Below, piece after piece: positions 1 through 64,000 of a DNA stretch of 64,000 bases. This DNA comes from a bacterium (GTDB lineage: Bacteria; Babelota; Babeliae; Babelales; RVW-14). The stretch spans positions 729,784-793,783 of the forward strand of contig CP064957.1 in assembly GCA_016699045.1 (NCBI GenBank), given 5' to 3'. The notes under the pieces were generated by a model. The model was not told the origin of the DNA. It saw only the letters and a list, made by a program, of their open reading frames with translations, and searched no databases. Numbering within the stretch: position 1 is the stretch's first letter; each line of letters starts with the position of its first letter. The position numbers and the translations under genes were made by a program.

Positions 1-1
1 C

Positions 2-175
2 ATCAAGAAAGGTTCTAGTACCCCTGGGAAAGCTTCTGCTGGAACAATTCAGATGAAAGACATTGAAGAAATTGCTAAAATCAAAATGGTCAACTTAAAT
101 GCTGTAGACCTTGAAGCAGCAAAGAAAACGATTGCTGGTAGTGCTCGTAGCATGGGCCTTGAAGTTATTGAGTAA
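2..175 (+). CDS. rplK: 50S ribosomal protein L11, C-terminal fragment (5' end outside window)
   Basis: Frame 2 is open from the window edge to TAA at 173-175. It translates to ...[49 protein letters not shown], a typical L11 C-terminus, and sits directly upstream of rplA. Confidence 0.9.
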
Positions 176-232
176 TATAACGTCGTTATAACTGGTTCAT
201 CTTAAAATTAATTATTGAAGTAGGATCTATAC

Positions 233-925
233 ATGGGGAACGTTAGTAAAAATCATAAAAAGGCATTACAGCTACTGGCAAACGCTGAAATAACTTCATG
301 CAAGTCAGCATTAGACTTTGTCATTAAAAATGCGTATACCAAATTTGATGAATCAGTTGATGCGGATATTTCACTCGGCATTGATGCGTCAAAGGGCGAT
401 CAAACTGTTCGCGGCTCGGTATTGTTACCGCACGGCCTTGGTAAGAAGGTTCGTGTTCTTGTTTTTGCTAAAGGGTCATACGAAGAAGCTGCATTAAAAG
501 CTGGTGCCGACTATGTTGGCGCTGATGATCTTGTAGAAAAAATTGAAGGTGGCTGGATGGAATTTGATGCAGCTGTTGCGACGCCTGATTTAATGGGCCT
601 TGTTGGGAAAGTAGCAAAAGTATTGGGACCTCGAGGATTGCTGCCAAACAAAAAAATTGGCACCGTTACTTTCGATGTTGCAGAAATTGTTTCTGACCTT
701 AAAAAGGGTCGTTTGTCATTTCGTAACGACAAAGGCGGCACCTTGCATGCACCGTTTGGTAAAGTTTCTTTTGGCTCAGAAAAGCTTATAGAAAATCTTG
801 CAGCACTTGTTAAAGCTGTTCAATCATGCAAACCTGCATCCTCAAAAGGTAAGTTTTTAAGAAAGATTACCATTTCATCAACGATGGGTGTTGGCTTAAC
901 AATTAATCCTGATGAAATCGGATAA
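233..925 (+). CDS. rplA: 50S ribosomal protein L1
   Basis: 230-aa ORF with L1 hallmarks (GLGKKVRVLVFA, VATPDLMGLVGKVAKVLGPRGLLPN) in the conserved rplK-rplA-rplJ-rplL order. Confidence 0.95.
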   Translation: MGNVSKNHKKALQLLANAEITSCKSALDFVIKNAYTKFDESVDADISLGIDASKGDQTVRGSVLLPHGLGKKVRVLVFAKGSYEEAALKAGADYVGADDLVEKIEGGWMEFDAAVATPDLMGLVGKVAKVLGPRGLLPNKKIGTVTFDVAEIVSDLKKGRLSFRNDKGGTLHAPFGKVSFGSEKLIENLAALVKAVQSCKPASSKGKFLRKITISSTMGVGLTINPDEIG

Positions 926-954
926 ATAAGCATATAAGCAAAAGGAATTAAACC

Positions 955-1464
955 ATGAACCGCCAACAAAAAGAAAGTTCTATTTCTGATTTTGTAAAAA
1001 TTCTTACAGATTCACAAAGCACTATTCTTGTTAAATATAAAGGCCTTAGTGTTAATAACATGCAATCACTCAGACAAAATCTGCGTGAAGATGGCGGTAA
1101 TTTAAAAATTACCAAAGCACGTCTTATGAAAATTGCTGCGCAACAAGTTGGTTCAGATGTTCAAGGACTTTCTGAATTCAAGGAGCATTTTCATGACCAA
1201 GTAGGCCTTGTTTTTAGCAAAGAAGATAATATTTCAGCATTAGCAAAAAGACTTGTAAACTTTTCAAAGGATAACCAATCTTTTGAATTGGTTGCGGGTT
1301 TGTATGAGCAACGTCTTCTTTCAGTAAATGAATTAAAAACATATGCTTCTTTGCCTTCTCGAGATGTGTTGTTGGCTATACTTGCTGGCACATTAAAAGA
1401 ACCAATTGCGCAATTTGCACGAGCTTTGAATTTGATTGCTGAAAGCAGAAAAGAAAATATATAA
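955..1464 (+). CDS. rplJ: 50S ribosomal protein L10
   Basis: 169-aa ORF with AGGA upstream, placed between rplA and rplL. L10-like N-terminus (LVKYKGLSVNNMQSLRQNLRE). Confidence 0.9.
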   Translation: MNRQQKESSISDFVKILTDSQSTILVKYKGLSVNNMQSLRQNLREDGGNLKITKARLMKIAAQQVGSDVQGLSEFKEHFHDQVGLVFSKEDNISALAKRLVNFSKDNQSFELVAGLYEQRLLSVNELKTYASLPSRDVLLAILAGTLKEPIAQFARALNLIAESRKENI

Positions 1465-1635
1465 ATAAAAAGCCTTTAAATCTGGGCTAAATACTTGTAT
1501 ATTGTCAATCTGTGTGATAACATAATTGTTATAATAACAGGGTTGAAATAATCAAAAAGTAGATTTTTGAGTAGATTTTGATTGTTGATTAAGTTTTTAT
1601 TAATAGTAATTCGTTAGTTGTTAGGGAGTTGTCTC

Positions 1636-2001
1636 ATGGCGTCAAGATTGGTTGAAGAAATAAGCAAAATGTCTGTAATGGAACTTGCTGAACTTGTTAA
1701 AGAAATTGAAGAATTTTTTGGTGTTTCAGCGGCGGCTCCAGTAGCAGCAGCTCCAGCAGCAGGCAACGCAGCTCCAGTAGCAGAATCTAAATCTGAATTC
1801 AAAGTTGTCCTTAAAGATGGTGGTAGCGAAAAAATTAAAGTAATTAAAGCTCTTCGTACCGTAACAACACTTTCTCTTGGTGATGCTAAAAAAGCAGTTG
1901 ATGAAGTGCCATTTACCGTTTCAGAAGCTGCTCCTAAAGAAGAAGCTGAAAAAATCAAAAAAGCTCTTGAAGAAGCCGGCGCAAAGGTTGAGCTCTCTTA
2001 A
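1636..2001 (+). CDS. rplL: 50S ribosomal protein L7/L12
   Basis: ATG at 1636 is preceded by AGGGAG at 1623-1628. It has an Ala/Pro hinge ([16 protein letters not shown]) and the C-terminal domain [25 protein letters not shown]...[13 protein letters not shown]. The ORF-track TTG at 1618 is less likely. Confidence 0.93.
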
Positions 2002-2050
2002 CTCTTTGTTACTTTTTTTACTTTTTTTATTTAGTGCATTTTTGAGAATG

Positions 2051-2083
2051 CCCATTTTAAGCAATACGTTGTTTTAAAATGGG
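2051..2083 (+). terminator. Hairpin between rplL and rpoB (possible attenuator)
   Basis: Perfect 10-bp stem CCCATTTTAA (2051-2060) / TTAAAATGGG (2074-2083) with a 13-nt loop. The downstream T-run is weak, so at most a partial terminator. An attenuator at this position is known in E. coli. Confidence 0.35.
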
Positions 2084-2152
2084 ATTCTCTTGTCATTAGG
2101 CGTTTGTGTTCAGATAAGTTGCTAGTGCTTTTTTAGGGTTAGGAGCAATTGG

Positions 2153-6470
<4,318 letters not shown>

Positions 6471-6478
<8 letters not shown>

Positions 6479-9400
6479 TAGAATGCTTGAACGATTTCGT
6501 GAATACATCAATACAACACAGTTTAATGCGATCAGAATAGGCATTGCTTCACCAGAAAAGATTCGCTCTCTTTCGTATGGTGAAGTTAAGAAAATTGAAA
6601 CCATTAACTATCGCACACTTAAACCTGAGCGTGATGGTCTATTTTGCGCACGTATTTTCGGTCCAGTAAAAGACTGGGAATGTAATTGCGGCAAATACAA
6701 ACGTATGAAACATCGTGGGGTTACCTGCGAAAAGTGTGGTGTTGAAGTTATTCAATCACGCGTACGTCGTGAACGGATGGGACATATTAATCTTGTTTCA
6801 CCAGTTTGTCATATCTGGTTCTTAAAAGGTATACCTAGTTATTTAAGTTTAATTATGGGTATGACCGTTCGCGATCTTGAACGCGTTATTTACTTTGATA
6901 GTTATATTGTTATCAATCAAGGTAATTCACCATACCCTCAAAAAACTTTACTCAACAGTCAAGAATATGAAGAGTATGCCAGCACACATGTTGACGACAT
7001 TACGTTTGATGCAGGGATGGGCGCGGAAGCAATTAGAACATTACTCACAGGTATTGATTTAAATTTTGAAGTTCGCAAAATTGAAGAAGAATACAAAAAA
7101 ACAACCTCTATTGCCGTAAAGCACAGACTTGCAAAACGTTATAAAGTACTTTACAGTATGCTTCAAGCAACTATTCGTCCAGAATGGGTTTGCTTTGAAG
7201 TCTTGCCAGTCATTCCATCAGACTTGCGTCCATTGGTACCTCTTGAGGGTGGTCGTTTTGCGAGTTCAGATTTGAACGATCTTTATCGACGTGTTTTGAA
7301 CAGAAACATTCGTCTTAAGCGTCTTATCGAACTTGAAGCACCAGACGTTATTATCAAAAACGAAAAACGTATGCTTCAAGAATCGGTTGATGCCTTGATC
7401 GATAATGGTCGTCGAGGTCAACCAGTTCGCGGCTCAAATCGTCGTCCTCTTAAATCGTTAAGTGAAATGCTTCGCGGTAAACAAGGTCGATTCCGTCAAA
7501 ACCTCTTGGGTAAACGTGTTGACTACTCAGGTCGTTCTGTCATTGTGGTAGAACCAGAACTTGAAATGCATCAATGCGGCTTGCCTAAATTGATGGCACT
7601 TGAACTCTTTAAACCATATGTTTATGTAGAATTACAAAAACGAGAACTTGCAACCAATTTGCGTGTTGCAAAGCGTATGGTTGAAGAGATGACTGCTGAG
7701 GTCTGGGAAGCTTTAGAAGAAGTTGTAAAAGACCGAGCTGTGATATTAAACCGTGCTCCAACACTGCATCGCTTAGGTATTCAAGCTTTTTATCCAATTT
7801 TGGTAGAAGGTAAATCCATTAAAATTCATCCGCTTGTTTGCGCAGCATTTAACGCAGACTTTGACGGTGACCAAATGGCAGTACACGTACCATTGAGCAA
7901 GAGAGCTCGCACAGAAACAGTCAACTTGATGCTTTCTGTTAACAACTTGCTCTCGCCCGCAAATGGTCGTCCTCTTTCTACACCAACTAAAGATATGGTT
8001 CTTGGCTTGTATTATATGACTAAGGGTCGCAAAAATGTACCTGGTGAAGGTTTGGTATTTTCAAGTATTCATGAAGTCATTTATGCTTATCAGCATGAAC
8101 AAATAAGTATTCATGCACCAATTAAAGTGCGCCTAAAAAATAATGTTCTTGTTGAAACCACCGTTGGTCGCGTTATTGTTTATGAAGCGCTTCCTGAAGG
8201 TTCTGATTTCAACTGGGTAAATAAAGCCGTTAAGAAAAAAGATCTTGGCGTTTTGGTTGCATCTTTACATAAATATTTTGGCAGCCCATCAACGGTAAAA
8301 ACATTGGACAAAATTAAGAAGCTTGGTTTCTCATATGCAACCTTTGGGGGCGTTTCGTTGTCTATCGAGAATTTGATAATTCCTGATGAAAAACAAGGCA
8401 TCTTGAATGAGAGTAAAAAACAAGTTGAAAAAGCTGAGCAATTGTACGTCGATGGCGTTATTACCAACGGTGAACGATTGAACAAGATCATTCAAATTTG
8501 GGCTCGTGCTACGGAAGATGTCGCTAACAAAATGTTAACGGTTCTTGAAAAAGAAGATCGAGCAGCTGCTACAAACGTAGACAAAAACAACAAGCCATTT
8601 AACTCCGTATTTCTGATGCTAGACTCAGGGGCTCGTGGTTCTAAGCAACAAATTCAACAGTTGGCTGGTATGCGGGGTCTTATGGCTCGACCATCTGGTG
8701 AAATTATGGAAACGCCTGTTTTGGCAAACTTTAAAGAAGGCTTGAGCGTGTTTGAATACTTCGTATCAACACACGGAGCGCGTAAAGGTTTGGCAGATAC
8801 GGCACTGAAAACAGCTGACTCTGGTTACTTAACACGTCGACTTGTTGACGTTGCACAAGATATGGTTGTTACACAAACTGATTGTCAAACACTTGGTTAT
8901 ATTGGTTTGGCCGACATAGCCGAATCTGGTGAAATTATTGAATCTATCGGCAAACGAGCATATGGCCGTATTGCAGCAGAAGATATTAAAGATCCATTCA
9001 CGGGAAAATTGATTGCTACACAAGATTCATTGCTCACCGAAAGTATTGTTGAAGAAATCAATGACTCGGCAGTAAACAAAATAAACGTTCGCTCAGCATT
9101 AACCTGTCAAGCCAAACGTGGCGTTTGTGCAAAATGTTATGGCATGGATCTTTCAACTCAAAAGTTGGTTGAAATTGGTGCATCCGTCGGTATTATTGCC
9201 GCACAATCAATTGGTGAACCAGGTACGCAGCTTACCATGAGAACGTTCCATATCGGTGGTACCGCAAGCGGATTGATTGAACAAAACCATTACAAAGCAC
9301 GTTTTGATGGCAGAGTTTCATATCGAGATGTTCACGCGATAAAAAATCGTCATGGACTATGGACGGTCATGAATCGTAAATCAAAGGTTGTTATCATTCA

Positions 9401-10595
9401 AGAAGATGGACGCGAGTTAGAAGAATATAAACTCGAATACGGTTCTATCATTTTTGTTGATGACAATGCAATGATTAAGTCTGGCGAGAAAATTGCCGAA
9501 TGGGAACCACACAAAGTTATTATGTCAGAAAAGAATGGTTCGGTTCAATTCATTGACTTAATTGAAAACGTTACTTATCAAGAACGATTTGACGAAACAA
9601 CCGGTATGTCACTCAAGATTATTCTTGAGCGGCGCGATGAAAAACGTCAACCGTGCGTTGTCGTATTTGACAAAGAAGGCGGCGAAGAAGCTCGTTATTA
9701 TCTCCCAACCGGCGCTATCTTGATTGTAGAACCAAATGCGATGGTGGTTCCTGGTGACGCTCTTGCTAAATTGCCTCGTGAAGAAACAAGAACGAAAGAT
9801 ATTACCGGCGGTTTGCCACGCATTGCAGAATTGTTTGAAGCGCGTATTCCAAAAGATACCGCCATTATCAGTGAAGTAGATGGTATTGTTCGCTTTGGCG
9901 GCTTGCATAGAGGCCAGCGACGTGTTACCGTTACTACCGAAGAAGGCGAAATTTTCGAGTACAGCATTCCAAGAAATAAGCAACTTCTTGTCGAAGACAA
10001 TGAAGCAATCAAAGCTGGTGATCCATTGTGTTCTGGCGTTCTCAACGTTCATGATATTTTGAGAATTTTGGGACCAGATGATGTACAAAAGTACCTGGTA
10101 AAAGAAGTTCAGGAAATTTATACCTTACAAGGTATTGAGATAAACGATAAACATATTGAACTGATTGTTAAGCAAATGTTACGTAAAGTTCGTATCATAG
10201 ATGCTGGCGACACTAATTTTGTTGTCGGTGATCGTGTTGATAAGAATCATTTGCAAGCAGTTAATAGGCTTATTGCTCAGGCGGGTAAAAAAATTGCAAC
10301 AACAAAACCAATTTTGATGGGTATAACCAAAGCCTCCTTGGGTACTGAAAGCTTCTTATCTGCCGCATCATTCCAAAACACAACACATGTTTTGACTGAA
10401 GCGTCATTGGCTGGCCAAGTTGATTATCTTTATGGATTGAAAGAAAATATAGTTATTGGTAAACTAATACCAGCTGGAACAGGGGTTGCCTCTTTTAAGC
10501 TCCAGCACATTGGAGAGGAAATTTCTCATCTCGAACGACAAGCTCGAGATGAAGAAAGACTTGAAATTGGTCTTGATAAAATTTCTCTTGATTAA
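6471..10595 (+). CDS. rpoC: DNA-directed RNA polymerase subunit beta'
   Basis: GTG at 6471 lies 7 nt after AAGGAG (6458-6463) and overlaps the rpoB stop by 8 nt. ATG at 6483 is an alternative start. It carries the Zn site CNCGKYK..CEKCG and the catalytic NADFDGDQM. Confidence 0.97.
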
Positions 10596-10605
10596 ATAGG
10601 TTTGT

Positions 10606-10681
10606 AGGCACGTAGCTCAGTTGGTAGAGCATTGCTTTGACGTAGCAGAGGTCAGCGGTTCGATTCCGCTCGTGCCTACCA
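10606..10681 (+). tRNA. tRNA-Val (anticodon GAC), CCA encoded
   Basis: Hand-folded cloverleaf: acceptor AGGCACG/CGTGCCT, D arm GCTC-AGTTGGTA-GAGC, anticodon arm TTGCT-TTGACGT-AGCAG, T arm AGCGG-TTCGATT-CCGCT, discriminator A, then CCA. Confidence 0.9.
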
Positions 10682-10803
10682 TTTAAACGAGAGAAGTTGT
10701 TCTTGATTAAAATAGAAATAAACGATATTATAGATTTGTGTATTTTTAGAAGTTAAATTGACTATTTGTAATCAAAAAATAGTTTTTAGTTTGAGGTTCT
10801 TGA

Positions 10804-11070
10804 ATGTTAAATAAAGATGAAAAAAGTGCCATCATTACTCAATTTGCCAAATCAGCAAACGATACCGGCTCATCACAAGTACAAATAGCACTTCTCTCAA
10901 AGAGAATTAATCAGCTTTCTGAGCATTTACAAAAATTCCCTAAAGACAATCATTCTCGCAGAGGACTTCTGTGTATGCTTGGTCGTCGTAAAGCATTCCT
11001 TAAGTATTTGGAAAAAACTGATTTCAAAAGTTACAGCACTATTTCCCAATCTATGAAAGAAGTAGTTTAG
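10804..11070 (+). CDS. rpsO: 30S ribosomal protein S15
   Basis: 88 aa with an S15 signature (TGSSQVQIALLSKRINQLSEHL...KDNHSRRGLLCMLGRRKAFLKYL), upstream of pnp as in many bacteria. Confidence 0.95.
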   Translation: MLNKDEKSAIITQFAKSANDTGSSQVQIALLSKRINQLSEHLQKFPKDNHSRRGLLCMLGRRKAFLKYLEKTDFKSYSTISQSMKEVV

Positions 11071-11081
11071 ATCATTCTTGT

Positions 11082-11116
11082 CTTCATCCTATTTTATGGT
11101 GAAGTCTTTTCTTTTT
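11082..11116 (+). terminator. rpsO terminator / pnp leader hairpin
   Basis: 7-bp stem (11082-11088 with 11098-11104, one G-U pair), 9-nt loop, followed by TCTTTTCTTTTT (11105-11116). Confidence 0.5.
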
Positions 11117-11135
11117 ACTGAGAGGTACGATTATA

Positions 11136-13226
11136 ATGCACATGAAATTCAATCTGCCAGAGTTGGGTATTGAAGTTGAAATTGGTAAATTTGCCCGACA
11201 AGCTCATGGTGCCGCTTGGGTTAAGGTGGGCAACAATATCGTACTGTCTACGGTTGTTGCAGCTCCTGCAGGAAAAAGCTTTGCGGGTTTTTTTCCGTTG
11301 ACTGTTGAATACCGCGAGAGACTCTCTGCTGCCGGCAAAATTCCTGGTGGCTACTTAAAGCGAGAAGGTCGACTATCTGATCATGAGGTTCTTATTTCCC
11401 GCATTATCGATCGTCCTATTCGTCCTCTTTTTCCAACTTATTATTTTGACGAAGTACAGCTTCTTTCGACAGTTTATTCCTCAGATGGTGCTTTTCCCGC
11501 AAGTATTCTTTCATTAATCGGCTCATCTATTGCCTTAACCATTTCTGAAATCCCATTCATGGGGCCTATCGGTGGGGTACAAATTGGGCGTATTAATGGC
11601 GAATGGAAGTTTAATCTCAGTCATGAAGAAATAGAGAAATCAGACACAAACATTATTGTCGCAGGCACCAAAAATGGTATTTCCATGGTTGAGGGCAACT
11701 GTAATGATTTATCTGAAACTGAGTTGATTGATATTTTATTCTTGGCTCATGAGAAAATTAAAGCCCAAGTCGACTGGCAACTTGAAATTCAAAAAGCCGT
11801 TGGCAAGCAAAAACTTGAACTTTCAAGTGAGTATGATTGGGATGCTTTACAAAAACGCGTTGATGCTTTTGTAGCTGAAAACGATATGACTAGTGTTTTT
11901 GGTGAAACAAAAAAAGAGCGCAGCATTGCTATGGAAGCGCTGAGAGATAAAGTCATTCAAAACTTTGTAGCAGATTTTGAAGCAGGTTTACTAACTGAAG
12001 AGATTGTTAGCCATCTATTTGAAAATCGCATTAAAGTTCTTCTTTCTGATGTTCTGGCAAAAAAACAAGTTCGCATGGATGGTAGAAAACTTGATGAAGT
12101 AAGACCTATTTCGATTGAAATTGGCCTTTTACCTTGCGTGCACGGCTCATCAGTATTTATGCGCGGCGAAACGCAAGCGTTATCAAGCATCACACTTGGC
12201 ACATCCCAAGACGCACAAAAAGTTGATTCTCTTTTTGGGGCAACACAAGAACGCTCATTCATGCTTCATTACAACTTCCCTCCTTTTTCCGTTGGTGAAG
12301 TGCGCGCAATTCGCGGTGTAGGAAGACGAGAAATTGGTCATGGCTTTTTAGCAGAATCATCATTCCGTAACGTTTTACCTTCTGAAAACAGCTTTCCTTA
12401 CACAATCCGCTCTGTTGTTGATATTTTGGAATGTAATGGCTCTTCGTCAATGGCTACTGTTTGCGCAACGAGCATGGCGTTAATGGATGCTGGCGTACCA
12501 ATTAGTCAAATGGTTGGCGGTATCGCTATGGGACTGGTAAAAGATTCTCAAAGCAACTATCACGTTTTGACTGATATTCTTGGCACTGAAGATGCACTTG
12601 GGTTGATGGATTTCAAGGTAACCGGTACTAAAAAAGGTATCATGGCCTTCCAGCTTGACATTAAAGACAAAGTTGGTCTGCCACGTGAACTTTTAATGAA
12701 AGCGCTTGAACAAGCACGTACCGCTCGTCTGCACATTTTGAAAAAAATGTCTGAAACGTTAGCTGCACCACGCACTGAAATTTCAAGCCTTGCTCCTCGT
12801 ATTTCTTCTTTTAAGGTCCCGCAAGATAAAATTGGCGCAATTATTGGGCCCAGTGGGAAAGTTATTAAAGAAATTATTGCTAAGACAAAAACACAAATCG
12901 ACATCGAAGATGACGGTACGGTTAAGATTTTCTCCAAAGATGAAGCTGCTGCAAAAGAAGCTGGTAACTGGATTAAAACCATTGTTGGTGATATTGAACC
13001 AGGAAGCTCATATGATGGCATCGTGCGTCGTGTTGTCGATTTTGGTATCTTTGTTGAATTAGTACCTGGAAAAGAAGGCCTTGTTCATATTTCATCAATA
13101 GCGCGCGACAAACAACGCGACCTTGAGCGCATGTACAAAATAAATGACGTTATTAAAGTTAAAGTTATTCATTTTGATAAAGAAACTGGACGCATTCGTT
13201 TAATTGCACCAGAACTTGAAAAATAG
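11136..13226 (+). CDS. pnp: Polyribonucleotide nucleotidyltransferase (PNPase)
   Basis: 696 aa with two RNase PH-like domains, KH (GAIIGPSGKVIKEI) and S1 (GIVRRVVDFGIFVELVPGKEGLVHIS). Confidence 0.97.
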   Translation: MHMKFNLPELGIEVEIGKFARQAHGAAWVKVGNNIVLSTVVAAPAGKSFAGFFPLTVEYRERLSAAGKIPGGYLKREGRLSDHEVLISRIIDRPIRPLFPTYYFDEVQLLSTVYSSDGAFPASILSLIGSSIALTISEIPFMGPIGGVQIGRINGEWKFNLSHEEIEKSDTNIIVAGTKNGISMVEGNCNDLSETELIDILFLAHEKIKAQVDWQLEIQKAVGKQKLELSSEYDWDALQKRVDAFVAENDMTSVFGETKKERSIAMEALRDKVIQNFVADFEAGLLTEEIVSHLFENRIKVLLSDVLAKKQVRMDGRKLDEVRPISIEIGLLPCVHGSSVFMRGETQALSSITLGTSQDAQKVDSLFGATQERSFMLHYNFPPFSVGEVRAIRGVGRREIGHGFLAESSFRNVLPSENSFPYTIRSVVDILECNGSSSMATVCATSMALMDAGVPISQMVGGIAMGLVKDSQSNYHVLTDILGTEDALGLMDFKVTGTKKGIMAFQLDIKDKVGLPRELLMKALEQARTARLHILKKMSETLAAPRTEISSLAPRISSFKVPQDKIGAIIGPSGKVIKEIIAKTKTQIDIEDDGTVKIFSKDEAAAKEAGNWIKTIVGDIEPGSSYDGIVRRVVDFGIFVELVPGKEGLVHISSIARDKQRDLERMYKINDVIKVKVIHFDKETGRIRLIAPELEK

Positions 13227-13253
13227 AAATCTCAATTTTTAAATGGAAGCATC

Positions 13254-14129
13254 ATGGAACCAACAAAGCGTCGTATTGACGGACGAGCCGTCGATCAAGT
13301 AAGATCCGTTAAAACTTACTACGACCTTATTGGTTTTGCAGATGCTTCCATTTTATTTGAACTCGGAAAAACAAAAATTCTTGTTTCGGTCACTTTGCAA
13401 GATGGTGTCCCTCGCTTCTTAAAAGGTCAAAAAACTGGTTGGCTCAATGCTGAATATGCAATGCTACCATGCTCCACACAACAACGCATTCAACGTGAAA
13501 TTATTGCTGGCAAAAGAAACTCTCGGAATGTGGAAATATCACGCCTGATTGGCCGTTGTTTACGCACAGTCGTCGATCTTGACCTGATTCCAGACAAAAC
13601 GATTAACATTGATTGTGACGTCTTGCAAGCAGATGGTGGCACACGCGTGGCCTGTATTACCGCCGCAAGCCTTGCACTTAACGTCGCCGCAAATCGCTGG
13701 CGCGAGCGTGGCGTCATTCGTCACAATTTGATTAAAGAGTCTATCGCCGCCATTTCTGTTGGTATCGTACAAAAAACTCCCATGATCGATTTAAATTATA
13801 CCGAAGATTCACAAGCAGAAGCAGATTTTAATGTCGTTATAACACAATCTGGCAAGCTTATTGAGCTACAAGGCACCGCAGAAAAAGATCCCGTTGATTG
13901 GAGCGTTTTTGAACAAATCAAAGATATCGCCATTAAAGGTATTAAAGATCTTTTTATAACAACAGCAACTGTTGTTCCAGTTTTAACGATACAACAAGAA
14001 GATTTCTTGCCCTTTATTCATCAAGCGGCACTAGAACAGAAATCGGTTACACCTCAACCTACTCAAACAACTCGCATAAATCCTTTTAGCATTGCAGGCC
14101 GAATCAATGCTCTCCAACAAAAGAGCTAG
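13254..14129 (+). CDS. rph: Ribonuclease PH with ~50-aa C-terminal extension
   Basis: RIDGRAVDQVRSV..., CDVLQADGGTRVACITAASLAL. At 291 aa it is longer than the typical ~240 aa. Confidence 0.9.
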   Translation: MEPTKRRIDGRAVDQVRSVKTYYDLIGFADASILFELGKTKILVSVTLQDGVPRFLKGQKTGWLNAEYAMLPCSTQQRIQREIIAGKRNSRNVEISRLIGRCLRTVVDLDLIPDKTINIDCDVLQADGGTRVACITAASLALNVAANRWRERGVIRHNLIKESIAAISVGIVQKTPMIDLNYTEDSQAEADFNVVITQSGKLIELQGTAEKDPVDWSVFEQIKDIAIKGIKDLFITTATVVPVLTIQQEDFLPFIHQAALEQKSVTPQPTQTTRINPFSIAGRINALQQKS

Positions 14130-14646
14130 TTGCTCACGCGCATTTTTAAAAAAATTCTTGGCAATATGCGTCATTACCTTTTTTGCAGCATGCCTTCCTA
14201 GGCGTCAAATTTCGCGCGATTCACATGTTCCACTATTTATTCAAATGCCGCTCAGTAAATTTGTTTTTCGCGATGTCTCAAGTATTATTTACAACGCACT
14301 AACCGACCACTGCGCACGCGTTGGCTATCATCTTGTTACAAAGCCACAGGACGGCTATACCTTGCATATCGAAGTTAAAGACCTGTCATCATTAAGAAAA
14401 TTTGTCTCTCCAGATATCTTACTTTTTCATACAACGGTTCAATTAGAATTGGTATGTTCGCTGTATGATTTTACTCACAAACTCGTTCAACAAAAAACAT
14501 TTCGTTTTTCGACCTTGATATCTAAAGCAAGAAATCCTATTCTTAATAGTAGTTTCTCAACTTTTGAATATAAACAATTAATAAACCAAGCAGCGCCAAA
14601 AATTGAACGCTACTTTAGGCGATTTCTGAAAAAAGATGGATTTTAA
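14107..14646 (+). CDS. Small lipoprotein, LptE-like (LPS-assembly lipoprotein candidate)
   Basis: Signal peptide plus lipobox-like FFAAC. Its size and position immediately upstream of a holA-like gene mirror the E. coli lptE-holA arrangement. Start chosen at ATG 14107 (ORF track gives 14092). Sequence similarity to LptE is only weak pattern-level. Confidence 0.35.
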   Translation: MLSNKRASCSRAFLKKFLAICVITFFAACLPRRQISRDSHVPLFIQMPLSKFVFRDVSSIIYNALTDHCARVGYHLVTKPQDGYTLHIEVKDLSSLRKFVSPDILLFHTTVQLELVCSLYDFTHKLVQQKTFRFSTLISKARNPILNSSFSTFEYKQLINQAAPKIERYFRRFLKKDGF

Positions 14647-15613
14647 AACGTTTCTAAGCCGAGCACTTACTCCTCAATTCTGGCAACAGAATAAAAACTA
14701 TTGCTTTCAAGGATCTGCCTATCCATACTTTTTTTTCAAAATGCTTTTTCCTCATCTAGAAAAGAATAATTGTTTACCCTCTGAGATAACAAAAACATGG
14801 GCTACCGTGTTGGATGAAAAAAAAATTCAAACAATGCTCGCTCAAAATATGCTGGGAATTGATTCTTTTTTTTGGTTCGGCGATGGAGCAGCTATTTTGC
14901 CTGAAAAGGCAAAAAAAAACTTAATCAATTTTTTTTGTTCGTACAAAGGGCCCAACAGTATTAGTTTTTTTGTTGATCTTGAAACAAATGTTTCGAACTA
15001 TCCATGCACACTTATCTCGATCCCTGCGACAATTAACTATACTGAATTTCAAGCGTTGCTTTCTTTTTATGAAAAAACTATTCCTGAAAAAAAAATACTT
15101 TTTCTTAAAAAAATATTTACTCACTCATCAACATTGCCACTCAATACCTGTTGCAATATTTTAAATATATTGGATTTGGTAAGCGTGCATTTACTTGATC
15201 AACTGTTTACCTATCTTGAAACATCACTTGATACACAGCCATCATTTATGCAGCTTTCAGAATATTTTTTTTCCGGCAACGCCCCCGCCTTTTTTAGTAC
15301 GTGGAGCAAAGTTGGCCCCGAATATCCCGATATATTTTGGTTATCATACTGGTCAGAACAGATATGGCGCGCGTATCATACAAAAAAATTTCTACAAAAA
15401 AACGACTTCGTTCAAGCAAAAAAAATTGGCTATCGCCTTCCTTATTCATTCATGAATAAATATTGGAAAAATTTTAAACTTCAAGATCTATCCGAATTGC
15501 ACGAACAATTGTATACTATCGACTATGCATTAAAAACAGGATCAACATTCTGTTTACTTGATCAATTTTATTTGAATTATTTTTTGAAGTATACTCAACC
15601 AAAGGGGATGTAG
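14636..15613 (+). CDS. DNA polymerase III delta subunit-like protein
   Basis: 325 aa with an 11-nt overlap onto the preceding lipoprotein gene. The C-terminal helical pattern (...LHEQLYTIDYALKTGS...) resembles HolA. The call rests mainly on synteny and size. Confidence 0.4.
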   Translation: MDFKTFLSRALTPQFWQQNKNYCFQGSAYPYFFFKMLFPHLEKNNCLPSEITKTWATVLDEKKIQTMLAQNMLGIDSFFWFGDGAAILPEKAKKNLINFFCSYKGPNSISFFVDLETNVSNYPCTLISIPATINYTEFQALLSFYEKTIPEKKILFLKKIFTHSSTLPLNTCCNILNILDLVSVHLLDQLFTYLETSLDTQPSFMQLSEYFFSGNAPAFFSTWSKVGPEYPDIFWLSYWSEQIWRAYHTKKFLQKNDFVQAKKIGYRLPYSFMNKYWKNFKLQDLSELHEQLYTIDYALKTGSTFCLLDQFYLNYFLKYTQPKGM

Positions 15614-15618
15614 AATTT

Positions 15619-15882
15619 ATGGCGCTATCACTATACGATCTTTTAAAACGCGAAATTAAACGTATGATCGTAGGCATCGGCAAAAACGGAGCGGGCAATA
15701 TTCACCCGCTTATCATGAACGAAACAGAACGCTACGTTATTGAACAAGTTTTACAAGAAACTAATAACAATTACTTACTTGCTTCAAAAATGCTTGGTAT
15801 TAGCAGAAGTACTTTATACAGAAAAATAGACACTCTCAGCATTATCACTAATAAACATAATCCTGAAAAGCTAGATTTTTAA
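15619..15882 (+). CDS. Fis-family helix-turn-helix DNA-binding protein
   Basis: 87 aa with C-terminal HTH_8-type motif LASKMLGISRSTLYRKI. Confidence 0.7.
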   Translation: MALSLYDLLKREIKRMIVGIGKNGAGNIHPLIMNETERYVIEQVLQETNNNYLLASKMLGISRSTLYRKIDTLSIITNKHNPEKLDF

Positions 15883-15885
15883 CGA

Positions 15886-16923
15886 TTATTTCATTAATGC
15901 ATCTTTAAAGAAATTCAACTCATCAAGAACCTTACCAGCACCAAGTACCACACACAGAAGTGGATCTTCGGCAACACGCACGGGTAAGCCAGTTTCTTTT
16001 GAGATAAGAACATCAAGTTTCTTTAGTAATGAGCCACCACCAGACATCATAATACCACGATCAACTAAATCAGATGAAAGCTCTGGCGGTGTGTTTTCAA
16101 GAGCTGAACGCACTGCATCAATAATCACTGAAATAGGCTCAGTCAATGACTCAAAAACTTCAGCATCAGTCAGTGTCAAAGTCTTTGGCACACCGGTAAT
16201 TAAATCGCGCCCCTTAATTTCCATTTGCTGAGATTCATCCGACAATATAGCTGTGCCAATTTTTATTTTAATATCTTCTGCCGTTTTTTCACCGATCAGT
16301 AAGTTATATTTTCGTTTTACGTATTGAACAATGGCACGATCCATTTCATCGCCTCCAACACGCACTGATTTGCAATAAACAATATCTTTAAGAGAAATAA
16401 TCGCAACTTCTGTCGTCCCGCCACCAATATCAACAATCATATTGCCAGTTGGTTCGCCAACAGGAAGGCCTGCGCCAATAGCGGCCGCCATTGGTTCCAT
16501 AATGGTATATACTTCACGCGCTCCTGCTTGCTTAGCAGAGTCTTCTACGGCACGCTTTTCAACTTGGGTAATACCAGACGGAACACCAATAATCATACGT
16601 GGTCGCACAAGTGTTTTACGATTGTTGTGAACTTCACGAATGAAATAACGCAACATGCTCTCAGTAAGTTCAAAATTAGCGATAACACCATCACGCATTG
16701 GCCTGCTCGCGATAATACTTTCTGGTGTTTTGCCAAGCATTAATTTTGCTTTATTACCAGCAGCAAGAACTTCGTTTGTTGAAGATTTAATAGCAACAAC
16801 TGAAGGCTGATCAAGAACAATACCTTGATCTTTAACATAAATTACCGTATTTGCCGTTCCAAGATCAATTGCCATATCATTTGAAAAAAAGCTAAAAAGC
16901 TTTCTAGCTGGCCAATATTTCAT
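15886..16923 (-). CDS. mreB: Rod shape-determining protein MreB
   Basis: 345 aa, actin-like: DMAIDLGTANTVIY, VDIGGGTTEVAIISL, MSGGGSLL. Confidence 0.96.
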   Translation of the reverse strand: MKYWPARKLFSFFSNDMAIDLGTANTVIYVKDQGIVLDQPSVVAIKSSTNEVLAAGNKAKLMLGKTPESIIASRPMRDGVIANFELTESMLRYFIREVHNNRKTLVRPRMIIGVPSGITQVEKRAVEDSAKQAGAREVYTIMEPMAAAIGAGLPVGEPTGNMIVDIGGGTTEVAIISLKDIVYCKSVRVGGDEMDRAIVQYVKRKYNLLIGEKTAEDIKIKIGTAILSDESQQMEIKGRDLITGVPKTLTLTDAEVFESLTEPISVIIDAVRSALENTPPELSSDLVDRGIMMSGGGSLLKKLDVLISKETGLPVRVAEDPLLCVVLGAGKVLDELNFFKDALMK

Positions 16924-16942
16924 TACGTATCCTTACCTCAAA

Positions 16943-18283
16943 TTAAAAATGCAGTTCTACTCCACATGAAACCTGATGTGTTTTACAGATCGCGCTACCA
17001 CCTACAGGAATATCGTATGCAACATAAATAGTAGGATCCAAAGACCAATTTTGCAAAGCTTTTTTAGCATCATACAAAAATTGTAGCGTCACATAATGAG
17101 ATCGACGCCTTGTTTTATTTTCTTTGTCGGCAATATTTGCATTAATTGCCTCCTGTGTAATATCAACCGCAGGAGTACGACTCAAATAACTTGGCACTAT
17201 TTTATCTTTACGCACATCATGAAATTCATCCTGTCCATAACGCAAATAAGTATAACGACCTTGTACACTCAAACCGTCAGTCAAATTTTCAAGAATTAAG
17301 TACGGTGAAATTTTAAACGTAAATCCCGGATCTACTTGAATATCGCCAACCAAGGAACTGAAAATATCTGGTTCTTGATAAACAGCAATGCGTCTAACCA
17401 TCGTCTTTCTAAATTGTCCTAAAAAACCAACCATTAAACCAACTTTTACATCTTGCTTAAGTTCAAATTCTGGCACGAAGTCAAAGTAAAGACCCCAATG
17501 CCCATTGCCCATAAATGGTATCGACGTTGGCACATCGTTATCGGCAAAACCACCTGTCGGCACAATAAGTCCAAGACGACCATTAACATTAATGCTTCGC
17601 ATCAACAATTTGTGATCGGTATAAAAATTGTACATAGCAAAAAGATCAAGATCTCCCAAGCCACCCTTTTGCCAAGCATTTTGATTAAAACCAATCAAGT
17701 CATGCGTTTGTCGGCGAATTTTGTCCATGGTCACATTGAGGTCAGCTTGCTCTTTATCTGTCAATGCACGCGGCAAAGACTGTTCTTGAAATTTTTCACT
17801 TAAAAATTGATAACGACAAGTTGTATCCAAATGTATCACAGGCATCCAAAAACCAAATAACAAATGATGCTCATCAGATATTTTGTAAGGATACTTGTAT
17901 GAAAAAGTCACCCCGCGCGATCTAATACGCTGACTAACTTTGAAAGGAGCACTTACCAAGTCAAAACCAGGACCGTATTTAGCAATGAATGGATTAACAA
18001 AACCGGGATCACCAGCAGCTTGGTAGGAAGTTATAATTGCATTTAAATCATACTGCCCCCACAACTCAGGAATCCCTACTGTACTTCGTGTGCGACTAAA
18101 TGCCGTTGATGCAAAAGTCATAAAAAACGAAGTATCTAAAACCTGTTTATCATGATATCCATAATCTTCAGGTTTTTCGAAAAAGGGAAAATAACGATTT
18201 CCATTATGAGTTGCACAAAGGTTATCGATAATTGTCAGAAAAAAAGCTACTAAAAATAAAAAATGCTTTCTGTGAGGCATCAT
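16943..18283 (-). CDS. Hypothetical outer-membrane beta-barrel protein
   Basis: N-terminal signal peptide (FLFLVAFFLTIIDNLCA), alternating hydrophobic/aromatic strand-like pattern, and a C-terminal ...GVELHF ending in Phe, as in OMP beta-signals. No family recognised. Confidence 0.4.
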   Translation of the reverse strand: MMPHRKHFLFLVAFFLTIIDNLCATHNGNRYFPFFEKPEDYGYHDKQVLDTSFFMTFASTAFSRTRSTVGIPELWGQYDLNAIITSYQAAGDPGFVNPFIAKYGPGFDLVSAPFKVSQRIRSRGVTFSYKYPYKISDEHHLLFGFWMPVIHLDTTCRYQFLSEKFQEQSLPRALTDKEQADLNVTMDKIRRQTHDLIGFNQNAWQKGGLGDLDLFAMYNFYTDHKLLMRSINVNGRLGLIVPTGGFADNDVPTSIPFMGNGHWGLYFDFVPEFELKQDVKVGLMVGFLGQFRKTMVRRIAVYQEPDIFSSLVGDIQVDPGFTFKISPYLILENLTDGLSVQGRYTYLRYGQDEFHDVRKDKIVPSYLSRTPAVDITQEAINANIADKENKTRRRSHYVTLQFLYDAKKALQNWSLDPTIYVAYDIPVGGSAICKTHQVSCGVELHF

Positions 18284-18549
18284 TTTTCCACCACGACGTT
18301 AAGGTGTTATGATACAAAATTGCACTGCAAAAACACGCTTGAATGCAAGTTTTGAGATTACTTCAAATTCAAGTTTAGTCAAGGAAACTATCGGCGATTA
18401 TATTATAATTTTTAGCGAGAAATAATCCTCGATAATATTACCATCGTAAATTATATTATCATCGCAATTGGTTCTATGCTAAATATTAAAATTGATGTAG
18501 ATTAAATTCAACAAAAAGGAAAGTGTAACTTCTTACCAGAGAATTACTG

Positions 18550-19368
18550 ATGGATGCAATAAAAAAATCATCGAACAAAAATCACCAAATTTTTGTTGCA
18601 AACTGGAAGATGTATGCATCAATCGATGAAGAAATTCGTATCGGCTCAGAAAATTATGATAATTTCATCAAACTTGCCAACAATCCGTATCATGAAATTA
18701 TTTTATGTCCTTCTTTTTTATCGCTTCATACACTCAGCAATATTTTTAGAACAACACCAGTTCAACTGGGCGGCCAAGACTGTTCCGAACATAATCAAGG
18801 CGCTTTTACCGGTCAAATTTCCGCAAAAAGTCTTAAGGCGTTAGGCTGTTCATATTGCATAATTGGCCACAGCGAACGCCGCCAATTTAATGCTGAGACA
18901 AATGAGCAAATTGCTCTAAAATTTCAACACTTGCTCGACCAGGGAATTGCACCCATCATCTGTGTTGGCGAAAATGAAACAGAATATAAAACACATCAAG
19001 CTCTTACTGTTCTAGAAAATCAACTTAAAGAAATATTCTCTTTGATCAAGGCAAGTAAATACGCCTTACGCGATCTGCCTATTTGTATCGCATATGAACC
19101 CATTTGGGCTATCGGAACCGGGATTGTTGCGCAACCTGAACATTTGAATACCGTTTTTGCTTGGCTGGCCAACCAAACAAAAAATGTAGCCCCAATAATT
19201 AATTGGAAGTTTTTGTACGGAGGCAGCGTTAAAGCAAACAATGCTGCTTTATTGAAAGAAATAGAATATTTAGACGGGTTTTTAATTGGAGGCGCAAGTT
19301 TGGATTTTCAAGAGTTTGAAAAAATAGTATACTGTACTCATCAGAGACACGAGAACTGTTTAGTTTAA
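18550..19368 (+). CDS. tpiA: Triosephosphate isomerase
   Basis: FVANWKM, IIGHSERR, AYEPIWAIGTG, YGGSV motifs. Confidence 0.95.
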   Translation: MDAIKKSSNKNHQIFVANWKMYASIDEEIRIGSENYDNFIKLANNPYHEIILCPSFLSLHTLSNIFRTTPVQLGGQDCSEHNQGAFTGQISAKSLKALGCSYCIIGHSERRQFNAETNEQIALKFQHLLDQGIAPIICVGENETEYKTHQALTVLENQLKEIFSLIKASKYALRDLPICIAYEPIWAIGTGIVAQPEHLNTVFAWLANQTKNVAPIINWKFLYGGSVKANNAALLKEIEYLDGFLIGGASLDFQEFEKIVYCTHQRHENCLV

Positions 19369-19417
19369 ATGAAAGCACCCGGCATTATACACGGCCAGGG
19401 GCACGTTGCGAGGAACC

Positions 19418-19762
19418 ATGTTTACTCTTTTAATGACCTTATTTATTTTCTCATCACTTCTTCTTGCCATTTTAATTTTGATTCAACAAGGCAAAGGCGA
19501 TATGGGTATGGGTAGCCTTGGTGGCAGCACTCAAATGCTTTTTGGCGGTTCAGGCGGACAAAACTTTTTTGAAAAAGCCACCTGGATTCTTGGCGCTATA
19601 TTTTTGTTTGGCTCTCTTGGCCTCACGGTACTCAAAGCAAAAACCACCAGAGAATCAGGCTTAAAAGGCTTTGTAAGCAAAAAGCTTGCTTCCAGAGAAG
19701 TAGCACAAGAAACTAAATCTCTTGATATGGATTTAGCAACTGACCGTAAAGATACTGTTTAA
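19418..19762 (+). CDS. secG: Preprotein translocase subunit SecG
   Basis: ATG 19418 follows GAGGAA. Has LLAILILIQQGKGDMG and a second TM segment. Conserved tpiA-secG synteny. Confidence 0.85.
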   Translation: MFTLLMTLFIFSSLLLAILILIQQGKGDMGMGSLGGSTQMLFGGSGGQNFFEKATWILGAIFLFGSLGLTVLKAKTTRESGLKGFVSKKLASREVAQETKSLDMDLATDRKDTV

Positions 19763-19836
19763 AAAGCTCTGGTTACGCGCAAAAATATTAACAGCAAAGT
19801 AACACACCACCTTGAAACATAGGAAATAGGAGAGCG

Positions 19837-20610
19837 GTGTTAATTAAACTTGCTGACTACATTGGTGCAAAATCAATTAGTTGTGCTGAACGCCTTGGAG
19901 AAATAGGTCTGTTTCTTGGTGATTCAGTCATTACGTTATTTACAACACGACTTAAACTTAAAAAACTTTTTTATTATATGAACTATATCGGCGTCAATTC
20001 GCTTGGCGTCGTTGGGCTGATTGGTATTACTGGTGGCGCTGTACTCGCGCTGCAAAGCTATATCGGCCTGCATCGCTTTGGTGCGCAACGATTTATAGGT
20101 CCCGTTGTATTTCTTTCAATGACGCGCGAACTTGGCCCCGTTTTTACCGCCATTATGGTTATTGGTCGCGCGGGCTCTGCTATCACGGCTGAAATTGGTA
20201 CTATGCGGATCACGGAACAAATTGATGCCCTACAAACCTTGTGCATTAATGTTAAGCAGTATTTAGTAATCCCTCGCATTTTGGCAGGCACGTTTATTTT
20301 GCCATTTCTGTCCATTATTTGTTCTTTATCTGGAATACTTTCTGGCTATCTGATTGCAGTTTACGCACTTGGCATTAACTCAGAAGTTTATATGGAAGCC
20401 ATTCGCGAAAGCTCAGAACTTTCTGATATTACCATTGGACTCTTAAAAGCATGTTTTTTTGGCTTTTTGATTACACTTGTCAGCACCTACAAAGGATATA
20501 CAACCAGTGGAGGTTCAAAGGGCGTTGGTATCGCAACAACAGAAAGCGTCGTTTTTTCTAACGTTACCATCTTTATTGCAAATTATATTCTAACCTCTTT
20601 ACTGTTTTAA
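19837..20610 (+). CDS. mlaE: MlaE-family ABC transporter permease
   Basis: 257 aa, multi-TM, with the MlaE/YrbE pattern (RELGPVFTAIMVIGRAGSAITAEIGTMRITEQIDAL). Followed by an ATPase. Confidence 0.85.
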   Translation: MLIKLADYIGAKSISCAERLGEIGLFLGDSVITLFTTRLKLKKLFYYMNYIGVNSLGVVGLIGITGGAVLALQSYIGLHRFGAQRFIGPVVFLSMTRELGPVFTAIMVIGRAGSAITAEIGTMRITEQIDALQTLCINVKQYLVIPRILAGTFILPFLSIICSLSGILSGYLIAVYALGINSEVYMEAIRESSELSDITIGLLKACFFGFLITLVSTYKGYTTSGGSKGVGIATTESVVFSNVTIFIANYILTSLLF

Positions 20611-20612
20611 TC

Positions 20613-21407
20613 ATGATACAACTTATTGATCTAAAAAAATCATTCGGAACAAAAGAAATTACGTGCGGCCTTGATTTAACCATCAATGCTGGCGAATTTA
20701 TTGCTATCATCGGTAAATCTGGCGAGGGGAAATCTGTTTTACTCAAACAGATTATTGGCTTAATCAAACCTGATTCCGGCCAAGTTATTATTGACGATGA
20801 AGACGTCACCAAACTCAAAGGCAAAAAACAACAAGAAGTTTTTAAAAAATGCGGCTACGTATTTCAGTTTGCCGCCCTGCTTGATTCATTAACCGTCTTT
20901 GAAAATATTGGCATCACTCTATTAGAAGAAAATATACCAACAGAGCAAGTACTTCCACTCGTTCTTGAAAAAATTACCAGCGTTGGCTTGGGCCCAGACG
21001 TTTTAGATAAATACCCAGCAGAACTGTCGGGCGGGATGAAAAAACGCGTTGGCCTTGCACGCACACTCATGCTCACGCCAAAAATATTATTGTATGACGA
21101 GCCGACGACCGGTCTTGATCCAATGACCACCCGTCTCATTCATGAATTAATTTTTGATACGCATAAAAAATTTAATATCACCACTATCGTCATATCGCAC
21201 GATATTGAAGTCTTCAAATTTGCAACACATGTTGCTATGCTTTACGAAGGTAAAATTGTTTATAAAGGCGATGCAAAAACAATCTGGGAATGCGATAATC
21301 CTTACATTTATCAATTTATTCGCGGCCTCCCAGACGGACCTATAAAACAAATAAGTACACAACCAGCAAGTTCAAGTAACACTCCAACAAGCCAAGATGA
21401 TACATAA
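20613..21407 (+). CDS. mlaF: MlaF-family ABC transporter ATP-binding protein
   Basis: Walker A GKSGEGKS, signature LSGGMKKRV, Walker B LLYDEPTTGLD. No mlaD follows. Confidence 0.85.
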   Translation: MIQLIDLKKSFGTKEITCGLDLTINAGEFIAIIGKSGEGKSVLLKQIIGLIKPDSGQVIIDDEDVTKLKGKKQQEVFKKCGYVFQFAALLDSLTVFENIGITLLEENIPTEQVLPLVLEKITSVGLGPDVLDKYPAELSGGMKKRVGLARTLMLTPKILLYDEPTTGLDPMTTRLIHELIFDTHKKFNITTIVISHDIEVFKFATHVAMLYEGKIVYKGDAKTIWECDNPYIYQFIRGLPDGPIKQISTQPASSSNTPTSQDDT

Positions 21408-21410
21408 ACT

Positions 21411-22706
21411 ATGATTTACGAAAAACCACTTCTTTTAATTATCGATGACGAAACCGCTATTCTCAAGACTCTCAAAGAAGCGTTAGAAGATGAAAGCTTT
21501 CGCGTGCAAACACTTGCAGAACCACGTGAAGCACTCGAGCTTATTGGTCAATTAGTACCAGATATGATTTTGCTCGATATTTCTATGCCACACATCAATG
21601 GCCTTGATTTGCTTGACAACATAAAAAGAGAATACCCTCAACAAAAAGTAATGATCATTTCTGGATATGGCAATATTCCTCTTGCACTTGAAGCAATCCG
21701 CAAAGGCGCGTACGACTTTATAGAGAAGCCTTTAAATTTAGACGAGATTTTACCAAAGCTCGAATTCTTAAAAACGGATACAACCCTGCAAACCACAAAG
21801 CCAAACTCTCAAAAAAGAAAACATGAAGAATACGGCATTGTTGGAAAAAGTTATTTTTTCCAAGAATTTATTGATCAAATCCAACGCGTTGCACCATTAA
21901 AACTTCCTCTCCTCATTTATGGTCATCACGGCACCGGCAAAAGTATGATGGCGCACTATGCACACGCACTCAGCACCATGGCAGACTTGCCGTTTCAGAC
22001 ATTCAACTGCGGATCGGACAACGATGATGATGATCTATTCGATACGTTTTTAACACAAACCGGCACATTATTTGTTAAAAATATTGATATGCTTTCAATG
22101 CGTTTGCAAAAAAAACTTGCCGCGCATCTTGAAAATAAAACACTAGAAAACCAACGCTTCATGGCATCGGCACATTCTTCGCTGATTTTTCGGGTTCACG
22201 ACGGTTCCTTTAACAGTCTGCTTTTTTTCAAGCTTAACGTAACTCCGCTTGAAATTCCAGCTCTCAACAAACGTCCGTATGATATTCCATTGTTGATTGA
22301 ATACTTTGTAGAAAAAAATAAAGAAAAACACCACAAAACAATTATTTTTCCAACAAGCACAGTACGCTTGCTCCGCAACCATCAATGGACCGACAACGTC
22401 CGAGAACTTGAACAATTTATCGAAAAGGTTACCTTGTTGGCACCTGAAGACCATTACGTTGTTACACAAGACAAACTAGAAATGTATTTCAAGGAAAAAG
22501 ACCTGGCATTTGTTGAAGAACAAAGTTTTACTTTTTTTAATTCTTTAAATGAAGCCACCTCTACCTTTGAAAAAAAATTTCTCCTGTATTTTTTGAGAAA
22601 AAATAAATATGACCTTGATCAAGTATCAAGCAAGCTTAGTATTAACACTTCTCAACTGCGATCCAAGATGCTCGATCTTAATATTGATGATATAAAAAGC
22701 TCGTAA
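21411..22706 (+). CDS. NtrC-type response regulator with degenerate AAA+ domain (REC-AAA+-HTH)
   Basis: Receiver domain (LLIIDDE...MILLDISMP), Walker A-like GHHGTGKS, WTDNVRELEQ (cf. WPGNVRELEN) and a C-terminal Fis-type HTH. GAFTGA is absent and Walker B reads LFVKNID. Confidence 0.75.
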   Translation: MIYEKPLLLIIDDETAILKTLKEALEDESFRVQTLAEPREALELIGQLVPDMILLDISMPHINGLDLLDNIKREYPQQKVMIISGYGNIPLALEAIRKGAYDFIEKPLNLDEILPKLEFLKTDTTLQTTKPNSQKRKHEEYGIVGKSYFFQEFIDQIQRVAPLKLPLLIYGHHGTGKSMMAHYAHALSTMADLPFQTFNCGSDNDDDDLFDTFLTQTGTLFVKNIDMLSMRLQKKLAAHLENKTLENQRFMASAHSSLIFRVHDGSFNSLLFFKLNVTPLEIPALNKRPYDIPLLIEYFVEKNKEKHHKTIIFPTSTVRLLRNHQWTDNVRELEQFIEKVTLLAPEDHYVVTQDKLEMYFKEKDLAFVEEQSFTFFNSLNEATSTFEKKFLLYFLRKNKYDLDQVSSKLSINTSQLRSKMLDLNIDDIKSS

Positions 22707-22818
22707 AATTCAGGTAAAAAATTCATTTAGACATTAGTTAATTACCTGCTAAAATATCAACATGAAATGTAATAAGTTACAACTCATAAGATTATTGAAT
22801 AGAGAATGAGGAGTTACC

Positions 22819-23802
22819 ATGGACAGCATAACGAATGCAGCAGCCGAACAAATAAAAGAACACAGTCTTAAATGGCAAACACTCAAAAGTGAAATACAAA
22901 AGACTATTGTCGGTCAAGAATATGTCATTGATCGTATTTTTATCGGTCTTTTGTGTGGCGGCCACATTTTACTTGAAGGCGTTCCGGGGCTTGCAAAAAC
23001 AACCTTAATTAAAACAATTTCTCAGGCAATTGGCCTTGATTTCAAACGCATTCAATTTACACCCGATCTCTTGCCAGCAGATTTATTAGGCACCTTAGTT
23101 TACAACCCAAAAACACAAGAATTTCAAACACGCAAGGGCCCCATTTTTACCAATCTGTTACTTGCTGACGAAATAAACCGCGCCCCCGCCAAAGTACAAT
23201 CTGCATTGCTTGAAGCCATGCAAGAACGACAAATTACACTTGGCGACAGCACATTTCATCTCGAAGATAATTTCTTGGTTCTTGCAACACAAAATCCGAT
23301 CGACCAAGAAGGTACCTACCGCCTTCCAGAAGCTCAAGTTGACCGTTTTATGTTTAAACTATTGATGGGCTACCCAACAATACAAGAAGAAAAAGAAATC
23401 GTTTACAAAGCAAATAACCAACAAAAAATTAATACCGTTTTAGATAAAGAAGAAATTAACGCCGCAAAAAACTTGGTCAACCAGGTGTATATCGATGATA
23501 AAGTAATTGAATACACACTTAAACTTGTTTTTGCATCCAGAACCCCTCAAGACTTTAACCTCGACGATATTCATTTTTTTATTCAATACGGCGCCTCTCC
23601 CCGCGCAACTCTTGCTATCAACCAAGCCGCAAAGGCACATGCTTTTTTACGCAAGCGCCATTTTGTGATACCGGACGACGTAAAAGCGGTTGCTCCCGAT
23701 ATTTTGCGTCACCGTATTTTGCTCACGTACGAAGCCGAAGCAGAAAACATTACAACCGACCAAATCATACAACAAATTTTACGGACCATCCCAACTCCCT
23801 AA
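22819..23802 (+). CDS. MoxR-family AAA+ ATPase
   Basis: LLEGVPGLAKTTLIKT...RIQFTPDLLPADLLGT, LLADEINRAPAKVQSALLEAMQERQ, VLATQNP. Confidence 0.9.
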   Translation: MDSITNAAAEQIKEHSLKWQTLKSEIQKTIVGQEYVIDRIFIGLLCGGHILLEGVPGLAKTTLIKTISQAIGLDFKRIQFTPDLLPADLLGTLVYNPKTQEFQTRKGPIFTNLLLADEINRAPAKVQSALLEAMQERQITLGDSTFHLEDNFLVLATQNPIDQEGTYRLPEAQVDRFMFKLLMGYPTIQEEKEIVYKANNQQKINTVLDKEEINAAKNLVNQVYIDDKVIEYTLKLVFASRTPQDFNLDDIHFFIQYGASPRATLAINQAAKAHAFLRKRHFVIPDDVKAVAPDILRHRILLTYEAEAENITTDQIIQQILRTIPTP

Positions 23803-23851
23803 CGATGAGCCCAGCACACTACAAGATGTATGACGGTTTAATTTTGTTTTC

Positions 23852-23881
23852 TTGACAGAAAAGAGATGGTAACAGTATCTT
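23852..23881 (+). promoter_or_regulatory. Candidate sigma70-type promoter of the secretin operon
   Basis: TTGACA (23852-23857), 18-nt spacer, TATCTT (23876-23881), ~27 nt upstream of the gspC-like start. Pattern match only. Confidence 0.25.
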
Positions 23882-23907
23882 CGTAGTCTAAAAGAGGATA
23901 TTTGGCT

Positions 23908-33130: not shown

Positions 33131-33823
33131 TTATTCTTGCTGTTCACTACAAAACGTTTTGATGATTTTGAAGGCTTCTTCAACCGTGTCGACCACTTGA
33201 ATAATATTGCGATCTTTTGGTGCAATGAGGTTTTCTGCCAATGCCTTTTCTTCAATCCATTGAATAATGTGCTGCCAATAAGAACTGTCAACGAGCACAA
33301 TGGGCGCCTGTTGCATATGATCGGTTTGCATGAGCGTTACTATTTCAAACAATTCATCAAGTGTGCCAAAGCCACCCGGAAATATAACAAATCCGATTGA
33401 GTACCGCACAAGCAACCATTTGCGCGTAAAAAAATGATCCATCACAATATTTTCTTGAACATAAGGATTTGCTTCTTCTTTGTTCAAGCGCAATAAACCA
33501 ATACCAGCAGAAACAATTGGCTTACAACGCGTTCTGTCGTTGACATCACATTCTTGTACAAAATCAAGCGCACCTTCATTTGCTGCTTCCATAATACCGG
33601 GGCCACCGCCCGTAATAATTGAAAAGCCATCAGCAACCAGCATTTTTGCAAGTTGACGTGCTTTTTGAGCATAGATACTATTTACATCAATCCGTGAACC
33701 ACCAAACACGGTAATTGTTGGTTGTGGTAATTTAGTAAGCCGCCACATGCCCCACAAAAGACGAAAATTTATTTGAAATAAACTTTTTAAGAAACGCATA
33801 TAATATTTTAAGCGCTTGAACAT
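33131..33823 (-). CDS. LOG-family (TIGR00730) nucleotide phosphoribohydrolase-like protein
   Basis: ITGGGPGIMEAANEGA and PGGFGTLDELFE motifs. Confidence 0.8.
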   Translation of the reverse strand: MFKRLKYYMRFLKSLFQINFRLLWGMWRLTKLPQPTITVFGGSRIDVNSIYAQKARQLAKMLVADGFSIITGGGPGIMEAANEGALDFVQECDVNDRTRCKPIVSAGIGLLRLNKEEANPYVQENIVMDHFFTRKWLLVRYSIGFVIFPGGFGTLDELFEIVTLMQTDHMQQAPIVLVDSSYWQHIIQWIEEKALAENLIAPKDRNIIQVVDTVEEAFKIIKTFCSEQQE

Positions 33824-33849
33824 ACGACAATCTCCTTACAGAAATTGGG

Positions 33850-34791
33850 TTATTTTTCACCAAGCAAAGCTTTTGCCTTTTCAACAGCGCCATCATCAAT
33901 CACAATTTTTGCGACAGCCTTGCAGAAATTTAACGCTTCTTTGAGTGGCTTTTGAAAAATATTGCGACCAATGGCTATGCCATTTGTCCCACCCGTATGA
34001 ATCTGATGATATAAATCTTCAAGAAAAGCCTTTGGATCTTTTGATGGCCCACCAGCACAAATAACTTTGGTCCGACCGGCAGCATGAGTAGCTTGTACCA
34101 AGCGCTGCGCACTTTCAAAACCGTTGGCAGCATCAGGAGCATTTACTTTGACAAAATCAGCACCAAGTGCCGCACCAACGCCCGCTGCCCCAGCAATCAT
34201 ATTTTCATGCAGCTCATTTTTAACTGCCTTGCCACGCGGATAGCACCACAAAACCGTAACCAACCCATGCCGCTGTGCTTGATAAATAACTTGGGCAGCT
34301 TCGGCCAACATGTCGGCTTCGTAAATGCTGCCAACATAAAGTGTGTAGCCAATGCCGGCAATTGTTAAGCCCGAGTTTTTTTTGAACTCAAGAACATCAT
34401 CAATCGTGCACAACAAACGACTAACCGGATCTCTATCGCTGGTCGGCACGACGTTCGTTTTACCGTTCATTTTTACAATGTAAGAAACATCAGGATAATC
34501 GCTGCCATATTTACTAATCAACCCAAGCTGCGTAGCAAAAGCACCAATACGCCCTTTGCTTGCAATTTCAAATAAATGTTCTGGATTGGCGGCATCTTTA
34601 GCAATACCTTTACCAACAAAATCGTGATTTAAATGCTCGAGCTTTTGGTCTGCCGCAAAAAGAAAAAGTCGCCCAGAGCTGGCAGTCACTCGTAAATAAT
34701 TTTTTTCATATTCTTTGCGCAACGCTTGCGGCACACTCGCCGGAATGTGGACCGATTTTTCTTCAACAATTCTACGTATCGACTTGGCCAT
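33850..34791 (-). CDS. Class I aldolase (DhnA/FbaB, DeoC/LacD superfamily), probable fructose-bisphosphate aldolase
   Basis: 313 aa with GADFVKVN (Schiff-base Lys context) and TIM-barrel aldolase pattern. Substrate not determinable from sequence. Confidence 0.55.
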   Translation of the reverse strand: MAKSIRRIVEEKSVHIPASVPQALRKEYEKNYLRVTASSGRLFLFAADQKLEHLNHDFVGKGIAKDAANPEHLFEIASKGRIGAFATQLGLISKYGSDYPDVSYIVKMNGKTNVVPTSDRDPVSRLLCTIDDVLEFKKNSGLTIAGIGYTLYVGSIYEADMLAEAAQVIYQAQRHGLVTVLWCYPRGKAVKNELHENMIAGAAGVGAALGADFVKVNAPDAANGFESAQRLVQATHAAGRTKVICAGGPSKDPKAFLEDLYHQIHTGGTNGIAIGRNIFQKPLKEALNFCKAVAKIVIDDGAVEKAKALLGEK

Positions 34792-34878
34792 AATCTACAA
34801 CGCTCCTCTTTTTTTAGCATTTTTTTCTAAACTAGCTGCAACGAGCATAGACCATTAAGAAGTCATTCTTAAACGAAT

Positions 34879-35715
34879 CTAAAAATTACCCTGAAAAACA
34901 CAGATTGCTTGAGCCTTTAAAAAAATCTCGTTCTGATCGTTGCACCAACCAAGTACCGTTCCGCCCAGCATACGTATGCGTACTACGCGACCCGCTTCTA
35001 ATAATTTTTGTTTTTTTAAAACAGACAAAACTGCCGCCGCACCAGAGCTACAAGCCTGCGTTATGCCACAGCCACGCTCATGCACCAGCATATGAAAAAG
35101 ATCAGACTCATGAGCATCTGGCCAGACAAACTCAACATTAGTTCCTTCTGGAAACGCTGTATGCCGCTCAATAGTGTGACCATACTGCCCAAGCCAGGCT
35201 GTATCAACTTCTTTCATGACAATAAAATGCGGGTTCCCTACATTAACGCAATTACCAACGAGCGATTCTTTGCCAATTTTTATTGCACAAGTTTCTTGGT
35301 AATCTACTTGTCCAACATGCGTCGTAATCACTATCTCTTCAAGCTTGTCACGCGTACCTTCAACCTGATTATTCATAATGCGCGCCCCAAGCCGCACGTC
35401 GATAACATTACTCAGCCCGTACTGCGTAAATAAATAATGCACCATGCAGCGCAAACCATTTAAACACATCTGCGCTTGCGATCCGTCCGCATTAAAAATA
35501 AGCATCTCGTGCAAATGCCGACTTGGATCTGTTTTTAATACTAAAACACCATCGGCACCAACGCCAGTATGCCGGTTGCACATACTGACAATAAAATCGT
35601 GCCAGCGCTGACTCCCCAGCATACTTTGAATGTACATATCGGGCTTTTTGTACCAATCAAGCACAATGAAATCGTTGCCCAACGATTGATATTTAATAAA
35701 GTTTTTCAGCAACAT
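34879..35715 (-). CDS. dapF: Diaminopimelate epimerase
   Basis: FIKYQSLGNDFIVLD, FNADGSQAQMCLNGLRC, ERGCGITQACSSGAAA (both catalytic Cys contexts). Confidence 0.9.
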   Translation of the reverse strand: MLLKNFIKYQSLGNDFIVLDWYKKPDMYIQSMLGSQRWHDFIVSMCNRHTGVGADGVLVLKTDPSRHLHEMLIFNADGSQAQMCLNGLRCMVHYLFTQYGLSNVIDVRLGARIMNNQVEGTRDKLEEIVITTHVGQVDYQETCAIKIGKESLVGNCVNVGNPHFIVMKEVDTAWLGQYGHTIERHTAFPEGTNVEFVWPDAHESDLFHMLVHERGCGITQACSSGAAAVLSVLKKQKLLEAGRVVRIRMLGGTVLGWCNDQNEIFLKAQAICVFQGNF

Positions 35716-36667
35716 AAGCAGTCGTTTTTTTAGAAATCTCTTCGTTCATAAAAACTTTTTTCAAATAAGAGCGACCAGAGTCTGCCAAGATCACCACAAC
35801 AACATCGTTTTCATCAAGACCTTTGGCATATTCTAACGCAACGTGTAACACCGCCCCGCTGCTGATTCCGACCAACAAGCCATAATCAGTTGCCGCTCGG
35901 CGCGTCATGGCAAAAGCATCTTCATCAGTAATTGGCACAATGGTATCGATCAGTGATTCAACAAAAACATCACTCATCACGTCAATACCCAGTCCCTCAA
36001 CTTTGTACGCTTTGGGCGTTGGCGAAGAATAAAATGACGTTGCCGCATCAACCCCAACAACTTTGACGGCAGGGTTTTGTTCTTTGAGATATTCAGCAAT
36101 GCCACACATAGTACCGCAGGTCCCAGCACCGGCAATAACATGCGTTACCGCACCATTGGTTTGCTGCCAAATTTCAGGCCCGGTTGAGGAGTAGTGCGCT
36201 TTACGATTAAGCGGATTGAAATATTGGTTTGGCATAAATGCGCCCGAAATTTCTTTACATAAAGCCTCCGCTCGGGCATGGTAGCCTCGCGGATCATGGT
36301 GCGAATCGGTATTCGGGCAGACATAAACTTCGGCGCCATAAGCCCGCAATATAGCTACTTTTTCTTCAGCTGTGCGGTCAGGTACGGTAATAATCACACG
36401 ATAGCCCTTGACCGCACCAATCATCGCCAATGCAATTCCTTGATTACCTGACGTCGCTTCAACAATAGTACCACCCGGCCTAAGTTTACCGGTACGCTCA
36501 GCCTCTTCGACCATAAACAAAGCACTGCGGTCTTTGATGCTGCCACCTGGATTTAAAAATTCTAGCTTAGCCAAAACGGTTGGCCGCACGCCAAGATCAA
36601 GTTTAATGAGTGGGGTATTCCCAATCATATCAAGCATACTTTTGTATTTTTTGGTTGTTTCATTCAT
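35693..36667 (-). CDS. cysK: Cysteine synthase / CBS-family PLP-dependent enzyme
   Basis: IGNTPLIKL, NPGGSIKDR (PLP Lys), EATSGNQGIALA. Overlaps the dapF start by 23 nt. Confidence 0.8.
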   Translation of the reverse strand: MNETTKKYKSMLDMIGNTPLIKLDLGVRPTVLAKLEFLNPGGSIKDRSALFMVEEAERTGKLRPGGTIVEATSGNQGIALAMIGAVKGYRVIITVPDRTAEEKVAILRAYGAEVYVCPNTDSHHDPRGYHARAEALCKEISGAFMPNQYFNPLNRKAHYSSTGPEIWQQTNGAVTHVIAGAGTCGTMCGIAEYLKEQNPAVKVVGVDAATSFYSSPTPKAYKVEGLGIDVMSDVFVESLIDTIVPITDEDAFAMTRRAATDYGLLVGISSGAVLHVALEYAKGLDENDVVVVILADSGRSYLKKVFMNEEISKKTTAYVAEKLY

Positions 36668-36857
36668 ATTCTAAATCCTACTTTTTGAACGACCTACAGG
36701 ACTAAAAAAGGTACCGCCTAGTGTAAAACCTTTTTTTAATTCTTACCACCTCGAACTTACACCAGTTGCAATTATGCACAATTAGCGCGATAATTAAATC
36801 CATAACATAATAACGATTGACGGTATCCCTACTGATATAAAAATAAAGAGGTCGCTC

Positions 36858-38285
36858 ATGGCAGATAATATTCGAGTTCGTTTTGCACCATCCCCAACTG
36901 GATTTATGCATTTGGGCAACGTTCGAGCCGCACTCATGAATTATCTTTTTGCCAAAAACCAAGCCGGTACCTTTATTTTACGTATCGAAGATACTGATGA
37001 AAAAAGAAATATTGAAGAAGCTCGCGCAAAAATTTTGAGCGATCTCGAGTGGCTTGGCCTTGAGTTTCAGGAAGGTCCTTACAAAAACGGCCCTTACGCG
37101 CCTTACTTGCAATCGGAACGCGAACATCTTTATCAAGAAAAATTAGCACAACTCATTGAAATGAAAAGAGCATACCGCTGTTTTTGTACCCTTGAAGAAT
37201 TGGAAAACAAACGCGCACGCCATATCGCACTCAAACAACCGCCGCGCTATGACCGCACCTGCTTGCGCCTTACCGAAAATCAAATCCAAGAAAAACTTGC
37301 CACCAATCTGCCATTTATATGGCGCTGCAAAATAGAAGATGGACACACCGCCACCATCGCTGATATGGCAAAAGGCAGCATTTTTTTTGATATGAAAAAT
37401 TTCTCAGACTTTGCACTTACCAGAACTAACGGTTCTTCAACATTTATGTTTGCCAATTTTGTTGATGACTGGCTTATGGAAATTACGCACGTCATTCGTG
37501 GCGAAGATCATTTGACCAATACCGCCATGCAAGCAGAACTTTATCATACTTTCTCTGTTCCATTGCCAATATTTTGGCATTTGCCAATTATTTGCAACAA
37601 CAAGGGAGAAAAGCTTTCTAAACGCGATTTCGGATTCAGCCTTGAAGATCTCAAAACTGCCGGTTTTTTGCCAGCTGCCATTGTTAATTATTTGGCAATC
37701 ATTGGCGCATCATTTAAAGAAGAAATTCAATCACTTGAAGAATTAGTTACCAATTTTGATTTCTCACATATACACAGCAGCAGCTCAATTAAATACGATC
37801 TTGAAAAATTAACATGGATCAATCATCAATGGATTGCTCGTTCTAATTCTTATGAAATGCTTGAACAATTAAAAAGCTTACTGCACAAAGATATTCCAAC
37901 AAGCATGCAAACGGATGCTCAAGAACTTGAAAAATTAATAACATTGTTGAAGCCAGAATTAAAAACATTGAACGATATTGTACCGCTCGCTGCTTTTTAT
38001 TTTGACACGCCCGTCATTCACAAAGAAGATCTTGTGGCACATGTGGGCGCAGAAAAAACAGAACACATTTTGCACAGCATTGCAGAGTGCAAACAATTTT
38101 TACCTAATATCGAACTATTCCTTGAACACCTAAAAACACTTTGTAAAAAACACGAAATCAGCATGAAAGAACTCTTTGGTTCATTACGATACTTGCTGAC
38201 TGGTCAATTCCAAGGCATTGGCATTAAAGATCTTCTTACAATACTGCAGCCTGCTATTATTGAACAACGTTTATCTATGAATTAA
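36858..38285 (+). CDS. gltX: Glutamyl-tRNA synthetase
   Basis: RVRFAPSPTGFMHLGNVRAAL (HIGH-type) and KLSKR motifs, 475 aa. Discriminating versus non-discriminating type not determinable. Confidence 0.93.
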   Translation: MADNIRVRFAPSPTGFMHLGNVRAALMNYLFAKNQAGTFILRIEDTDEKRNIEEARAKILSDLEWLGLEFQEGPYKNGPYAPYLQSEREHLYQEKLAQLIEMKRAYRCFCTLEELENKRARHIALKQPPRYDRTCLRLTENQIQEKLATNLPFIWRCKIEDGHTATIADMAKGSIFFDMKNFSDFALTRTNGSSTFMFANFVDDWLMEITHVIRGEDHLTNTAMQAELYHTFSVPLPIFWHLPIICNNKGEKLSKRDFGFSLEDLKTAGFLPAAIVNYLAIIGASFKEEIQSLEELVTNFDFSHIHSSSSIKYDLEKLTWINHQWIARSNSYEMLEQLKSLLHKDIPTSMQTDAQELEKLITLLKPELKTLNDIVPLAAFYFDTPVIHKEDLVAHVGAEKTEHILHSIAECKQFLPNIELFLEHLKTLCKKHEISMKELFGSLRYLLTGQFQGIGIKDLLTILQPAIIEQRLSMN

Positions 38286-38536
38286 CTAATGGCAAGATCA
38301 TCCTCTTTGATCCTATTTGGCTTTTCTTCACATGAAAGAATAGCCCCTTTTTCCATTAAACAATCAATAACGTAAAGAAATTGTTCCTCTTGGCTGTCAG
38401 GAACAAAGAACTCGATAACATTGCGGCGACCCTCAAGGGCACGCGCAAAAGCAACGTTATCTTCATTGCGGAAAACACCTATGACCAACCATGTCTTCTC
38501 TTTTAGTACTTGCGCTTGATAGTATTTGCAATACAT
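38282..38536 (-). CDS. Hypothetical 84-aa protein
   Basis: ORF with ATG start. Its stop overlaps the gltX stop by 4 nt (convergent). No family recognised. Confidence 0.4.
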   Translation of the reverse strand: MYCKYYQAQVLKEKTWLVIGVFRNEDNVAFARALEGRRNVIEFFVPDSQEEQFLYVIDCLMEKGAILSCEEKPNRIKEDDLAIS

Positions 38537-38630
38537 GATTTCATACCCCCACGGCTAAAAAGGCCCTTGTTTCCGATCCTTGTTATGTCTTAGTTTAGGG
38601 GGGATCGCCCCAATTGTAAAAAACTTAAAA

Positions 38631-38665
38631 AAAATGCCTCACTTTTCCTGTAAGTGAGGCATTTT
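38631..38665 (-). terminator. Rho-independent terminator after the acidic-protein gene
   Basis: Perfect 14-bp stem AAAATGCCTCACTT / AAGTGAGGCATTTT with a 7-nt loop. On the minus strand it is followed by a T-run (A-run at ~38623-38630 on plus). Confidence 0.8.
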
Positions 38666-38698
38666 TACTTTATAACTTTTTAAAAAGAACTTAAAACT

Positions 38699-39433
38699 TT
38701 ACGCTTCAGCGCCACCCTCTTCAACCACTTCCTCTTCTTCGCCCTCTTGAGCGGGCTCTTCTGCTTGATTGGCGACAACTTGCTCTGCTGGTTCTTCTTC
38801 AGTCAATTCTTCTTCTACAGCTGGCTCTTGAGCTTCAGCAATTTCTGGACTTGCTTCTTCTTGCTGCTCTGCACCTTCGCTTACATCAACCGTTTCTTCT
38901 TGAGCAACTGACTCTTCTGCCACTTCAGCTTCTGCTACATCTTCTTCGAACTCTTCTTCAACTTCTTCAGCGACTGCCGCTGCTGGTTGAGCAACAACAG
39001 GCATGACTGCCGGCGCAACCACTTGCTTGGCAGGTGCAGAAACAACAGTCTTAGCAACAACCGGCATAGCGGCAGCTACAGCTTTTGCTGGCTTAGCCGC
39101 TGCTGGTTTTACAACAGAAGCGACCACAGGTTTTGCGACGGGTGCTGCAACAACAGAAGTATTCGCTTGTTTCAATTTTGCTGGATATAACTCACCAAAA
39201 CGTTTTAATGCAGCAGTTGCATCTTGATAATATCGCGCCAACGTACTCCAGTCTGTCCATTCTACAACAGCCAAAAATCTTAGTAACTCATCTTTTGAAT
39301 CTTTGACGTGCTCGACAACGCCTTGACCAATCTCATTTGGTTGCTGGCTCGATAAGTCTCGAACATCAGTACCGTAACACTGAAAACCCGTCACTAAAAA
39401 TAAATAAAAAAAACTCGCAACACGAATCTTCAT
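38699..39433 (-). CDS. Secreted low-complexity protein (Ala/Val/Pro/Lys-rich middle, Glu-rich tail)
   Basis: Signal peptide MKIRVASFFYLFLVTGFQCYG, a folded-looking ~90-aa N-domain, then AKPV/VAAP-type repeats and an EEVEEEFEEDVAEAE... tail. Confidence 0.6.
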   Translation of the reverse strand: MKIRVASFFYLFLVTGFQCYGTDVRDLSSQQPNEIGQGVVEHVKDSKDELLRFLAVVEWTDWSTLARYYQDATAALKRFGELYPAKLKQANTSVVAAPVAKPVVASVVKPAAAKPAKAVAAAMPVVAKTVVSAPAKQVVAPAVMPVVAQPAAAVAEEVEEEFEEDVAEAEVAEESVAQEETVDVSEGAEQQEEASPEIAEAQEPAVEEELTEEEPAEQVVANQAEEPAQEGEEEEVVEEGGAEA

Positions 39434-39676
39434 TCTTACTCCTTTTCCTCAAATTACACAGCCTACAACCTTAACATCTCAAGCTAGTATAAAATCCTTC
39501 CTGTCGTCAATAAAACAACTGTTTTTCCTACCTAATTAACAACGGAAAAGGGTTTTTTATTTCAAAACCATTGTGCAAACATATCATGAGTGCTAGATTG
39601 AAAAAATCAAAAATTAATTTGCACGAATATTGCATTGTCAATTTTTTGATAAAAAAAAAGGGAGAAAAAAAAGAAA

Positions 39677-41956
39677 ATGAAGAATTACTTTAGTAAGATC
39701 TTTTGCATTGCTTTATTAATAACAATCATCATTCCAAAAAATATTTTTTGTATTCTTGATTTTGCCAATCGCGACACTAACTTAATCATTAATCCTACTG
39801 CCGGAACTTCGCGCATAATGTTAGGCAGTCTTACCGGAATAACCGGCTGGACACAAGACTCAATTATTGTTTCTTATGGCAACAACGCCCCTTCCGCATG
39901 GACAGAAACATATACCGCTGGTGTTCAAATTGGTACTGGTCGACGCAAGGCACCAAGTAACATGATTTACAACAATAGTAATGCCATCGTAAGTCTTCAA
40001 AGATTCGTAAGAACTGACAGTAACGCCATGACGTACCTTGTCCGTATCAACAGTAACGCCATCAACGGCCTTTACCCACTTGTTAAGCAAAATAGTAACA
40101 CTATCAGACGCTATTCTACTCTCGTTAAACAAAACAGTAATGCGATGAATTCTCTTAGTCTCTCAACACTTGCCACCCTTTTGAGAACGACCAGTAATTT
40201 AATTAGTGTCATCACGCCGCTTGTAAAACAAAATAGTAATGCTATCAATGCACTTAATCTCACAACACTTACAACACTTGTAAGAAATTCAAGTAACTTA
40301 ATCAATGTTTTAACGCCACTCGTTAAACAAAACAGTAGTACCATCAATCATTACTCAATACTCGTTAAACAAAATAGTAATGCCCTTGTAAGCTTGAAAG
40401 ACCTTGGAAGAAACACCAGCAATGCACTTGTCAGTCTTCAAACATTTGTGAGAACCGATAGTAATGCCCTGACAAATCTCCTAGTACTGGTCAGAACAAC
40501 TAGCAACACAATAAACTCATCTGATTCTACTCTTGCGCCACTTCTCAGGCAAACCAGTAATTTAATTAATGTTATCACGCCACTCGTCAAACAAAATAGT
40601 AATGCCATTGTAAACTTGAAAAACTTTGTAAGAACTACAAGCAATGCTCTCGTCAACCTTGAAACATTCGTAAGAACTGATAGTAATGCGCTAACCAATC
40701 TTGCTACGCTTGTCAGAACAAGCAGTAATGCATTTATTTACAACACCAGAACCACCAGCAACGCTTTACTCAGTCTTCAAACATTTGTCAGAACTGATAG
40801 TAACGCCATAACAAATCTCTTGGTACTCGTCAGAACAACTAGCAACACAATAAACTCATCTGACTCTACTCTTGCACCACTTCTCAGACAAACCAGTAAC
40901 TTAATCAACGTTTTAACGCCACTTGTCAAACAAAATAGTAATGCCATCAATCGCGCTTGCCCACTTATTAAACAAAATAGTAATGCTATTGTTGCTCTTG
41001 AACGGTTAGCTCATATCTTCCTGAACAATTCAAACTTTGTAGCCACAACTACTATCTGCGCTCTCAATTACTATAAAGCTGGATTCACTGTTGCCGCTGG
41101 CAAAACCCTGATACTAAACGATCCTCTACCAATAAGCGGTAAAATTAATCTGAACAATACCGGCATACTATCATTTGGTAGCGATGTCTATTTTGGTGCA
41201 AATGTTTATTTTACCAACGGCGGTTTACTGCAAGGCAATGGTCATTCCTTAATTTTAACTGGGAGTTTAACTATCCCTGCAAATAAAACTGTTCGCATTG
41301 ATAGCAATACTATTATCGATGGTCAAGGTAATGATATTTTTCTTGATAACAATGCAAAATTTGCCGTTTCAGCAGGCGTCACGTTTACACTCAGAAACGT
41401 TAAACTTAAAAATTTGTCAGGCATCCAAATAGATCTAGAAGGAGCAGGCACAGCGGCGCTTGCGCTTGCAGATTCAGCTATTTTCCTTGATCACAATTTC
41501 CATTTTGCCGATGGAAAATTATTTGTTCATGAAGATGTTCATATCTGCGGTACCAACAAGTTTATATACGAATCATTATACCCATTGTATATAACTTCAA
41601 ACTCAGCACTCATTTGTAATCCGGCTTCAACGTTCAGATATATTCCTGGCGGCGGTACGAGCAGCACAGACCGAACATTGATGCGTTTTGCTGACACTAC
41701 ATCATTCTTTTATCTTGATCAGGCAACATTTGAAGCCCCTGTAAACGGCGTACAAATTTTAAGAGGCACTATGGCTTTTGATAACAAATGTACCATCATC
41801 AATTTGTTAGCTGATGGTGTAACACCAAACATCACACGCACCAACGCCGTAACGATTGGCGATGGCACAACAAGTGACAATGATGCCACCTTGCATGTCT
41901 TCAGCGGCGCCCACCTTGAAGTACAGGGTTACTTGGATTACAATAACGCAAACTAG
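39677..41956 (+). CDS. Secreted repeat protein: ~25 x 14-residue SN-repeats followed by a beta-helix-like C-terminal domain
   Basis: 759 aa with an N-terminal hydrophobic signal/anchor. Residues ~101-447 are SNAxxxLxxxVRTx / LVKQNSNAI units. The C-terminus is rich in short G/N/T-containing strands (LILTGSLTIPANKTVRIDSNTIIDGQGNDIFLDNN...). Confidence 0.7.
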   Translation: MKNYFSKIFCIALLITIIIPKNIFCILDFANRDTNLIINPTAGTSRIMLGSLTGITGWTQDSIIVSYGNNAPSAWTETYTAGVQIGTGRRKAPSNMIYNNSNAIVSLQRFVRTDSNAMTYLVRINSNAINGLYPLVKQNSNTIRRYSTLVKQNSNAMNSLSLSTLATLLRTTSNLISVITPLVKQNSNAINALNLTTLTTLVRNSSNLINVLTPLVKQNSSTINHYSILVKQNSNALVSLKDLGRNTSNALVSLQTFVRTDSNALTNLLVLVRTTSNTINSSDSTLAPLLRQTSNLINVITPLVKQNSNAIVNLKNFVRTTSNALVNLETFVRTDSNALTNLATLVRTSSNAFIYNTRTTSNALLSLQTFVRTDSNAITNLLVLVRTTSNTINSSDSTLAPLLRQTSNLINVLTPLVKQNSNAINRACPLIKQNSNAIVALERLAHIFLNNSNFVATTTICALNYYKAGFTVAAGKTLILNDPLPISGKINLNNTGILSFGSDVYFGANVYFTNGGLLQGNGHSLILTGSLTIPANKTVRIDSNTIIDGQGNDIFLDNNAKFAVSAGVTFTLRNVKLKNLSGIQIDLEGAGTAALALADSAIFLDHNFHFADGKLFVHEDVHICGTNKFIYESLYPLYITSNSALICNPASTFRYIPGGGTSSTDRTLMRFADTTSFFYLDQATFEAPVNGVQILRGTMAFDNKCTIINLLADGVTPNITRTNAVTIGDGTTSDNDATLHVFSGAHLEVQGYLDYNNAN
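39977..41020 (+). repeat. Intragenic tandem 42-bp (14-codon) repeat array, including a ~195-bp duplication (40414-40608 / 40753-40947)
   Basis: Repeated ...caaaatagtaatgc... / ...agaac[ta]gatagtaa[tc]gcc... units. The two 195-bp segments align at an offset of 339 bp with only scattered mismatches. Confidence 0.85.
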
Positions 41957-41966
41957 TACAACAAAA

Positions 41967-41989
41967 GCCCGCAGTAATTCACTGCGGGC
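41967..41989. terminator. Bidirectional terminator hairpin between convergent genes
   Basis: GCCCGCAGT (41967-41975) / ACTGCGGGC (41981-41989) with loop AATTC. Flanked by an A-run upstream and T-rich sequence downstream. Lies between the repeat-protein gene (+) and eno (-). Confidence 0.75.
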
Positions 41990-42023
41990 CTTTAATTTAA
42001 AAAATACAATGCTATGAAAACAC

Positions 42024-43280
42024 TTAACCAAGAAGTTTTTCGATCTCAAGTAATCGATTATATTTTGCTACGCGTTCGCCACGAACACACGCCCCCGCTT
42101 TGATATAACCGGCAGCACAACCCACGGCAAAGTCTGCAATAAAATAATCATTTGTTTCGCCAGAACGATGTGACGCAACCGTCATATATTCAGCATTTTG
42201 AGCAAGTGCCAATGCCGCATACGCCTCAGAAATAGTCCCACACTGATTTGGCTTGATCAGCACGCCATTGGCAACGCCCTCTTCAATACCATGCATTAAT
42301 TTTTCTGTTGAAGTAACAAAAATATCATCTCCAATCAAATGAATTTTGCTTCCCAATTTTTCTGTTAATAAAACCCAGCCAGCATGATCGTCTTCGCTCA
42401 TGCCATCTTCAATAGAAACAATTGGATAACGCACAACAAGCTCTTCATACTGTGCAACCAAATCTGCACTTGTTAACGAATCGCCTTCAAGAATGTAGCA
42501 CCTTGTTTTTGTATCAAAAAAATAATTGGCAGCAACGTCTAAACAAATTGCCACGTCATCAAAGGTAAAACCGGCCTTTTCGATCGCCTGCACCAAAAGG
42601 TCTAATGCTGCCAACTGTTTTTTTAAACCTTTTCCAATAAACTGAGGAGCAAAGCCGCCTTCATCGCCGACCGTTGTTACATATCCTGCATCATGCAATA
42701 AATGTTTAAGCTCTTGATACACCTTAAAAATAATTGCCATTGTCTCACTCATACTGATAGCCCTGAGCGGCATAATCATAAATTCCTGAAACATCAGATG
42801 ATTATCAGCATGCATGCCGCCATTTAAAATATTCACCATGCAACGAGGCAGCACTGGTTTTTGTTTAAACAATTCAGCAAGTAATGCATAATCATGACGC
42901 CCTTCAATATGAGCCTGGGCACGCGCTATAGCAATACTTACCGCCAAAGTTGTATTGGCTCCCAATCTTTTTTTATTTGAAGTACCATCAAGATTGACCA
43001 GTAACTCGTCCATCTCGATAAGATTCGGCACATGCTGGCGCAATGCAGGCGCAATAACTGTTTCAAGCGTAAGAACCGCCTTTAAAACACCCATTCCAGC
43101 AAAAACTGCCTGATCTCCATCTCGCAACTCAAGTGCTTCACAATGTCCAACCGAAGCACCGGCGGGCACACTTGATTGAATTAAAAAACCGTCATCCAAC
43201 AACAAAGAACATTCTAATGTTGGAAACCCTCGAGAATCAAAAATTTGGCGGCCCGTAAGGCTTTTTATCTTCATACCCAC
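42024..43280 (-). CDS. eno: Enolase
   Basis: GRQIFDSRGFPTLE, GDEGGFAP, IKPNQCGTISE, SHRSGETND motifs. Confidence 0.96.
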   Translation of the reverse strand: MGMKIKSLTGRQIFDSRGFPTLECSLLLDDGFLIQSSVPAGASVGHCEALELRDGDQAVFAGMGVLKAVLTLETVIAPALRQHVPNLIEMDELLVNLDGTSNKKRLGANTTLAVSIAIARAQAHIEGRHDYALLAELFKQKPVLPRCMVNILNGGMHADNHLMFQEFMIMPLRAISMSETMAIIFKVYQELKHLLHDAGYVTTVGDEGGFAPQFIGKGLKKQLAALDLLVQAIEKAGFTFDDVAICLDVAANYFFDTKTRCYILEGDSLTSADLVAQYEELVVRYPIVSIEDGMSEDDHAGWVLLTEKLGSKIHLIGDDIFVTSTEKLMHGIEEGVANGVLIKPNQCGTISEAYAALALAQNAEYMTVASHRSGETNDYFIADFAVGCAAGYIKAGACVRGERVAKYNRLLEIEKLLG

Positions 43281-43311
43281 TTCCTATTTTACCTGATTAT
43301 GCTAAGATAAG

Positions 43312-44535
43312 TTGTTCAAAAACAGTACAAACAAATTAACAAAACTAACCTTCATGCTGACCAATGCCATCAATATTCTTTTTCGTATCGCGATCCCTTG
43401 CACCACGCTTGCTCTTGCATGGTACAGCCTCATTATAAAACCACGCCAGACCCTAAAACCAAATTTTTTGTTTTTCTTAATGGTAAGCTTGATAAGTGGT
43501 ATTTTTTTACAATCATGGTTCGCTCTTCCCTTGCCGCTGGTTGCGCTTGGTATCATTGCCAGCTCAATTGTCACACTATGCGTACAAGACATCCCACCCC
43601 TTGCATTATTAATGCCCGTTTTTTGTTTGGTAGGGGCATTTACATTTCAATATCAAAAAAATCATGCCGCCATGTTGCTCACATGTTACGGCAATCAACC
43701 AATAACGCTGTACGGCACCATCAGTAATAAAGAAGAATGTACCGGCATTTTTAAAGAACAATGGCGCTTAAGCGTTTCCGATCTTGAACTGCATAATGAA
43801 AAACAATCGACCTCATTTAATGTTTTGTGTTACAGCAAAAAAATTACTGATTTGTTACCAAGCGACCAAATAATTCTTCATAATGTTATACTTAAAACAT
43901 CGCACACAGCCTCAATGAGCGACAAGCCAACCTTTGCTGATTATCTCATGAAAGAAGATGCGCTCTCTTCGCTTTTTATCGATCATAAAACTTCGTACAC
44001 CCTGCAAAGTAGACCAATCTGGTCTTTTAATCGCTGGCTGTGGACTAAAAAAATGAATCTCTACCACGCCTGCAAACAAAAACTTTCGCACATCACGTTT
44101 ACGTATTTTTCGTTAATTTTTTTGGGCAACAAGTATTTTGCAAAATATGATTCACTGCGCGCCTTATTTAATCAGTGGGGCCTCGCACACTTTTTGGCAC
44201 GCTCTGGCTTACACATTGTACTTTTCATTTTTATGTGGACATTTTTACTGAACTTAATTCCGCTACCGCTGCAATGGAAACGAATTATCTTGCTATGCTG
44301 CTGTTTTTGTTATTGCATGCTCAGTTGGATTAGTATTTCTTTTATTCGCGCATTTCTTGTTTTTATACTCACACAACTGGGCGCCCTTTTAGCACGACCA
44401 ACACATTTTTTACATTTGCTTACTATTGCCTGCTTGCTCATTTTGTTGTTTAATCCGATACAACTTTTTTTTCTTGATTTCCAATTAACCTTTGGGCTAA
44501 CCTTTACCTTAGCGTTGCTTGCCCACACAATCTAG
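43312..44535 (+). CDS. ComEC/Rec2-family membrane protein (competence domain only)
   Basis: Polytopic membrane protein with FNQWGLAHFLARSGLHIVLFIF (cf. ComEC G..HLLAISGLH). No C-terminal metallo-beta-lactamase domain. Start codon uncertain. Confidence 0.55.
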   Translation: MFKNSTNKLTKLTFMLTNAINILFRIAIPCTTLALAWYSLIIKPRQTLKPNFLFFLMVSLISGIFLQSWFALPLPLVALGIIASSIVTLCVQDIPPLALLMPVFCLVGAFTFQYQKNHAAMLLTCYGNQPITLYGTISNKEECTGIFKEQWRLSVSDLELHNEKQSTSFNVLCYSKKITDLLPSDQIILHNVILKTSHTASMSDKPTFADYLMKEDALSSLFIDHKTSYTLQSRPIWSFNRWLWTKKMNLYHACKQKLSHITFTYFSLIFLGNKYFAKYDSLRALFNQWGLAHFLARSGLHIVLFIFMWTFLLNLIPLPLQWKRIILLCCCFCYCMLSWISISFIRAFLVFILTQLGALLARPTHFLHLLTIACLLILLFNPIQLFFLDFQLTFGLTFTLALLAHTI

Positions 44536-44581
44536 CTCTTCTTTTATGGCAAAAATTCTTGTCGTGGTTACCAGGATATCT

Positions 44582-46087
44582 ATGAAAACAAGAATAGATT
44601 CCACCATAAAAAAACTGTTTCTGCTTTTAGCTTTTTTAGTCATACCATCTGGCTGCACCCCCCAAACAACAACATTCAGTCTTATTCATCATTATCCTTA
44701 TTTAACTGCACTCAACACCTGGATCTGCAATCATATGCATGCTCTCATCCCACCAAGCATTATTACCAAAACAACAAAATCAAATGATGAAATTTTGCAG
44801 GAAACAAAAAAAATAAAAGATTGGAATATCATTGTTTATATGGCAGCCAACAACAATCTCCACATGTTTAGTATTAAAAATTTACAACAAATGATTCATA
44901 TTGGCTCAAACGAGCGCATTAATATTATTGTCCAGCTTGATGGCTATCGGATGGAAGATATCAGCAGATTTTATCTTGAAAAAGATAATCCAATCTTAAT
45001 TGATTCTTTTAATCATACCCAAGCTACCATTAGCGGCACCAGACAAAGCTTAGAAGAATTTGTAACCTGGGCAATCCAAACATACCCAGCCAAACACCAA
45101 GCACTTATTTTATGGAATCATGGCTCTGGTATTAAAGATCCTCGGCTGTGGGAAAAACGAATCATTGCTCATCGCGATGATTTTTTTTTCTTCAATCACC
45201 AGTTATGTCTTTTAGAACTCAATCGTCATCTTCTCGATAATAATTATGAAGATCAAAGCAATCGTGGCATTGCTTTTAATGACACCTTTGAAACATATAT
45301 TACCAACCAAGAACTAACCGAAACACTTGATACCTTAAGCACTAACATTCTCAATAATAAAAAAATTGATCTCTTATTTTTTGATGCCTGCCACATGGCC
45401 ATGATTGAAATTGGATCACAAATCAAAAGCGCTGTTTGTTATATGGTTGGCTCTGAAGAAATTGAGCCAGGCAACGGACATAATTATATGTACGCGCTAG
45501 AACCTTTTTTACACAAAAATCTGTCCCCATCAGAATTTGCCTGCCACTTAGTACATGCATACGAACAGGAATATATAAATTTTAATGCTGACTATACGCA
45601 ATCGGCCATTCATTTAGAATCTTATGAGCCACTCGAAGAACTGATGCAAAAAATCACATCCAACCTAAATTTTTTACTACAAAAAGAATCTACTATCATT
45701 ACTCAATTTATTCGATCTATCAGATTTAGTAGACGATATACCACCGAATTTGGCGACCCTGATTACATTGATTTTTGTTTGTTTTTTCAAAATTTAGAAA
45801 AAAAATTAATCTCATTACTGGGGAATGAAATAATTGCCAACATCACCATGACAACAATTGTCAAAACAATAGAACTTATTAATCAGTGCTTAGAGATTGC
45901 ACTCAAAAAAACCATTATCAAAAACACTTCTGGCTTTAACCTGCCGTATGCCCAAGGCCTTGCTATCTACTTTCCAAGACGATCAATAGACTCATATTAT
46001 CGCACTACCATTTTTGATCAAAAAACCCAGTGGTCAACTTTTTTAACAACATTCGCTCTCAATCTACAAAAATTAGGTGAAAGTTAA
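44582..46087 (+). CDS. Clostripain-like cysteine peptidase (family C11), possible lipoprotein, paralog 1
   Basis: WNIIVYMAANNNL, catalytic-His context LILWNHGSGI, catalytic-Cys context LLFFDACHMAMIE. Signal peptide ending IPSGC. ATG 44582 preferred over the ORF-track start at 44519. Confidence 0.7.
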   Translation: MKTRIDSTIKKLFLLLAFLVIPSGCTPQTTTFSLIHHYPYLTALNTWICNHMHALIPPSIITKTTKSNDEILQETKKIKDWNIIVYMAANNNLHMFSIKNLQQMIHIGSNERINIIVQLDGYRMEDISRFYLEKDNPILIDSFNHTQATISGTRQSLEEFVTWAIQTYPAKHQALILWNHGSGIKDPRLWEKRIIAHRDDFFFFNHQLCLLELNRHLLDNNYEDQSNRGIAFNDTFETYITNQELTETLDTLSTNILNNKKIDLLFFDACHMAMIEIGSQIKSAVCYMVGSEEIEPGNGHNYMYALEPFLHKNLSPSEFACHLVHAYEQEYINFNADYTQSAIHLESYEPLEELMQKITSNLNFLLQKESTIITQFIRSIRFSRRYTTEFGDPDYIDFCLFFQNLEKKLISLLGNEIIANITMTTIVKTIELINQCLEIALKKTIIKNTSGFNLPYAQGLAIYFPRRSIDSYYRTTIFDQKTQWSTFLTTFALNLQKLGES

Positions 46088-46092
46088 ATCGT

Positions 46093-47415
46093 ATGAAAAA
46101 AATACTTGGTATTTTCTTGTTATTAATTTCCCTAACTTCAAGCGAGTCACTACAATGCAGCGATATCCACACAACCTATGCATGTTTATCTCAAACTAAC
46201 GACCAAGAAGGAAGTCCACTGTGGTTGCATTTAGAAAGTATTGATGATCTTTCAGTTGTGATGGGACTTGTCATGCGTATTATTACCGAGCTGCCAGAGG
46301 TAGAAATTTTTATCACTACAACGCTCATCCAAACGAAAGAAATCATTAATTATCTTTTTCCCAAGCTACATGTGCATCTTATCTCTCAAGATAATTTACA
46401 AGCAATAGCAAGTTTATATGATCACTTACAACCAGGAGCCATCATTTTGGTTAAACACAACATAATACTGAGCCTGGCGCTTTTATCTTTTTTACACAAG
46501 ACGCCAATTTTTCTATTAAATGCTTCAGTATCACAAACAACTGAGCGGCTACTCTGTATGTCTCCGTATTTATATCAAGAGCTGTTTAATGCGCTTACCG
46601 GCATTTTTTGCTCACACGAAGAAGATCGACAAGCATTTGAAAAATTAGGCGTCAAGCAAACACACACAACCGTTTCAGGACCTGCACATTTGTATAATAT
46701 TTTTGCGAGAAGAAATTACTTCCTAAAAAAACTTAGACTCGAACCAAAAATATCCACTCCTATTTTTGATTATCCGGTTATTTTAATGCATACGTACAAC
46801 AAAAATAGGATCAAACTTTATCTTAACGCGTATGAAGAGTTACACAAAAAGATCCCCAATCTCAAACTTATTATATCAACGAGCTCGGTAACATCGTGGG
46901 AAAACGAGCTCACTACGTTTATAAAAAATAAAAATCTGAACGCACTTCTGTGGAACAAAAATATTGATCTATACGGCAAAAAATCACATTTTATTACCAA
47001 CTTAAAAAACATTTTTCAAGCGAATAATATCTTTATTTCCTGTTTTAGCGGCCCACTCTTTTTTTTAAACAACATTGTGCCAATTTTTGTATGTGATGAA
47101 GGTGCTGCCGCGGAAGAAATTTTCTTAATATTTCAAGCCGCCATTGCAAAAAACGCCATTGTTATAGGGCCTTGTGAAAAAATGGCTTACTTAAAACCCC
47201 TCAAAGACAATCATTTTTTCAATATTGTCGACTCAAAAAATGAGTTATGTACAACACTACTCAGTCTTTTATTTGATAAAGAATTTTTTATCAACAACAG
47301 GAAATCCTCATATAACTTTGCAAAAAAAATGGCTGCTGATGTTGCAATCATTTTCAATCCATTTTTTGAATTACTTAAGCAGTATCTTATAGAAAAAAGG
47401 AGGCTTGTTCAGTAA
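46093..47415 (+). CDS. Divergent WaaA/KdtA-like (Kdo transferase family) protein
   Basis: Collinear pattern with E. coli WaaA: LWLHLESIDD (cf. IMLHSVSVGE), IFITTT (ITVTTMT), PIFLLNASVS (IPLVIANARLS), IFCSHEEDRQAFEKLGV (IAAQNEEDGARFVALGA). Several conserved motifs are substituted. Confidence 0.4.
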   Translation: MKKILGIFLLLISLTSSESLQCSDIHTTYACLSQTNDQEGSPLWLHLESIDDLSVVMGLVMRIITELPEVEIFITTTLIQTKEIINYLFPKLHVHLISQDNLQAIASLYDHLQPGAIILVKHNIILSLALLSFLHKTPIFLLNASVSQTTERLLCMSPYLYQELFNALTGIFCSHEEDRQAFEKLGVKQTHTTVSGPAHLYNIFARRNYFLKKLRLEPKISTPIFDYPVILMHTYNKNRIKLYLNAYEELHKKIPNLKLIISTSSVTSWENELTTFIKNKNLNALLWNKNIDLYGKKSHFITNLKNIFQANNIFISCFSGPLFFLNNIVPIFVCDEGAAAEEIFLIFQAAIAKNAIVIGPCEKMAYLKPLKDNHFFNIVDSKNELCTTLLSLLFDKEFFINNRKSSYNFAKKMAADVAIIFNPFFELLKQYLIEKRRLVQ

Positions 47416-47485
47416 AAAAATTTTATAGTAAACATTCTCAATACTGACATAAGTATTCATTAATTTTTCAAAAGGAGTAATCGGA

Positions 47486-48901
47486 ATGAAGAAGTCATAT
47501 GTTTTTTTATGCATGCTGCTAGCAGCTTATTCATCAGAAGCAAAAACAGAAGTATTGAACGCACCACAAGACTCACCAAGTTTTACCGAAGGAAATGTAT
47601 CACCAGCTTCACGCGCACGCAAAGACTGGAATTTTATGGTCTACATGGCCGCCAACAATAACTTGCACACGTTTGCCATTGCCAATCTCATGCAAATGAT
47701 CTCTGTTGGCTCAACGCCTGATCTTAATATTTTGGTTCAATTGGATGAATACGGTAAGAGAGAAGTGAGTCGCTATTACATTGAAAAAAACAATCCCATC
47801 ACCGTTGCAACTTCTGATCACACACAAATTTCAACAAGTGGCACCAAGCAAAGTCTGTATGAATTTATGAAATGGAGCATTCAAAAGTTCCCCGCCAACA
47901 ATCATGCTATTGTTCTATGGAACCATGGATCCGGCATTAAAGACCCACACATTTGGGGCCGCACGTTAATGAAAAATCGCGATCAACTTTTTGCCTTCAA
48001 TGACAAAACAGGACTTCTCGAATTAAATCGTCATATCGCACGCTACCATCTGGACAAGTACGAAGAAGAACAACGATTTATTTCCTACACTTATGAAATC
48101 TTAAAAAGACGTGGCATTGCATTTAATGATACCTATGAAGAATATTTAACCAACCAAGACCTTACGATGGTTCTTGAAAAAGTTTCAAAAGAACTTCTTG
48201 GAAAAAAAATAGATCTTTTATTGATGGATGCCTGTCACATGGCCATGGTCGAAGTTGGTTCACAAGTAAAAAGTGCCGTTAATTACATGGCAGCATCAGA
48301 AGAAATAGAACCAGGCCCAGGATACAACTACTCGTTTCTTCTTGAACCATTCACGCATAACACACTGTCGCCACAAGAGTTTGCTTGCCAGGCGGTTAAA
48401 GCATATGCCCAACATTATAAAGGCATCAATGCGGATTTTACACAATCAGCTATCAATTTAAATGAGTTTGAAAAACTAGAAAAAAATATCAAAGACATCA
48501 CACTATTGATGACAAATGTTATTGACACTGAAACATCAATTGACTTTAAAGCGCTCTTGCAATCCATTCGCAAAAATAGACGCCATACCACCAGTTTTTG
48601 CGATTATGACTATATAGATTTTTGTCACTTTTATAAAAGCTTAAATGAAATAATTGCTATAAAATTACCAGACACAAAAGGTTCTACGCGCGAAAAACTT
48701 ATGAACATTCGTTTACTTGCTCTGCAAGGTTTAAGCATGATGCAAAATTATATTCTTATGAATGCGACAGGCATTAACTTGCCAAATGCTTTTGGTTTGT
48801 CATTTTACTTTCCAACGCGCCGCATGGACGATACCTACTTTAAAACAATTTTTGATCAACAAACAAAATGGTCTGAAATTTTACGACGTTATTTAAGCTA
48901 A
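47486..48901 (+). CDS. Clostripain-like cysteine peptidase (family C11), secreted, paralog 2
   Basis: AAGGAG SD and a signal peptide. WNFMVYMAANNNL, VLWNHGSGI, LLLMDACHMAMVE. Collinear with paralog 1. Confidence 0.7.
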   Translation: MKKSYVFLCMLLAAYSSEAKTEVLNAPQDSPSFTEGNVSPASRARKDWNFMVYMAANNNLHTFAIANLMQMISVGSTPDLNILVQLDEYGKREVSRYYIEKNNPITVATSDHTQISTSGTKQSLYEFMKWSIQKFPANNHAIVLWNHGSGIKDPHIWGRTLMKNRDQLFAFNDKTGLLELNRHIARYHLDKYEEEQRFISYTYEILKRRGIAFNDTYEEYLTNQDLTMVLEKVSKELLGKKIDLLLMDACHMAMVEVGSQVKSAVNYMAASEEIEPGPGYNYSFLLEPFTHNTLSPQEFACQAVKAYAQHYKGINADFTQSAINLNEFEKLEKNIKDITLLMTNVIDTETSIDFKALLQSIRKNRRHTTSFCDYDYIDFCHFYKSLNEIIAIKLPDTKGSTREKLMNIRLLALQGLSMMQNYILMNATGINLPNAFGLSFYFPTRRMDDTYFKTIFDQQTKWSEILRRYLS

Positions 48902-48920
48902 CCATCTTCACGCTTTTCTT

Positions 48921-48960
48921 AAAAAAGAAGCCTTGCTATACTACGCAAGGCTTCTTTTTT
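48921..48960 (+). terminator. Rho-independent terminator
   Basis: GAAGCCTTGC (48927-48936) / GCAAGGCTTC (48945-48954) with an 8-nt loop, an A-run before and TTTTTT after. Confidence 0.8.
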
Positions 48961-48985
48961 AACTTTAATACTTTTGGTCAAAAAA

Positions 48986-49564
48986 ATGCACATCATCAAG
49001 AAACAAGCAGTCCTCAACGCTCTTTATCAAAAATATGCTAACTGCCAAGCATGTCCCCTTGCCACCATGGGCCGCACCCAAGTTGTCTTTGGTGTTGGCA
49101 ACCCGGACGCACACTTAATGTTTATTGGCGAGGCGCCTGGCTTTAATGAAGACCTAAAAGGCGAGCCTTTTATCGGCCGCGCCGGCCAACTGCTTACCAA
49201 AATTATTGAAGCAATGGACCTCTCTCGCCAAAAAGTTTATATCTCAAATGTTGTTAAATGCCGCCCACCAAACAACCGCACACCAACCACGCTTGAGCGC
49301 GAAACGTGTAAAAATTTACTGTTGGTAGCGCAAATTGCAATCATTCAGCCAAAAATAATTTGCACGCTCGGCTCCCCATCAACCAAAGCATTGCTCGGCG
49401 ATGACGTTCAAATTTCACTGGTACGCGGAAAATTTTTTGAATACCAAGGCATTCCCGTCATGCCAACGTTCCATCCCGCCTACTTACTCCGCAATCCCGT
49501 AGAAAAGCGAACGGTGTGGGAAGACATGAAAAAAATTATGGAAAAGCTCAAAGAGTTTGAATAG
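48986..49564 (+). CDS. Uracil-DNA glycosylase, family 4
   Basis: CQACPL...VVFGVGNPDAHLMFIGEAPGFNEDLKGEPFIGRAGQLL and HPAYLLRNP. ATG 48986 preferred over TTG 48974. Confidence 0.85.
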   Translation: MHIIKKQAVLNALYQKYANCQACPLATMGRTQVVFGVGNPDAHLMFIGEAPGFNEDLKGEPFIGRAGQLLTKIIEAMDLSRQKVYISNVVKCRPPNNRTPTTLERETCKNLLLVAQIAIIQPKIICTLGSPSTKALLGDDVQISLVRGKFFEYQGIPVMPTFHPAYLLRNPVEKRTVWEDMKKIMEKLKEFE

Positions 49565-49578
49565 AAAATAAAGGCTCT

Positions 49579-50301
49579 TTATCGTTGGATCAATTCAGGC
49601 TGCTCCAAGCTTTCATTCTTTGCCAGCTCAGCAAATGAAATATCGCAGAGCTCATACTCCCGCCAGTCTGCATCATTAAAATGCCACCACTCAAAAGAGA
49701 ACGGCTTAAAGCCATGTTTTTTCATAACATTTTCCAACAATCTGCAATTATGAGCTGCCACAGGCTCCATGGCTTCATACTTTCTATGTGCCTTTTCAGT
49801 AAAATCGTCAATCACTGAAGGCATCTCAAGTTCTTGACCAGTAGCAAGGTTAATCAGTGTCAGATCAACTGCAGCGCCTCGATTATGCTTAGATCCTTTT
49901 CCTGGGCCGGCAATATGTGGATTGATAACATAACGCTCGTCCGGCATAAGCTCCCAAAAAGTATATTGCACAGACTGGGGGCGATAGCCATCGGCAATTT
50001 TTAAACCAAGACCTTGTAATTCAAGTTCTTCTTGAACAGCAACAAGTTTTTTAGCGGTTCCATAACGTAGATAGCAAACATCAGAAGGGCAGTCATTATA
50101 CACCACTTTTTTTGTAAAATTACTGTCGTGCGAATAAATCAAATCAACCTGAATACTGGGACAAAGTTTTTTAATATTTACAAAATCTGTTTTAACAAAA
50201 CCTCTCTTTTCAATCCCAAAGCTCATATTTTCCACACCAAAGCTGGTACCAGCATAAAAAAAAGTTAGCACCATAATAAGAACACGAAAAACACTCTTCA
50301 T
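49579..50301 (-). CDS. Periplasmic D-Ala-D-Ala dipeptidase (VanX/DdpX-like, peptidase M15D)
   Basis: Signal peptide, DGYRPQSVQ, SKHNRGAAVDLTL, EWWHF. Confidence 0.75.
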   Translation of the reverse strand: MKSVFRVLIMVLTFFYAGTSFGVENMSFGIEKRGFVKTDFVNIKKLCPSIQVDLIYSHDSNFTKKVVYNDCPSDVCYLRYGTAKKLVAVQEELELQGLGLKIADGYRPQSVQYTFWELMPDERYVINPHIAGPGKGSKHNRGAAVDLTLINLATGQELEMPSVIDDFTEKAHRKYEAMEPVAAHNCRLLENVMKKHGFKPFSFEWWHFNDADWREYELCDISFAELAKNESLEQPELIQR

Positions 50302-50391
50302 CCCTATCTCCTCAAAAATTTTTACTCAAAGCTATTTCAGACATGCACAGGACTAGATTACAAAAATAGCGCAGTAAAACAAGAAAAAAAA

Positions 50392-51456
50392 TTAATCGCG
50401 ACCAAGCCAGTCATTATGCATTTGCTGCGCAAGCACTTGGTCAGCCAACATGCTTCCAAAAAAAATATACTCGTTCCGCCGCGACCCACCAACACACTGC
50501 TGCCCATTTTTTAAGTTCGTCAGAGACTCTCCGGCAACATCTTGAAGAGTACTTATGCGAGTACTCAAGCTTTTATCACGACCAGTCGCTTCAATAAACG
50601 TATCATTGCCCGCATAAATACCAACATGCGCAATCGAAGCAACTGGATCTTCAGAGGACCCAAAAAATATTAAATCGCCCGGCTTTAAATCTTTACCATG
50701 CAAAACTGACTTACTAGTTTTAAACTGACTCACCGAATTGCGCGGTACTTGCAAACCAACCGATTGAAAAACAACATTAACTAAGCCAGAGCAGTCAATG
50801 CTGGTAATTTGATTATTCTTTGCCAGCGCATACGCACTGCGGCCACCCCACACATAAGGACTTCCAAGAAATTGCTTTGCCAAATCAACAACCGATTCTC
50901 TTAACTGTTCAGACGAGCCAACAAGAGCAGGTTGCACAAAAGAAATGTCAGATAAACGCATCAAGCCAACCTTGCCGACCGGCAAAATCACTTTGCACCA
51001 CTCATCGCTCACGCGCCGAGCTTTTAGCTTTGTCCCGCACGAAAGTAAAAACAATTTTTTATTTTTATAAACAACGGGAGCCCACAAAGAACGCACAACG
51101 CTTGTACAAGTCGGAAAAGATTCAACCGGCACCGCCTGATGATCCTGAATATAGCCAACCATGCTTGAAAACTTATTTTTATGCCAATTTTTTTGTTCAA
51201 GCAACTCTACGCGCAACCAGCCTGGCCTGTCAGGCTCAGCCAAAATACATTCTCCCATCAGAACTTGTGAAAGCTGCCCTTTCATCTTTTTAAATAGAGC
51301 AGGACCACGCAGGCCAGCAGGCGCTGCCTTTATTTCATTGCGCACATCTGCCACCGGCACACAAACAACCATTTTTTGCAGCCCTCCTGCCTGAATAACA
51401 GCAGTTGCCAAAAGCCATGCCCCTAGACCAGCTACACATCGTATTAAAATTTTCAT
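50392..51456 (-). CDS. NlpC/P60-family cell-wall peptidase with N-terminal SH3-like region
   Basis: Signal peptide, GSPYVWGGRS, IDCSGLVNVVF (Cys), GDLIFF, AHVGIY (His). Confidence 0.8.
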   Translation of the reverse strand: MKILIRCVAGLGAWLLATAVIQAGGLQKMVVCVPVADVRNEIKAAPAGLRGPALFKKMKGQLSQVLMGECILAEPDRPGWLRVELLEQKNWHKNKFSSMVGYIQDHQAVPVESFPTCTSVVRSLWAPVVYKNKKLFLLSCGTKLKARRVSDEWCKVILPVGKVGLMRLSDISFVQPALVGSSEQLRESVVDLAKQFLGSPYVWGGRSAYALAKNNQITSIDCSGLVNVVFQSVGLQVPRNSVSQFKTSKSVLHGKDLKPGDLIFFGSSEDPVASIAHVGIYAGNDTFIEATGRDKSLSTRISTLQDVAGESLTNLKNGQQCVGGSRRNEYIFFGSMLADQVLAQQMHNDWLGRD

Positions 51457-51606
51457 AAAACAGCCCCCTCATCATAAAACCCTACCCCGAATCTCACCAA
51501 AATCTTCTTTTATGATTTTACGATAATTAACAAATAAAAATAAACAATAGCGTAAATATTAGACAATAATAAAGCACTTACCGAGCTTTTCATTGACAAA
51601 TAGAGA

Positions 51607-51650
51607 TGTTGATAACTTGTTGATAACTTGTTGATAACTTGTTGATAACT
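51607..51650 (-). repeat. 4 x 11-bp perfect tandem repeat TGTTGATAACT (= 4 DnaA-box-like TTATCAACA on minus strand)
   Basis: Read directly: units at 51607, 51618, 51629 and 51640. A fifth TGTTGATAA lies at 51697-51705. Confidence 0.95.
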
Positions 51651-51829
51651 TTTATCTATTTTCCCAAAACATCGAGCCAGTCGACAAAAATAGCATTGTT
51701 GATAATTTTAATCGACCAGCACGCGTCAAAGTGCATGTATCTATATCAAAACGTAGAATAGATAAGTACTTTAAAAACCAATGCCAGAAAACATCGACTC
51801 ATAGGCACTATTCAGTGGCGACAAATAAG

Positions 51830-51860
51830 TTATCAACAAGTTATCAACAAGTTATCAACA
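51830..51860 (+). repeat. 3 x TTATCAACA at 11-bp spacing, inverted relative to the 51607-51650 array
   Basis: Boxes at 51830-51838, 51841-51849 and 51852-51860 (AGTTATCAACA x3). Confidence 0.95.
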
Positions 51861-51919
51861 TATTTTAAATCATAGAATTTAGTAGAATTCTAAAGGCTTT
51901 TTAGCAAAAATACTCTGAG

Positions 51920-51928
51920 TTATCCACA
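51920..51928 (+). promoter_or_regulatory. Perfect consensus DnaA box TTATCCACA
   Basis: gagTTATCCACAaaaa read directly. Followed at ~51945-51995 by a nearly pure A/T tract (ctatctaatatataatattaagatatatataaaaaattta). Confidence 0.7.
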
Positions 51929-52192
51929 AAAAATGGGCTGCTCATTATTACTATCTAATATATAATATTAAGATATATATAAAAAATTTACTTATGAACA
52001 AAGCCCCTCTTCTCATTTTTCCCAAAAATAAAAATTATTATGTTTCAAAAGAGTTATATTCTTTGTTCTTCACATTTAGGGGATTTTGCTTTAGACTGGG
52101 TTCTAAGTTGTCGATAGTGCATAACTTTCATATTAAACCAGTTTAAGTACTCAGCAATCAAAATTGCTATATCTACCTTAACAATCGAGGGC

Positions 52193-53293
52193 ATGGAAAC
52201 CGTGAATCTTGCAGATGTAATAGAAAATCTCGTTGAAGAGCGTGGTCTTGATCGGGATCAAATAGCCGCCATCGTTTGCGACGGTATTCAAACGGCATAT
52301 ACAAAAAAATATCCCTACGTTGATGTTTTGGTTACTTATAACAAAAAAACCGGTCTCGTAGAAATTTTGGCTGAAAAAGAAGTTGTAAATACGGTTGAAG
52401 ACCCTGATACCGAAATAACACTTCGTAGAGCCAAAATGGTTGATGCAAAAGCTGAACTTGGCTCACTTATTCATGTTCCATTCGAACAGGAAATTGGTCG
52501 CGTTGAAATTATTGCGGCCAAGCAAATCATTTCTGCAAAGATTCGGGAACTTGAGCATATGGCGGTTTACAATGAGTTTAAAGACCGTAAGGGCGCTATT
52601 ATTATTGGTGCTGTGCATAAACGTGAACGCGCAGGCATGGTAATAAAGATTGGCGAAATTATGGGCTTGTTGCCTAATGAAAACATTCCTATTGGCGAAA
52701 CAATTAAGGTAGGGCACCAAATTCGCGTTCTTGTACAAGACGTGCTTGTTGCGGCCAGGGGCGATTACCAAATTATTCTCGATCGCGCTTCGGCAGATTT
52801 TGTTAAGGGCCTTATCGAGCTTGAAATTCCTGAAGTTTATGAAGGAATTGTCGAAATAAGGAAAATTGTTCGAACTGCCGGTTATAAAACCAAGGCAATC
52901 GTTGCTTCGACTAGCAAAGACATTGATCCTGTGGGAACGTGTGTTGGCGTTGGTGGTGCGCGTATTAAGCCTATTTTGCGGGAGCTCGGGCAAGAAAAAG
53001 TTGATTTGATTGAGGCAACCGACGATCTTGACGATTTAGTAAAAGATAGTCTTAAGCCTGCAGATATCGACAAAGTAGAGGTAAATGAGCAATCAAGTGT
53101 AGCAATGGTTTGGCTGGCTCAAGATCAGCGATCGCTGGCCATTGGAAAACTTGGACAAAATATAACCTTGGCGTCTAAGTTGACTGGTTTGGAAATTCAC
53201 CTGCAAGATATACAACCGCCGCGTGGCCACGAAGAAGGCTTTATTGACCGACCTTTTGAGCACAAAGACGAGAATGACGGCACGGAAGACTAA
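52193..53293 (+). CDS. nusA: Transcription termination/antitermination factor NusA (no C-terminal AR repeats)
   Basis: 366 aa with S1 and two KH domains (VASTSKDIDPVGTCVGVGGARIKPI, AIGKLGQNITLASKLTG). nusA-infB synteny. Confidence 0.93.
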   Translation: METVNLADVIENLVEERGLDRDQIAAIVCDGIQTAYTKKYPYVDVLVTYNKKTGLVEILAEKEVVNTVEDPDTEITLRRAKMVDAKAELGSLIHVPFEQEIGRVEIIAAKQIISAKIRELEHMAVYNEFKDRKGAIIIGAVHKRERAGMVIKIGEIMGLLPNENIPIGETIKVGHQIRVLVQDVLVAARGDYQIILDRASADFVKGLIELEIPEVYEGIVEIRKIVRTAGYKTKAIVASTSKDIDPVGTCVGVGGARIKPILRELGQEKVDLIEATDDLDDLVKDSLKPADIDKVEVNEQSSVAMVWLAQDQRSLAIGKLGQNITLASKLTGLEIHLQDIQPPRGHEEGFIDRPFEHKDENDGTED

Positions 53294-53365
53294 TTGTTGC
53301 CCGAGACAGCACTTTTTTGTTGCCGGTAAAAATTTAATGTTAAAAAAAGATAGGTGAGCAGTAAC

Positions 53366-54553
53366 ATGCGTGTATATGAGATTGCAAAAGAACTCGATAT
53401 TTCAAGCAAGGAACTGGTAGTCTTTTTGAAAAATGAGGGATCGCCTGTCTCAAATCACATGTCGATGCTAACAGAAAAAGACATTGAGCTTGTCAAAAAG
53501 ACTTTTGGGAAAAAGACGCCAAAGCTTGCCGAAGTAAAAATTGTGGCTGAAAAAAAGCCAACACCTGAAAAAAAATCGACTTCTGTCAAAAAAACTCTTA
53601 CTCAGAAAAAAGAACCTGATTTAAAGGTTGCAGAGCCAGAAAAGAAGACGATAGTACACAGCAAAACGGTCGAAAAAAAACAACAACCAGGCGAAACGGC
53701 GCAAAAAAAAGACGTTGAAATAGCTACGAGGAATGTTGCTTCTGCACAACCAAAACAAGAAACAACCTCTTCTAATCAGATAAAGGGTCCCACAATCGCT
53801 GCACCAATTAATCAAAAAACACCTGTTCGTTCTTTAGTTCCTGAAGAAGAGGACGTAAGATTTTTAGATATTTCGACCAAGCAAGCTACAAGTAGTATGA
53901 CGTTTGATCGCTCTAAAGGATCTCGTGGCGTTAACACTCAACAAAACACAGGCTCACGGTCGAGTAGACGCCAACATCACCGTCGTCGTGCGGCGCGAGC
54001 TGCTGTTGAACAACAGCAACATAGTGCACCGATTACTGACGTTGTGTTGTCAAAAAGCTTGCCTCTTTTCGAAGTTGCGCAATTGATGGGTAAGTCTGAT
54101 GGCGAGCTTATCTTGGCCTTGTTAAAGCGTGGCATGGTCTGCAATCGCAACAATGTTCTTTCAACAGACGTTATCGAATCTCTGGCTGCACAATTTGGTA
54201 TTCAAACATCCGTTGCAGCGCCAGCTCCCGACAAAAATGTCGAAAGCATTCAAGCAAAAATTAAACAAACTGAAGATGGCATTCAGCGTTGGCCGGTTGT
54301 TGTGGTGATGGGACACGTTGACCACGGCAAGACAACGTTATTAGACTTTATTCGTAAAATGAATGTTGCGGCTCGTGAAAAAGGTGGCATTACGCAACAC
54401 ATTAGTGCTTATGAAGTTAATAGCAAGCATGGCAAGATTGTGTTTTTGGACACGCCTGGGCACGAAGCTTTTTCTTATTTGAGACAAAAAGGCGCTCGAA
54501 TTACTGATATTGCTGTTTTGGTGGTAGCAGCTGATGACGGCGTTAAGTTATAA
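53366..54553 (+). CDS. infB: Translation initiation factor IF-2, N-terminal part (N-domain, G1-G3), ending at an in-frame TAA
   Basis: [18 protein letters not shown]..., G1 [13 protein letters not shown]3 DTPGH, then AADDGVKL followed by TAA at 54551-54553. Confidence 0.85.
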
Positions 54554-54562
54554 ACAGTTGAA

Positions 54563-55777
54563 GTGATTAAATATGCACGTCAAACCAACGTAACTATTAT
54601 TATTGCTATTAACAAGATGGACAAGGTTGCGCCAGCAGCGGTGGAAACTGTTAAGCGTCAACTTGCGCAGCATGACTTGTTGGTAGAAGATTGGGGCGGC
54701 AATATTATTTGCGTGCCGATCTCTGGTAAAACAGGACAGGGTGTTGCCGAGCTTCTTGAAATGATTGTTCTTCAATCACAAATGATGGAACTTAAAGCAT
54801 TCCCTGACAGACCTGCGCAAGCGTTTGTTTTGGAGTCGCGTTTAGAAAAGGGCTTTGGTCCAGTTGCTTCTGTTATTTGTACCGAAGGTACGCTTAAACA
54901 AGGCGATTATTTTGTGTGCGGCAACAGCAGTGGCAAGATTCGTTTGTTGGTAGATTCCGGCGGCCAAAAAGTAAAAGAAGCTGGGCCTTCAATGCCAGTA
55001 CAAGTTGTTGGTTTTAATGAATTTGCTTCATCGGGCGAATGGCTGCAAGTTGTTTCTGCGCATGATTACAACCAAGCTCGTGCTGGTAAAACCGTTCAAG
55101 CTCCGTTGTCTACAACCGCACAAGCAATGCAACAAGAACTTTCTCTTGCTTCTCGTGAAGTGTCTCAGCGATCAATGAATCTTTTAATCAAAGTTGATAC
55201 GCAAGGTTCTAAAGAAGCGCTGATGGGCTTGTTGAAAAAATTAACTGATCTTTCTCGAGAAGTTCAATGCCCGCTGAACATAGTTTATGTTGGCGTTGGC
55301 GATATTTCTGAAAGTGACGTTGACTTGGCCGCTAATACTCATTCGATGATTATTGGTTTCCACATAAAAGCTGAAAAAAATTCACAGATGGCAGCCAAAG
55401 AACAAGTCGTTGAAATTAAACTTTTCGATGTGATTTATCATTTGGTTGAATATTTGCAAGAACAAATTGAGAAAAAGCGTATTGTTGAAGCAGTATGGAA
55501 ACAAGTTGGTGAAGCAGTTGTGCGTAAAGTTTTTGTAACAAAAACAGGAACAATTGCTGGTTGCTACTTGCGCGAAGGGCTTTGTTCTCGCGACAACAAG
55601 TTCCAATGTATTCGTGGCTCCAAGGTCGTAGCTGAAGGAAAAATTAATAGCTTGCAGCGCGATCGTAAAGTAGTTAAAGAAGTGCATGCGGGTTATGAAT
55701 TTGCCTTTATTGCGGACTCTTTCCAAGATTGGCAAGAAGATGACGTGGTCTTGTATTTGGCCAAAGTAAAAGGGTAA
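54563..55777 (+). CDS. infB: Translation initiation factor IF-2, C-terminal part (G4 onward), same frame as the upstream part
   Basis: Frame is continuous from 54554. G4 AINKMDK, domain II and C-terminal domains (LIKVDTQGSKEAL, VGVGDISESDV, IIGFHIK). GTG 54563 is only the first possible restart. Confidence 0.8.
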   Translation: MIKYARQTNVTIIIAINKMDKVAPAAVETVKRQLAQHDLLVEDWGGNIICVPISGKTGQGVAELLEMIVLQSQMMELKAFPDRPAQAFVLESRLEKGFGPVASVICTEGTLKQGDYFVCGNSSGKIRLLVDSGGQKVKEAGPSMPVQVVGFNEFASSGEWLQVVSAHDYNQARAGKTVQAPLSTTAQAMQQELSLASREVSQRSMNLLIKVDTQGSKEALMGLLKKLTDLSREVQCPLNIVYVGVGDISESDVDLAANTHSMIIGFHIKAEKNSQMAAKEQVVEIKLFDVIYHLVEYLQEQIEKKRIVEAVWKQVGEAVVRKVFVTKTGTIAGCYLREGLCSRDNKFQCIRGSKVVAEGKINSLQRDRKVVKEVHAGYEFAFIADSFQDWQEDDVVLYLAKVKG

Positions 55778-55797
55778 TACCTTTTTGGTTGTAGCTT

Positions 55798-56925
55798 ATG
55801 CGCACCATGCTTGAACGTATTTGGGATAAAACAAGCTCGCTCCAGCAGTTAACGTTTTTTGAAAAAATACTCTTTTGTAGTTTATGCCTGCTCGAACCTT
55901 TATATCGGGCAGGTTTTTTTATTGTCAAGTTTTATCGTAAAAAAACGGGTGGTACAAGGGTGCCTTTTTCAGTGTTGTCGATTGGAAATCTTTCGGTTGG
56001 TGGGACTGGCAAATCAGTAGTAGTTTCTTTTTTGGGAAATCTTTTAGCAAGCCGAGCGCCAGCAATTGTGCTTCGTGGTTATGGTGGGCGTGCTGCGCAC
56101 GACGGTACTAATATACTGGTCAGCGATGGAAAAAATATTTTATGTGATGTGGCAACAAGTGGCGACGAAGCATGTATGTTTGCACAATCGTTTTGTGGAC
56201 CGGTGGTTGTTGGTGCAGACCGCTTGCGCTCGTGCCAACTGCTTGAAGCGTGGTCACGCAAAACAGATAATGCTGTAAAGACCATTATTCTTGATGATGC
56301 GTACCAAAATTACAAAATTTTCAAAAACGTTGAAATTTTGCTGTTAGATGCGCGCAAACCATTCGATAATGGACATACGTTGCCGGCTGGCAGATTGCGC
56401 GAAAAAAACTATCGTCGTGCGCATTTTTTTTTCCTCATGCATGCAGACCAGGTTTCTCCAGCTTTTTTACAATTTATCACCACGAATTTATTGATTGGCG
56501 TGGATGAAAAATTTATTTTTGCAGGCAAGCATGCGTATGCTGGTATTTTTTTACATAATGCTGGTGTTGATCAAACGAAAAATCTTCGCTATCGATTGTG
56601 CATGATTGTTGCTGGTATTGGTTCGCCGAGTGGCTTTGAACGCACGGTTGCTGATGCGGATCTTATTTCTTGTGCTTCATTTATTTTTCCAGATCATCAT
56701 GATTATTCATGTGCTGATCTTGAAAAAATTGAACAGTATGCGCAAGAAAAAGATTGTTTTATTGCGGTGACGACTGCAAAAGATTGGGTTAAGTTGCAGC
56801 CTATCGTGCAAAAAATATCCAGTAAAATTCAGTGGTATGTTATTCGCGTTACGTTTGATTTTTTGCAAACGCATGATCATCAGCGTTTTTTCACTCTTTT
56901 AACAAATCTTTTAGACCATTCTTAA
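55798..56925 (+). CDS. lpxK: Tetraacyldisaccharide 4'-kinase
   Basis: VLSIGNLSVGGTGKSVVV P-loop context and ILDDAYQ motif, 375 aa. Confidence 0.85.
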   Translation: MRTMLERIWDKTSSLQQLTFFEKILFCSLCLLEPLYRAGFFIVKFYRKKTGGTRVPFSVLSIGNLSVGGTGKSVVVSFLGNLLASRAPAIVLRGYGGRAAHDGTNILVSDGKNILCDVATSGDEACMFAQSFCGPVVVGADRLRSCQLLEAWSRKTDNAVKTIILDDAYQNYKIFKNVEILLLDARKPFDNGHTLPAGRLREKNYRRAHFFFLMHADQVSPAFLQFITTNLLIGVDEKFIFAGKHAYAGIFLHNAGVDQTKNLRYRLCMIVAGIGSPSGFERTVADADLISCASFIFPDHHDYSCADLEKIEQYAQEKDCFIAVTTAKDWVKLQPIVQKISSKIQWYVIRVTFDFLQTHDHQRFFTLLTNLLDHS

Positions 56926-57008
56926 ATGTTGTTTGAGTTTTTACCATAAAGATATTATCCTTTTTTAAAAAGAGCAGGGTGGTATGAAACGTTAAGGAGA
57001 GATGGTTT

Positions 57009-58106
57009 ATGATGCTGGTCATGAGGCATGTTTTTTCATTTCTTTTTTCATTTTTAGTTGCCTTTTATTTGTTACCTCTTATTGCGCAAGCAGCTCGTCG
57101 GCTGCGTTTTTTAGATGAGCCAAATGGTACTATTAAAGTTCATAAAGCGCCGGTTCCCTATCTTGGCGGGCTGGCGGTATACATTCCGTTTGTTGCAACA
57201 CTCAGTCTTGTTTATCCTTTTGAAACTATTATTGTCTGGCTTTTGCTCGGCATCAGTTTGTTGTTACTGGTTGGCCTAATTGATGATTTTAAAGTATTGA
57301 AACCAGGACAAAAACTCTTTGGTCAAATTATTGCTGTGCTTTGTTTTTTGAAAGGCGGCTTGTCGCTTAAAACCGTGTTTTTTTCGTCAGGGCTCAATAT
57401 TTTTATCGCTGGCTTTTGGATGCTTTCTGTTATTAACGCATTTAACCTTGTTGATGTCATGGATGGCCTTTCGTCGCTTATTGCCATGGTTGCTGCCGTA
57501 TCGTTTTTCTTTGTTGCATTATTTTTTAAACAATATGCCTATAGCATTTTGTTGCTCGCTTTTTTGGGGCCGCTATTTGCTTTCTTTTTGCACAATAAGC
57601 CACCTGCAAAAATTTATTTGGGCGATGCGGGATCTATGTTTATTGGTGGTTTTTTGGCGGCGATGCCACTGCTGTTTCCGTGGAGCTATCAATTTTTAGA
57701 TGCGTACTACGTTCCGGCAATTATTTTAGGTATTCCATTGTTGGAAGTTTCTTGTTTGGTGATCATTCGAACATGGCTTGGGATTCCATTTTTTCGCGGC
57801 AGCCCCCATCATTTTTGTATTTATTTGATTAAAAAAGGATGGAGCAAAGAGCAGGTTCTGTTGTTTACCGGCTTTATGGGAAGTATTTTATCGGCTTGCG
57901 CGCTGCTCTTTTTGAGTAAAATAATAACGTTGCCACTGCTTGTTTGCGCAGGGGTTCTTTTTTTAGGGGCGTGGACTTTTATTATTTTTTCTCCGGCGTT
58001 ATTTCGTATTCAGCCTGAAGACCTTGAGCCAAAAAGTATTATTGGCGCCAAGCGAGTAGCCATGAATCAGTCGACAATTTCAGAGCGCCACGAGCAGGTC
58101 AAATAG
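57009..58106 (+). CDS. Glycosyltransferase family 4 polyprenyl-phosphate sugar-1-phosphate transferase (WecA-like)
   Basis: FLDEPNGTIKVHKAPVPYLGG, LIDDF, INAFNLVDVMDGLS, about 10 TM segments. Confidence 0.75.
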   Translation: MMLVMRHVFSFLFSFLVAFYLLPLIAQAARRLRFLDEPNGTIKVHKAPVPYLGGLAVYIPFVATLSLVYPFETIIVWLLLGISLLLLVGLIDDFKVLKPGQKLFGQIIAVLCFLKGGLSLKTVFFSSGLNIFIAGFWMLSVINAFNLVDVMDGLSSLIAMVAAVSFFFVALFFKQYAYSILLLAFLGPLFAFFLHNKPPAKIYLGDAGSMFIGGFLAAMPLLFPWSYQFLDAYYVPAIILGIPLLEVSCLVIIRTWLGIPFFRGSPHHFCIYLIKKGWSKEQVLLFTGFMGSILSACALLFLSKIITLPLLVCAGVLFLGAWTFIIFSPALFRIQPEDLEPKSIIGAKRVAMNQSTISERHEQVK

Positions 58107-58108
58107 TT

Positions 58109-58951
58109 TTACACAAAACTCTTGAGCGTTGCTATTTCGTCAGCATATTTTTCAGGATTTGGTGTTTCAAGAACTTTTGGCACGTGTATCAATCGATCAT
58201 CGTGCATAATTTTTTTGAACGTAGTCAGTGGAATTTCTCCTTCGCCCAAACTTGCATGGCGATCCTTTTTTGAACCGCATGGCATTTTAGAATCGTTGAG
58301 ATGCAACGCTTTGAGGCGACGAATGCCAATGGTTTTACAAAAATCGTCCATCATAGTTTCATAACCGTGTGGCGTGCTGATATCATGACCAGCAGCAAAA
58401 ACATGGCACGTATCTAGACATACACCAATTCTGCTGTTGTCTTCAATCTGCTCAATAATACTTTTGAGGTGTGTAAAAGTGCCAATATTGGTCCCCTGCC
58501 CCGCCATGGTTTCCAACAAAATCATTGAGTCCCCAGGAACTCTGTCTAAGATTGTTTTTAAATTTTGAGTGATATGTGCAATACCAATTTCTTCACCAGC
58601 GCCGGTGTGTGAGCCTGGATGCAGTACTAAATAAGGAATCTCTAAATCTTGGCAACGTTGTAGTTCTTTAGTCAGCGACGTAACTGATTTATGACGAACA
58701 TCAGTATTGCTTGCCGCCAAATTAATTAAATAAGAACTATGGACCATGATTTTTGTAAGCCCTGATTCTTTTACCGCTGCTTTGAATGCGTCAATCTCAT
58801 CGTGCTTGAGCGCGGGCGCAAACCAGCTTCTGTTACTTTTGGTAAAAATTTGCATGGTAGTGCAGCCAATTTCAAGAGCACGTTCAGCTGATTTGTAAAG
58901 GCCGCCTGCTGCCGAAATATGAGCACCAATCAACGTTTTATTATGAGGCAT
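58109..58951 (-). CDS. nfo: Endonuclease IV
   Basis: IGAHISAAGGL, MQIFTKSNRSW, LVLHPGSH, CLDTCHVFAAG, LHLNDS. Confidence 0.93.
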   Translation of the reverse strand: MPHNKTLIGAHISAAGGLYKSAERALEIGCTTMQIFTKSNRSWFAPALKHDEIDAFKAAVKESGLTKIMVHSSYLINLAASNTDVRHKSVTSLTKELQRCQDLEIPYLVLHPGSHTGAGEEIGIAHITQNLKTILDRVPGDSMILLETMAGQGTNIGTFTHLKSIIEQIEDNSRIGVCLDTCHVFAAGHDISTPHGYETMMDDFCKTIGIRRLKALHLNDSKMPCGSKKDRHASLGEGEIPLTTFKKIMHDDRLIHVPKVLETPNPEKYADEIATLKSFV

Positions 58952-59061
58952 GGGAGTCCTTTCTGGTTATCAGATTTTTACCTTAAAATAATTATGCATG
59001 AGAAGTGTTGATTTTGCATTATACTATTTTTTTATTAATTATATATTTTAGGGGTTTGGTC

Positions 59062-60876
59062 ATGAATTATCACGGCAGATTAGCGGTAAAGAGTTTTTGT
59101 TTGGTGTTTGTTTTGTTGCCGGCATTAATGATGCCTTTTGCTTGCGTGGCAGATGATTCGATTATTACTTTTTTTGAGCAACGTGATCTAGAGCTTTCTG
59201 GGTCGCTTAATCAATCACATCGAGGTGTTGTTGCCAAGCTTGGTAACCCTCAAACAATGTTTGGGCGGGATTGTATTGCGCATTTTTTTACCAACCCCAC
59301 GGCGGATGTGAGAGTTATTGAAGAGCGTCAAATCGCCATTCAAGAACTCTTTGAGAATCAAGAACTTTTGCATAATGTAACGCATTTGTTAAAGCAGCTA
59401 AAAGCGTATCAATACGGTGTAGATTTTTTTTTACATAAAAGCCTCGACGTGGCCGCCGAAGAAATTTTGAAGACTTATTATTTTTCATTATCAATGATGC
59501 GTTCGTACAATGATAGTGCTTTGGCTTTAACATTGCGCGATATTTTTAAAAAATTTGGTTTATTTATGCCGGTGATAGAACATCTTCTTTTTCACTTTGC
59601 TATGGATTATATTTATCAGGTAATCGCTGAAGATAAAAAAACTGATGGGCATTGTCATCATCATGACCATCAGCATAAACACCACCATCATGGCTGCGAT
59701 GGGCACTCGTGTGTTATGGACCATCTTGAACCAGCAGAAGGTGCAAGTACAGCTGTTAAAGGTTTGTTTTTAACCTTAAAAATTGGGCATTTTGGTCTTC
59801 ATGCGATCAGTATTTATGAAATGATTAGTTATGTTAAAGCACAAGTTGCGGTACTTGATTATGTGCATGATCAAGTAATTGCCGTGCAACAGTGCTTTGC
59901 AACGGTTGAGAAGCTTTCTAGTTTAGTTCAACGCAATGAAGTTCTTGCGCGCGTTTTTCCCGATATGTCAATGTTATTAAAAGAGCATAAAATCATGCCA
60001 GAATTGAGTGAGTTGTTTGTTAGTGGTGCCTTTGAACTTGATGATGAGCTTGGTTTTTTTTCTACCGTTGGGCCAACGTTGCGAGCTTACCGGTTGCTGC
60101 GTGAACAGCGAGATTCTTTTAAAAATGTTTGGCAGGCAGTTGGGCAGCTTGATGCGTACGCAACTCTAGCGCAGGTGATGCGTGAACATCAACATGGTGA
60201 TGCGCGCATGAGTTTTGTGCGCTTCAAAAAAGATGCAACGACGCCTTCGTTGATTATGAAAGGCTTATGGAATATCATGCTCAATCCCGACATGGTTACA
60301 ACTAACGATGTTGAACTTGGTGTAAATAATGCGCCGACTATCATGGTGATTACTGGGCCCAATAAAGCGGGAAAATCGAGCACATTGAAAGCGCTGGGGT
60401 TGAATGTTATTTTAGCCCAATCGTTTGGGATTGTTTGTGCTCGTGATGTCGAAATGACACCATTTGATGCGCTTATGACATACATAACGGTGACTGATGA
60501 TATCACGTGCGATACATCGTTGATGGTGGCAGAGTTGGCGCGCGCAGACGGTTGTTTAAAAAAAATTCAAGAATTAGAGCCAAATAAGTTTGGTTGTATT
60601 TTAATTGATGATTCATTATTTAAAGGTACGACATTTCAAAAACGAGAAGAGTTGGCGTATCAATTTGTAGAAGCAGTAGGCAGACCAGGTAATACGTGCG
60701 GCATGGTAGCAACCCACACCATGGCGTTGACGCAGTTGGCGCAGGTTGCTCAACAGACATTTTTTAATGCTTACATTCCAACTGTGCTAGCGCTTGATGG
60801 TAATGTGACGAGCACATTTACCGTGGTGCCCGGTATCGCTAACCCTGACGATGTTTTAGCGCTTGTGCGTGCTTAG
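59062..60876 (+). CDS. MutS-related ATPase (domains III-V-like) with hydrophobic N-terminus and His/Cys-rich loop
   Basis: Walker A ITGPNKAGKSSTLKALG, Walker B ILIDDSLFKGT, ATHT. N-terminus LAVKSFCLVFVLLPALMMPFACVA. DGHCHHHDHQHKHHHHGCDGHSC at 59644-59712. ATG 59062 preferred over the ORF-track start at 59005. Confidence 0.65.
   Translation: MNYHGRLAVKSFCLVFVLLPALMMPFACVADDSIITFFEQRDLELSGSLNQSHRGVVAKLGNPQTMFGRDCIAHFFTNPTADVRVIEERQIAIQELFENQELLHNVTHLLKQLKAYQYGVDFFLHKSLDVAAEEILKTYYFSLSMMRSYNDSALALTLRDIFKKFGLFMPVIEHLLFHFAMDYIYQVIAEDKKTDGHCHHHDHQHKHHHHGCDGHSCVMDHLEPAEGASTAVKGLFLTLKIGHFGLHAISIYEMISYVKAQVAVLDYVHDQVIAVQQCFATVEKLSSLVQRNEVLARVFPDMSMLLKEHKIMPELSELFVSGAFELDDELGFFSTVGPTLRAYRLLREQRDSFKNVWQAVGQLDAYATLAQVMREHQHGDARMSFVRFKKDATTPSLIMKGLWNIMLNPDMVTTNDVELGVNNAPTIMVITGPNKAGKSSTLKALGLNVILAQSFGIVCARDVEMTPFDALMTYITVTDDITCDTSLMVAELARADGCLKKIQELEPNKFGCILIDDSLFKGTTFQKREELAYQFVEAVGRPGNTCGMVATHTMALTQLAQVAQQTFFNAYIPTVLALDGNVTSTFTVVPGIANPDDVLALVRA

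Positions 60877-64000: not shown

Follow-up and report, generated by a model that had tools for sequence, protein, structure and literature searches.

What is the function of the repeat-filled gap that separates nusA from a divergently transcribed NlpC/P60 peptidase gene in the chromosome of an uncultured Dependentiae (TM6, Babeliales) bacterium? From the sequence of the surrounding 64,000 nucleotides (hereafter the window, 64 kb) and of related loci, we propose that this gap 5′ of nusA is the chromosomal replication origin (oriC), a reading to which we assign a probability of about 0.9. A first-pass annotation had described the gap as an oriC-like element with two opposed, helically phased arrays of DnaA-box-like 9-mers. 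All of the elements it listed are present where it had placed them, with the gap measuring 736 bp rather than 735 bp, and the oriC-like character is now supported by a strand-composition switch, by conservation, by the box variants seen in relatives and by an unwinding module. The origin would very probably be assembled from ordinary DnaA-dependent parts in an unusually regular layout that does not adjoin dnaA. The kind of origin is already known, and what is new is this regular member of it and its unreported gene context at nusA.

The DnaA-box-like sequences of the gap are arranged as follows, with orientations given relative to the candidate unwinding element on their right:

51607–51650, minus strand: left (distal) array, the TTATCAACA box repeated four times in tandem every 11 bp (a 9-mer followed by 2 bp), directed away from the unwinding element.
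51697–51705, minus strand: isolated fifth box, TTATCAACA (top strand TGTTGATAA), within the inter-array spacer.
51830–51860, plus strand: right (proximal) array, three tandem TTATCAACA boxes at 51830, 51841 and 51852, with an 11-bp period and directed toward the unwinding element.
51861–51919, no strand: spacer from the right array to the anchor box, conserved in length and not in sequence.
51920–51928, plus strand: anchor box, a perfect consensus DnaA box TTATCCACA, the sole perfect box in 64 kb.

The left array consists of four copies of the 11-mer TGTTGATAACT, and the same period in the right array bears out the proposed geometry of 9-mers set 2 bp apart in two opposed arrays, as in E. coli oriC. 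The perfect box and the repeats also have flanking bases in common (AGTTATCCACAA vs AGTTATCAACAA; repeat family D3). Overall, the window has 13 copies of TTATCAACA where 1.17 would be expected, a count reached in 0 of 100 shuffles, and eight of the 13 copies fall in the gap. Within the window the repeat is therefore concentrated at this locus and not dispersed among intergenic regions, dispersal being the outcome that the first-pass annotation had named as a possible refutation. A similar picture was obtained for sites with ≤1 mismatch to TTATCCACA: nine of the 20 in the window lie inside 322 bp, for which chance would provide ~0.09 sites (scaled from a shuffle mean of 17.3 per 64 kb).

Next to the anchor box, we found a candidate unwinding module with the following parts:

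51929–51941, no strand: 13-bp spacer after the anchor box, AAAAATGGGCTGC, G+C-rich in its 3′ part.
51942–51953, minus strand: DnaA-trio-like triplets, top strand TCA TTA TTA CTA, three of four fitting 3′-(G/A)AT-5′.
51942–51995, no strand: A+T-rich candidate DNA unwinding element, 91% A+T.

The bottom strand at the triplets reads 3′-AGT AAT AAT GAT-5′, i.e., the first triplet (top-strand TCA) does not fit the trio consensus, and the fitting AAT AAT GAT occupies 51945–51953; the strand on which triplets are read was checked against the E. coli R1 sequence. A basal unwinding system (BUS) has been defined as a box with ≤2 mismatches, a spacer of ≤16 bp and ≥3 NAN triplets with the consensus 3′-GAT-5′, and 13 bp is the commonest spacer among published BUS predictions (PMC8287927). 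The window has a perfect box, a 13-bp spacer and three consecutive fitting triplets after the non-fitting AGT. The A/T tract noted earlier after the perfect DnaA box stands out within the window: positions 51945–51994 are both the most A+T-rich 50-mer of the 64 kb (0.92) and the least stable (ΔG −43.7 vs −49.9 for the next). The 13-bp spacer and the trio-like element had not been part of the first-pass annotation.

A second A+T-rich tract lies at about 51500–51560. We considered a mirrored second unwinding module to the left of the distal array, from a 20-nt, 85% inverted match between 51553–51572 and 51945–51964, and rejected it as a chance match in A+T-rich DNA, since it is not kept even in the closest relative and its distance from the box is 34 bp instead of 13 bp.

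The base composition of the two strands switches at the same place. The cumulative G−C minimum of the 64-kb window is at 52186, and the 2-kb GC skew changes from −0.24 to +0.09 at 51–53 kb. At third codon positions (read in plus-strand sense), 35 of the 36 genes between 233 and 51456 had a negative GC skew and all nine genes between 52193 and 63886 a positive one, with a sign independent of gene strand on both sides of the gap. A skew test had been suggested for this locus, and the switch was found both at the gap and at the same spot in all eight genome loci examined among relatives: the flip lies just 5′ of nusA in 8/8, with negative values in 52/57 left genes and positive values in 53/58 right genes, the two leftmost genes of one locus (L003) being an exception with positive skew. 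These profiles cover 64 kb of the window's replicon and ≤21 kb per related locus, i.e., they establish a local switch, and the global skew minimum could still lie elsewhere on the replicon, of which 64 kb are visible here.

Raw GC skew is noisy in this region: it is positive at 1–13 kb, negative at 13–51.5 kb and positive again after 52 kb. The positive values at 1–13 kb come from the first and second codon positions of rpoB, rpoC and pnp, the third-position skew of which is negative (−0.21, −0.11 and −0.18, respectively), as it is throughout 2153–51456. With these genes included, there is no real switch at 13 kb.

We then compared the gap across relatives. Fourteen other Dependentiae genomes or contigs, with NusA identities to the window of 47–92% (L001–L007, L020, L078, L089, L103, L118, L173 and L179), displayed the same layout 5′ of nusA: the left array is on the minus strand and the right one on the plus strand, and these are followed by an anchor box, a spacer of 12–14 bp, triplets of CTA or TTA, and A+T-rich DNA. 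In these 14 relatives the left array has 4–5 boxes at the same place and the right array 3–5 boxes, and array sites show 0–1 mismatch to the consensus DnaA box across loci. Nearly all invariant alignment columns fall within boxes and triplets (alignment A1), including the left-array columns, and the anchor-box context AGTTATC(C/A)AC(A/C)A is almost invariant. The anchor box starts 66–68 bp (about 6 × 11) after the start of the last array box in 13 of 15 loci. The distance between arrays is more variable, at 107–190 bp overall, the window and L001 being ~80 bp longer than the other loci; the isolated fifth box is kept only in L001, the closest relative (9504–9512).

The unwinding module is conserved to a similar degree. 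Its box-to-triplet spacer measured 12–14 bp in 13 related loci (13 bp in nine); for the window and L001, counting by eye also gave 13 bp. In relatives the triplets keep the register and read CTA TTA TTA TTA or, in L004, five successive CTA; among the 13 other loci measured, 11 have 4–5 fitting triplets and L118, L173 and L179 have three. A+T content of the 50 bp past the spacer ranged from 78 to 96% across the 13 related loci measured.

Two genes and a predicted promoter frame the gap in the window:

50392–51456, minus strand: NlpC/P60 peptidase gene (Pfam match), the left neighbor in this lineage only.
52069–52097, plus strand: predicted nusA promoter, TTCACA-17-TAGACT, a consensus match, with transcription away from the unwinding element.
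52202–53293, plus strand (start 52193/52202): nusA, the right neighbor, followed by infB and lpxK; Pfam NusA_N, KH and S1.

Across all 15 loci (the window and 14 relatives), nusA adjoins the element. Its true start is likely the GTG at 52202, as GTGAATCT aligns in all relatives, and the promoter assignment is probable, with a CTTCAC(T/A)TTT block found at a similar position in most relatives. The NlpC/P60 gene, by its distribution, is outside the conserved context of the putative origin: in L005 and L006 it is instead a plus-strand gene, by eye and from its C-terminal sequence apparently a uracil-DNA glycosylase gene, that abuts the left side. A 50-codon open reading frame (51994–52146) lies in poorly aligned sequence. 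An Rfam scan of the window returned tRNA-Val only and no RNA family in the gap. The reported lack of dnaA and dnaN was confirmed, as tblastn with E. coli DnaA and DnaN queries gave no homolog in the window or in L001–L059, while NusA gave 60 matches and the same DnaA query found DnaA at 40% identity in other contigs. Adjacency to dnaA/dnaN, which is typical of oriC and does not define it, is accordingly not seen at these loci.

Tandem DnaA-box arrays with an 11-bp period are common elsewhere, phages included, and arrays alone are therefore no proof of an origin. The most viable alternative, though an improbable one, is that the boxes act away from initiation, either as a titration or recycling locus like E. 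coli datA, DARS or the B. subtilis box clusters, or as an operator through which DnaA would control nusA-infB and the divergently transcribed peptidase gene. The boxes do sit in a promoter-containing gap between divergent genes with neither dnaA nor dnaN nearby, arrays without unwinding modules do occur in other sequences, and DnaA has a known role as a transcription factor at box clusters, e.g., in the P. aeruginosa oriCII/gidA region (PMC13438810). However, a datA- or DARS-type cluster lies away from the replication start and lacks an unwinding module, whereas here the third-position skew switch coincides with the boxes in the window and in 8/8 genome loci, and the full succession of box, 13-bp spacer, triplets and A+T-rich DNA is present in the correct orientation on the window's least stable DNA. 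Regulation of nusA could moreover coexist with origin function and would not replace it.

Less plausible still is the suggestion, raised as an alternative by the first-pass annotation, that the repeats are iterons or an operator for a non-DnaA protein and merely resemble DnaA boxes, e.g., as what is left of a plasmid or phage replicon that had integrated. In its favor, the tandem copies are perfect, which is often the case for iterons, the repeat is one position off the strict consensus TT(A/T)TNCACA, and phage contigs often carry tandem arrays of a similar kind. Specifically, we identified at least 120 phage contigs (IMG/VR) with tandem DnaA-box arrays, in which 3–6 boxes GT(G/T)GATAAC follow the same 11-bp period as in the window, and our literature search found no relevant report on such phage arrays. 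These arrays nevertheless run in one direction only, 119/120 are without triplets or an unwinding element, and their neighbors are phage genes (e.g., terminase and portal), with no chromosomal skew context. A plasmid or phage iteron origin would have its own initiator gene and a mobile-element context; here, nothing nearby encodes a replication initiator, an integrase or a phage protein, and the surroundings are core chromosomal (nusA, infB, lpxK, peptidases, udg and waaA). The nusA-adjacent position is kept in 15 loci down to 47% NusA identity. Relatives carry TTATCCACA or TTATCCACC at the array positions where the window has TTATCAACA, the exact consensus DnaA box being the repeat in most related genomes, which identifies the repeats as DnaA-box variants rather than iterons.

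A recent inversion from 13 kb to 51.5 kb within one replication arm, with the switch as its boundary and boxes unrelated to initiation, is barely conceivable: the +, −, + signs of raw skew are those that an inverted block would give, but third-position skew is negative across the whole block and beyond it, and a recent event cannot explain a flip shared by 8/8 loci diverged well past synonymous saturation, so that we discarded an inversion boundary as the source of the skew flip.

Taking the gap as oriC, we infer from its elements how initiation may proceed. DnaA would occupy the anchor box and both opposed box arrays, and the 11-bp period would let adjacent DnaA molecules touch and form two filaments, of which the proximal one, together with the anchor box, would be directed at the unwinding element. 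ATP-DnaA would then extend from the anchor box over the 13-bp spacer onto the bottom-strand trio triplets (51942–51953), the 91% A+T element (51942–51995) would open, and the helicase would be loaded there. Two forks would depart in opposite directions, giving rise to the strand-composition switch at the gap. The distal, oppositely directed array would correspond to the Right subcomplex, the second of the two that DnaA forms at E. coli oriC. The 51861–51919 spacer could bind a DNA-bending protein or simply serve for phasing, its constant length being a hint of a possible role for an architectural protein.

More tentatively, with slightly less than even confidence, we suggest that a broad Dependentiae clade has its origin fixed at the nusA promoter region instead of dnaA/dnaN, as a stripped-down and near-perfectly regular form of the two-filament design of E. 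coli. The regularity consists of two opposed arrays in 11-bp register and an anchor box set 6 × 11 bp from the proximal array. Arrays are homogeneous within a genome and differ between genomes, i.e., all TTATCAACA, all TTATCCACA, all TTATCCACC, or two variants in strict 22-bp alternation. On this reading, the combination of within-genome homogenization and between-genome difference implies that the repeats evolve in concert, possibly along with DnaA.

If correct, these results provide an origin backed by comparative evidence for a large phylum of intracellular parasites that is almost uncultured, and for which the origin statements we found in the literature were one-sentence, skew-based predictions. 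They also offer a zero point for growth estimates from metagenome coverage and for the assembly and orientation of Dependentiae genomes, and add one more documented origin separated from dnaA. Given the clean layout (perfect repeats, constant phasing and a textbook module) and the natural variants available in 15 genomes, the element would be a convenient in vitro substrate for relating box spacing, orientation and affinity to DnaA filament assembly and unwinding. Should the homogenized-array reading hold, the genomes would represent a natural affinity-variant series for DnaA filament building, and the position of the unwinding element directly 5′ of the nusA-infB promoter might couple initiation to the transcription of a growth-related operon.

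Two origins have been predicted in the phylum before. That of the Dependentiae isolate Chromulinavorax destructans was placed at 651641–652233 from GC skew and a TTATCCACA box (PMC6561590), and its 593 bp are similar in size to the 600–740 bp gaps described here. For Babela massiliensis, GC skew placed the origin 152 nt upstream of dnaA (PMC4378268), whereas the proposed origin in the window does not adjoin dnaA; either the nusA position is not universal across the phylum or one of these two predictions is wrong. Arrays, an unwinding module and a nusA context are mentioned in neither of the two papers. The same grammar was found in other bacteria, in the canonical context between dnaA and dnaN, in three metagenome contigs (L154, L160 and L074). 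These contigs resemble the window in an opposed pair of tandem DnaA-box arrays (5–9 boxes and three boxes in L154 and L160) and a ~50 bp gap, with AGTTATCCACAA as the anchor box and with CTA triplets next to DNA rich in A+T. They differ from it in having arrays 17 bp apart, not 107–190 bp, and a second degenerate box that fills the spacer.

In its layout the unwinding module follows the BUS of B. subtilis oriC and its predicted counterparts: after the box come a 13-bp spacer that ends G+C-rich, three or more triplets reading 3′-(G/A)AT-5′ on the bottom strand, and finally A+T-rich DNA. Compared to B. subtilis, there is one anchor box rather than the tandem pair #6/#7 (two boxes were seen only in L007 and L089), the window and L001 have a degenerate first triplet, and the module adjoins nusA rather than lying in the dnaA-dnaN gap.

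The closest parallel in overall design is E. coli oriC, which has clusters of four sites, 2 bp apart, in two opposed arrays, according to PMC6070618 and Rozgaja 2011 cited there; for this comparison, the orientations of R1, R2 and R4 were read from the sequence and those of the opposed low-affinity arrays were taken from the title of Rozgaja 2011. The two differ in several respects. Array sites in the window are identical, with 0–1 mismatch, whereas those of E. coli are heterogeneous, with ≥2 mismatches, and the filling of low-affinity sites from flanking high-affinity boxes, a trait of E. coli, would not apply to the window arrays as judged by their sequence. No counterpart of R4, i.e., a separate high-affinity box, was seen on the outer side of the distal array, the gap has no GATC clusters (by eye), and its neighbors are nusA and a peptidase gene or udg, not mnmG (gidA) and mioC. 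An equivalent of the IHF site between anchor box and array is hinted at by the constant 66–68 bp spacing. On the other hand, both origins combine two opposed arrays of 9-mers separated by 2 bp, and in both the array near the unwinding element and its anchor box are directed at that element. In both, the anchor box lies 13 bp from CTA-type triplets (in E. coli, from R1 to CTA ATA AGA, read from the sequence), and neither is next to dnaA. The arrangement in the window is a mirror image of the one in E. coli.

The intergenic gap of 736 bp between a NlpC/P60 peptidase gene and nusA holds an element that we consider, with a probability of about 0.9, to be the chromosomal oriC. An oriC-like element had been proposed here in a first-pass annotation of the sequence, and this interpretation is now supported by a strand-composition flip at the gap, a layout kept upstream of nusA in relatives, and the fit to a known unwinding module. 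On inspection, all components listed by that annotation were found in place, while the spacer and triplets joining the perfect DnaA box to the A+T tract were absent from its list.

Features of the gap upstream of nusA
50392-51456, minus strand: NlpC/P60 peptidase gene, left neighbour of the gap
51607-51650: distal array, four perfect tandem TGTTGATAACT units
51697: fifth copy, TGTTGATAA
51830, 51841 and 51852, strand opposite to the distal array: proximal array, three TTATCAACA
51920-51928: perfect DnaA box TTATCCACA (anchor box)
between anchor box and triplets: 13-bp spacer AAAAATGGGCTGC
directly after the spacer: triplets TCA TTA TTA CTA, the first (TCA) degenerate
after the triplets, to 51995: 91% A+T DNA
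52069-52097: promoter-like block TTCACA-17-TAGACT, upstream of nusA (plus strand)

Both ends of the gap are A+T-rich, and the 50-mer at 51945 has the highest A+T content and lowest thermodynamic stability of the whole window. The left A+T tract and the start of the unwinding element share a 20-nt inverted match (51553-51572 vs 51945-51964, 85%), suggestive of a second, mirrored triplet region; its distance to the nearest box is 34 bp, and it is not kept in the closest relative, L001. By eye, a short CAAATAG(A)-like motif can be seen repeatedly at the outer edge of the distal array, in one orientation or the other (window 51594-51606, L001, L003, L005, L103 and L118; TTGACAAATAGAGA in the window, CTCTATTTGTC in L005), and short words with TCGA/CGATC recur in the inter-array spacers, e.g., AAAACATCGA twice in the window, at 51666 and 51788. 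Either kind of word may be bound by additional factors or be a chance match.

Box clustering in the gap far exceeds chance: of 13 copies of TTATCAACA in the window (1.17 expected), 8 lie inside the gap, and 322 bp hold 9 of the 20 sites that match TTATCCACA with at most one mismatch. The anchor box is the sole perfect box in 64 kb, and its flanks are the same as those of the repeats. Across genomes, corresponding array positions carry different box variants: the window, L001 and L003 have TTATCAACA, most loci TTATCCACA, L020 has TTATCCACC at every position, and L004 and L005 alternate strictly between CCACA and CAACA (22-bp unit). Inside each genome the repeats are homogenised. Given these variants at equivalent positions and the common flanks, we infer that the repeats are interchangeable forms of one site whose consensus is the DnaA box. 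This interchange and the within-genome homogenisation argue against the alternative also raised at first pass, namely that the arrays are iterons or an operator for a protein other than DnaA. TTATCAACA may nevertheless bind DnaA more weakly than the consensus, since its position 6 departs from TT(A/T)TNCACA.

Strand composition changes sign at the gap. Raw GC skew, about -0.24 before the flip at 51-53 kb, is about +0.1 after it; within the 64 kb of the replicon analysed, the cumulative G-C minimum falls at 52186. At third codon positions (plus-strand sense), skew was negative in 35 of 36 genes between 233 and 51456 (rpoB -0.21, rpoC -0.11, pnp -0.18) and positive in all nine genes from 52193 on, regardless of gene strand. 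Raw skew is positive at 1-13 kb too (1-13226, rplA-rpoB-rpoC-pnp), as if 13-51.5 kb were an inverted block and the gap merely its boundary, but third-position skew is negative there as well, so that the positive raw values reflect codon positions 1 and 2 of a few large conserved genes and the inverted block is ruled out. All eight related genome loci show the negative-to-positive flip just upstream of nusA in both raw and third-position skew, with 52/57 left genes negative and 53/58 right genes positive at third positions (the two leftmost genes of L003 have positive values). Because these genomes diverged far past synonymous saturation, the flip indicates that replication has long proceeded in opposite directions from the gap. 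With an origin at 51.9 kb, the highly expressed plus-strand rplA-rpoB-rpoC-pnp genes would face the leftward fork head-on, as would most genes at 18-49 kb.

NusA-anchored genome loci assign the window to the candidate phylum Dependentiae (TM6, Babeliales), with NusA identities of 92% for the closest relative and 53-66% for seven others, one of them a complete 1.09-Mb chromosome. The window is ordinary chromosome. Genes left of the gap are rplA, rpoB, rpoC, pnp, mreB, tpiA, several for secretins, gltX, eno, waaA and one for a uracil-DNA glycosylase; right of it come nusA, infB, lpxK and a gene for a glycosyltransferase. The initial remark that no dnaA lies nearby holds more widely: no DnaA or DnaN homologue was detectable in the window or in 59 genome loci, while the NusA control was positive and the same DnaA query matched a 40%-identity DnaA in other contigs.

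Three further observations concern neighbouring genes. nusA probably starts at GTG 52202 rather than ATG 52193 (window 52193-52210), since all relatives align on GTGAATCT. infB (53354-55777) carries an in-frame TAA at 54551-54553 (...DDGVKL*TVEVIKYA...), leaving two ORFs in one frame (53354-54553 and 54563-55777); the stop falls at a conserved Gln of IF2 proteins, suggesting a CAA to TAA change. It could reflect an error of sequencing or assembly, variation within the population, or a pseudogene; in the closest relatives infB is intact (818-829 codons). Finally, a Kdo-transferase-like gene (Glycos_transf_N) followed by a clostripain-family C11 peptidase gene is present twice in succession on the plus strand in the closest relatives (L303/L304 1049-6757), the order in the window being C11, Glycos_transf_N, C11 (44519-48901), an unusual duplication of a gene pair within a few kb of the proposed origin.

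The layout is shared upstream of nusA in the eight related Dependentiae loci (L001-L007 and L020) and in six metagenome contigs found independently through a three-box pattern (L078, L089, L103, L118, L173 and L179).

Shared layout, from left to right
1: minus-strand array, 4-5 boxes, 11-12 bp period
2: inter-array gap of 107-120 bp, or 190 bp in the window and L001 (both with an extra fifth box)
3: plus-strand array, 3-5 boxes
4: spacer of kept length, sequence not kept; last array box to anchor box 66-68 bp start-to-start (~6 x 11) in 13/15 loci
5: anchor box, context AGTTATC(C/A)AC(A/C)A
6: spacer, mostly 13 bp (range 12-14), G+C-rich at one end
7: CTA/TTA triplets (CTA x5 in L004)
8: 78-96% A+T DNA
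9: promoter-like block, then nusA ~180-330 bp from the anchor box

In a nine-sequence alignment, invariant columns fall almost wholly in boxes and triplets. The left neighbour varies: the window and L001 have NlpC/P60 there, L005 and L006 a plus-strand gene. Only the nusA side is conserved.

Tandem DnaA-box arrays by themselves are not diagnostic of an origin, the three-box pattern having matches in at least 120 contigs each from metagenomes and viruses. In phage contigs from IMG/VR (at least 120, L182-L301, G+C 0.30-0.67), 3-6 tandem boxes occur with the same 11-bp period (e.g., L202 7294-7336; L189 12851-12881; L229 6374-6476; L199 4125-4177). These arrays always run in one direction, 119 of the 120 listed have no triplet or A+T unwinding module, and the loci checked are in real phages, in intergenic DNA adjoining terminase or portal genes. 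They could be phage origins using host DnaA, DnaA decoys or packaging signals.

For the element upstream of nusA, DnaA would fill the anchor box and both arrays, the 11-bp register allowing neighbouring molecules to interact and form two opposed filaments. ATP-DnaA would then spread from the anchor box onto the bottom-strand triplets and open 51942-51995, the putative helicase loading site, possibly helped by nusA transcription directed away from the element. The distal array would be the counterpart of the E. coli Right subcomplex, and a bending protein may occupy the spacer of constant length (66-68 bp).

The basal unwinding system comprises a DnaA box, a spacer of ≤16 bp (most commonly 13) and at least three NAN triplets with consensus 3'-GAT-5' (PMC8287927); after its 13-bp spacer, the bottom strand of the window reads 3'-AGT AAT AAT GAT-5', and those of relatives 3'-GAT AAT AAT AAT-5' or GAT x5. 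On the reverse strand of E. coli oriC, we read TTATCCACA (R1), 13 bp, then CTA ATA AGA into the 13-mers, i.e., polarity and spacing identical to the window. A passage of PMC6070618, citing Rozgaja 2011, describes four-site clusters 2 bp apart in two oppositely oriented arrays in E. coli oriC. The opposed, 2-bp-spaced arrays likened to E. coli at first pass match this layout in mirror image: in E. coli the R1 side points toward the unwinding element and R2 and R4 away from it, and the Dependentiae topology is mirrored. Other bacteria show the same grammar in their canonical dnaA-dnaN gaps (metagenome contigs L160 8667-8860, L154 2881-3028 and L074 1873-1926), with opposed tandem arrays, a ~50-bp gap, a AGTTATCCACAA box, CTA triplets and A+T DNA, and up to nine perfect tandem DnaA boxes opposed to a 3-box array. 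Within the phylum, GC skew and a TTATCCACA box were used to predict an origin at 651641-652233 in Chromulinavorax destructans, without further anatomy (PMC6561590), and GC skew put that of Babela massiliensis 152 nt upstream of dnaA (PMC4378268). Our literature search found no account of these arrays, the unwinding module or the nusA context. The element is a previously undescribed, unusually regular instance of a known origin type rather than a new kind.

Follow-up and report, generated by a model that had tools for sequence, protein, structure and literature searches.

The in-frame stop codon that interrupts infB in the closed metagenome-assembled genome (MAG) CP064957 (Babeliales) is collateral damage of one mutational event, and is not part of the way in which infB is expressed. 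It lies among ten G:C>A:T transitions, and the lesion is private to the CP064957 assembly, where it strikes invariant residues on an otherwise identical background. The changes form a 5'C-to-3'G single-switch pattern, which by analogy with published clusters would be what cytosine deamination is known to leave behind when it acts on opposite single strands to either side of a break. We put the probability that the cluster arose in vivo, and that the population sampled at Aalborg East truly carried the allele at high frequency, at roughly one half. Positions refer to the window, the whole 64,000 nt stretch of DNA that was analysed, and the features are listed in Table 1.

The infB frame runs from an ATG at 53366 to a TAA at 55775-55777, and the open reading frames and their translation confirm the claim of a sequence-only reading that a single in-frame TAA, at 54551-54553, is the sole interruption. 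That both halves are otherwise intact IF2 is borne out by the Pfam domains, which are split across the two parts: IF2_N and the first half of GTP_EFTU lie upstream of the stop, and the rest of GTP_EFTU, EF-G_D2 and the IF-2 domain lie downstream. Combined, the halves have the architecture of IF2, with IF2_N, GTP_EFTU, a domain II like EF-G_D2 and the IF-2 C1 domain (PF11987), and solved IF2 chains match the whole G-to-C2 region (E = 2e-112). The G1, G3 and G4 (NKxD) motifs are all present, and the synteny of nusA and infB is kept. Outside the cluster the 3' part is identical to intact P0001. The same reading held that the intactness of both halves argues against an old pseudogene; we agree, and the halves are intact because the lesion is recent. 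We note that a likely oriC lies 2.6 kb upstream.

Table 1. Features of the infB locus and of the mutation cluster, in window coordinates.
Feature	Position	Strand	Description
nusA	52193..53293	+	conserved nusA-infB context; identical in contigs L001 and L095
infB 5' part	53366..54553	+	395 codons plus TAA; IF2_N, linker, G1 GHVDHGKT, G3 DTPGH; QQR48611.1
Whole mutation cluster	54548..54602	.	ten G:C>A:T transitions against contig L001, which is identical elsewhere in the alignment
Left tract	54548..54572	+	C>T at 54548, 54549, 54551, 54564, 54572
Premature TAA	54551..54553	+	from CAA (Gln) via C>T at 54551
infB 3' part	54554..55777	+	G4 NKMD, domain II, C1 (PF11987), C2
GTG opening the downstream ORF	54563..54565	+	QQR48612.1, 404 aa; GCG>GTG at 54564
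Switch interval	54573..54576	.	last C>T to first G>A; inferred break or strand-switch position
Right tract	54577..54602	-	G>A at 54577, 54584, 54587, 54588, 54602

The comparison that defines the cluster is with L001 (GCA_020054605.1), an independent metagenome contig in which the infB frame is unbroken, as it is in P0001. Over 4,029 aligned bp there are ten mismatches, all within 55 bp (p ~1e-15), and zero in the other 3,974 bp. More diverged relatives carry the ancestral bases, the contig L002 (94% identical) at 10/10 of the cluster sites and L003 (91% identical) at 9/10. All three contigs have CAA at the site of the stop, and the relatives diverged by 6-9% keep Pro-Gln. Against further near-identical contigs the window shows 0, 1, 1 and 6 substitutions over 3.0-4.5 kb, scattered and mixed in type, with no indels, and no second cluster is found in the 13.9 kb of the window for which there are near-identical references, so that infB provides a single instance. 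Window-specific changes outside the cluster fall at intervals divisible by three, which is the expectation for ordinary codon-position divergence.

The split proteins QQR48611.1 and QQR48612.1 occur only in the NCBI record of the CP064957 MAG, and intact P0001 is also recovered from Logan assemblies. A degenerate 75-nt pattern for either allele gives 0 matches in JGI metagenomes, indicating that the strain is absent there; no exact protein matches for the two IF2 halves, LpxK, aldolase or Nfo are recorded in the contig index, and a literature search on the accession numbers returned nothing. Contig L095 ends 18 nt short of the cluster, and this end was considered as a sign of a two-allele bubble in another sample. 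This is suggestive, but the assembly is fragmentary and the fit is not exact, because a bubble should end at 54547.

The ten changes are sorted by strand. In the left tract 5/6 top-strand C's are converted and 0/4 G's, which fits top-strand deamination, and in the right tract 5/7 G's are converted and 0/6 C's, which fits deamination of the bottom strand. Altogether 10/13 eligible C/G positions are changed, as against 0/10 opposite-strand candidates, and such perfect 5'C-then-3'G sorting has p ~0.005, given ten hits on the C/G sites of the span. The tracts measure ~25-31 nt per side and are flanked by unconverted C's (54541 and earlier) and G's (54605 and later). Conversion is seen in GC (5/7), CC (2/2) and AC (3/6) contexts; no TC, the motif of APOBEC3 and DddA, is present in either tract. 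The ancestral switch point sits on a GCGC/CGCG palindrome (54575-54579), and a restriction site was considered as the cause of the switch. GCGC/CGCG sites are over-represented, however, and cover ~2% of the window, so the palindrome is uninformative.

At the protein level the cluster brings about P>L (two hits), Q>stop, A>V, H>Y, a silent A>A, A>T, G>N (two hits) and V>I, the changes extending past the stop into further downstream codons of infB, all within 54548-54602. Alignment to solved IF2 structures places the TAA at the Q of AADDG[VI]MPQT, as the sequence-only reading had proposed, and its remark that the stop is one transition from CAA is verified by the comparison with L001. The window thus reads DDGVKL(stop)T in place of the invariant DDGxxPQT. 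An alignment of infB orthologues, which had been suggested as a check, shows the Gln kept in 118/118 homologues and the stop private to the CP064957 assembly; of the other residues hit, the Pro is likewise kept in 118/118, and A and V in 116 and 115. The adjacent Met-Pro had also been described as substituted. This stands for the Pro, which is now Leu, but not for the Lys, since Lys is the normal residue of the Dependentiae/Babeliales (82/118 homologues), whose motif is DDG[VI]KPQT; only Pro>Leu therefore counts as a substitution beside the stop. With a stop at an invariant Gln and Leu for an invariant Pro, the derived infB is predicted to be a null allele.

The closest known pattern comes from yeast, in which bidirectional 5'-3' resection at a double-strand break, acting together with an ssDNA-specific deaminase, leaves 5'C-to-3'G single-switch clusters as its signature (Sakofsky et al. 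2019, PMC6786661). We took the definition of a single-switch cluster from that study. It asks for more than three mutations on one haplotype, packed far more tightly than chance would give, and here there are ten in 55 bp versus none in 3,974 bp; only C/G sites are affected, by C>T and G>A, and a single switch separates the C's, which lie 5', from the G's. In this close spacing on a single haplotype the infB cluster resembles the clusters made in yeast by APOBEC3A or ssDNA agents (kataegis-type showers). It departs from them in its tract length, ~27 nt per side as opposed to kilobase-scale ssDNA tracts, and in its very dense conversion, at ~75% of eligible C's. It also differs in its setting, being a single case of putative in vivo origin in an uncultured intracellular bacterium.

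Bacterial deaminase toxins offer a second parallel. SsdA shows little preference for sequence context when it deaminates ssDNA (PMC12494967). Mutagenesis by the SsdA/BaDTF2 (ssDNA) toxins proceeds by C>U to C>T, and the mixed GC, CC and AC contexts in infB match the lack of a strong context for SsdA; DddA/BaDTF1 (dsDNA) prefers TC, which the infB tracts do not contain. Unlike in the toxin systems, no deaminase gene is found in the window, and no delivery system is identified there. The mutations described for such toxins are, to our knowledge, dispersed and do not form 55-bp single-switch clusters.

The course of events that we propose begins with DNA that would have been broken or gapped near 54573-54576. 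With the geometry of 5'-to-3' resection, this would expose single-stranded 3' tails of ~27 nt on the top strand to the left and ~27 nt on the bottom strand to the right. Cytosines in the tails may then have been turned into uracil by an enzyme without marked sequence preference, for which the nearest known type would be an SsdA-like ssDNA deaminase, or by some chemical insult of similar effect. Copying of the uracils during fill-in synthesis would fix both sets of changes in one duplex.

Several points count against an in vivo origin, among them the low coverage of the assembly, the confinement of the split proteins to one record, the shortness of the tracts, the absence of a deaminase gene from the window and the single instance. 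UDG, Nfo and a MutS-like protein are encoded nearby, and the uracils ought to have been removed; moreover, an essential single-copy gene would not be expected to be represented in a natural population by a null allele at consensus frequency. Cultured Dependentiae form large replication bodies with delayed fission (PMC6561590), and, as a speculation, wild-type genomes sharing such a multi-genome body, which is typical of the group, could shelter a null infB. A more specific version of the in vivo origin is an inherited kataegis-like shower, in which a break 2.6 kb from the chromosome origin was resected by ~27 nt per side, its tails were almost fully deaminated, and the null infB persisted at high frequency because wild-type copies in the multi-genome bodies complement it. 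The deaminase would then be a context-independent ssDNA cytosine deaminase, whether a bacterial toxin, a host factor or an endogenous enzyme. We regard this whole version as doubtful.

The most serious competitor to an in vivo origin is that the ten changes are an artefact of the deposited consensus and that the infB of the organism is intact, to which we give somewhat less than an even chance. The source could be one or a few damaged or aberrant molecules dominating a thin spot, or an unrecognised pipeline error. Coverage is indeed low (10.9x Illumina and 10.6x Nanopore), the assembly was made with an early Nanopore pipeline (CANU / Racon / medaka 0.6.5 / Racon), and it is a priori very unlikely that the consensus of an essential gene should be a null allele. 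The intact allele on an identical background in the L001 assembly and the confinement of the split proteins to the CP064957 record point the same way, and the situation resembles that of a Nanopore-MAG error pseudogene, in which an essential gene is broken in a low-coverage long-read MAG and intact in short-read assemblies of the strain.

The form of the lesion, however, is not that of such errors. Nanopore consensus errors typically take the form of indels in homopolymers or of single substitutions at methylation motifs, whereas all ten changes here are G:C>A:T transitions, they switch strand cleanly and they come with no indel, a combination that software and base-calling errors do not yield. 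Nanopore miscalls are strand-specific, and since the reads are kilobases long they could not flip their bias within 55 bp. The last polishing step of the MAG was Racon with Illumina reads, and in the 4 kb around the site 18/18 homopolymers of at least 6 bases agree in length with the short-read contig. The Illumina polishing was thus effective here, and an error confined to Nanopore data should have been reverted, which is an indirect argument for an in vivo origin.

Damage to a single fragment would account for the polarity. When the 5' overhangs of a damaged fragment are filled in, C>T appears towards its 5' end and G>A towards its 3' end, as in ancient-DNA damage, and this orientation is what is seen along the ~55 bp. 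Such damage is per molecule and decays inward from the fragment ends, whereas the infB conversions reach the centre, with changes at 54572 and 54577 beside it, and stand in the assembly consensus; in-vitro damage varies between molecules and should be outvoted at ~11x.

Explanations in which the stop belongs to the biology of infB fare much worse, and we hold it nearly certain that neither programmed recoding nor a conserved splitting of the gene lies behind the stop, because the relatives keep Pro-Gln, TAA terminates most window genes and the downstream GTG was made by the cluster. Decoding of the UAA, for example as Gln, to give full-length IF2 is suggested by the two otherwise intact halves in one frame and by the position of the stop precisely on a Gln codon, yet we think it very improbable. 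No stop is present in the identical-background contig, in the relatives diverged by 6-9% or in any of the 118 homologues, TAA is not spared as an ordinary terminator, ending 35/47 window genes with infB itself included, and the product would still have Leu for the invariant Pro and five other changes at conserved positions. The window holds no suppressor tRNA (its sole tRNA is tRNA-Val), Rfam returns only that tRNA with no recoding RNA element in the window, and local structure is not significant. A global reassignment of TAA was also considered and rejected, as the 47 window ORFs close normally and coding density is 94%.

That IF2 is truly split, its two polypeptides being made separately and then reassembling, is suggested by the two CDSs annotated in GenBank and by the GTG that follows 10 nt after the stop. 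That GTG is itself a by-product of the cluster, it is not preceded by a Shine-Dalgarno sequence, as the sequence-only reading had already observed, no relative is split, and the cut falls inside the G domain, between G3 and G4; we give this arrangement scarcely any credence. CheckM contamination of 0 for the MAG argues weakly against a second infB copy, provided that PF11987 is in the marker set, of which we take it to be a member. Of the four options that the sequence-only reading left standing, site-specific readthrough or suppression and a split IF2 can accordingly be set aside, and sequence error and very recent inactivation remain.

Templated change, by gene conversion from a paralogous GTPase, correction of a quasi-palindrome or mutagenesis of the DGR type, could in each case give clustered substitutions, but we consider it negligible, since all changes are G:C>A:T, at C/G only, whereas DGRs mutate adenines, and the mutated positions lack mirror symmetry; the window has no second copy of either derived half at <=3 mismatches that might act as donor, no reverse transcriptase among its annotated ORFs and no significant hairpin or quasi-palindrome template, the derived allele folding worse than the ancestral one.

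The infB stop is therefore unimportant as a candidate for recoding or for a split gene, that reading being excluded. It is instead a worked example of a trap, in which a seemingly intriguing stop in an essential gene of a closed, high-quality MAG, entered in GenBank as two separate proteins, dissolves against a near-identical contig, and such lesions are inherited by GTDB-style references and by protein databases. Were the haplotype confirmed, a bacterial genome would have furnished a single-switch deamination cluster of natural origin. The cluster would then provide a direct footprint of resection length and ssDNA deaminase activity in an uncultivable intracellular parasite, and would raise the question of how an infB null allele is carried.

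The infB gene, encoding IF2, lies directly downstream of nusA and upstream of lpxK, and its frame runs from ATG 53366 to TAA 55775-55777 with a single internal stop, TAA 54551-54553. The sequence-only reading had described one frame broken only at this codon, with two clean IF2 halves, and the frame, domain and structure-alignment checks agree, so that observation is correct. Masking the stop gives an end-to-end alignment of the region from the G domain to the C-terminus with solved bacterial IF2 structures (E ~1e-112); the alignment places the stop at the Q of AADDG[VI]MPQT, where the window reads DDGVKL*TVEVIKYARQTNVTIIIAINK. Exact protein matching identifies the halves as GenBank proteins QQR48611.1 and QQR48612.1 (locus tag IPF37_03530). 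The interrupted frame apart, this is a true infB orthologue.

The stop is absent from the relatives. Homology searches return an uninterrupted IF2 of 803 residues (P0001) that is 99% identical to the window product, and a Babeliales orthologue (P0002) that is 83% identical; aligning related infB genes, a check proposed earlier, shows that both, and all closer Dependentiae relatives, share an intact motif segment with Lys. Lys is thus the clade-normal residue, and of the adjacent Met-Pro substitution that had been claimed only the Pro to Leu change, made by two C>T events, stands. P0001 is encoded by contig L001 from metagenome assembly GCA_020054605.1, whose alignment to window 52088-56116 is gap-free and shows just ten differences, all within one 55 bp span (p ~1e-15 under uniform placement). 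In the left tract five of the six C's and none of the four G's are changed, and in the right tract five of the seven G's and none of the six C's; given ten hits on C/G sites of the span, the perfect order of C's then G's has p ~0.005. Together they produce P>L and G>N (two hits each), Q>stop, A>V, H>Y, A>T and V>I, plus one silent change. The C>T at 54551 is the single transition from CAA that had been proposed to replace the conserved Gln.

The window carries the derived allele, since two diverged strains have the L001 base at ten of ten sites (L002, 6% diverged) and nine of ten (L003, 9% diverged). The exception is the silent GCG>GCA at 54577, where L003 also has A; this site varies naturally, so its place in the cluster is a little less secure. 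Among 118 homologues the P and Q never vary, conservation is 98%, 86%, 89% and 97% at the A, H, A and V positions that were hit, and the window's residues occur in 0-10; the changes disregard protein function and are thus unselected. Alignments to other near-identical contigs (L090, L091, L095 and L096), which set the background rate of differences, contain no indels, and no second such cluster is found in 13.9 kb with near-identical references or in further regions with 2-8% diverged references.

Coordinates of features in and around infB, with alignments of other contigs to the window
Feature	Position	Strand	Detail
infB, upstream of stop		+	395 codons; IF2_N and first half of GTP_EFTU; G1 GHVDHGKT, G3 DTPGH
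infB, downstream of stop		+	407 codons; remaining G domain (G4 NKMD), EF-G_D2-like domain II, IF-2 C1
C>T sites relative to L001	54548, 54549, 54551, 54564, 54572		left tract
G>A sites relative to L001	54577, 54584, 54587, 54588, 54602		right tract
Four TTATCAACA	51607-51648	-	DnaA-box-like, 11-bp spacing
One DnaA-box-like match	51697		in NlpC/P60-nusA spacer
Three DnaA-box-like matches	51830-51860	+	11-bp spacing
Perfect TTATCCACA	51920		DnaA-box-like
GspC-like protein	23902-25212
GspD-like secretin	25231-28377		1048 aa
PilM/GspL-like protein	28374-30074
GspD-like secretin, second	30621-33113		830 aa
UDG-superfamily glycosylase	48974-49564		within 6 kb of infB
Endonuclease IV (Nfo)	58109-58951		within 6 kb of infB
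MutS-domain (MutS-like) protein	59005-60876		within 6 kb of infB
Contig L090	13818-18346		1 difference
Contig L091	15304-18346		0 differences
Contig L095	50340-54530		1 difference
Contig L096	56786-60365		6 differences, scattered, mixed type

Error and recent inactivation, both listed as options by the sequence-only reading, stay in contention. We put a real inherited allele at roughly 0.5, and an artefact of the assembly is a serious competitor at somewhat under an even chance. The source is a circular MAG, AalE_18-Q3-R2-46_BAT3C.1_cln (CP064957, 1,451,127 bp; Dependentiae; Babeliales; f__RVW-14), with CheckM completeness of 87.64% and 0% contamination (Singleton et al. 2021, Supplementary Data 3). 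In favour of an artefact, its coverage is low, at 10.9x Illumina and 10.6x Nanopore (Singleton et al. 2021), and the split proteins are recorded from this MAG only, while Logan read assemblies also contain the intact protein. Assembly was by CANU 1.8, followed by Racon (Nanopore), medaka 0.6.5 twice and Racon (Illumina); this final Illumina polishing was evidently effective across these 4 kb, in which all 18 homopolymers of 6-8 bases agree with the short-read contig, so a Nanopore-only error should have been reverted. Also against an artefact, Nanopore errors depend on the strand read, yet each read is too long for the balance of strands to reverse inside 55 bp, and in-vitro damage differs from molecule to molecule. 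No base-calling or polishing fault known to us would leave ten transitions and nothing else, free of indels and switching strand.

An essential gene should not have a null allele as its consensus state in a population, which also favours an artefact. Cultured Dependentiae form large replication bodies in which fission is delayed before they split into cocci (PMC6561590), and by analogy, we speculate, such growth could shelter a null allele while mutant and wild-type genomes share a cytoplasm. L095 (GCA_020049755.1 JAHZTO010080451.1), a short-read contig from another metagenome, stops just short of the cluster, 18 nt ahead of its first changed base. This hints weakly at an assembly-graph bubble with both alleles in that sample, or may be plain low coverage; the source assembly is fragmentary, however, and a bubble should stop at 54547.

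Any functional reading of the interruption is highly improbable. Read with the standard code, the window has a coding density of 94% and 47 closed ORFs, including rpoB and rpoC (1,441 and 1,374 codons), and TAA ends 35 of the 47, infB among them, which rules out a genetic-code explanation. Programmed readthrough, codon reassignment and a conserved two-piece IF2 each need either an interruption shared by relatives or dedicated signals, and neither holds: tRNA-Val is the window's single tRNA, with no suppressor, and an Rfam scan of the window finds nothing else. The earlier options of suppression and a split IF2 therefore fall, as does the suggested restart at GTG 54563, a codon that the cluster created (GCG>GTG); as a recoding candidate the interruption is ordinary. 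Templating was also rejected: the window holds no donor copy for gene conversion, the site forms no significant hairpin, with the derived allele folding worse than the ancestral one, and a DGR would mutate adenines, whereas here C's and G's are changed.

The pattern is that of the 5'C single-switch clusters defined in yeast, in which hits at C's give way, at a single point along one strand, to hits at G's; these need bidirectional 5'-to-3' resection of a double-strand break and an ssDNA-specific cytosine deaminase (PMC6786661). In the yeast model the left tail is hit at top-strand C's and the right tail at bottom-strand C's, and both sets become fixed in a single duplex once the resected strands are resynthesised (PMC6786661). 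Applied to infB, a break within 54573-54576 would have been resected to expose tails of ~27 nt per side, top-strand cytosines on the left tail and bottom-strand cytosines on the right would have been deaminated, and resynthesis would have fixed C>T and G>A together. Unlike in the yeast model, the infB tracts are very short, this is a single case, and no deaminase gene was found in the window. Spontaneous deamination is far too slow to convert ~75% of cytosines. The converted sites lie in mixed contexts (GC, CC, AC; the tracts contain no TC to test), which by analogy looks more like a chemical agent, or an ssDNA deaminase indifferent to context in the manner of the toxin SsdA (PMC12494967), than like APOBEC3 or DddA.

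The spacer between the NlpC/P60 gene (-) and nusA (+) (51457-52192, core 51607-51928) is a 737 bp AT-rich region (32% GC) that holds nine of the window's 20 DnaA-box-like matches. GC skew changes sign exactly there, from about -0.25 to +0.15. From these sequence features it is probably the chromosomal replication origin (oriC), 2.6 kb from the infB cluster; no dnaA gene adjoins it. The skew flips again, from positive to negative, at ~13000-14000, and the rpoBC and ribosomal-protein block (1-13.5 kb) has positive skew despite lying on the side of the putative origin where skew is 'negative', which would fit a segment that has been inverted or translocated; the junction near 13.5 kb is crossed by two independent contigs, L089 and L090, so it is not a misassembly.

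Among other features of the window, we note a secretion or pilus cluster at 23902-33113 and two paralogous clostripain-family (C11) peptidases (44519-46087 and 47486-48901) on either side of a Kdo-transferase-like gene labelled hypothetical in GenBank. A ComEC-like ORF (43312-44535) may be a truncated comEC: its extreme C-terminus matches the Pfam Competence model over positions 12-139 only, out of 270, after which the ORF ends, overlapping the start of the C11 peptidase gene that follows. ORFs of 184, 325, 446, 244 and 759 aa (14092-15613, 16943-18283, 38699-39433, 39677-41956) have no Pfam matches, and their positions are kept in the related contigs L089 and L090.

The infB lesion falls within a known class, the strand-coordinated single-switch deamination clusters; if it is real, what is new would be its unusually short, dense tracts in an environmental bacterial genome. 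The UDG-superfamily and Nfo genes show that the organism has genes for uracil excision and AP-site repair, and the repair genes near infB are relevant to how so dense a run of deaminated sites could have gone unrepaired.
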